DNA of 43,144 nt from Reclinomonas americana ATCC 50394 (Eukaryota), in assembly GCA_048213135.1 (NCBI GenBank), contig PS015059.1:106231-149374 (forward strand). The letters run 5' to 3'. Shown here one piece after another: positions 1-43,144 of this stretch. Numbering within the stretch: position 1 is the stretch's first letter; every line of letters starts with the position of its first letter. A program made the translations under genes and the position numbers. The notes under the pieces were generated by a model. That model was not told the origin of the DNA. It was given only the letters and a program-made list of their open reading frames with translations, and ran no database searches.

Positions 1-68
1 CTCACTAATCTTTCTTTCCCTCCCTCTATTCCGTCCCTCTTTCTCTCTCTCTCTCTCTTCTCGCTTTC

Positions 69-278
69 TCTTTCTGACTCAAATGCCAGTCAAACGCTCG
101 CATGGTAGTCGCAAACGACCACCCAAACCCAGCCACGGTGCACTCCCCCAACTCTCTTCTCTCTAATTTCTTTCTCTCTTTCTGACTCAGGCGACAGTCA
201 AACGCTCGCATGGAGTTCGCATACGACCACCCAAACCCAGCCACGGTGCACTCCTCCACCTCTCTCTCCTCTCTAATT

Positions 279-322
<44 letters not shown>

Positions 323-372
323 GTCAGTCAAACGCTCACGACTACCGATCTCCGACCACCCAAAGCCAGCCA
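69..372. repeat. Three degenerate tandem copies of a ~75-80 bp unit separated by CT tracts, probably inside an intron of the NMNAT-like gene
   Basis: The unit tctgactca..cagtcaaacgctcgcatgg..tcgca.acgaccacccaaacccagccacggtgcactcc occurs at ~69-146 and ~178-255, with a partial copy at ~317-372. Confidence 0.85.
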
Positions 373-443
373 TTCTTATCTTTCCCTCCCTCGTCCCCCT
401 CCTCTCTCTCTCTCCCTCCCTCCCTCCCTCTCTCCCAACTCAC

Positions 444-1367
444 CGGCAGCGACCACAATGTGAGACCCTGCATACCACACGCAGTCAGCAGCAGCGAGAA
501 CACGCACAAGCACCTATCGACAACGCACCTTGACGACACTGATGCTGGTCACATACAGCACCTCCAACGGCAAGTCACGGAAAGCTCCACTCAGATAGCT
601 CTGCGACGCGACAGCACGCGTGAGACAGGCAGCCGCACAAGCAACGCACGGACGACGCCTTTCCGCACATGCACGTGCTTGCGAACGTCCTTGAATTCGC
701 GAAAACGATGCTGCCTCGACTCCCACTGATCCACGGCCACCCACTCCGCCACATCCGCATAGTCCGGGTCGTGGAGAATCACCTCCAGCATCTCCACGCG
801 CAACCTGGCCGGCAGTGCAAACCGACCCGCACGACTGTGTGATCGCACGCACGAGTCAGAGCTCCCGATCATCGATCATCACCGTCTCGAGTGTACGCGC
901 GCAACGATTGCACATAGGCATCGCAGCTGGGTGAAATCAGACCGCCAACCACAAGCTTGCCTTCCTTGCTCTCCAGGTGTCGCTTGGCCACACGAAACAT
1001 CTGCGTTGCGCGCGGGCGTGTGAGTTGATTGACTGATAATCCCTCCCTGTCTCTCTCTCTCTCTTCACTCACTCACCTCCAAAATCGTGGCATTGGGCGG
1101 GGAAAACGATCCCGTGGTCAACAAGATGACGGGTTTCGCGCGTGACTGCGCCTTGCCGTCTTCGGCCGCCACTCGCCACTCGTTCTCCAACTCACTCAGC
1201 ACTCCCTGCAGCTTGCTCATGTTGTGGCCTTCAGTCGCAAGTGCCTCACTGGATCTGTGTGTGCGAGAGAGAGCAGGTGAGTGAGTGCGAGGGATCAATG
1301 AGCGTGAGTGTGTGTGTGCTTGTGTGATGATGACTCACAGTGTGCGAAGAGTGCGTGCGCCGCTCAT
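444..1367 (-). CDS. NMNAT-like (cytidylyltransferase fold) protein with degenerate catalytic motifs; multi-exon, 3' end probably beyond the window start
   Basis: Exons 1367-1339, 1254-1077, 1000-906, 834-669, 600-529 and 467-444 splice in frame. They give VILLTTGSFSPPNATILEMFRVAKRHLE..VVGGLISPSCDAY..RVEMLEVIL..WVAVDQWESRQ, which matches the NMNAT pattern GSFNP..GIISPV.DAY..WVEVDxWE. Confidence 0.8.
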
Positions 1368-1768
1368 TGTTGTTGCTGTGGACGAGTTTGTGGAAGGGGG
1401 AGAGGCGAGGGAAGAGGACCCTGCATGGCCGGGCACCGACATCGATGTGGTCGTTTCGTCGTCGGTCGGTGGCCAGACAAGGCAATGGGACAAGCTGACG
1501 ACTTCTACTGATCAAGGAAGCTGGGCGTGGAGCCCTTCTTGTGCCACAGAGGCGAAGGGCGCAAGGCTTCCTCCAACCACGGCGATGGCTGCCACGTCGT
1601 GTTCACTCTTCGAGTTGTCACAAACGCTTACGAACTTCGGCTCTTCATCTTCTGACACCGTTGCGATGTTTAGAGGCCCACGAGTTGGCCAAAGCAGCTC
1701 CTCACGGTCAAGCAATTCAAGTGCCTTGCCACTTATCTGTCGCCCTCCTTGCTCCTTGGCTCATTCAT

Positions 1769-2353
1769 TCACCTCTCGCCATCCGCAGCCGGCCACCGCC
1801 GCTCAATCGCCCGCACCACCTCGCGCACCATGTCGTCCACCGGAACCTCCAGCACATCCACCGCCACTGCATTCTCCTCCTGCTCATCCGGCTCCTCCAG
1901 CGTCGCAAACTGACTCGCCACCAGTGTCGCCGGCATAAAGTGTCCACGCCGCTCCGTCATGCGCCGCTCAATGAGCTCCCGTGATGCGCGCAGGTACACA
2001 AACCGCAGCAACAGCGACGGACACACATCTGCACCACCACCACCGCCGGTCTGTAGTCGCTGCCGGTACACGCGACGCAGTGCGGAGCAGGCGAGAATGG
2101 TGGTGGTCTTGTGCGCAGCAGCAGCAGAGTCGACAAGTGCATCGTGGAGCGCGTCGAGCCACGGCCACCTGTCGTCGTCTTGGAGGGGGATGCCGGCGGC
2201 CATCTTGGCCTTGTTGGCGGGTGGGTGGAAGTCGTCGGCGTCGAGCATGAGTGCGTCACCATAATGTGCGGCGAGTGCGGTGGCCACGGTGGTCTTGCCG
2301 CATCCGCACACACCCATGATGACGTATGCTGTGTCGGGGGAGGCCGGCTGCAT
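1769..2353 (-). CDS. IDNK: Gluconokinase (GntK/IdnK family), single exon
   Basis: Walker A MGVCGCGKTT, DADDFHPPANKAKMAAGIPLQDDDRWPWL, ILACSALRRVYR and HFMPATLVASQFATLEEP are hallmark gluconokinase motifs. Confidence 0.95.
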   Translation of the reverse strand: MQPASPDTAYVIMGVCGCGKTTVATALAAHYGDALMLDADDFHPPANKAKMAAGIPLQDDDRWPWLDALHDALVDSAAAAHKTTTILACSALRRVYRQRLQTGGGGGADVCPSLLLRFVYLRASRELIERRMTERRGHFMPATLVASQFATLEEPDEQEENAVAVDVLEVPVDDMVREVVRAIERRWPAADGER

Positions 2354-3172
2354 TCGTGAGGACGGAGGAGAGAGAGAGTGTGGGACAGAGGTGGTTGCAC
2401 AGAGTCCGCGGGTGGTGTGGCAGCGAGCTTTTGATACAGTGCTAGTGTCGTGGAGTTTCTACAGCGGTCGGCTGCGACAGAGCGTGTGTGGAGTTGTGCA
2501 GACTGCGACGTCGACGTCGATCAACGTCGTGATTTTGATCTGCATCCTTGCCAGAGGCCTTGTTCGTTCGCAATCGTACAACCACGACAGCATACCACCT
2601 TCATCAGAGTTCCATAACTGGAGGAGCTTGCACAGCGGATGAGAAAGCCGAGAAGTCGAAGTCGATCAGTTTTTTTGAGAATTCGATGTTGCTTCGCGTA
2701 CGAGCCCCAACTGTTGGTTATTCTGCAAGTAGAATTCTCGCCCCACCTTTCGCCTACATCCATCTCTTCAGGACCGCGCTGGTGAGGCGCTGAGCTCCGT
2801 GGTCAGTTGCAACATGTACAACGAATTTGAACGCTTTCGACCGCCGCACTCAGAGCCCCAGGCCTGCATACGGCACACGTACGCAGCGTACAGAGTGAGG
2901 CAGAGTACACTCCTCTGTGACGCCGGACCAACATGGGCCAGGAGCTTTCGCCTTCGAATTCAACTTGAGCAATATCGGATGATTTATCGCGCACCCCCTG
3001 CCGTTCCTGCAACCGCGTATCCCCTTCCACCGCATACGACGGTGCACTCCACGACGGCAAGAGGAAAAACAAGATATGGATATTGGGTTGCTCACGTGCG
3101 CGCGCAAAAAAAACGCACTCACAAACCCTCAGCGGAAATCCATTGACACACACGCGCGCGCGCAGCCACACA

Positions 3173-6100
3173 ATGGCCTCGCCATTCAGCGCCACTGTGC
3201 AGCCGCCTTCCACAGCAGCAGCAGCACCACCACCTCCACAACAACAACAACAACAGCAACAAGCAGGGGCGCAAGTGAACGTGCCCGTGTCGGCCATCTT
3301 TGCCCTCACGCACATCGACGAGCCCGTGGAAGCCGAAACAGTGCGTGACGAGGAGGCAGAGAGAGCACGTGCACACTCACTCACTCACTCACTCACTCAC
3401 AGGCGTGGCGCAATGCCTACTCTATGATTGCTCCATTGTTGAGTGGCAAGGGAGCAAGTGTCGCCGATCGCGCGTTGCAGAGCAAGGTGCTGCGTGCACA
3501 CCCGCACACTCCTCTCTCTCACACACACACATTCACTCACTGTGTGCGTGTCCATCAGGCACTGGAGGGTGCCAATCGCGAGGGATTCACCACTGTTGTC
3601 AATGGACTCTTTTATGCAATCATCAGTGGACAGCGACCATTCGATCTCGTTGCGCTGCCATTCACATGCGATTCTACTGCCATTCTACTGCCTGCTTACT
3701 TGCCATCATCATCATCAACAACAACAGGGCTTTGCTGAGCTGACGCTCGTCGACCAGGATCACTTCTCGTTGCTGGTCAAGAACCTCATGTTTCTGGTCA
3801 TTGAGAAGTTTTCGAAATGCAAGCCTGCTGTTCGCGAGGCTGTTGCGTGTCTCTTGACTCTGTCTTTCATGAGAGCGTGTGCTCATCGCCTTCACGCTGC
3901 AGATTCTGCAGCTGTCGCAGCGACTGGTCGAGGTGGCGCCGGTCGAGTTGCCGCACTTGTACATCAATTTGTTCCGCAACTGTGTGACGGGCGACTCGTC
4001 GGCGGCCAATGTGCAACTCGTCGCGCGACTGGTGGGCACCATGTGTGCCGCACAGTTGCGTCACTTGCTTTCGGGTGTTTGTTGCGCGGCGTGCTGACGA
4101 CAGCGTGTGTGTGCAGGGCGTTTCTGTTTAGCGACATGGAACTGATGCGCGTGGTGGTGTACGCGTGTGTGCGCTTCATTCCGGAGCACATGCACATTGC
4201 CAAGGAGGTGTGCCGGCAGGAGATTGAGATTCTAGCCCTGGCGCTCGAGCACAAGGTAGAGTGCATGCTGTGCGCTGTGAATGCATTTCATCGCCCTCAC
4301 GCTTCTCTTCAGCGCGACGATGTGAAGACCATTGGCCGCGACTTTTTCCGCCACTTTTGGTCCATTGTCTCGGTACGTCGCCGTGCGCTGTGCTCAATCC
4401 GCCACTTGCTTCCTCACCACAGCCCGTGTGTGCAGACATTCTCCTCGCAGCCGGCGCTAGAAGAGGAGTATCCCGAGTTCATGCCGATGTACAAGCGCAT
4501 CCCCGAATCATTTCTGAAAGAAGTCTCCGAGACTCCCTCCTCGAAGCGCGTGTTGGCCTCGCGTCTCTCGGTGGAGATGGAGCGCCAGCTGCTGTTTATG
4601 ATGAACAAGGTAGGTCTCTGAAGTGGTGCCTTTATCTCACCTCTTTTCCTCACATTCTCTCTATGTGTGTGTGCAACGCGCAGGTCAACATGGGCTACCA
4701 GGCACGTTATCAGCAATGGTTCCGCCAAAAGTTCCTCACCACCGAGGCTCCCGAGCGACTCGTCATGGACATTATTCGGTGCGCAACGCGTGCAGTTTTT
4801 TCTTTATTCGCTTCTCCTCACGTGTCCCTCGCAGATTCATCATCATGTGCTTCTTCCCCACCAATCAGCAACTCGGCTCGAGTCTCATCAAGCGCTGGGC
4901 CATGATCCGATGGCTTTTTGAGTTCATCTACCAGCGCTTCAAGGGGCGTCAGCTGCACGACCAGAGCCTGGCCGCCCTGCAGTCTCTCTTCCTCGACTGG
5001 ATCTATTTCAATCCGGAGCGCGACAACATTATGCATTTGGGTGCGCTGACGACGGCCTGCTCACCACCATTTGTTCCATGTCGCGTCTCACTCCCTTTCA
5101 CAGAACCCGGCATCCTGGTCATCACGAACACGCTGATGCCGGCCAACGAGCAATTCAAGCTTGCCGAGCACGCGCTCGACTACCTGGTCGACACGTGTGA
5201 ACGAGATGCCAGCTTCCGGCTCAAGGTGTCGCAAGCCATGCGATTGGTGGTGGAGAAGCGCGTCGTACGCTCCCTCAGTGACATCTACCGCTCTCGACTA
5301 CCGGGGGCGCTGCGCGACCGCCTGTACCTCTTGTTCCCCGAGTACTGTGACCCCACGGGCGCGGGGCCTTCGTCTCCGGTCGGCGGCGCATCGTCGTCCG
5401 CCACCCCACCCGCGTCACCCTTCGCGCAAAGTGCGCCACCACCGCCACAACAGCAGCAAGTGTCCCCTGGCGCACCTCCTCCGCCCAATCAGCCGTCGCA
5501 ACCGCCACCCCACACTTCTGCAGCGGCAGCAGCAGCAGCAGCGGCGGCGGCAGCGGCGGCGGCTTCTGGTGCACCTCAGCAGACCACGATGCTGCTCATG
5601 TCGGGATCTCCAATGGTATCGCCGGCTGTGTTGGCATCGGGTGGACCAATGAGTCGGCCGATGCGCACGTCGCCGGTTCCGCAGGGCGGAGCCGCACACT
5701 CGCGAGATCCCTCTCCAGTTGCGTGCACTCGCAGTCTCGCACGTGACGACTGCACGCAGTGTCTGACCATGTGCGATCAGGTCCGGTTAATGGACATGGA
5801 TGGCGCACCTCGTGTTCCCCCTGCCGCTCCGCCAACGCTGAGCGCAACAGGCGCTTCGCCAAGTCCCTCGCCGACTCCACCCTCGCGATCACCGACACTG
5901 AAGCCGCGCAGCTCACCTTCGCCGACTGTGCCGGGCAGGTCACCAACTCTGCGTCCGGCGCCAACCGCCGCCGCACCGTTGGCCCCACTGGCTCCTCTCC
6001 CTTCCTCTGCTCCTCTTGCTGCGCCAGCACTGTCAGTACCGCCGCCACCACCTCCGCCAGCGCCAGCTGCACCGCCTGCACCACCCGCACCACCACCGGT

Positions 6101-9100
6101 GCGCAAACCGAGCGCCGAGGATTTGCAGGCACTGATGAGCAAGGCTGCCAGCGACGAGGATGAGCTTGCCGAGGTTTGTGCATTTGTCAAGAGAAAGAGA
6201 AACTTGTCTCTGTGCGATTGACACGTGATGTCGACGCAGAGTGGCAATTTGGAGGACGACACGGCGGATTTGGAGAATGCTTGGGCGCGCATGAAGGAGA
6301 CATCGGAGACCATGTCGTCCGAGGACGATGACATGGGTGAAGGGTGTGTGTACGCCTTCACGTCCCCTCGTCATCTCCTGTGAATATCCCTTCACCTTTC
6401 ACGTGCGCGCAGTGCATCGGCCGCCTCGTCCTCCGCCAGCAACGGTGGCAGCAGTTTGTACGAGCACGAAGAAGAGTTGCCACGACGCCGGTCGTTTGCC
6501 GCCGCACCCAGTGGCCCCTCCCTCGCCAGCCTGTCCGAATCGGTGCATGTGCTGTCGTTCCGTGCGTTCCCCGAGGGCATTCCGGCCACCCTCTCGGTGT
6601 TTGCGCCGCAGCCGGCAGAGGTTTTCCATTCTTTTTTTGTTCCTGTCCAGACGGCAGTCGCACGCACGCTGACGGTTTGCTGCAGATCCTCGAAGCACTC
6701 TCTTTGCATCCGTACGGATCGTCGTCGTACACGGCCAATGTGGAGTCGGAGGTGCGGCCGGCATTGGAGCGCATGTTTGTGTCATTCCTCTCGATGGTAA
6801 GCGTGTTCGCTACCGTGCGCGCATGTGCTTGTATAGATAAGGATGCTCACATTGCGGTAGTCGGCGGTGGTGTGCACATCCGAGGTGATTTCGGATCTGG
6901 CGCTCTTCTTGGTGCGCTGTGCCAGCCACGAGCTGAACCACGCCGACAAGCTCCTTCGACGCGCGGCCGAGTTCCGTCTCGTGTCATTTCTCGATTTGCT
7001 GTTGAGCGAGGTTGATCGACACTGGGAGGTGCGTCTGGCGCTCGAGATGTCGCGCTGGTTGTCGAGGAGGACTCACCATGCGCACGCACACACGCAGAAC
7101 TCCAAATCCCTCCGTCTGACCGACCTGTACGTTAAGCTGCGTGAGCACGAACCGGCGGTCGGTTACTCGTTCCTGTACTACCTGCTGCGCAAGTACAAGG
7201 CGATTGTGTTGGAGCCCGTGGTGCGCTCGCCGCAGTCGGTCGCATACTGCATCGATGTGTCGTACTCGATTCTGGACGACGAGATCGACGTGGACAAGCT
7301 GGCGCCATACTTTTCCTTTGCCCCCAAGGTCGCAGCGCAGCGTACCGAGGGCCTCTGCCATGATTTGGAGGTGCGTACTGCTCTGTGCGCCATCGGTAGA
7401 TACGTTGTTGACTCAAAGAGTGCGCAGTGCTGTTGTGCCGACGATCTGCAACTGTCGACGGTGCTGGCCAAGTGCATCACCCATCTGGCGGAGGTGCTGG
7501 AGGTGGACCATCACACGGTCCTGTTGTACTCGATCGGGCTGCTGAATCCGCGGCAGATGGATGCGCTGATCACGGATATTGTGGCGCTGCGTTTGATGCC
7601 GTTCTCCAACTTTGAGTTTAAGGATTTTGCCGATATCATAGGTGGGTGCGGGAGGGGGATTAGAAGGGGAAGGGAGGCAGCGAGGAAAGTAGGGAAGTGA
7701 GATAGGGGCAGAGAAATGCGAGCAGTCTCGAAACTCTCGCTGTGCTGCTGACCATGCTTTGTCGCGCCGCAGTACGGAGTGTCGAGCTGGACATGTTTGG
7801 CCAGGAGTGTTTCTGGAAGTGCGTCCACACCTACATGGTCACTGCTGAGGTTCACAAGGAACTGCTGCCGCTGTGGCTGATGGTGGTCGAGCACGCCAAC
7901 TTTGAGTACCGAGGTGAGGCGTGTTGTCATGTTTCACGTCTGGGTTGCGTCACATGCGCACACACGCACACATACAGATCACTCGGTGCTCTACGCCAAT
8001 CTCCTGACCCTCGTCATGCACTCGGAGTTTGCACTGAAGAAGGTGTATGTGGATCGCATGCTGGACGGCTTCCTCCGCCAGTGTGTGCACCTCAACATTC
8101 CGATGGTCGAGGCGGGCGGTGGCGGTCTTACGCAGCCACTGGAGTTTGTCATTGCCCTGCTGTGTCTGTTGATGCAGCCGGGCAGTGCCGCCGGTCGACA
8201 CGTGGTCACCGCGCTCTCGAACGCGCTCGTCGACAAGAAGAACGCCTCCCGCGTACAGTACCTCATCACCATGCTCAAGTACTTGAGAAGGTGGGTGATA
8301 GAAGAAATGGGAGTGGGGTGATTGTGAGTGCCGATCTCCCTTTTGTGATATGCGCAGGCGAGACGACACGGTGTTCCAGGAGGAGAGCATGTCGACAGCA
8401 CTGCAAAAGCTGCAGGTGCGACGGGTGATTGATCAGGAGACGCTGCACTTTTTGTGTCCAGTGGTGGCGGGAGGTGAGTGCGGAGAGGGGCAAGGGGTGG
8501 GGGAATGAGCAAAGAGTGGGTATGAGGAGGGGGTTGAGTGGAGAGGTGGCATAGAAAAGTGGCTTGGCGTAGAATGGAAGGACTCAGCTGCGGAGGTAGC
8601 AAGGGCGTAGAGTTAGACACGAGAGCTGGGAAAGCAAGTGACCTTGCGAAGAACAAGGACATGGCAGTCGTGGCATAGAATGGAAGGACTGAGCTGCCGA
8701 TTACTAGGGAGTAGCAAGTCAGATCGGAAGGTAGAAGGCGAGTGAGCTTGCAAGAGATGCCAGGCGTGGCAACGGAATGGAAGGACTGAACGATTACAAG
8801 GGAGAAAAGAAGTCAGATACGAAGGTAGCAAGGCGCGTGAGACAGGCGTGGCAGCAGTCAATGATTGGAAAGGCGCAGCTGGAAAAATGAGTAAGCTGCC
8901 GATGGATGAGGAGCAACAAACGATGGAGCAGAGTGCAAAGATTGTGCTGGGGCATCGAAGGAGCTGCAATAGTTCGTAGAGTCTGAGTGCCTCTTCACAG
9001 GACGGAAAGGCAAGCGCAACGCGCAAGAGATGGAAGACGAACGTAACGCGTCTGCCGACTCGGATGAAGACGATGGCAACGAATCACCTCCACGAGCAGT

Positions 9101-9224
9101 TGCGCGTACACGCTCTCTATCTCTCTGTTTCTCCAATAGTGCCTCAATCGTTCCCCTCCATCCCCTGCAGGGCGACGACACGGAACGCGAAGAGACGGCG
9201 ACCAAGAGAAGGAAACTGCGGTGA
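3173..9224 (+). CDS. INTS3: Integrator complex subunit 3 (SOSS-A), about 20 exons
   Basis: Spliced product contains IGRDFFR, SRLSVEMERQLLFMMNKVNMGYQARYQQWF, DIIRFIIMCFFPTNQQLGSSLIKRWAMIRWL and [26 protein letters not shown]. It also has a C-terminal domain (PAVGYSFLYYL; ELDMFGQECFWK) and ends in NLS-like KRRKLR. Confidence 0.9.
8545..8860. repeat. Degenerate ~95 bp tandem repeat (about 3 copies) in a long INTS3 intron
   Basis: Core gaatggaaggact recurs at ~8572, ~8678 and ~8775. The motifs gtagcaag, agtcagat..gaaggtag and ggcgtggca also recur. Confidence 0.7.
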
Positions 9225-9310
9225 CTGACCCGGTTAGATCAAGTAGCACAATGAAAAAACGCGAAACCACACAAACAAAAGAGTTGTACAAAGCAAAGAG
9301 GCGCCCCCTT

Positions 9311-10079
9311 TCAGTAGGTGTACACTGCGTAGATTGTGGCGTGGCAGAAGAGCTTCTGATTCATGAAAAAGTCGCTGGCGTACTCGTCCGAGTGTGAGTC
9401 CCAGAAGCATCGCGTGGCCAGACTGTGACGAAATGCAAGGGAGGTGGCAAGTTGAGAAGCTCCATCTTGCAGTGAGACAGGGAAAGAGAGATTACAGAAG
9501 AGCGAGGGGAGGAGGCAGATAGTGGGCAGGAGACAAGAAGATCAGTGGTCTTCTTGCACCAAACAACAACAAGGAATAGTGGACGGGAGACAAGCAGTGA
9601 GACGATCTGTTCGTTCTTCCTTCACGCAAGAAATGAGGCAGCCCTTGTCTCACCGAAACAACGAAAGAACTGTGAGCAAGAGACGAGGCGATGGACGATC
9701 CCTCAGCAAGGGAAAAGAATGAAGCAGTCCTTCTTGTAACACACAAAAGACAGCAAGCGACAGGAAGATCAGCGGTCTTCATCGTGAGGCATTCAGGAAA
9801 CTTCTTGCACCACACAAGGAACCGCGATCTCCTCCTCAGCAGCAGTCCTTGTCTCACCGAACGGACAGAGAAGCACCTTGGGCAGCAGACAACAAGCGGA
9901 ACGAGTCTTCCTCGAGAGTTCACAGCAGTGCGAGCGAACGAAGCCTCTCATCCCAAACACAGAAGACAGGGGACAGTGGTTACGAGACAAGGAGATGAGC
10001 GATCTCTTCAAAAAGAGAGAGTATTCAAGGGTGAGAGAGGAAGCGGAGCGCAGGCGATGGAGAGCAGGAGAACAAGAAG

Positions 10080-10112
<33 letters not shown>

Positions 10113-10725
10113 CCACACAGGAGACAGGGGACAGTGGGCACGAAACAAGGAGATGAGCGATCACTTCAAAGAGAGAGAGAGAGAGAGAGAGAGTACTCAA
10201 GTGCGAGAGAGGAAGCAGAACACAGGCGATGGGGGCAGGAGAACAAGCAGTCTCTCTTTCTCTCTCTCTCTCTCTCTTCCCACTCTCAACCGTCTCCCTC
10301 CTCTCCCTCCCTCCTTCCCACCCCCTCTCTCCCCCCTCTCTCCCCTTTGACTCACCGACATCCCTCTCCACGCTGCTCGCCCAGCAACACATGCACCAGG
10401 ATCTTGTACCGTGAGTTGGCGCCCATCTTCTCTCGCATCTGCGTCAACACAATCAGCAACTCTTACTCTCTCTCTTTGCCTCTCTCAATGCAGACCTTGT
10501 CTCTCAGCTGCTCAGAGATATCTCGCGTCAACTCGCCCGCCTCATCGTTCTTGTACTCGACGTTACTCAGCCGATCGCGCAGTGTCTCTGCAATCACTGC
10601 GCGAGCCTCCTTTGGTCGAAATCTGCAAACACAAACACACACAAAGTGAGCACACAGAGAAAGAGACAGAAGTGTGGGTTTGTAGGTACACACCGCTCGT
10701 CAAACTTGGGCCCGATTGTGCTCAT
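9311..10725 (-). CDS. TCTEX1D2: Tctex1-domain dynein light chain (TCTEX1D2/DYNLT2B-like), 4 exons
   Basis: Spliced product MSTIGPKFDERFRPKEARAVIAETLRDRLSNVEY..ISEQLRDKMREKMGANSRYKILVHVLLGEQRGEGCRLATRCFWDSHSDEYASDFFMNQKLFCHATIYAVYTY*. The GEQRGEG and RCFWD motifs are typical of the family. Confidence 0.9.
9525..10280. repeat. Composite degenerate tandem repeats filling the ~900 bp TCTEX1D2 intron
   Basis: A ~157 bp unit (gacaggggacagtgg..acaaggagatgagcgatc..caggcgatgg..gcaggagaacaag..ctctct) occurs at ~9964 and ~10122. The motifs gaagatcag.ggtcttc and ccttgtctcaccgaa are each present twice in 9530-9860. Confidence 0.75.
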
Positions 10726-11431
10726 TTGCTTTGCGCGCGCGCGAAAAACGGCACTGGTGTTGGTTGGTTTGCGCGGACGATGGAATGGTGGATTTTTTAC
10801 ATAACGCGTCGTGTTGAGACTGGGGCGGCGATCTGTACGTGCGGATGTATGGCATCGAGAGTGCGCAGCGCGGGTGGAGAAGGCTGCAACAAAAGACCCT
10901 GCACTGCACGGCTGCAACGAATTCGAATTCGAATTCGATCCGCAAAGGAAATCGAAGGCATCCAGGTCCGATTGAATTCGGGAACGTGACCAAGTAAACC
11001 TTAGAGCTATGAGTACTGAATGTCGTCCAAGCGTGTGCCCTCGTTTGGCCTCACGTCCAAAGCCTCGAAACCCCTTCCACGAATTCGCAAATTCGACTCC
11101 TTCACGTCGTTGCAGATCTGGCGTACGCACGAGCACATGCAACGGCTTGCAGCCCAACCGCACCTGCAGAGCCTCCGGATCCGGCCGGCGCCCAGTCCAG
11201 TTGCAGAAACGGTTTTCGCAAGTCGTGTCCAGATCGGTCGCCATTGTGCCAGATCGTGCCCCAAACGCGTCTCCAGGATGAGTGCGACGAATGGCGTCAT
11301 AATGTATACGATGCGAGATGTTCTTGTCAGGGGTTTGTCGTGTTTGGCTATCTCCGGGACTTTGGCCAAGAGCTATTTTTGACCCCGATCGCACAATTCA
11401 TTTCACACATCGCCCCCCTTCTACGCGAACC

Positions 11432-13470
11432 ATGTTTGCAGCGCGATTGCGCCCGACGCACGCCGTCGGCGCCACACCCGGCGTGGTGTGGACGCCCTTT
11501 GGCGTGTACGCAGGGTGGATCAGCACCGCGCCCACAGCTTCGGGAGCCGCCGCCGCGACCGCGGCCGCCGCCACTGCAGCCTCGTCGGGTCACGCACAAC
11601 AGCAGCCGGCGGTGCTGCTGGAGACACTGCAGACGCTCGCCTCTCCACCACCACCCACCACATCGCAAACCGCAGCGGCCGCGGCTGCTGTGCTGGCCAT
11701 GCCCGCGGCTCCACACGCTATGCAATCGTCAATGTACCACGGAGGCACGTGGTACCCGCCGCAGCCGGCGCCCGCTATGTACTACCCGTGTGTGTACTAC
11801 GCACCGCCACCGCCACCACCACCAGCCGCGGTGGCGCACATGTTTGCTCCGCTGATGGCCACGGCCGCACCCACCGCCACGTACTACTCAACCATGGCGA
11901 CTGCTGCCTCGAATGCGGTGGCAGGGGCACCGCCACCACCACCACCGCCTATGAGCGGTGACAAAGGTGTGTGTGTGTGTTTGCGTATGTGAGCATGAGG
12001 AGATGGCCGACGACACTTTCGACTCACTCTCCTCTTGTGCAGCGAAACTGTCTGTTCCGCAGCAGTTTAGCGCATTGCAGCGAAAGTTGGCCGGCTCATC
12101 CAAGGCCTCGCTGAGTGAGTTGCACGAGATGATTCGCTCGTGCAACTCGCCGCGTGACTTGGACTATGTGCTTCAAATGGCCAAACAGTTGCGCCGCTTG
12201 CGTTGTGCATGCCTTCCGTTGGTGGCTGGCTTCTCACTCCCTCTCGTGTGTGCGGTGCAGGTTCCGCGAGAAGATGATCCCGACCACGGCGGAGACTCTG
12301 ACGCACTTCATTCAGGCATCGTGCCGCCTCGATGTCCCAGAGATGGGCCTCGATGCTGTCAAGCGCCACAAGGAACTGGGTGAGTTCTCAGCACGCCTTC
12401 TCACCGCTGAACGCAAGTCACTCATTTTTCCCCTTTCTTTGCGTTATGCAAGGTCTCGGTTTCCCGTCGCACCGCAATCTGAACTATTTGCTGTTCCGCT
12501 TCGCGGCTGTTGACAAGAACACGGAGCTGACGCGCGAGGTGTACGAAGTGTTTTTGAAGTCGAATGTCCTCCCCGATCGTCGTGCCACCGACGTACTGCT
12601 CCGCCACTTCATCTACAAGCATGAGTATGCGGCCACGTTGCCCATTTTCAATGTTGCGTCAGTCACTCACAGCTTACTGTTCTTGGTCTCTCTTCTTGTG
12701 CGAGGCTCTCTCTCTCCCTCTCCCTCTCCCTCTCCTCTCCCTCTCCTCTCCCTCTCCTCTCCCTCTCCTCTCCCTCTCCCTTCCCTCACCCCCGCCCTCA
12801 CCTTTCCCCACCCACCCACAGGAGCTGTGCGAGCTGTACGAGAACGCCTCGTCGGCAATGCTGTCGTCGGTGTCGGACAGCGACAGTGACAGCGGCGACG
12901 ATCACCCGTCGCCGTCGTCGTCCCACTCGGAACTGTCGTCGGTGGCTGGCTCGTCGTCGGCCGGTTCGTCGTCGCTCGGATCGCTGTCGTCGACCGCCAC
13001 CCGCTCGGCGCGCCCGTTCCTGCACAAGACCCTCGTGTTGCTGGTCGCTGCACTGCACTCGGCTGATTTGCACGCCGAAGTCTTGCAGCTCATGCAGCGG
13101 CTGCAGTCGGGGGCCAGTGGCATGGGCTACCGCACCGGCGGCGTGCTCGGTCAGTTTGAGAGCTGGGCCCTGGCGCGCTCGGGTGACGTGAGCGGCGCCG
13201 TGAATGCATTCGAAGCGTCTCTGGCACCAAAGGGTGAGTGCCTTTTATTACCTGCACCAAGCGTCCTCGTTGCTGTCGCGCGATTGCTGACGTTGTCTTT
13301 CTTCTTCTTCTTGTGTAGACACCCGACCCCATGAGGATGTCTCGGCATTCCTCCTGGAGCAGACGCGTGCCGACAGTGCGCTTCACACGCGTGTCGGCCG
13401 CGCCCTGTCGTCGGCTGGCTTCCCCCTGTCGGACAAGCTGAGCTCGGCCGTGGCTTCGGCCTCGGCTTGA
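11432..13470 (+). CDS. PPR-like helical repeat protein, probably mitochondrial; 6 exons
   Basis: Arg-containing, acid-free N-terminus MFAARLRPTHAV. PPR-like helices include PTTAETLTHFIQASCRLDVPEMGLDAV, PSHRNLNYLLFRFA..TREVYEVFLKSNVLPDRRATDVLLRHF. The spliced frame ends ..AVASASA*. Confidence 0.65.
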
Positions 13471-14349
13471 GCTTCCGCTTCTGTCTCTCCTTTCGGCTTG
13501 TGTGTGCTGCGCTTCACGCGCGCGTGCCCACGCGTTTGCACGGACACAGCTGGCAACCTACCACTTTGTTTGATTGTTAATTAGTCTTATCTTCCCCCTT
13601 GCTGCTTTTCTCGTCACTTGTGCTTGTCGTCGCTGCCGCCGCAGCCGCCAACCGTCCACACGCCACACTGCCAAGTTCGTATTGTTGAGTGCTTTTTCTC
13701 TATGGATCCGGCACTCGCTCAGTGTCTCTTTCCCGTCTCGTGATATTCGCACCGTGCGCACGCTCTCTCTCTGTTCTCGTGGGATGGCGGGGGGAGGAGA
13801 AGGGTGGCTGGTGCGGGCGCAGAGTTGGTGACCGGCGACTATGATGATTTCCCTGCCCTTCCAAGCTGTGGTTGATAGTCCGGCTTGGGGGGGGGACGCG
13901 GGAAACTCCTGGCACCTCTGCGTTTCGCACAGCCACCTTGTCTTCTTCTCTCTCTCTGTGCCTTCTCCACTCGTCTCGTCGCATGTTGTTGGTGGGCTGG
14001 AAGTGTTTGTGGGACACTGCTATTGTTTTTTGTAGGTCTCTCTTTTCTTGGTGTCTGTGTTTCGTGTGGCAATGGCGGTGTTGGCGGCGGTGGCGGCGGC
14101 GAGCACAAAGGGAAAGCAAGGGGAGTATGGTGGTTGCCTGTTCGTCGACGTGCGTGTGCGTGTGTGTGGTTGCGTGCCGCATGGGTGTACCGACGGGAGT
14201 GAAACAGACAAATACGAATGCTGCGACGTGCAGAAATTTTTCCTCTTTTTTATTCCACCAACAGACAGCCTCCCCAAACGCGGAGAACACATCCGTGTAA
14301 GAAAGCAAGTGATCACAGGCTAGCCGAGCGGGCACGAGGGATCCACCGC

Positions 14350-15213
14350 TTAAACATCGTCGAATGAAGCCACCTGCGGAATGGCCGACTCGGCTGCAAA
14401 ACACCAACAACAACAACGATGAGCTCACTCGACAAGAGAAAGAGCGACGCGCACGACAAAGAGACGCAACGGGCAGAGGAGGAGCCAGAGCCCGAAGCAC
14501 CAGCCTGCGCGCCTGCGGCCAATTGTGCCGCAAACTGTTGCAGACGAGTCTGCGATGATCACGGAACACGGAAGGAATGAGCAACCACACAACATCAGTC
14601 ATGCATGCTACGCGGAGGGATACGTACCACGTTCTCGCGGCCCAACTGCGGCAGAATGCCGGGCATGAGGTCCTGCAGCTGCTTCTGCTCGCCGTTGCCC
14701 TGGACGACGAAAATACCGGCGCCCACATTGTGCTACAGAAAAAAACAACGAGTATGAGCACAAGCTCAAACACAAAGAGTCGAGCACCACCACAACAACA
14801 CACCGAGACGCGCGGGTTCTTGAAGTGCAAAATGTCGCCGCTGTTGACAAACATGTTGACCTCTGATGCACGCAAGAGAAAGAGAGAGATGATGAGCCAA
14901 CAAAAAGCAGCTGCAATCACGCTCCTTTTTCAAGACCCACGCACCCTCAATGTCGGGAATGGGCTGCACATTGAGCTTCTTGAGGGTGCTCTGCAGCTTC
15001 TTGTCGATCTCGGCCGCCGAGCTGCGGTGCACCACCTTCTTCTTTCGCCTCATCGAGCCCTTGCCGCCCGTTCGCACAGATGCGGCCTGACAACACACCA
15101 AACGTGAGCCTCCCAGAAGAAAAGAGGGAGACAAAAGAGGGGAGACTGACCAGAGCACGGAGCTCCTCCAACTTGGCGTTGGTCTTCTTCGGCGCAACGG
15201 CGGCGTCAGCCAT
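14350..15213 (-). CDS. BTF3: Nascent polypeptide-associated complex subunit beta (BTF3), 6 exons
   Basis: [75 protein letters not shown]. Confidence 0.95.
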
Positions 15214-15352
15214 GGTTGTTTTGTAGTCTGAGCATGTGTGTGCGTGATAAGCATGATGGACAAAACGCGCTTATGTGCTCTCTCTCCCTCTATCGCTTCT
15301 CTTCTCGTTACACAAGACGAGCAGTGCAGACAGAGAGATCGCAAGACATGCC

Positions 15353-18300
15353 ATGACTGGGGAAGAAGGGATCGAGAATCGTACCGGTCACGTGGCGTTT
15401 GCGCACTCACTCACTCGCTCACTCATTGCGTGCACGCGCGTGTGTGCACAAGGAAAGAGAAGGATGTGAGAGAGAGAGCAACAGCGTTGCACGACAACGA
15501 GCACACGTGAGAGCGTGCGTGCGTGCCATGTTCACACATGCGCATCACACACACAACAACACACACACAGCGAGAGGAGAGACGATTGTCGTGCGCGTGT
15601 ATCACTCAGTGTGCGTGGATGAGCTGTGTGCACAGATAGCGAGAGAGACAGCGATCTGCGAGAAGAGCCTCGTCGCGCTGGACTGACCTTTTGGTGTTAA
15701 GCATCCGTCGGCCGGCGCGGACTGGTGGATTCCACACTTCGACGTCGCAACCCGCACTGCCGCTGTATCGTGTGTGGGAATGCAAGAGTAGTGGAGACGA
15801 GAGTGATCAGACGTGATGGGCACCCGCTCAGCGCTGCAACAGACGCGAAGTTCGAAAAGAAATTATTTTTGCTTTCTCAGCCTCCAGATCCTCAGCTCGA
15901 TCGCGCGGTCAGTGGCCGCAACCGCGCATTGCTAGTGCGGCACAGTTTGCAAGCAGCAGTGTCGACGACGACGCTGCATTTCCATTGTGACGTCGACGTC
16001 CTCCTGAACCTCGCACACAAAACACCCGATACGGTCGCTCCAGAGAGAGCGCACACAGGCCGCCTCGATGGTTCTCGACGACAGTGCGCCGCTGACTGTC
16101 ACCGACTCATCAGCGGCGACTACGCGGCATTTTCATCATCAAAGTCACAGTCATCGCGATGACAGAGCACTTCAATGGCAAGCCTCAAGTGGCTCGGCGG
16201 ACGACGAAAGTGAAGATGAGCGACGCGCGGGAAGCGGGCGCATGAGGAGAAGAGTGACTGCGCAGATGGGCGCGTGGGCGAGGAGCATCCCAGTTGAGCG
16301 CGCGCGTTTCTGTTCTGTCTGTCTTCTCATCTCCGTGGTGGCTTACACGTGTGTACGGTACAGCCCAAGTACTTGCGCACTTTGATTGGCCACATGCAGA
16401 CCGATGAGACTGTGCGAGTTGCGGAGTTGACTCCTGTGTTCCTTCTACGTAATATTCTTTGCACACGCCCCCAACTGACGACACCCTGCTGTGTTTTGTG
16501 CGTAGTGGGCGGAGAAGCCTCCGGTGGCGCGCATCATTCGAGTGCGTTTCTCTTGTGCTGTTACTGTTGCTGCGAGCGTGTGCTCTGACTCGCGTGTGTC
16601 CGTGCAGAGAGATCGTGCCATTCACGGCCTGTTCCTCACGTTTCTCGCGCTCATTTTGGTCACGCTCTCGCCGGTGGACTCCAAAGTCGGCTCATTATGC
16701 TGTGCGTGAGGGCTGCACGCTGGGTCACCGTGCTGCTGTGCAGGCTGATGACTTGTCTTTGTGCAGGTCTGCTGGCCTCGTTCCTGGCGATTATGATGGT
16801 GCTGGCATTTAGGAAAGTCGACGCCTGCTACGTGCTCACCACCAAGCGCGTGCTTGTTGCGTTTTTTTCTGAGAAGGGGAGAGAGTACCGCGCCCAGTGT
16901 GTGCTGAACGGCTGCGTCCAGATTATGACCCCCGCCGGCATCTTCTCCGATGAATCGTGCCTCACCGAAGCCTACGACATGGATCACGTGGCGGCAGCCG
17001 GCGTGCTGCGCTGCGATGGATACCGACCGCAGGTGTACTACACGCGGGAGGCACTGGAGGAGGCCACCACGATGAGTGGCGGCGGCGATTCCTCGTTTGG
17101 GTCGCCGGTGGGTGGGCAGTCCACTGGCGGCGGCCTGCTGTCGTATTTCTCGTCACCGGCACCAATCTCCTCCTCCTCGTCGTCGTCGTCATCAATACCC
17201 CAGTCACAGCCGTCGTTGCCACCATCGTCGTCATCGTCACCACCGCCACCACACGGCGCGGTGCTCACGCGTAGTGCAGTCACGCCCTCGTCGCTGTCGT
17301 CGGCGGCCGAGGTGGTGTCGGCACTGGCCTCGTTGCGCTGGCCCACCACGTGGTTCGAGGATGAGGTTGCGTACCGGTTCGGCGGATCGTGTTTCTTTTA
17401 CGACGGAGAGAATTGGCGAGGTGCGGCTTCATTCATGTGTTTTGCTGTTGACTGTCGGCGATGCCAGTTGTTCATGTTGGCGTGTGTTGAAGGTCTGTTC
17501 CACGTGAGTGATGTGCGGGAGGTGGCCGAGAACATTCGGGCGGCGGCCAACGCCAGCATCATGGAGCATTCGCGGAGTGAGGAGAGATTATATCGCCCTC
17601 CAGAGCAGTCTGCGGCCGTGGCATCAATCATGCCGCTGCAGCGACAGCTGCGCACCGCCATGTCGTTTCACCAGCAGCAACAACAACAACGTCACGAAGC
17701 AGCGTCTGTGAAACCGATGCCGCCCGCACCACTAGTACCCCCGACAATCGACTCAGGAGATGTCGATGCCGAGGGTCGAGGGGGAAAAGCGGCAGCGGCG
17801 CTCGACAGCCAGGCCTCGGCCGGCAGCGAAGGCGACGGTCCCGACATTTTCGAGTTTCTGCGCATGCGTCTGACGGAGCTCGGCAGCATCAAGTGCGTCC
17901 TGCTCTTGGAGGATCCTCGCGTTCGTGTGCACTCACGCCCTCCTCCTCCTCCTCCTCTCGCACAGACCACTCGGCAAGGGCTTCGCCAACTGGCTCGTCC
18001 GCCGTGAGCTCGACAATCTGCGACAACTGGCCAGCCTCTCCTCCTTCCTCGGTCTCTTCCGTTTTGTCGGCGTCGCTCTCGGCGTTGTCACCATCTACAC
18101 GCACGGACTGGGAACGGTGCTGGCCGACCTCAACTTTGTCTTTTTCCTGCTCGGCACGATTGTCTTTGTGTTCCTGCTGTTCCAGATGTTTTACGCGTTC
18201 ACCGTCGAGGCCGGCGAGTCACTACGCAATGGCAAGACGTGGTTTGTGTACTTGCCCACGGGTGAGGAGAGCGATGACGACGGTGACGATGACGACGATG

Positions 18301-18365
18301 ACGACGACGAGGATGAGGATGATGATGAGGAGGAGGAGGAAGCAGAGGACAATGTCCGCAAATGA
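15353..18365 (+). CDS. Hypothetical multi-pass membrane protein with a PH-like segment after a TM hairpin and an acidic tail; 5' exons uncertain, coding clear from ~16059
   Basis: TM segments [15 protein letters not shown] and [15 protein letters not shown] are followed by [13 protein letters not shown]. Two more TM segments lie at ~18030-18200, then a poly-D/E tail and TGA at 18363-18365. Confidence 0.6.
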
Positions 18366-18771
18366 AACAAATTGTGCCATTTTGTAAGCGTGTTGACTTC
18401 GGTGAGTGGGCGCTTCCTGCATGTCGGGCGATGTGCAGCAACGCGTGAGAGGCAGAGAGAGTGACAGAGGCACGGGGCAAAGAGCATTGCGCGTGATAAG
18501 AACGAGCGAGCAAGGAAAACACGTGCTCAGCAACACGTGCGCAACTGCTCTCGGAGAGTCGCTGCACATCAGCACTCTCTCTTCTCCCTCCATCGCACAC
18601 AGACTGCACACTCGCTCACACGTGCATCACACGCACATGCATGATCGCCGAGACACCGTTGACGCACAGAGAGAGAGCATTCACGTGTGCTGTGTGTGTG
18701 CACGCGATGACATTGCGACGCTCACTCCTCCTTCCCCTCTCTCTTCCCCCCCTCTCACACAGACATCAACA

Positions 18772-21700
18772 ATGGACGGAGGAGGCAGTAGTGACGTGGA
18801 CAACGCCGAGATTACGCGTTTCCGCGCCGATAAGGAACGCCTGGAGCGGGAGCTGTTTTCACTGCGGGAATATGAGTTGGCCGCGACGCGCGCCACCAAC
18901 TCGTTGTCTCCGCCCTCTGCGTATCACCACCATCACCACCCATCGCATCATGCGTACCCGGCGCACACGCCACCACAGAGAGAACGCGATCATGCGTTGC
19001 AGCAGTCGGGACGAGGCATTGGCGATGCCATGGATCACCTGCCGACGCGCTTTAGGTACATGCGATGCGGGGGCTGTGTGACGCCAGAGACGCTGCCAAC
19101 ATCGCTCACACATGCTGGTGTGTGTATGTGTGTTACCCACAGTGATACTCGCATTGGTGGCGGTGGTGGTGGTGGTCGTACGCCGACCGGTCCACCGCTG
19201 TCGGCATCGCACTTGGGAAACGGGACGCCGGTCAGCTCGGTGCTGTCCTCGGCGCGGCTGCCGGCGACTGGACGCAGTGCTTCATCGTCGTCGCAGCCGT
19301 CGTCGTCGATGGATCCGCTCGATGCCAAGTACTTGATGAATCCGGGTCTGTTGGAGGCCGAGGTTGCGCGACTCAAGCGGGAGCTGTCGTCGATGGAGCT
19401 GGAGGAGGAGCACATGCGTATGCGACGACAGCATGCGGAGCAGGAGGCGATTGCGTCGCACACGGCCTTGTACCTGCGTCGGCTGTCGGAGGAGGGAGAG
19501 CGCATCGAGGTGCGTTGTTTTTGTGGTTTTCATTCTTGTCGGCACCGTTGTGTTGGACCACACTCACCACGCGCATTCGACGACAGGAGGTTCGCAAGGC
19601 GTTGCGCAGCAAGTCACCGCACCGGCGGCAATTGTCGCCACCGGTGGCCAGCAAGGCGGCGGCGGCGGCGTCGTCGTCGTCGCCTCCGACTTTTAATGGG
19701 ACCGCCACCTCGTTGCGGTACGGAACGCCGGCTTCGGCAATGCCGTCGCAGCAGCCGCCGTCGTCGTCGCGATCACGTCACAGCGCACTGGCCACACCGG
19801 CCTCGGCTGCGGTGGCACCGCGCAGTGCCCCACAGTCGCTGCCGCCCATGTCGCAGGCCTCTCGAGGCAGCAGCGACGTGCTGAATTCACCGCTCAAGAT
19901 TCTTGAGACGGAGGACATGACGCACGATCAGCTGCACGCACACATTGAGGATCTGAAGCGGCAGGCCGCCTTCCTCGCCGAAGACATTGGCGATCTCGAA
20001 CGACGTGAGCAGATTCTCAATCTTGGCCGACCAGAGGTTTGTTTGTGCACTATCTCGCGTGTGGTCTCCTTATCTCGCATTCCACTGAATTCAATTCACA
20101 CAGTTCGAGACCGACGCTCGCTTTGCACTCTACGGTGGTGGTGGTGGTGGTGGTGGCGGTGGTGGTTCGCATGCGCTGTCGCACCTGCCGCCGCCGTCGT
20201 TGGCACCCATGTCCTCGTCATCAGCTCGTTCCATCTCGCCGGCGTCGTTCCGCGAGCATTCTCACTTTGCGAACGAGTATCCCGACGAGTACGATGCCCT
20301 CTCGCCCAGACATCGCTACGACAGTGACGGCTTTAGTGGCAGTGTCAATGGCGACCCGTCGGCGCAGCTCATTGAGCGAATGCGCCGCGAGAAGGTGCGC
20401 ATTGAGCGCGAGCTGCGCGGCCTGTCTCAGAAAGAGGCCTCGCGATGGGATTCGTTTGTGCGACAGCAGTTGCGTGCCCCCACCCCCGTTTTCTCATCGT
20501 CGGAGGCTGACTCGTCGTCGTCGTCGTGGTGTAGGGAGATGCGACGCACTGTGGAATCGCGCATCAGTCAGCGATCGCTGCTGCGTGACATGGATCCCCG
20601 TCGCCGCCGCCGTCGCAGTCGACGCAGTCGTTCTCGTCGCGATGCCAGCTTTGATGATTACGACGACGACGATGATGATGATGACGATGATGAGTACGAT
20701 GAGTACGATGGCGGCCGTGATGCGGACGCTGGCCCGCGACACTACGACAGAGAGACTGCGCTCAGTGGGCTGGTGCAGAATCTGCAGTCGGCCATTGCGG
20801 ATGTGCGCAAGTCTCGTGCTCGGTTGAGTGCCGCCGATTCGGCGCGCGACGCACTCGATTCGGCCGAGCGAGCGGCGTCGGAGCGAGAGCACGGCTCCCT
20901 GCTGCTCAGTCGCGGACCTGACGATCATGGAGGTACGTCATTTTCGCTGTTAATTTATTATGTTGTGTTTCCGATTTGCTGACCTCCTCCGACAGAGAGT
21001 GCGCCGCTGCCGCCCGATGTAGTGCCCGTCGAGGTCTCTGTGCGCATGTTGCCGGGTCATCGTGTGGTGTCACCGTTGCCGCCGCCGTCGCCGGAAGTGC
21101 GTCGCGAGATCGAGCTGGCGCACGAGCAGCACCAGCGCGAGCACGAGCAGCTGATGATTGAGCGCTTGTCCATTGAGCAGCAGGTCCGCCTGCTGCAGCA
21201 GCAAGTTGAGGCCAAGCAGCGCGAGGACCAGTTGGCGGCGGAGGAGGCGCTGCTGCGGGCGCGCCAGGAAGAGGAGGAGGAGGCGTTGCAGAGGGCGGAG
21301 CAGCAGCGGCATGAGGAGGTTGAGCGGCGGCATCGCGAACAGCAAGCGTGGCTGCAGCAGGAACGCGAGCGCGAAGAGCGCCGACAGATCGAGCTGCGCC
21401 GCCAGGCGCTGGAGCACGAGCTGCGAGTGGCCGAGGAGCGTGAGCGTGAGGAGGAGCAACGTCGGGCAGCTGAGGAGCAGCGTCTGAACGAGCGACAAAT
21501 GGAGGCACAGCGACAGGCCGAACAGCAGCGACATGCGGAACAGCAGCGACAGGCCGAGCAGCAGCGACAGGCTGAGCAGCAGCGACAGATCGAGCAGCAG
21601 CGGCAGGCAGAGCTGCAGTTGGCTGCCTTGCAGCAGCAAGTGGAGGAGGCCGAGCGACGGGCAGCCGCCGCCGCCGCCGCCGCCAATGCAGCTGCCGCAG

Positions 21701-24700
21701 CGAATGCCGCTCCCATTACCACTCCGACTTTTGCCGCGCCGCCCGTCGTCCCTCCGTCACCAGCGACTCCGCATCAGCCGCAGCAACCGCAACAACCGCA
21801 GCCGCCTGCACTCTGGGCTCCGTCCGTTCCGATGCCGTCCAGTCTCCCGGCACTGCCACCCCCACAGCAGCAGCCACAGCCGCCAGTGTCCGCTCCAGCA
21901 GCACCTGTGATTCCGGCGGCGCCACCACAGCCGACATTGCCGTCAATGGCGGCGAGCAACGCTGCCGTGGCCATCTCCACTACACCGGTGACAATACCAA
22001 AGTTGCCGACAATGGGTGGTGGTGCGCAGCAGTCTGCACCGATGGTGGTGCCAGTGGCCACGGCCGACGCTTTCTCGCCGCCTGTGGAGGTGACGCAGCC
22101 GAGTGCGCTGGTGACCAACGGCAGCAATCCGAATGGATCGCCGGTGGTGCCGCCACTGGCGCTCGAACGCGTGCACTTCCCGCCGTCGACCGCCGGCCCC
22201 ACCTCAGCGCCGTCGGCCTCACAGCATGCGGTCGCTGGCGGCGGTGCCTCACACAGTGTCAGCGGTCCGCTCACTGGCGCGAGTGCGTCGGGCGTGGTGC
22301 CCGGCGGCAGCAGTGGTGGACCGCTCGGTCGATCTGGGTCGGAGGCCAGTTTGCAGAGTGGTCAGTCGGGCTATGGTCCGCCGCTGAGCGCCGGCGGCTT
22401 TTACAGCAACAGCGGCGGTGCGCCGTCAGCAGTCTCGACAGCCAGTGGGGCGCCTGCACAAGCGCAGCAGATTCCGCCAGCACTGGAGCAGTCGTTTGCC
22501 ACCCACGATGTGCGCCGGTTGGATCCGTCGGTATGTTGTTTATGCAAGATTGATGATAGTGATTGTGTCGAGTCTCACTTTCGTTTGTTGATTGTGTGAC
22601 AGTCGCCCGAGTTCAACGCCGCCATGTCGTCCATTGCGATGATTCAGCGGTATCCAGAGGACGAAGTGCGTCAGCTGGCATTGCAGTACAGGAGCGACAA
22701 TGTTGGCGCTCCGGCAGCAGCAGCACCACCACCACCACCACCAGCAGCGGTTGCGCCGACTTCTGTGTCGGGCATCCATCCGGCGGTGCAGCAGGTGTAC
22801 GAGCACTACAATGCTGGAGCGCTGGAGCCGTCGGGCGAGCAATACGCGTGGGTGGTGAAGACCGCCACCGACAATGTGCACCTGCCGGAGGATGAGGTGC
22901 GACGGCAGTTCCGCGAGATTGCCAAGCGCAACGCCGTGCCGAACGATGCCGTGCGTGCGGAGTTCGACGCGGCCGGTGTGGCACGGCTGCCTGCCAACAG
23001 CATCGAGTACGAGCAGGCGGTGGGCCGGGCTTCCAGCAACGCTCAGGTGCCGGCTCAGGATGTGCGCCAACAGTTTGAGATGCTGCGAGCGATCGATCCA
23101 GCAATGCTGGACCCGCGACTCGCGCAGGCGTATCGCGATCTGTTTGTGGGCCTGATGGACGCGGAGGTGTGTGGCGCGCACTCAGTCGCTTGTTGTCGTT
23201 GTGTGTTTGTCGAGCCCTCACGCGCATTTTGCTCGGTTAGGGTACCGAGTTTGCCGACGTGTGTGAACGAGTGTCGACAGACACGGCGCTGCCTCTGCGG
23301 CAAGTGCAAGACACGTTTGTGCAGTTGCAGCAACAGCAGCGTGCACTGGAGATCAACTTGGCGGTGGTGCAGGCGTTTGAGCAGCACGGCGTGCAGAATG
23401 TCGATGTTGCGTGCGAGTTCCTTCCGTGTTGTGTCCACAATGCAGGCTCTGACAACGTGTCACTCACACAGGCGAGATCACCGGCATTTGCCGCCGCCGT
23501 GTCGGCGGCCACCGAGCAGGCCAACCTGCCGCAGGGTGACGCATTCGATCAGATGGTGGAGCTCAAGTGGCGACGACCACCGGTGACAGGTCCGACGATT
23601 GCCGATTTGCTGAACGAGATCCGTGGCGGCCACATGCTGAAGAAGCTCAGCCGCAACAACAAGTTGGTGGATCGGTTTGTGCGTATCATTGGCACAGACG
23701 AGGCACCGAAGCTGGCCTGGTCGGCCAACAGTCGATCGCGGCCATCGCAGACATGTTGCGTTGTGCGAGGGAATGCTGCTGCTGCGTGCGGGCGATCCTC
23801 ACATTCTCTGATGCGCAGTCGATGTCAAGTCATTCTCTGGTGTGGAGGAGGGCGGGCAGGGCGCCATGTTTAATCGCTTCTTTGGTCGGTCGTCGGTGGG
23901 TGGGCGCACCGATCGTTCGCTCTGCTTCTCCATCATACAAGGCGGCGATCGCGAGACACTGGATTTCGTGGCGCCCGACGCCGAGTCGGTGAGTCCCCTC
24001 ATTCCCGTTTTTCTTGTAATCGGCTTCAACGCGACACAGACTGATGAAAACGTGAATTGCAGCACTCGCACTGGGTGCGTGGTCTGCGCGCCATCATTGA
24101 GGGTCACGGTGCGGAGACTGCGCCCGCTGCTGCCGCCGCGGAACCGGACTTGGAGTCGACGGCGACGCAAATGGGTATCGACACGAGGGACTGGGACGAG
24201 GACAAGCGCACGCAGTTCTCGCAGCTGTCATCAACACAAAAACGCGAGTATGCGGAGCAAATGAGAAAGTTTTACGAGGACCAGCGGGCGTATGAGCAGC
24301 ATGTGGCGGCCTTGCAGGCAGCACCACAGCAGCAGGGTTCACGTCCGAACTCTTACCGCGAGCCGTCGCAGCGCGCAAGCGCACGGTGAGTCTCTTTTGC
24401 TTGCGTGCCCTCGGTGTCTGCCCGCTCACCTCGCTCGCGCACGCAGTGACGATGCGGCGCGTCTGTCCACGGCAAGCCTGCCGCCAATGTCGTTTGGTAG
24501 CACTCCGCGGCAGAACCTGGCGCCTGGCAGCGTGTCGTCAGCAGCGTCGTCTGTCGGTGGCTATCCCCCCGCACCCTTTGCCACCACTCCAATCAGCGGC
24601 GCGGGTGCCGGGTTGACCATGTCGCAGCTGGCACCAGCACCGCTGGCACCACTACCACCACCACAGCAGTCATCGGCATCTGCTGCACCGCCCTCTCTCT

Positions 24701-25087
24701 ACGCACAGCCTCCGGCGCTGAGCATGTCGGCGCCACTGCAGCAGCCGGTGCAGGCACCGAGTGCACCGTGGAGCTCGGTTCCGCCACCACTCCAGTTGCC
24801 GCCACTGTCGGCTGCCCCGTCGACGTTGAAGTGAGTCACTGTGGATGGAGAGTATGAGAACCGTGGGGAGAGTACGTTGAGTCTTACTGTTGTTGCTCGC
24901 GCGCAGTGCCATGGGAGCATCGTCGTACGCACCACCGGCGACAACTGCGTCGATGGCGCCGTACGCCTCCAGTCTGTCGTCTTCGGCGGTGTACGGACAA
25001 CCGGGTGCGTCGCCGTACGGACAGTCATTGTATGGACAACCCGCTGGCGCACCATACGGGCAACCCGGCGGTGCGCCTCGATTGTAA
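18772..25087 (+). CDS. Large coiled-coil and Pro-rich protein with a PLC-type PH domain near the C-terminus, multi-exon
   Basis: Coiled-coil exons (ERLERELFSL; EAEVARLKRELSSM; EQ/ER-rich 21100-21660). The spliced PH domain reads IRGGHMLKKLSRNNKLVDRFVRI..LAWS..VEEGGQGAMFNR..CFSIIQGGDRETLDFVAPDAESHSHWVRGLRAII. Confidence 0.75.
21508..21613 (+). repeat. Coding 18-bp tandem repeat (Q)QRQAE, about 6 copies
   Basis: Units like cagcagcgacaggccgag encode QRQAEQQRHAEQQRQAEQQRQAEQQRQIEQQRQAE. Confidence 0.85.
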
Positions 25088-25166
25088 GAAAAGCATGCGA
25101 TGTGGCGCTCGCGGCGAGTCTTTTTGTGCCAAAAGAAAAGTGTACGATGATGATTTGGTGTACGCT

Positions 25167-26415
25167 CTACAATGGTGGCATCTCGGGCTCACGGCACACG
25201 CTCATGACGTTCTCGCCACGAATGTACAGCGATCTCCAGAATCGCCGTTCATGCACCACCACGTGACCATTGCGGGTCTTGCGCACCACATCCACGTCTG
25301 GTCGCCGCCGACAGGCAGCCAGCACACGCTGATGAGCCTCGCGTACCGCTCTTCGCCGTGCATCATCGACAGCTAATGGTAGTGGTGGTGGTGGTGGCGG
25401 TGGCGGTGGCGGAGGCGGTGGTGGTGGTGGCTGACTGCTAGCAGCGCCGAGACCCATGGAAAAGAGTGGTGCCGGTTGTAGGCCCTTCTTGGTGACCACC
25501 ACCCACGGTCCCGGCACGCCTTGTTCCGCAAACGGCAGCACACTGACAGCCTCCTCGTCCTCCACCTCCACCTCCCCCTCGCCTCCTTCTTGGGCGGCAT
25601 ATTCCGACGGTCGCACGCACGTGCAGTCTTCACGAACATCGAGCAGGATCTGCGCCGGCATGCAATCGCATAAGGGCGCTGCGAAGAGAGTGAAAAACCC
25701 AAAGCCCCCCCAACGAACCAAGTTCCAGTGGCGATCAAAGGCCTTGATCACACCCGAACAGTGCCCACGCAGGCCACGCAGTCGGCGAATGGCCACCCGC
25801 ACTCGGCACTGATCGATCGCCATTTTCCGCAGCGCCATCAACGGACCCACATCATCGCGTGCACGAAACGCAAACGACGACTCCGCGTCGGCTGCCAACG
25901 CCCTGATGGATTCGAGAGTGACGGGTGGGGCGGCAAAGCGCGCAGAGAAGGCGTCCAGTGAGTCGGGAATGCGATGCTTCTTGGAGCGTTCTCTCGGCGC
26001 TGCGGCCGTCGTCGTTGTCGTCGTCGTTGTGGTCGATGTCGACGGTGGTGGTGGTGGTGGTGGTGGTGGCAAAGGAGGAGGAGGAGGTGGTGGTGGCGGA
26101 GGAGGAGGAGGAGCAGTAGCAACTGGAGGCGGTCGAACAGGTGGCGGAGGGCGATAGTTTGGATCCTCGGGCGGCAACAGTGATCGGCACTTGTCTGCGC
26201 GGTGCGACTGCTCAACTTGTGTGGCTTTCTGACTGTGTGTATGCACACACACACACACCTACATAGTCCAGCGGTCGCGAGTCGGGGTACGGGATCACCA
26301 CACGCTCCGGATGCAGCAAGCACAGCAGTGCGTCGAATGTGGGACTGGTGAGATCGTATCGTAGCTCGTCATCGGGTGGAGGAGGTGGAGGAGAAGGTGG
26401 TCTCTCCTCGGTCAT
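25167..26415 (-). CDS. LSM11: U7 snRNP-specific Sm-like protein LSm11, 3 exons
   Basis: N-terminal DLTSPTFDALLCL..IPYPDSRPLDYV, then GPLMAL..RVRVAIRRLRGLRGHCSGVIKAFDRHWNLILLDVRE (Sm1). A long insert separates this from RSLYIRGENVMSV (Sm2), which is the Lsm11 architecture. Confidence 0.85.
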
Positions 26416-26614
26416 TCTCGCAACTCGCTCTTCGTCGGGACAACTTGATCATGCGTTTTTTTTCTTGTTTTTTGCTCTTTACGTACGTTCACACACTCCC
26501 TCCCACTCTCACATCATCACTACCGCTGACACACATGTGCCAGCAGTTCCACACATCCCGCCTCTCTGTCAGTCAGTCTGCCGGAAGCAGATTCTACACT
26601 GACGACGTATCCCA

Positions 26615-27633
26615 TTACTTGGATGCGGCGCTCTCCGTCGTCGCCACCACGACTGCACGCAGGCAATGAGCACGAGGCAAGAGTACACGCACAGACACAA
26701 CATAGCATAACGCACCCACGAGGGCCGAGGCGACCAGCGTCAGGAAGGCGTTGCTGTGTATGCAAGTCAAAATCCGACACACAGTGAGTGACAGCACGTG
26801 CGTTTCTTTTGACGCAACAAGATGGCACCGAAGCTGGCAAACAGGATGAAGCCGCAGAAGACGGTGGAGAGGATGAAGAGCGAGTTGACATAGGCAAAGG
26901 AGAAGAAGGACGCCTCGCGGCCGCTGAGGTCGCGCACCACATCCTTCTTCTTGTCGTTGCTCTTGCCAGACACCGCCGCATCAATGTCGTTCACAGTGCT
27001 GCACACACACACACACACACACACACATGCGCGCGTCAAAACGAGTTGTCATGTGCGTGACTTGTGCATGCATTACCTGTGGAATGTGAAGCGCGCCAGT
27101 GATCCGTACGCGTAGCTGACGAGGTAGATGGCAACGGCGGCGGCAATGAGCAGCACAACGCTGTCGCCCCACAGAGTCAAGCCGAGCACCGCGCGCAGCA
27201 GGTCTGTGTGTGTGACATGTCAGCGCTGACAACACTCAAGGCGAAATGATGCACGCGCGTGCGTAGTGTGTGAAGTGATGGGTGCGTGAGTGTGATGTGC
27301 CGGGTGTGTGCGTGAGTGAGACGGCGGAGGCGACGCGCGTGCGGAGGGTTTGCACATGTCACACCCAACTTGAGATGTGGCACGCACTTTTCTCCTCCCC
27401 ACCCCGCACGCGCCTCTCTCCACACGTGCGTGCGTGCGTGCGTGCGTGCGTGCGTGTGTGTACATGTGTGTGCGAGAGAGAGAGAGAACGCAACAGACGG
27501 CGGCCAAGACAACCACCGCGGCCATGCCGTACGTCTGCGGCGGCCCAATGACCGGCACCGCCTGGTTCTGCAGCGCCAACTCCTGCAACTGCTCGTCCTC
27601 CGAGCCCGACGACGCCGACTTTTGCTTGCCCAT
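26615..27633 (-). CDS. SSR3: Translocon-associated protein subunit gamma (TRAP-gamma), 5 exons
   Basis: MGKQ..EDEQLQEL, four TM segments, YLVSYAYGSL and EASFFSFAYVNSLFILSTVFCGFILFASFGAIFNAFLTL, resembling SSR3 EATTFSIFYNNTLF. Confidence 0.85.
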
Positions 27634-27761
27634 TATATTCAACACGCACACACACAGACGCACAAAATCCGATGATATGATGTGGCGGGAGAATTTCGCG
27701 CGCCGGATCACACAGCGAGGTCGATATCGACGTCCAAAAACCGACTCGTGCGAGAGAAGCA

Positions 27762-28892
27762 ATGGAGGCGTGGGATGATGGCTGGGGCGATGCTGCTGCT
27801 GCTGATGAGGAGCATGATGAGAAGTGGTGGGAGGAGCGGGCCAAGGCCGATGCAGAGGCGTTCCGGGTGAAGAGAGCACGTGCGGCGGCGGTGGCGGCAA
27901 GGTCGGCGGCCTTTGCAAAGATCGCGGCCTCCATGCCCGGGAAGCCGAGTCAGGCAGTGGGTGAGTGGAGGGGGAAGAGGGAGAGGGAAGAGGGAGAGGG
28001 AAGAGGAGAGGGAAGAGGAAAGGGAAGGATGAGAGGNNNNNNNNNNNNNNNNNNNNNNNNNNNNNNNNNNNNNNNNNNNNNNNNNNNNNNNNNNNNNNNN
28101 NNNNNNNNNNNNNNNNNNNNNNNNNNNNNNNNNNNNNNNNNNNNNNNNNNNNNNNNNNNNNNNNNNNNNNNNNNNNNNNNNNNNNNNNNNNNNNNNNNNN
28201 NNNNNNNNNNNNNNNNNNNNNNNNNNNNNNNNNNNNNNNNNNNNNNNNNNNNNNNNNNNNNNNNNNNNNNNNNNNNNNNNNNNNNNNNNNNNNNNNNNNN
28301 NNNNNNNNNNNNNNNNNNNNNNNNNNNNNNNNNNNNNNNNNNNNNNNNNNNNNNNNNNNNNNNNNNNNNNNNNNNNNNNNNNNNNNNNNNNNNNNNNNNN
28401 NNNNNNNNNNNNNNNNNNNNNNNNNNNNNNNNNNNNNNNNNNNNNNNNNNNNNNNNNNNNNNNNNNNNNNNNNNNNNNNNNNNNNNNNNNNNNNNNNNNN
28501 NNNNNNNNNNNNNNNNNNNNNNNNNNNNNNNNNNNNNNNNNNNNNNNNNNNNNNNNNNNNNNNNNNNNNNNNNNNNNNNNNNNNNNNNNNNNNNNNNNNN
28601 NNNNNNNNNNNNNNNNNNNNNNNNNNNNNNNNNNNNNNNNNNNNNNNNNNNNNNNNNNNNNNNNNNNNNNNNNNNNNNNNNNNNNNNNNNNNNNNNNNNN
28701 NNNNNNNNNNNNNNNNNNNNNNNNNNNNNNNNNNNNNNNNNNNNNNNNNNNNNNNNNNNNNNNNNNNNNNNNNNNNNNNNNNNNNNNNNNNNNNNNNNNN
28801 NNNNNNNNNNNNNNNNNNNNNNNNNNNNNNNNNNNNNNNNNNNNNNNNNNNNNNNNNNNNNNNNNNNNNNNNNNNNNNNNNNNNNNNNNNNN

Positions 28893-28964
<72 letters not shown>

Positions 28965-29623
28965 GTGTGTGTGTGCGAGGATTTGATTTCGGAGATTGAT
29001 GCTCCGCGTGGCACACAGTCATTTCCGTGTCTCCTGTTGCTGCCGGTCCTTCTTCTGCTGCTGCTGCATCAGAGTCTGGAGGTGAGTGGCGTGTGTGTCT
29101 TGTTGTTCTCCACGCGTGTTTGTGTCGTCATCTTTGTTTTGGCAGCGATTGTCGATCCCTTCCAGGCGGTGATTGGTGTCGATGATCCGGAGGTGGCACG
29201 GCAGCAGTACCTCGCTGCGCTTGGTTTGTGCTTGGCGTGTTGTTCTTGTTGTTTGTTGGTTAGACAGCTCGCCCACTGCTTGGGCTTTTATTAGAGCGTC
29301 GGCTGGCGCTGTTGCGAGAGAATCGCGAGGTGGTGCCGAGGAAGAGGCGTCCGGCGCCGAGTGCGGCCGCGGGCTATCATCGTACGGGGCAGGGCGATGA
29401 TTGGACGGAGGAGTATCCGCATGATGTGGCGGTGCAGGAGGAGGTGAGGAAGCGGGGAAGGGGGAGAAGGGGGAAAGGGGATGGAGAGAACTGTGTATTG
29501 ATCCCTCTTTCCACTCAAGGTCACGGGTACTTGTGCTCTCCATGGAAGAGGCTCTGTTTCTTCTTCTCTTCTTCTTCTTCTTCTTCTTCTTCTTCTTCTT
29601 CTTCTTCTTCTTCTTCTTCTTCT

Positions 29624-29681
<58 letters not shown>

Positions 29682-30268
29682 GTCTCGTCGTCTGTNNNNN
29701 NNNNNNNNNNNNNNNNNNNNNNNNNNNNNNNNNNNNNNNNNNNNNNNNNNNNNNNNNNNNNNNNNNNNNNNNNNNNNNNNNNNNNNNNNNNNNNNNNNNN
29801 NNNNNNNNNNNNNNNNNNNNNNNNNNNNNNNNNNNNNNNNNNNNNNNNNNNNNNNNNNNNNNNNNNNNNNNNNNNNNNNNNNNNNNNNNNNNNNNNNNNN
29901 NNNNNNNNNNNNNNNNNNNNNNNNNNNNNNNNNNNNNNNNNNNNNNNNNNNNNNNNNNNNNNNNNNNNNNNNNNNNNNNNNNNNNNNNNNNNNNNNNNNN
30001 NNNNNNNNNNNNNNNNNNNNNNNNNNNNNNNNNNNNNNNNNNNNNNNNNNNNNNNNNNNNNNNNNNNNNNNNNNNNNNNNNNNNNNNNNNNNNNNNNNNN
30101 NNNNNNNNNNNNNNNNNNNNNNNNNNNNNNNNNNNNNNNNNNNNNNNNNNNNNNNNNNNNNNNNNNNNNNNNNNNNNNNNNNNNNNNNNNNNNNNNNNNN
30201 NNNNNNNNNNNNNNNNNNNNNNNNNNNNNNNNNNNNNNNNNNNNNNNNNNNNNNNNNNNNNNNNNNNN

Positions 30269-30302
<34 letters not shown>

Positions 30303-30317
30303 TCTTCTTCTTCTTCT

Positions 30318-30358
<41 letters not shown>

Positions 30359-31475
30359 TGCAGTGTTAGCGTATTCATCGCTGTCTCTGAAAGGTATGCG
30401 TCTTTGTCTTCCAGTCTCCGCACATCGCTCTCCTTTTCGTCTCCTTTGCTGTCCTTGCAGTGCTTGGGTATTCGACGCTATCTGTGGAAGGCATGCGAGT
30501 TCGTGTGCCATTCTCCCACGTCGCCTCACCAGGGAACCGAAGGGCACGGGTACTTGTGCTTTCCTGCTCTCTCCCTGGTTTCCTCTCTGTTTCTCCTCTC
30601 TCTTCCTGCAGTGTTAGCGTATTCATCGCTGTCTGCAGAAGATATGCGACTTCGTCTTCCAGTCTCCGCACATCGCTCTCCTTTCGTCTCCTATGCTGTC
30701 TCTGCGGTGCATGTGTTTCGACGCTGTCTGTGCGTGTTCGTCTGCCGTTCTCCCCTCGTCGCTCTCTCCTCGCCTCGCCATGGAGCTGAAGGGCACCGTG
30801 AAATCATCTCTCTCTTCATCTCTCCCTCTCGCGTCCCCTTTCGATCATGCCTGTGTTTTCAGCGCTGTCTGTGCTCTGCCATTCGTCCCTCGTCGCTCTT
30901 TCCTCGCTTCACTGCGAGTTCCAGGCAATCCGTGGAAGAGTCCTGTGCTCTCCTTCCTTGTTTCTGTCTCCTCTCCCTCTCCCTCCTCCCTCTCTTTTTT
31001 CGCTCACTTGTTCTCCTCGCAGCCGCTGTGCGACGAGATGGCCGACGGACCGCTGGCACTGTCGTCCGACGTGCGCATGTCATTCATCCGTGCACCACCT
31101 CGAGTCGGTGCTGGCGATGCCGATGACGACGAGGAGGAGGAGGAGGCGGAGGAGGGGGCTGAGGGCGAAAAGGGAGCAGAAGACGACGTGGACCAGCGCG
31201 ACGACGACAGCGAGGGCGGGGGTATTCACTCCAGCGACGAGGAGGGCGGATTTGATTCCGACGACGATGGCGACGACGGCGAAGACGATGAGGAAGTGGA
31301 TGTGCTGGGAGCGGCACCGGTGGTGCAACTGGAGGAGGAGGACGACGAGGATGCTGACTGGGGAGCGGAGCCGGTGCAGTTTGAGCAGTGGTCGCGCGAT
31401 GAAGATGGTGGTGGCGACGATGGCGATCGTGTGGTGCATGTGGTCGTGGCAGAGGGCGGTATCAGCGCCTCATGA
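27762..31475 (+). CDS. Hypothetical protein with acidic C-terminus, interrupted by two assembly gaps
   Basis: Exons MEAWDDGW..KPSQAV, AIVDPFQAVIGVDDPEVARQQYLAAL, ERRLALLRENREVVPRKRR..VQEE and a final exon from 31023 (PLCDEMADG..poly-D/E) are flanked by GT/AG sites. Confidence 0.6.
28037..28892. other. Assembly gap
   Basis: Run of N flanked by a purine-rich tract and (GT)n. Confidence 1.
28893..28975. repeat. (GT)n microsatellite
   Basis: Seen directly. Confidence 0.95.
29557..30356. repeat. (CTT)n/(CT)n microsatellites flanking assembly gap 29696-30267
   Basis: Seen directly. Confidence 0.9.
30357..30700. repeat. Intronic degenerate direct repeats (~85 bp unit, copies ~248 bp apart)
   Basis: tgcagtgttagcgtattcatcgctgtct..tcttccagtctccgcacatcgctctccttt occurs at ~30359 and ~30607, with a diverged copy at ~30456. 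Confidence 0.8.
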
Positions 31476-31656
31476 AGAGAGAGAGTGAAGGGAGGTATGC
31501 ACGCTCTTGTTGCACCCATGATACAAAAAAGCCACCACACTTTCACTCGCACGGACGACACGTCCCCCACACAAGAAAAAAAACACAAGCGCCAAACACC
31601 CGGTAAAGAAAAATGAAAACAAGACCAACATCGCCACACGGGCTTGTTGTGCCGTT

Positions 31657-33378
31657 TTAGCGCGCCGGAGGCGCAGCACCAAAGAGTGACTCGCGAATGC
31701 GCGGCAACGACGTCTCGAAAATCAGCTCCAAGCGCTCATCCAGTGTGTTGCTGCAGCGAATGAATCCACCTCGTGTCTCCAACGCCACACCACCAGAGCT
31801 GCGACAAAAAGAGTGAGTAAACTGGATACAGAGAGGGGTGAGTTTTACCAGCCGAACGCACCTAATGTCAGGCAACTTGCCGCGGCTCAGCTCCAATGTC
31901 GTGTCCTTGCCTGCGTGGAGACGAGGATCAGTGGCCAGTGTGTCACGAATCAAAGCACAACACACACACACACACACATCACCCCACTTGAGAGGTCACA
32001 TGCAAACTCAGAGCTACACTGTAGTCACCAGCAAGTGTGGTATGACAAATTTTTCACGCGATGTGTAGTTTCATCGTTGTTGCATCCATCCCCAACCCAT
32101 CGCCCCGCCATACACACACACACGCACACACACACACTCACCCGACTTGGTCTTGTAATCGCGCTGTGCGTCGGCAAACACACCCTGTGCCAGCGTCTTG
32201 TCCTTCTCGCGCACCACCACGAACAGGTTGCTCTCGTTCATCTTGAGCATGCACTCCACCATCAAATCCTTCAGCAGCACCTTGTAGCGGTTGGTATCCT
32301 GCGACGGAAAGAGAAGGGCTGAGTGTGCAATCACGCAAGAGACGTACTCCCATCATGTTCAACGTGAAACAAAGGAAAGTGATCTGATGCATCATCTTCA
32401 ACCCTGCATGAACAAGATCCCCTGCATGCATTCGAGCAGACGAAAGCAATCATCACTCGTTCCAACAATGCACACGCCTCGCAAGTACTGAGGTGACTCT
32501 GCCTCTGTCTCTCTCTCTCTCTCTCTCCATGAGCAATCAGCAAGTGATGCAGGCAACTCATCAGACTATCTCTCTCCCCTCTCAAATCAACCACACTGCA
32601 CAAACGCTCACTCTCTCCGCATTCTCGAGTAAGCAAGCACAAGCACAAGCACCAGCCTTTGCCTTCCCACAAAGACAAGCCCTTGCCTCCCCCGGCCTTC
32701 AACTCACCGAGCTCACTTGCTTGAGTTGCTCACGGACTTCCTCTTGCAGCCTCTTGATGAGATCATCACGCGCTCGCAGAATCTCCAGACGCGACTCCTT
32801 GATCTCCCGCGACTCATTGCTGACACAAGCAACAACAATGAGCATGCGAAAATAACAAGACCCTCCAGAACACACACGCAACATCTTGCGCTGTGTGGCC
32901 TGCTCCTTCTCCTTGCGCTCAAACTCCTCCTCCAGATCACGCATGCCCTTGGCCTGCGCCACCAAACAAAGTGTGTGAGATGACATGACACACGCAAATG
33001 TCGCTTGCGCACACACACACGCGCTCTCTCTCTATCTTTCTCTCATGCACACACACTCGTGTGGGGGAGGGGGCGTGCAATAACGCAACGAGAATGCGGC
33101 CCTTCTCATCGGCGGCAGCCTGACGCGCTTGCTCACCAATCTCAGCGCACTTCTCCTCACCCTCTGTCCGGATGCTACAGACACACGCCACAACAACATC
33201 AGCAACAGACACATACACACACATAAACAGCACACAGCAGCAGCAGCGCAACAATTGAATCATCGAGGAGATCTGCATACATGCAAATGTGAGCTCACAC
33301 AAACAACAGCCACAACAGTGTCTCTCCCGCTCTCTCTCTCTCACAACACACCTGTCGCTTGACTTCATCGGCATTCAT
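31657..33378 (-). CDS. ATP6V1E: V-type proton ATPase subunit E, 8 exons
   Basis: MNADEVKRQISSMIQFIRTEGEEK..EKGRIL..EEFERKEK..SRLEILRARDDLI..YKVLLKDLM..SGGVAL..IRCSNTLDERLELIFETSLPRIRESLFG. Confidence 0.95.
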
Positions 33379-33540
33379 CTTCGCGCTTTGTGTTGCGAGT
33401 GCGTGGTGCGTGGACAACGAGAAGCGGGACTGCGGGACGCATTCATTTCTGCATATAATAATGTCACTCAGTGTGCGACGAGCAACCGCGCATCTCGATC
33501 GCCTCATTCACGATCGAGTGCCGCGTGCGCTGCATGATAT

Positions 33541-35251
33541 ATGTCGCGTGATGGGCACAGTTTCGCGCATTTTCCATGCCTGTGAAGTGCACTGCTGCTC
33601 ACTTGTCCACAGGATGCAGCAGCACCACTCGTGGAATGGACACAGGCGGTTGTTGTCGCGCAGTGCGGAGGCGTGCTGGTGCGTCTTGCACAGCGCAATG
33701 TGCGGGAGTCGTTTGTGCACGGTCTGGCACACGAGAGAGTGCACAAAAACAAGCAGCAAAACGTCGCTCTTATATGTCGCGTGTGGCAGGTGTGCGTCGT
33801 CTGCAGTCGGCGCTCATGGAGGGCATTCGTCACGTGACGAGTGCAGTTCATGCGGTGCTCAGCAGCGCTGGTGTTGATAAAGTTCCGCGGCATCTGTGCA
33901 GTCGGCGACAAGAGGCACTTCGTGTGGTGAGGCGGGCAGGCAACGGTGCGCGTGTACGCAAGTGGGCGGCGGCTGCGCCACGTGGCTCGCAACGTGCGCG
34001 CTTCCTGGCAGAGTGTGTGACGGTGGTGGACGAGATGGAGCGGTGGCGAGCTCGAGGAGCTTGTGACGATGAGGTGGTGCTGCTCGAGGTGCTGCAGCAT
34101 CGATGGCGGTTCCACTGGCGGCTGCCGTTTCTGTTGGCGCGTCTATATGTGGACCTGCATGTGTGTGCGCTGTTGATGCTGGCTGCTGGCCACGATTACG
34201 AGGCGGAACGGGAGTGTGTGGCGGTGTGGAGACGGCGAGATGCGCAGGCGGTGGCCGTGCTATCGAGCATTATGGACGTGGAGGAGGGTGGTGCGCGGCT
34301 TCTGCCCCGACTGCCGACGGTGGGCATGGTGTCACGCGCAGTGGATGGTGACCAGCAGGCGCCGGCAAAGGAGACGATGCCGTCGTTGCCTCCTGAGTCA
34401 GTGTTGGCAGATGTAGGCGAGGGTGGAGGGGAGGAACAAGTCGTGGTTTCCGCACCCGTGGAGGCGCCATCGGCAAAGCGGGCTTGGGAATCGCTTGCTC
34501 ACTGGCCCCTCCTCTACGGCACCATTCCCACGGCTACCGTGACGCTTCCTCCTCATGACTCTGCGCACAAATCGTACGATCTCTCGTCTTCGCCGTTCTC
34601 GTTGGAAACCAGGAGCTTCTCATCTTCCGCTTTTCGTGCGCACAGCACACCGCTCTGGGAACGCCAGCTTGCCATCGCCACTGGCACTGCCGCTCACCGC
34701 CCTCCCAGTGCCGTGGAAACACTGGACGCCGAACGGCGATCCGAGTACCTCACCACACTTCTCCACCGTGTGACCGACGATCCCGCAGCTGCTCAGCGCC
34801 TCCGCTTGCAACCGCCTCTGATCGCCGACGGAACGAGTACGCAATCCACACTGACGCCCTCGGAAGTGGCGGCTCGTGAGTGTTTACGAGAGTGAAAGCT
34901 GTCCCACACAATTGCATGGCGGAATCAGGAGAAAAGGTCGGCGCTTGCTCTCTCTCGCACACACGCACACACAGTTGTTTCCCCTCACTGCGCGTGTACG
35001 TGCATTAGTTTGTGCTCTTGCAAAGTGGCGATGGTCGCCAGTTTGTGATGCCGCTGGATGGTGTGCGATTCAGCGCACCTCTGGCGCACATGTTGCTCAG
35101 CGATGGTCAGTGCCTCTCTCTCCCTCTCTCACACACATACACCATGTGAACAACTCATTGCCTTCCTTGTGCTCACGCAGTGCCACACGGTGACGCCGGC
35201 AAGAGCGTGTTCACCGTCGCGAAGAATGATGACGCTGCTCATCACTCATGA
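33541..35251 (+). CDS. Hypothetical protein; main exon ~33790-34875, terminal exons uncertain
   Basis: A long open frame (33576-34895) with helical-looking sequence lies between V-ATPase E and SphK. Short flanking exons are plausible but their phase is ambiguous. Confidence 0.5.
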
Positions 35252-35311
35252 CAGAGAGTTCATTAAAATATGGTTGCTGCTTTGTGCATGCTGCTTTGTG
35301 CGCAACAACAA

Positions 35312-37786
35312 TCAGGGCGAGCAGATAACGTTGGCCAAGTGCGGGTGGATCTCGACGCGACACGGGGCGACGGGCACATTCTCGCCGTCGAGTGCCATCC
35401 ACGTGCGATGCTCGCCGGGCAGTGGCTCGAGGACCATGGCGCGGATGCGAATGTGTTCCATGCCTGGCTGCGTGTAGCATGTGCCGTCGTCCAGCTGTGG
35501 GAGGTGCGGAAGAGGTCAGAGGGAGAGGTATGGAGGAGGGGAGGAGGAAGGAGCGCGTGGCTCAACGCAACTCCAAAGAGGATCTTGGCCAGTCGGCAGC
35601 GCCCCACTCGTCGGATGAGCATGAGGTGGAGTAGGCCATCGCCGATGCGTGCTGGAGGGCAGATGGTGGCGTTGGCTGCGACGAGAGCGATGTGAGGTAG
35701 GGGTCGGGAGTCGCCAGACGTAGGGGAGGAAAAACTCAACCAGCAAGTTGCGCAATGTTTGTCAGCGTTACCATCATCACCGGCTCATCAATCGTCTTCC
35801 ACGGGAGTGCCGCTGCTTCTCCTGCGAAATGAACCCCACCGATCAATACTAGGAATACGCTCCATGCGCCAACTATGCGCAATGCTCCCCCCAGTACCTT
35901 CTGCGTGCTGCTCGCCATTGGCGGCCAGAGGAGCATGCTCCGAGTGCTCGTCCAGTGTTGGTAGATACCGCAGTCGCGGACCGGCGGGCTGTGCGGCCGC
36001 GCCAGTTTCCAGATCGCCACGCTGCACGGCCACACCCACGCCACTACCACGGCCACCACCATCGCCACCCTGCCACGTCGCGCACCTTCAGCGCACCAAA
36101 TAACGCAATCTCAAACCTGTAACACGCACCTCCAAGTCGTCGGTCACCAGCTCCGCGTACGGTCCATTCAGAACTTCGCCCAACCCTCGCACCGTGGCAT
36201 ACTCGTCCTCCTGTGCCTCGAGGTACCGCAGACGCATCGGATGTCTGCATTGTCGAGATTGGCAACCAAACACACCAGAAGAAGAAACACGAACGCCTCC
36301 TCTCCCAAGCTAACAACTCACACGTGAGCCTTGCATACTTCGCGAAAGCCGCCCCAGTCGAATCGAGCCTTGCCGAGACAGCCGCGCAAGTGATCCGTGC
36401 CCACATCAATGTTGGCCACCAGACCGTAGGTCAGCGACAGGAAGCACACGTAGTGCTCGGCACCCTGCGACACGCTGAACAAGTCCAGCGGCTTGCTGTA
36501 GCCGCGGGCCACTGCCAGCGCGCCCTGCATTGGTTCCATAATGCCGGCGGCTGCCGCCAACGCATTGCCAGACCCGGCAGGAATCGGACCAATACGGACG
36601 GCGCTTGCGCGTTGCCAATCTGGTCGATGGAAAAGCCCGTTGACGACCTCAAACAGGAGACCGTCGCCGCTGACGCACGCCATGCAGTCGACGCTGGCGA
36701 GATCCATGGTGCCAGCGACCTCGCGTGCGTGACCCGCATATTGCGTCTCTGTCGTGTGTGTGTGTGGCGTACACTGTAAGTCGACAAACCCGAGGAAAGC
36801 AGTACCTCTACATCGCACCGATCAACTCGTAGTCGACAAGAGCGCGATCGAGCACCGGCTGCACACACGAGGCCCACAGCTTGGGCGCCGTCTTGGTGCC
36901 ACCAAACGGATTGACAAACACAACAACACGCCGCCGCCGCGGCAGGGGTCCTGCAGGGGAGAATCGGGGTTACCACCACCGCATGCTCGCACACACATAC
37001 ACACACATAGCATGATCGCACCCGCACGGAACCTTCCACTGGCAATCCCGCAATCAAACACTGCACCGCTGTCACCCATCGCATCGCCTCATCGGCACTC
37101 TCACACGAAAACGACTCGTCGCTCAACTGACGTGTGGTGCCACCACCACTACGTTCGCAGAATGAGTGGGAAAAATGACAGGCCTCACACCATCAAAAAA
37201 AGTACACTCACCAGCACCCGGTCGCCACCTGCTCGACCGCCGACACCACGAATCGCCGATCGTTGTCGTCGCTGATCGAGGCACCCACCAGCCACTCCGC
37301 ATCAAAACCCGATCCACCACCCGCTGCAAATAATGCAATCGACACATCAATCACACACACGAACACGCGCATTGAGCAAGGGAGAGAGTGTGCGTGTGTG
37401 TCTGCCATACCAAACTCAGGCTCCGTCTCCGCGGCGCGCAGGTAGATACCCGAGGGCGACACCACATTCACCGGCGCACCAGCGTGTGCATCACTATCAC
37501 CAGCAGCAGCGCTGCTGCTGCTGCAACAGCATGCACAACAGCATCGGCACGAGCCTCGACGTTGCTCGGCGGTCCACGAGAAGCCAGCGCGAGTCAGACG
37601 GCCGAGCACGGCCTCGTCGCCACGTGCAGTGTGGCGCACCAGCACCGACTGCATTATGGTGCTGTGCGAGGGTGAGGCAGGTGGTGGCACTGCTGCTGCG
37701 CCATCGAGATCTGCTGCGCGGCTGCTGCTTCCGTAGTCGGTGTTGATGCCGCCGTATGTGGTGGAGGGTGCACCGCCGGCGCTCAT
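35312..37786 (-). CDS. SPHK: Sphingosine kinase / long-chain base kinase (DAG kinase family) with N-terminal PH-like domain
   Basis: TQYAGHAREV, VSGDGLLFEVVNG, IPAGSGNALA, PLDL, SLTYGLVANIDVGTDHLRGCLGKARFDWG, DGLLHLMLI and MALDGENVP. The last exon ends LANVICSP*. Confidence 0.92.
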
Positions 37787-37960
37787 GAGTGGGACGTGAT
37801 GTTGTGTGATGAAAGTGGTTTTGGTTCATCCGTTCATCAGCAATGAAGGCCTCGAGGGTCGCAAACGCACTGCTGCCGCAGGTGCTTCTTATTCATTCAT
37901 GGACAGCAGTGCGGTGTGCACGTGATCGCGGGCAGCGAGGTGTCGATGTTCTTCAATCGC
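37170..37960. repeat. Direct repeat copy 1: SphK upstream region, exons 1-2 and start of intron 2
   Basis: Core 37236-37848 is nearly identical to 42135-42747; the ends are more diverged. Confidence 0.95.
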
Positions 37961-37985
37961 CAGGCACATACGGACTATGCTACAC

Positions 37986-38069
37986 NNNNNNNNNNNNNNN
38001 NNNNNNNNNNNNNNNNNNNNNNNNNNNNNNNNNNNNNNNNNNNNNNNNNNNNNNNNNNNNNNNNNNNNN
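37986..38069. other. Assembly gap
   Basis: Run of N. Confidence 1.
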
Positions 38070-38547
38070 TACCGTGGATAGAGATGTTTTGCTCGTTTCG
38101 GTGACGCGATGCACTGACTATCCCTGTGTGTTGATCGCGGAAGCTGGACTGCAGTTTCACGGTGTATGTCATCAGCCTCCGCAGCCGCCTGCCGAATTGT
38201 GTGCTGGAGACTGTTCTAGTTTCCAACCGCACTGTCCACCCTTTCCGAATTTACCGTACCCACCGGGCTCGTTGGCGTGCCGGACGGCTACAGCATCACC
38301 AGCGGTGGCGCAGGAATAGCCGTCACTTACAGAACCGCTGCCGACAGTGGTGCAGAACTCCATACTCTACTGGGCACGTTCACCCTCGAAGCCGTACAAC
38401 GCGGTTACTAACCGTGATCTGTACGACTTCTCCAAGGTGAAGCTGGCATCGTACGCCGTTGGACTGCGAATTCAGGTGACGATCTGAGTGATGGAATTCG
38501 AAGTAATTCGTGTCACTTGACCATCGTCATCAATAACCGTTGGTCTT

Positions 38548-41500
38548 TCAATCGTCGGCTGGCTCGAGACACACGCCAGTGGCGTCGACTGTGCTGGACA
38601 ACGCGACAGCAGCACCGGCGTCGCGGTCAGACAGATCGAATACGACGCGCGACTCCAGCTCGCGCATGTGGGAATCATCGTCAAGGCCGCATCCAGTAAG
38701 CACACTGGCACAGCGCCTAGCAAAGTCGGCAAAGTCGACAAAGCCGGCCGCTCCACGTTGATCTCGGATCGCCATGGCAGCTTCACTGGCTCGACGGTTG
38801 CTCAGTGTGTCGCCAGAGACAGTGATTAGCAGGGATGCCAGAATTGTCGGATGGCACGAATTCACGCCGACGTAATCTGCGAATGATATCCAAGATGTAA
38901 CCACGCGGCAGAAAAGCACGTTGCACAACCAGCTGCTGTTGTTGCCACACTCACCGAGTTGCTGCAGTACTAGCCGCGTCAGTAGCGGACCAAAGAAGCC
39001 TTGAGAGGCGTAGTCAATGACAACGGCATTCGGCAGCAGGGCAGCCAGTTCGCGGTCGTTCATCACAGTCGGTACGCGTTGACTGCACACAATGACCGGA
39101 ACGAATACGACATCGACAGCAGCATCTGTATCAGCGCGGCGGCGTCGCGTCCACAGCTCTTGCAGTGCAGTCTGCCAATAAACTGCGCCGTGAGCGAGCG
39201 GAGCGGGCACACATAGCTCATATGGCATACTGCGCACCGTGAAGAGCAGTGTCGTCAGCAGCTTCTTCTCGTTGGCAGTGTGCTGTGCTTTCGCTTGCAC
39301 CACCAAGCACACTCGTTGGCACGGGCGGTCAGGCAAGAGGTCCAACACAACAAAGCAATCCACGCCGACATGGCCGGCCGTGGCCATCCACACATTCCTC
39401 TTGAGCGACGGACGTTCCAACTGTTGCTCGTAAATATGATGCTGTGTGTCAGTGCGCAACAAACACACAAGAGTGTTGTAGTTGGAACTAACTACAACAA
39501 ACCTCCGTACAGAAGCACTATCGCCAGCGGTGATCAAAGAGACGTGAGTAAATGTATCAATCAGGGCAAAGAGAACCAACACTGCACACTCTCACCTCTT
39601 GCAACTGCAACTCGGCTGGACGGCGCAATGTATCGAGCTCTATCGCACGAGCGTCAACAATGGCAGAGAGCCGATCGCTCTCCAACTCTGCCGTCGTGGG
39701 AGCGAACACGTGTCCTCGGAGACGCGGTTTCATGTGCACGTCGGTGATGTTGACAGCAGCATTGTCCAAACGGTAACGCGCCAGAACCTCGTCAAGCGAG
39801 TCGCCGCCACGCATCTGCTCAGTGAGACCACTGAGGACATTGCGGAGAAGAGGCGGCTCCACCGCTGCTGGCCCAGTTGCACCTTGGCGCACGCTAGTGT
39901 GTCGATGTACCAGCAACACCAGTCGGAATAGGTGCGCCACAGCAAACTCAAAGTCTTCACCCTGCCGCGGTTTCAGAAAGGCAACACATGCACAACACAC
40001 CTGGCTACGGTCTCACTCACCGTGCTGGTGGCTGCAGCATTCATGGAAAACGCAGAACTGGCGATACTGCTCAGCGCAGTATTCACCTGACTGCACACCG
40101 GCTTGTCGGCCATGTCTGGACAGAAAAACAGCGGTACGCGCAGGCGACTAAGGGACGGCCTGAACCGATCGGGATCTCGGAGAAGAAAACCCTGACTTTC
40201 CAACGTGACGAATCGTGCGTCAAGATTAGAGACTTGCACGCCGCGAAGCGCGAGGACTACATCATTGTCTGTCAGCAGATGGCAGTTGCGCATGGCCGTG
40301 CCGGCCAGAATATCCAACCATCGCACTACAAATACAGTGAGATGCACGGAAACCCCCACACATAGCCAAGCCTCTACGATCGTACCTGCGCCAGCGGCAT
40401 CAGATGCGTTCGCAACGCCGGCAACACCGTTCAACAGGTACACCAGTGAGCGCGGATGCCAGCCAACGAGGCGGAGACACGCCAGAATAGGAGCACACAT
40501 GCGCCAGCCGGAGACAAAATCCGCCAATTGTTCACGGCATTGACGACACACACAACCTACAGTGATGACGGACATGCACAGTCAGCACATGAACAAGAGG
40601 CAGTGGAAGAGGGAAGGACTGTCCACGCACAGGAACGTGACGCCACAATGTCCGGCTGAACACGAGCGTGCTGCATGTTCGCATGTTCGGGCACACCAGT
40701 CCGCAGTCGATCAGGAAGCTCCTCGAGAATGCGCTGCACGGCCTCGTACCGCAAGGGTGGAACTGGTACCAAGATAGGTGCCACGCCCGTTGCATAGCAG
40801 AGCCCATCGTGCATGGTCGGATCGTCCTCCAGTGTGCCACTGAGCGTCACCGCCAATCGACAGGCGCTTCCTAGAGCGAGCTCGAGCACGGTCCCGCTCA
40901 AAACGTGGTACATCTCACGCAACACTCGACGTGCCAGCTCGATGCCACCAGGTTGCACATGGTCTTCTCTGACGAGAAGTTTTTGCACCTCGTCGATGGA
41001 GAGCACGACAACAAAACTGCAGAGGAGGCATCATGATTAGCCACGTCTAGTGCCTGTCATCTGCTTTCAATTGCTCTCTCTCGCCAAGCACACACACACA
41101 CTTCTGCCCGCACCAAGTACACGAACCGTTTGTCTGTGGCAACGTTGTGTCGCCTTCGATGACACTCAACGATGTATTTCAACGCCGCTCGCAAGGAGCA
41201 CCTTGGTAGCTGATCGGGACGCCGGCAACCGCGACGGCGCTGATTCATCAGGAAGGCAAAGTACTCCGTGATGGGCATATCGGCGCAAAAGTACGCTCGG
41301 AGGACTCGCCACGCCAGGGAGTTCTCACAGCGCTTGTTAATCGTGTCCGTGTAATCCACACCGTCGAGTGTCCTCAGCCGTTCAATCTCTTGGACACCGT
41401 CGCCGTGGTTGTACTTGATGTACAAGTGCAGAAAGGCAAACATAGCGCCACAGTCGCCAAGTGATTCTGATGAACGAGTGAGAGACAAAAACACAGAACA

Positions 41501-41906
41501 TTGCGCTGTCGGAGTGCACACCTCGCAGCAAACTCGTCGTGCGCAGTGCAAGCGACGTCTTCCCAGCACCGGCTACCCCCAAAATGAACGGGACGCAGAT
41601 TTGTTGCTTGCTGTTGAGTGACGATGCCTGGACCACAGAGAAGACTGCCCCCAGCAATTTTCTTGTGGCCTCTTTCTGCCGCTGGTACGGGATGTACACA
41701 CTCAGATCGCGCAATCCCCAGTAGGACAGCGTCTCCTGTGTTGTGATGGGTCTGTTATCCTCAGTGGTGATGTGACAACAAAAGATGGTCAGTTGACTTG
41801 CCTCGCTCAGAGCTGAAAACGTGGGCCGTGAGCCTCCAGCCGGCAACAAGTTGAGAATGTACCGCGTGTCATCGTCCACTGAAGGCGCAGAATTCGCACA
41901 GCCCAT
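38548..41906 (-). CDS. Crinkler/RHS-type effector-like protein: N-terminal lipidation motif, P-loop NTPase, PD-(D/E)xK-type (QxK) nuclease and C-terminal HhH; about 9 exons
   Basis: MGCANS start; Walker A GVAGAGKT (~41556-41579); Walker B FVVVLSIDEVQ; VTLSGT; GWHPRSL; GEDFEFAVAHL; GHVGVDCF..CLVVQAK; NAVVIDY..FFGPLL; VGVNSCHPTILASL..AMAIRDQRGAAGFVDFADF. The exons join in frame through GT-AG introns. Confidence 0.8.
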
Positions 41907-42079
41907 GGTGAGCTCCCGCGGCGTATGTAAGGTGCGAGTCTTGCGGGACTCTCGCTTGAGAAGGACGAAAGCAAGAACAGAAGTTGTGTGACGACGCGAC
42001 GTTTCTCAAGTAACGAGGCGCATGGAAGCACGAATGCATAACAACGAAGAAGCCAGCGCTCAGGCCTAGGGACGGCGAG

Positions 42080-42857
42080 AAAAAATGAAAAGACAGGTCT
42101 CATCATCATAACGCACACACTCACCAGCACCTCGACCGCCGGCACCACGAATCGCCGATCGTTGTCGTCGCTGATCGAGGCACCCACCAGCCACTCCGCA
42201 TCAAAACCCGATCCACCACCCGCTGCAAATAATGCAATCGACACATCAATCACACACACGAACACGCGCATTGAGCAAGGGAGAGAGTGTGCGTGTGTGT
42301 CTGCCATACCAAACACAGGCTCCGTCTCCGCGGCGCGCAGGTAGATACCCGAGGGCGGCACCACATTCACCGGCGCACCAGCGTGCGCATCACTATCACC
42401 AGCAGCAGCGCTGCTGCTGCTGCAACAGCATGCACAACAGCATCGGCACGAGCCTCGACGCTGCTCGGCGGTCCACGAGAAGCCAGCGCGAGTCAGACGG
42501 CCGAGCACGGCCTCGTCGCCACGTGCAGTGTGGCGCACCAGCACCGACTGCATTATGGTGCTGTGCGAGGGTGAGGCAGGTGGTGGCACTGCTGCTGCGC
42601 CATCGAGATCTGCAGCGCGGCTGCTGCTTCCGTAGTCGGTGTTGATGCCGCCGTATGCGGTGGAGGGTGCACCGCCGGCGCTCATGAGTGGGACGTGATG
42701 TTTTGTGATGAAAGTGGTTTTGGTTCATCCGTTCATCAGCAATGAAAGGTTGCAAAGGCACTGCTGCCGCAGGTGCTTCTTATTCAATCATGGACAGAGA
42801 CAGTTGTGCGGCGTGCAGGTGATCGCGGGCAGCGAGGTGTGGAGGTTCTTTGATCGC
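42080..42857. repeat. Direct repeat copy 2 of the SphK 5' region
   Basis: Matches 37170-37960. Confidence 0.95.
42126..42685 (-). pseudogene. Truncated duplicate of sphingosine kinase exons 1-2 with a 14-nt frameshifting deletion
   Basis: Same MSAGGAPST.. start as 37786. It lacks CAGGTGGCGACCGG near the end of exon 2, and no kinase exons follow. Confidence 0.75.
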
Positions 42858-43111
42858 AAATATATCGATGCACGCATTCGCGCTGCGATCGCGAACACGC
42901 AGCGCTGCTGCGCGTGCTGCGTGCTCGGAGTTGCTTCGCCTCCTGGTAAGCTCGAGTACTGCTTTCGTAGTCGCTGTAGCTGGTACGCTGGTCCTGAACT
43001 CAGGCATGCGGGTGCACATTGGCAGAGCTCTCGCTGCCACAAGCGTTCGTCCGCGCAGCGCACGCTGCATTCTGCATGCATGCAGCGCTGGTTTCACTCT
43101 TCGGCTTCTCT

Positions 43112-43144
<33 letters not shown>

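Follow-up and report, generated by a model that had tools for sequence, protein, structure and literature searches.

In worms and flies, 21–76% of young gene duplicates are partial ones, depending on the data set, according to PMC3449122, which also describes gene conversion between paralogues as widespread and cites the human alpha-globin and RHD/RHCE pairs as cases of ectopic conversion between linked paralogues. The locus described here lies in a window of 43,144 nt (the whole stretch of DNA that was analysed) from the draft assembly of Reclinomonas americana ATCC 50394 (GCA_048213135.1, contig PS015059.1, positions 106,231 to 149,374). It contains two direct copies, A and B, of one 0.78 kb segment from the 5' end of a sphingosine kinase gene, with another gene between them and with all genes of the locus on the minus strand (Table 1). 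Its layout probably goes back to an old, local, partial gene duplication, with later homogenisation of the core through ectopic (interlocus) gene conversion. Both processes are common, and the locus would then be a single tidy example of the two.

Table 1. Features of the duplicated kinase locus; coordinates are those of the window
Feature	Coordinates	Strand	Basis and remarks
Rest of kinase gene	35321..37169	-	Pfam match, tblastn; 3' of copy A only
Copy A of repeat	37170..37960	-	Alignment, exon model, self-blastn; start of complete kinase gene
Copy A exon 1	37786-37411		Exon model
Copy A intron 1 (87 nt)	37410-37324		Exon model
Copy A exon 2 (112 nt)	37323-37212		Exon model
14 bp at exon 2 end, missing in copy B	37218..37231	-	Alignment; one core edge
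High-identity core (candidate gene-conversion tract)	37232..37846 (copy A); partner 42131-42745	-	Column differences, divergence tests
8 bp unique to copy A	37847..37854	-	Column differences; other core edge
Scaffold gap (84 N)	37986..38069	.	25 bp past upstream end of copy A
Putative orphan gene between the copies (948 codons, seven-exon model)	38548..41906	-	ORF and exon modelling; weak NACHT match
Copy B of repeat	42080..42857	-	Alignment, exon model; upstream segment, two exons, then 59-nt intron-like stretch (42124-42066)
Copy B truncated reading frame (159 codons with the 59-nt stretch spliced out)	42060..42685	-	Model only
Copy B exon 2, shortened (98 nt, against 112 in copy A)	42222-42125		Exon model
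Copy B intron 1	42309-42223		Exon model
Copy B exon 1	42685-42310		Exon model
Unique sequence 5' of copy B	42858..43144	.	Unrelated to copy A upstream; (CT)n run at window edge

The copies are 4.9 kb apart, copy B being upstream of the complete kinase gene. Self-blastn matched 37232-37960 to 42131-42857 (735 bp, 95.8% identity, E = 0), a repeat search returned the pair as three co-linear direct repeat families, and a MAFFT alignment with column-by-column differences widened the recognisable homology to about 37170/42080 at one end and 37960/42857 at the other. The same-orientation repeat reported in the initial annotation is borne out by all three, and the interval given there as about 4.1 kb measures 4119 bp with the scaffold gap counted in. 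In terms of the sphingosine kinase gene, the repeat begins about 175 bp 5' of the ATG, takes in the first two exons with the intron between them, and extends through most of intron 2. Past either end, blastn-short returned no homology, and local alignments scored at the level of shuffled sequence (the observed score was reached by 843 of 1000, 181 of 200 and 114 of 200 shuffles). The homology breaks off abruptly at both ends, and the sequence outside is unrelated. An exact search of metagenome contigs with a 40-mer from the core gave no match.

As in partial duplicates elsewhere, copy B is homologous to only a part of the longer copy A, its span lies below gene size and takes in the promoter-proximal region and the first exons, and a premature stop is found as in a derived copy, although assigning the derived copy here would need an outgroup. 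Homology is restricted to the two repeat copies, and the shorter one lacks the rest of the gene. Unlike a simple head-to-tail tandem, however, the locus has a complete other gene between fragment and parent.

The identity of the repeat as the 5' end of a sphingosine kinase gene, proposed in the initial annotation, agrees with what follows copy A. A DAGK catalytic domain (DAGK_cat, PF00781) was recognised by Pfam at 36318-36821 on the minus strand (E = 1.5e-16, 60.5 bits against a cut-off of 23.6), that is, 3' of copy A and not of copy B. The catalytic-domain frame 36321-36821 is matched by 225 proteins at E <= 0.001, and among the 120 matches listed the named proteins are sphingosine or sphinganine kinases with at most 51% identity (mostly 35–47%, the 51% coming from one short alignment). 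The C-terminal region 35321-35488 also resembles sphingosine kinase homologues in tblastn. Copy A is the start of a complete and presumably functional kinase gene, which shares the DAGK_cat domain with sphingosine kinases and other LCB4-type lipid kinases. Unlike those kinases, it carries the duplicated N-terminal part, including a Cys-rich run, which aligned with none of the seven homologues tested: in tblastn these covered 36912-35321 only and left the duplicated exons unaligned. The duplicated exons are predicted to encode a poorly conserved N-terminal extension.

Copy B differs from LCB4-type kinases further in having no kinase part at all. It has the ATG, the GT-AG intron 1 and the exon 2 donor in common with copy A, and its predicted frame runs to a stop codon (42062-42060) that precedes the middle-gene ATG by 153 nt. 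No later kinase exons follow: what lies 3' of copy B does not resemble the part of the copy A gene around exon 3, and the Pfam scan of the frames in 41382-42724 recognised no DAGK domain. As modelled, copy B is a kinase fragment lacking the catalytic domain, for which a second sphingosine kinase would be the wrong label. In an intron-rich protist with a draft assembly, the practical value of the locus lies in annotation of this kind.

Divergence between the copies is strongly uneven. In the core only 8 substitutions occur in 615 gap-free columns (98.7% identity), and the 87 nt of intron 1 do not differ at all. In the upstream flank (37847-37960), 12 of 106 aligned columns differ (88.7% identity), in addition to an 8-bp indel and a 6-bp indel, the latter an insertion in copy B at 42793-42798; in the intron-2 flank (37170-37217), 12 of 48 columns differ, in addition to a 3-bp indel, the 75% identity of this flank being a figure from 48 aligned columns only. 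The initial description of a core of about 610 bp with about 8 substitutions between more diverged ends is matched closely by these counts. The lower divergence of the core was significant in Fisher tests against the flanks (p = 2.6e-6 and 4.2e-10), and in a maximum chi-square permutation test of divergence along the repeat none of 1000 permutations reached the observed value. Of the coding differences, four are replacements and three are silent according to our reading of the exon models and the alignment. Because intron 1 is identical and replacements are as frequent as four to three silent changes, the evenness of the core does not reflect purifying selection.

A segment is thus significantly less diverged than the homologous sequence flanking it, and selection does not explain this. 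In a single pair of sequences compared without an outgroup, the unevenness would point to gene conversion, and the earlier suggestion that a near-identical core with diverged ends hints at conversion gains statistical footing. The limits of the core coincide exactly with the 14-bp and 8-bp indels, and from this position we infer that the conversion tract may have stopped at these two indels. As in the alpha-globin and RHD/RHCE pairs, a 98.7% block lies within older homology of 75–89%, and the identity spans intron and coding sequence alike. Unlike those pairs, this is one pair in one genome, in which donor, recipient and repeated events are undemonstrable. Alternatively, the ends around a clean core could have diverged during the duplication itself, through error-prone synthesis as breaks close to the junctions were repaired.

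Under the favoured explanation, the 0.78 kb 5' segment of the sphingosine kinase gene would have been duplicated locally in the same orientation, and ectopic (interlocus) conversion between the linked copies would later have reset the 615-bp core to 98.7% identity. The duplication is likely to be old, since the flanks have diverged by 11–25% and carry indels, and it would have come first, with conversion following. Two routes to the duplicate are possible. A templated copy-and-paste event may have placed the 5' fragment upstream of a pre-existing neighbour gene, or the middle gene may have arrived together with a long target duplication. The same arrangement is expected from circle integration, large target duplication, unequal recombination and copy-and-paste alike. 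Duplication of the entire 4.9 kb unit in tandem is ruled out, since what precedes copy B resembles neither the sequence 5' of copy A nor that beyond the gap. In this form, the unequal recombination offered in the initial annotation is contradicted by the unrelated sequences 5' of the two copies.

An unlikely alternative is an assembly or scaffolding artefact, in which both copies are real and do not flank the middle gene in tandem. In that case, 38070-43144 could be a contig from elsewhere or could represent, placed in series, the second haplotype of a locus that is structurally heterozygous. The caution about a gap at this junction, already voiced in the initial annotation, is well founded. 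The only link between copies A and B is the scaffold join across the 84-N gap, from which their physical adjacency is deduced; it lies 25 bp from the repeat in a draft assembly with three gaps in 43 kb. As the other two gaps of the window are flanked by simple repeats (microsatellites) and this one is not, the repeat may itself have broken the assembly here, and the gap is worth flagging as probably repeat-caused. However, the copies are not simple alleles: indels of 14, 8, 6 and 3 bp separate them, and their flanks have diverged by 11–25%. The four outer flanks are all mutually unrelated. In addition, copy B and the upstream region of the middle gene are joined within one uninterrupted contig, so that the fragment beside the gene exists whatever the gap hides. 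Recent gene conversion is also likelier when repeats are closely linked, and the converted core would in this respect favour the assembled arrangement. A gap-edge overlap artefact was ruled out separately, the 400 bp on either side being similar at the level of 9-mers at most.

A similarly improbable alternative is that the middle gene was inserted as a cassette into the kinase 5' region, both repeat copies arising from one event, either by Campbell-type single crossover with a circle that contained a piece of the kinase 5' end or at staggered breaks whose filling-in gave a 0.78 kb target duplication. In Campbell-type integration, known from plasmids, prophages and yeast integrative transformation, direct repeats flank the insert, which can leave again by recombination between them, and the cassette proposed here could leave in the same way. 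Direct repeats of host sequence around one gene are the layout that such insertion predicts and likewise resemble the homologous repeats around Campbell-type inserts. The sharp breakpoints at both ends of the homology, with unrelated sequence outside, and the retention by copy B of what would be the original upstream context fit as well. Unlike in Campbell-type integration, no circle, recombinase, short core resembling an attachment site, or vector-like or foreign sequence was found, and what lies between the repeats is an ordinary host-like gene with introns. A circle with exactly this host fragment would moreover require a prior event of the same kind, and the diverged flanks make the event old, so that recent mobility is not indicated.

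The middle gene itself bears on this alternative. Its model has an unbroken frame with six GT-AG introns of 55–154 nt, and its GC3 of 0.62 falls among the values of the neighbouring genes (0.58–0.71). It looks resident because of this host-range GC3, the six introns and the unbroken frame of 948 codons. The introns also rule out an origin as a retrocopy. Self-blastn gave no second copy of the gene in the window, the repeat search gave no inverted repeats of at least 40 nt in 35000-43144, and Pfam, PADLOC and NCBIfam recognised no integrase, transposase or other family in its exons. With host-like composition and introns, no long inverted repeats and a single copy in the window, there is no sign that the cassette proposed in the initial annotation is foreign or mobile.

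The predicted protein starts with MGCANS and contains one Walker A motif (GxxxxGK[ST]) at residue 110 and a Walker B-like VVVLSIDE at residue 244, the motif pair of P-loop NTPases. It does not reach a curated NTPase family in Pfam, the closest being NACHT (E = 0.011, 16 bits against a cut-off of 26.7). The Pfam scan of long reading frames covered 150 of 193, those up to coordinate 32319, together with ten frames of 35263-42005, nine of which match the 43 remaining (about seven exactly and two nearly), and it left out 34 frames, mostly overlapping and on both strands, between 32334 and 43142. In the Atlas, where a score above 0.9 counts as more than a lead, exon 1 gave leads to ATPase_2, BrxC/D, AAA_16 and TniB (0.87–0.89), and the C-terminal exon gave no family (best score 0.85). 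A PADLOC scan reached E = 0.0085 and 12 bits at best, and NCBIfam gave no match. The C-terminal exon (297 aa) had no match among proteins of near length or among 1.84 billion representatives, and the first exon (128 aa) had none among 834 candidates when compared with longer proteins. A PDB sequence search with three exons came back empty for two and with only chance-level RPB2 rows for the third (E = 0.44). An impression of a nuclease-like motif in the C-terminal exon was dropped; the alignment-free AlphaFold2 model had a mean pLDDT of 37.2, too low for use. Judged by its sequence, the middle gene looks like an intact, native-looking orphan P-loop NTPase gene.

The initial annotation had called this gene an effector. 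In a crude test, the first 35 residues showed no signal-peptide-like start (maximum 8-residue Kyte-Doolittle mean 1.53), and the first 150 residues contained no R.LR (RxLR) or L.LFLA (LFLAK-type) motif. Since there is no signal-peptide-like start, no relative was found in these searches and the composition is host-like, the effector reading is unsupported; with no targeting motif or curated family match either, the label is unfit for annotation of the middle gene.

A very unlikely alternative is that copy B is active, its promoter and first exons serving the orphan gene. They might supply the start of transcription and a 5' leader that includes a 159-codon upstream reading frame, or they might be fused in frame to its N-terminus through an alternative acceptor. 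The stop of copy B lies on the same strand, only 153 nt 5' of the middle-gene ATG, which leaves little space for a terminator and a separate promoter, and its upstream region is 88.7–98.7% identical to that of the complete gene. The exon 2 donor is in phase 0, and exons starting after AG at 41954, 41948, 41939 and 41912 would be open in frame to the ATG at 41906. Against this, the best-looking acceptor, with a pyrimidine tract and TAG (giving the 59-nt intron), leads directly to the stop, and the in-frame acceptors are AAG or GAG rather than the CAG or TAG found in all seven introns modelled here. An N-terminal acylation role of the MGC start would also be lost if it became internal.

Perhaps least expected would be a copy B that is a captured 5' module of the orphan gene kept fresh by conversion, or a homology-driven cassette that integrates and excises, either of which is highly improbable. 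If such a capture were true, a lineage-specific gene would borrow the regulatory front end of a housekeeping lipid kinase and keep it synchronised. Interest in the locus would rise if copy B drives the orphan gene or is fused to it, or if the middle gene comes and goes in populations through recombination between the repeats. Near-identical direct repeats of 615 bp could in principle recombine in this way, deleting the middle gene and leaving one hybrid kinase 5' end.

Copy B, a same-orientation copy of the 5' part (copy A) of a complete sphingosine kinase gene, is most likely a partial gene duplicate that carries the kinase promoter and first exons and is truncated, without catalytic sequence. 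Lying 4.9 kb upstream of its parent gene in a draft assembly, it adds one more case to a well-known class of events. In genomes with such counts, partial duplicates make up a large part of the young duplicates (21-76% across the data sets summarised in PMC3449122). The kinase gene, both copies and the orphan gene between them (the middle gene) are all encoded on the minus strand.

When 37000-43144 was compared with the whole window by self-blastn, the single strong non-trivial match was the pair of copies (37232-37960 against 42131-42857, same orientation, 735 bp, 95.8%), and a repeat search returned three co-linear direct repeat families across them. Zones of homology were delimited from a MAFFT alignment (A1) and its per-column differences, and the repeat coordinates, the core of ~610 bp and the ~8 substitutions given in the initial annotation all proved correct. 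The repeat also spans ~175 bp 5' of the ATG and ~45 nt of intron 2, and both copies have a GTGAGTGT donor after exon 2, which is shorter in copy B because of the 14-bp difference. Two blocks kept between the copies in the upstream flank may be putative promoter elements of the kinase gene.

Features of the kinase repeat and the middle gene, with zones taken from alignment A1, and gaps of the window
Feature	Copy A or window	Copy B	Strand	Description
Copy	37170-37960	42080-42857	minus	
Core	37232-37846	42131-42745		8 substitutions in 615 gap-free columns, 98.7%
Upstream flank	37847-37960			12 differences in 106 aligned columns, 88.7%, plus 8- and 6-bp indels
Kept upstream block 1	37857-37906	42748-42797		50 nt, 94%
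Kept upstream block 2	37902-37960	42799-42857		59 nt, 86%
14-bp stretch	37218-37231			absent from copy B; separates core from opposite flank
Opposite flank	37170-37217			12 differences in 48 columns, 75%, plus 3-bp indel
Shared ATG	37786	42685	minus	
Exon 1	37411-37786		minus	376 nt in both copies
Intron 1	37324-37410	42223-42309	minus	87 nt, GT-AG, identical in both copies
Exon 2				112 nt in copy A, 98 nt in copy B
Middle gene model	ATG 41906, stop 38548-38550		minus	seven exons, uninterrupted frame
N gap	28037-28892			
N gap	29696-30268			
N gap	37986-38069			

Exon 3 and later kinase sequence lie downstream of copy A only, where Pfam places a diacylglycerol-kinase-type catalytic domain (PF00781, 36318-36821, E = 1.5e-16). 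A search with this domain matched 225 proteins (E <= 0.001). Identity in the top matches was mostly 35-47%, with 51% in one short alignment, and many of those listed are named sphingosine or sphinganine kinase. In tblastn back to the window, seven homologues aligned only to 36912-35321 and none to exons 1-2, so that the coding sequence within the repeat corresponds to an N-terminal extension of poor conservation; together, these results bear out the reading of the repeat as a sphingosine kinase 5' end. A Cys-rich run in this extension (CRCCCACCC, then serines; 37411-37786, minus strand) has no counterpart in the seven homologues compared. Intron 1 is a multiple of three in length and free of stops, so the stop-to-stop frame reads through it (205-aa and 305-aa frames) and its retention would add 29 residues without truncating the protein. 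Intron 2 of the complete kinase can be drawn in frame in two ways (37149-37229, minus strand): as 63 nt (GTGAGT...CGTAG), or as 102 nt with an upstream GTGGCG donor, which overlaps the 14 bp that copy B lacks, and a downstream CAG acceptor. After copy B no later kinase exon was found. Directly after the exon 2 donor of this copy comes an intron-like stretch of 59 nt with a pyrimidine tract and TAG; in a model in which this is spliced, one further codon precedes a stop at 42062-42060, giving 159 codons.

The core is significantly cleaner than both flanks (Fisher p = 2.6e-6 and 4.2e-10), and the observed maximum chi-square for core versus flank divergence was reached in 0 of 1000 permutations, so the gene-conversion signature proposed initially holds. 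Judging from the sequence, an old duplication with later ectopic gene conversion accounts best for this uneven divergence: the flanks would have come to differ by 11-25% and by several indels before conversion reset the 615-bp core. The edges of the core coincide exactly with indels in A1 (14 bp on one side, 8 bp on the other), and an indel-bounded core would fit a conversion tract halting at heterology. Alternatively, one event with error-prone synthesis near the junctions could yield diverged ends, the choice between the two being judged from one sequence pair. Purifying selection fails as the cause of the clean core because intron 1 is identical and the coding differences (4 replacement, 3 silent in our tally) show no bias to silent sites.

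Several routes could have produced the layout. In one, the 0.78 kb fragment was copied and pasted 5' of a pre-existing neighbour gene. This predicts what is seen, as do arrival of the middle gene with duplication of a 0.78 kb target and integration of a circle by a single crossover. We rank the latter two lower, which is a judgement, because the middle gene has no signs of mobility or foreignness and because a circle would presuppose an earlier event of that kind. The idea of a mobile cassette thus gains no support, as no inverted repeats of at least 40 nt were found around the copies by the repeat search and introns and GC3 are host-like. A tandem duplication taking in the entire 4.9 kb unit is rejected, as the predicted similarity between the region upstream of copy B and the 3' flank of the middle gene was not found. 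Recombination between the near-identical cores could plausibly remove the middle gene, in which case a single hybrid kinase 5' end, probably intact, would remain.

The copies are 4119 bp apart, gap included. The middle gene model (2847 nt coding, 948 codons) has six GT-AG introns of 55-154 nt, similar in look to kinase introns, and a GC3 of 0.62 against 0.58-0.71 in neighbouring reading frames, for which reasons it is predicted to be an orphan, resident-looking P-loop NTPase gene. In the protein, a single Walker A motif is found at residue 110, and VVVLSIDE at residue 244 is Walker B-like. The sole Pfam hint was NACHT (E = 0.011; score 16 bits, cut-off 26.7), and the Atlas leads, all below 0.9, were fragmentary P-loop families (ATPase_2, BrxC/D, AAA_16, TniB). 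PADLOC and NCBIfam gave nothing usable, sequence searches returned zero relatives, a PDB sequence search with three exons found no match, and an AlphaFold model of the last exon, made without an alignment, was unusable (pLDDT 37). The name "effector" is unsupported: the product has no convincing family match and lacks R.LR and L.LFLA motifs, and a crude Kyte-Doolittle test showed no hydrophobic core at its N-terminus. Its MGCANS start looks more like a myristoylation/palmitoylation start than like a secretion signal.

Transcription that begins in copy B might continue into the middle gene, since on their shared strand the copy B stop lies 153 nt 5' of the middle gene ATG and copy B has almost the same upstream region as the parent kinase. 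The middle gene may thus have captured the copy B promoter or an exon: the exon 2 donor of copy B is in phase 0, and four AG sites would give an open in-frame junction. Its probability is low, however, as these acceptors are AAG or GAG while the seven modelled introns end in CAG or TAG, and the best-looking acceptor leads directly into a stop. Unless transcripts reveal capture or populations reveal mobility, the locus is of low interest.

As cautioned initially, the gap at 37986-38069 lies between copy A and the uninterrupted contig that joins the middle gene to copy B, and the placement of that contig beside copy A, scaffolded across the gap, is putative. The first gap is bracketed by (GA)-rich/(GA)n and (GT)n microsatellite and the second has (CTT)n/(CT)n on both sides; from these flanking runs, simple repeats seem the usual cause of contig breaks in the assembly. 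The third has ordinary sequence on either side and starts 25 bp past the repeat, which itself probably broke the assembly here. Outside both repeat ends, blastn-short with 7-mers gave no homology and local alignments were no better than shuffles (observed scores reached by 843 of 1000, 181 of 200 and 114 of 200), with 25 bp readable beyond copy A before the gap. Four indels separate the copies, their flanks are strongly diverged and the four outer flanks are unrelated, all of which speaks for distinct paralogues rather than alleles. The metagenome collection contained no exact match to a 40-mer taken from the core.

The window, eukaryotic DNA rich in GC (~0.52-0.68 outside gaps), ends in a (CT)n run (43098-43144). 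Most long reading frames had no Pfam match (150 of 193 scanned). Other genes include Integrator subunit 3 at 3443-6218 (plus strand; best E = 9.5e-18 for Ints3_N, which is split between three frames), an AAA_33-type kinase-like P-loop protein at 1772-2458 (minus strand, E = 1.2e-6) and V-ATPase subunit E at 31660-31995 (minus strand, E = 1.4e-10).

Follow-up and report, generated by a model that had tools for sequence, protein, structure and literature searches.

Positions 41906-38548 of the window (here, the whole 43,144-nucleotide stretch of Reclinomonas americana DNA that was analysed) probably correspond, on the minus strand, to a genuine protein-coding gene that is interrupted by seven introns and encodes a lineage-restricted P-loop NTPase of 931 residues. 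The case for a spliced gene encoding such an NTPase is founded on its splice sites, on coding statistics and on motif statistics. The C-terminal half is assignable to no family. For its output domain, the leading candidate is an alpha/beta module of restriction-endonuclease type encoded by exon 7, a tentative assignment that stands well below an even chance.

The gene model comprises eight exons and seven introns in a single open frame, the joined coding sequence (2796 nt) amounting to 931 codons plus a stop. Its ATG at 41906 lies in a Kozak-like context (CACC-ATG-G) and is the only in-frame ATG after the upstream stop; the stop codon occupies 38550-38548. The introns, whose junctions are predicted from the genomic sequence, are all of the GT...AG type (7 of 7) and measure, from intron 1 to intron 7, 55, 83, 74, 60, 59, 154 and 78 nt. 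The donor of intron 2 is ambiguous (41099 or 41126, the latter giving an alternative exon 2 end at 41127), with a difference of 9 residues, and introns 4 (40326-40385, 60 nt) and 7 (78 nt) are stop-free and in frame, so that they could be retained. GC content at the first, second and third codon positions is 0.649, 0.453 and 0.622, versus 0.504 overall in the introns, and a coding-type distribution over the codon positions is seen in all eight exons. The lowest GC is likewise found at codon position 2 in five of six reference ORFs of the window, the exception being ORF 16700-17300. The original prediction had proposed that in-frame exons form one gene at this place; its coordinates proved exact, and every motif that it listed occurs in the 931-residue model, in the same order.

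The N-terminal part displays the motifs of a P-loop NTPase. Exon 1 (aa 1-128; 41522..41906, minus strand like all features of the gene given below), itself an open frame, includes the start codon, the acylation-type N-terminus MGCANS and a helix and strand that precede Walker A (GVAGAGKT, aa 110-117; 41556..41579), the strand being the hydrophobic CVPFIL. Exon 2 (aa 129-250; 41100..41466), for which no family match was obtained, forms an insert separating Walker A from Walker B. Exon 3 (aa 251-379; 40631..41016) carries Walker B (VVVLSIDEVQ, aa 253-262, with D259 and E260; 40983..41012), the SGT strand (aa 310-312) and then helices. Exon 4 (aa 380-436; 40386..40556), also without family match, contains GWHPRSL (aa 411-417; nt 40444-40464), a putative GxP-like motif, named so in the original prediction by resemblance. 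Hydrophobic strand and Walker A together (CVPFIL-GVAGAGKT, aa 104-117) are matched by 79 of 20,000 shuffles, and the same pair followed by a Walker B 60-220 residues downstream by 8 of 20,000. Walker B, 149 residues past Walker A, is the sole site of the model with at least five hydrophobic residues out of six before D[DE]. Given the rarity of the full combination in shuffles, the P-loop NTPase reading, which the original prediction had put forward, is sound at the motif level.

Other data on this part are of a lower order. Two PADLOC matches of exon 1 below threshold, at residues 83-122 (E 0.0085) and 106-123 (E 0.053), coincide with its P-loop stretch. An Atlas feature search with exon 3 points to BrxC/BrxD, ORC-CDC6-like and Cdc6 lid clusters; as their scores (0.81-0.85) are all below 0.9, these are leads only. 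As in the AAA+/ORC-Cdc6-like and BrxC/BrxD ATPases, the Walker A of the protein is accompanied by a Walker B of the hhhhDE form, beyond which comes an SGT strand, but the protein differs from them by the 120 residues inserted between its two Walker motifs and by the lack of a Pfam match. A home-made AAA_16 profile derived from six bacterial proteins left the model outside the best 12 of 501 sequences (the model and 500 shuffles), a test too insensitive to carry any weight against an NTPase. A complex prediction in which exon 1 (residues 60-128), exon 2, exon 3 and ATP were entered as separate chains scored 0.23, against a mark of 0.34, and speaks neither for nor against an NTPase. The NTPase domain spans three exons in two frames, and the profile and fold searches covered these exons separately.

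At the sequence level, the 931-residue protein is an orphan, its relatives not being found in the searches run. Pfam, PADLOC and NCBIfam searches on the separate exon pieces, including the Walker A exon, gave nothing significant. The only match of exon 6 is a Pfam one at noise level (NMB0315_dom_I, E 0.029, 15.2 bits versus a cut-off of 27), and the family-scan matches AlaDh_PNT_C, alaDH, PRK11899, CSLREA_Nterm and NMB0315_dom_I were all set aside as sub-threshold noise. An exhaustive phmmer search, which covered the C-terminus only (the last 297 residues, the 297-aa query being a read-through of exon 7, intron 7 and exon 8), retrieved 0 of 1,835,955,588 representatives at E <= 0.001. Word-based homologue searches, restricted to longer proteins, found 2301 candidates sharing words with exon 7 (none at E <= 0.001), 1874 with exon 3 (none at E <= 0.01) and 834 with exon 1 (none at E <= 10). 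Scans of metagenome and viral contigs returned 465 and 4 pattern matches for exon 3 and 106 and 8 for exon 7, none of which was confirmed. PDB sequence searches gave no match for the C-terminus or for exon 3; those obtained with exon 1 consist of four RPB2 rows (E 0.44-0.46) and are irrelevant. No paralogue of the protein occurs within the 43-kb window, and an Rfam scan of the window gave 0 matches. Because these searches brought up no relatives, the protein is not a known housekeeping orthologue, an identity that the original prediction had set against itself.

The N-terminus, MGCANS, matches the myristoylation pattern G-{EDRKHPFYW}-x2-[STAGCN]-{P} and, by this pattern match only, can be described as an acylation-type start. 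N-myristoylation of Gly2 and palmitoylation of Cys3 would tether the protein to a membrane, and the NTPase may act as a nucleotide-dependent switch governing the approximately 550 residues located C-terminal to it. Pfam presumably includes models of the header domains of Crinkler/RHS-type (CR) effectors, and a Pfam search on exon 1 returned 0 families at E <= 10. Unlike CR effectors, the protein displays no detected header (ubiquitin-like) domain or secretion signal, its N-terminus being of the MGC acylation type and not a signal peptide.

The region beyond exon 4 includes exon 5 (aa 437-538; 40021..40325), exon 6 (aa 539-660; 39596..39961), which begins with GEDFEFAVA (FEFAVA, aa 542-547), exon 7 (aa 661-822; 38955..39441), an alpha/beta region, and exon 8 (aa 823-931 and the stop; 38548..38876), which encodes a helix-hairpin-helix (HhH)-like stretch and an acidic tail. 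Exon 7 harbours GVD (aa 686-688) and QAK (aa 709-711), within nt 39289-39375, i.e. the pair D688 ... Q709-x-K711. This is the one and only site of the model at which an aspartate followed by hydrophobic residues is paired with hhh[EQD]xK 8-30 residues later. Such D...QxK-type pairs occur in 18.3% of 5,000 shuffles and, in real bacterial ORFs, at 0.11 per 931 residues (6 of 182 ORFs), so that one is expected by chance in roughly one out of five to ten proteins of this length. The original prediction had regarded the catalytic residues as apparently intact: D688 and Q709-x-K711 are indeed present, with a glutamine where the (D/E)xK triad has its acidic residue, as in the Mrr-type QxK variant, but the pair is frequent by chance.

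Neither exon 7 nor exon 8 matches a nuclease or HhH family in Pfam at E <= 10, exon 8 matching 0 families in total. The Atlas recognition score of exon 7 is 1612, versus a mark of 2300, with unnamed clusters only and no nuclease lead. AlphaFold models place D688 and Q709-x-K711 on successive strands followed by helices, with low confidence (pLDDT 37 and 51), and exon 8 has a pLDDT of 24-39 in the read-through model. With both models, Foldseek returned only noise-level matches (E > 0.1), such as glycerol-3-phosphate dehydrogenase and AnmK, which we treat as meaningless. The HhH-like stretch (about aa 826-875; nt 38719-38868) is helical and recalls ComEA-type HHH_3 domains, loosely, in the way its hydrophobic and small residues are spaced, but it differs from them by the absence of a G-hydrophobic-G hairpin, of any Pfam family and of a pLDDT reaching 40. 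The nuclease of restriction-endonuclease fold that the original prediction had announced, having no profile match, homologue or confident fold, gains no support from these tests, nor does its ComEA-like HhH, although the tests do not refute the idea either. As matters stand, the protein is chiefly of value as a caution: to establish a nuclease takes more than a short D...QxK pair and residues spaced somewhat as in an HhH.

The C-termini of CR effectors are described as a P-loop NTPase followed by a helix-turn-helix (HTH) and a restriction-endonuclease-fold domain (Zhang et al. 2016, via PMC5289972). In the present protein, eukaryotic like these effectors, the NTPase is likewise succeeded by a helical middle part and, towards the C-terminus, by an alpha/beta region that bears D ... 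QxK. It departs from them by the lack of a Pfam sequence match for its 931 residues (searched as exon pieces) and by its gene, which has seven introns, is single-copy in the window and lies among ordinary genes. Compared with PD-(D/E)xK nucleases, an example of which is the nuclease domain of Can2/VC1899 (PDB 1XMX; PMC7969007), it has Gln at the acidic position of the triad and lacks both a profile match and a confidently predicted fold, and its putative first helix (FEFAVA) precedes the D strand by about 140 residues.

Several readings of the whole locus can be weighed against these data. The protein might be a CR-type module, made of an NTPase, an HTH and a restriction-endonuclease-fold domain with a C-terminal HhH, and function as a nucleotide-gated DNA nuclease, either with an effector role in conflict, immunity or cell death or as a domesticated mobile-element relic. 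This is unlikely, although of appreciable probability. Its domain order is the one given for most Phytophthora Crinkler C-termini in a review (PMC5289972), and the single D688/Q709-x-K711 site, of a kind uncommon in bacterial ORFs, sits on successive strands in the low-confidence models. However, the frequency of the pair in shuffles, the glutamine, the lack of a family for exons 7 and 8, the low Atlas score, the poor pLDDT and the missing hairpin all argue against a nuclease, the acylation-type start suggests a membrane rather than the nucleus, and no paralogue lies in the window. No terminal inverted or direct repeats occur within 38071-42200 either, which leaves a transposon with terminal repeats unsupported. 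Kinship with CR effectors or with STAND/Avs proteins, both evoked in the original prediction, finds no echo in exon-piece profiles or in homologues. Were the protein a signalling ATPase of the STAND type (Avs/NLR-like), its C-terminal half would sense a ligand and not be an enzyme. The layout, with an N-terminal module, an NTPase, a helical region with a G-x-P-like motif and a long C-terminal region, agrees with this, and the protein may bear some likeness to the motifs of STAND proteins and to those plant NLRs that are acylated. Nevertheless, NACHT, NB-ARC, AAA_16, TPR, WD40 and LRR are unmatched on all exon pieces, the insensitive AAA_16 profile is negative and the C-terminal half has no visible repeat architecture; this reading is very unlikely.

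A locus that does not work at all, be it a decaying or never-expressed frame or a mis-assembly where duplicated sequence and a gap in the scaffold lie close by, would fit the lack of relatives in the homologue searches, and it is compatible with the direct repeat on both sides of the gene, with the gap beside one copy and with the long open frames that non-coding strands of the window also carry. It is nonetheless very unlikely, 931 codons being open through eight exons with seven canonical, short and phase-compatible introns, coding-pattern GC in every exon, intact NTPase motifs, and the gene lying with the upstream repeat copy on uninterrupted sequence. A joint reading, which would make the protein the founder of a sequence-orphan family of eukaryotic NTPase-gated PD-(D/E)xK nucleases, itself membrane-anchored (myristoylated and palmitoylated) and a CR-like conflict or cell-death effector, kept as an intron-bearing host gene that was put in position or displaced when the neighbour's 5' end underwent a recent local duplication, is quite unlikely. 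If the nuclease reading were true, a membrane-tethered, nucleotide-gated nuclease would be encoded by a free-standing eukaryotic gene without detectable relatives; CR-type modules would then extend beyond secreted effectors, and the protein would be a candidate for protist innate immunity. On present evidence, the spliced gene encodes another lineage-specific P-loop protein.

The surroundings of the gene deserve a separate description. It sits between two near-identical copies, of about 750 bp and in direct orientation, of the 5' end of its neighbour, as found by repeat search and alignment. The downstream copy (37214..37985), the first of the two, is part of a DAGK_cat (sphingosine-kinase-like) gene, and the assembly gap 37986-38069 directly adjoins it. 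The upstream copy (42113..42860) is truncated and corresponds to the promoter-proximal region and first exons of the neighbour; it shares with the gene the uninterrupted stretch 38070-43144 and is out of frame with the 931-codon gene. The idea that the duplicated upstream exons are fused to the gene was rejected on reading the sequence: from the phase-0 donor that follows the third of these exons, each acceptor tried leads to a stop or to a wrong frame. In its best-conserved stretch, the repeat differs between the two copies by a handful of mismatches only.

The window consists of eukaryotic DNA whose G+C content is close to 58% and which three assembly gaps interrupt. Open frames on the minus strand at 41906-38548 can be joined via seven GT...AG introns into a single frame of 2796 nt (931 codons and a stop), here called the NTPase gene. 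Its eight predicted exons (41906-41522, 41466-41100, 41016-40631, 40556-40386, 40325-40021, 39961-39596, 39441-38955 and 38876-38548, all minus) are separated by introns of 55, 83, 74, 60, 59, 154 and 78 nt. The start lies in a CACC-ATG-G context, with an in-frame stop upstream and no ATG in between. The limits of the original prediction are exactly the start and stop of this model, and all the motifs that it quoted are found, in the same order, in the predicted product. The G+C content of the three codon positions is 0.649/0.453/0.622, with position 2 lowest in all eight exons, and that of the introns is 0.504. Position 2 is also lowest in five of the six reference ORFs of the window (Ints3_N, DAGK_cat, gluconokinase-like and LSm-like ORFs), the exception being 16700-17300. 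An alternative donor at intron 2 makes 9 residues differ, and introns 4 and 7 could be retained, as both keep the frame and are devoid of stop.

In the predicted protein, CVPFIL-GVAGAGKT (aa 104-117) corresponds to a strand followed by a Walker A motif. The sole strong hhhhD[DE] site, VVVLSIDEVQ (aa 253-262), lies 149 residues past Walker A, and an SGT strand (aa 310-312) follows this Walker B. A strand with Walker A arises in 79 of 20,000 shuffles of the protein, and the same combination with a Walker B 60-220 residues downstream in 8 of them, which at motif level speaks for the P-loop NTPase originally proposed. The domain is spread over three exons and two frames and profile scans proceeded exon by exon. 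Against this reading, none of the models of Pfam, PADLOC or NCBIfam reached significance with a separate exon piece, and a mini-profile of six bacterial AAA_16 proteins did not raise the gene model above 500 shuffles. Sub-threshold PADLOC matches (E 0.0085 and 0.053) coincide with the P-loop stretch, and the Atlas feature search with exon 3 gave BrxC/BrxD, ORC-CDC6-like and Cdc6-lid clusters, which are leads only since every score is below 0.9. Both are weak pointers that agree with a P-loop NTPase.

An exhaustive phmmer search with the last 297 residues (exons 7 and 8 read through intron 7) against 1,835,955,588 representatives gave no match at E <= 0.001. In word-based searches confined to longer proteins, none scored among 2301 (exon 7), 1874 (exon 3) and 834 (exon 1) candidates; no match was confirmed when exons 3 and 7 were scanned against metagenome and viral contigs, and PDB sequence searches with pieces of the protein were empty or irrelevant. 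As relatives were not found, the protein is not a known housekeeping orthologue, an identity that would have contradicted the original prediction, and for the same reason membership of the Crinkler/RHS group cannot be shown. According to a review (PMC5289972), most Phytophthora Crinkler C-termini associate an NTPase, an HTH and an REase, in that order, and the likeness of the NTPase protein to them is limited to motif order. Judged from sequence, the locus is a real gene, with predicted splicing, for a sequence-orphan P-loop NTPase.

The effector model, in which the NTPase would gate a nuclease, depends on the C-terminal half. In exon 7, G-V-D688 precedes hydrophobic residues and, 21 residues on, hydrophobics precede Q709-A-K711. 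This D...QxK pattern, scored by a definition made for the present analysis, occurs once in the protein; it arises in 18.3% of 5,000 shuffles and 0.11 times per 931 residues in bacterial ORFs (6 of 182). At such frequencies it hints at a nuclease but comes nowhere near identifying one. The residues announced for the nuclease are present. Exon 7 matches no Pfam nuclease family at E <= 10, AlaDh_PNT_C (E 0.11) being the only hit. Its Atlas recognition score is 1612 against a mark of 2300, with all clusters unnamed. Structures predicted without alignment (read-through of exons 7 and 8, pLDDT 37.2; exon 7 only, pLDDT 51.0, pTM 0.48) both display several strands, then two helices and one more strand, an order that would be compatible with a nuclease core and proves nothing; Foldseek found no match to either at E <= 0.001. 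The ComEA-like HhH is not retained, since aa 826-875 contain no readable G-hydrophobic-G hairpin and exon 8 matches no Pfam family at E <= 10. At the other end, the protein starts with MGCANSA (41886-41906, minus), which fits the N-myristoylation pattern and has at position 3 a Cys that is a possible palmitoylation site. In dually acylated proteins, such an N-terminus predicts a membrane tether, and the MGCANS start predicts membrane anchoring here, an awkward fit with a nuclear DNA nuclease. We consider the gated nuclease unlikely and lean towards a nucleotide-dependent switch, probably membrane-tethered, whose C-terminal half would belong to no assigned family.

The NTPase gene is bracketed by a direct repeat of about 750 bp (37214-37985 and 42113-42860, about 4.9 kb apart), whose near-identical copies differ by only a handful of mismatches in the best-conserved stretch and carry the first exons of the DAGK_cat (sphingosine-kinase-like) gene together with its promoter-proximal region. 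The first copy adjoins an assembly gap (37986-38069), the upstream one is apparently truncated and out of frame with the NTPase gene, and the unit between them carries no terminal repeats inside. A local duplication of recent date, a collapse of haplotypes or a scaffolding/assembly artefact could explain this repeat. A non-functional or mis-assembled locus is quite improbable. The neighbours are ordinary genes (Ints3_N, gluconokinase-like ORF, LSm-like ORF, DAGK_cat).

Elsewhere in the window, long dinucleotide microsatellites, namely (GT)33 at 28893-28958, (TC)26 at 29627-29678 and (TC)15-18 at 30269-30356, border two large assembly gaps (28037-28892 and 29696-30268), with a long A run also nearby; no convincing gene was found at 28-31 kb. 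A 538-residue open frame (20983-22599, plus) comprises a highly repetitive Gln/Arg/Glu/Ala coiled-coil-like block, open on the opposite strand too, then a Pro/Ala/Ser-rich tail. The ORF 25167-26258 (minus) has long poly-Pro runs and, at its C-terminal end, a weak LSM-domain match under the cut-off (E 0.0027). A multi-exon gene (3443-8428, plus) with long poly-Ala, poly-Pro and poly-Gln stretches matches Integrator complex subunit 3 (Ints3_N, E 5.5e-10 and 9.5e-18 in two ORFs). The single-exon gluconokinase-like ORF (1772-2353, minus) shows by tblastn 39-54% identity to proteobacterial, verrucomicrobial and actinobacterial loci (the 80 retained among 195 confirmed matches) and could simply be a conserved enzyme.
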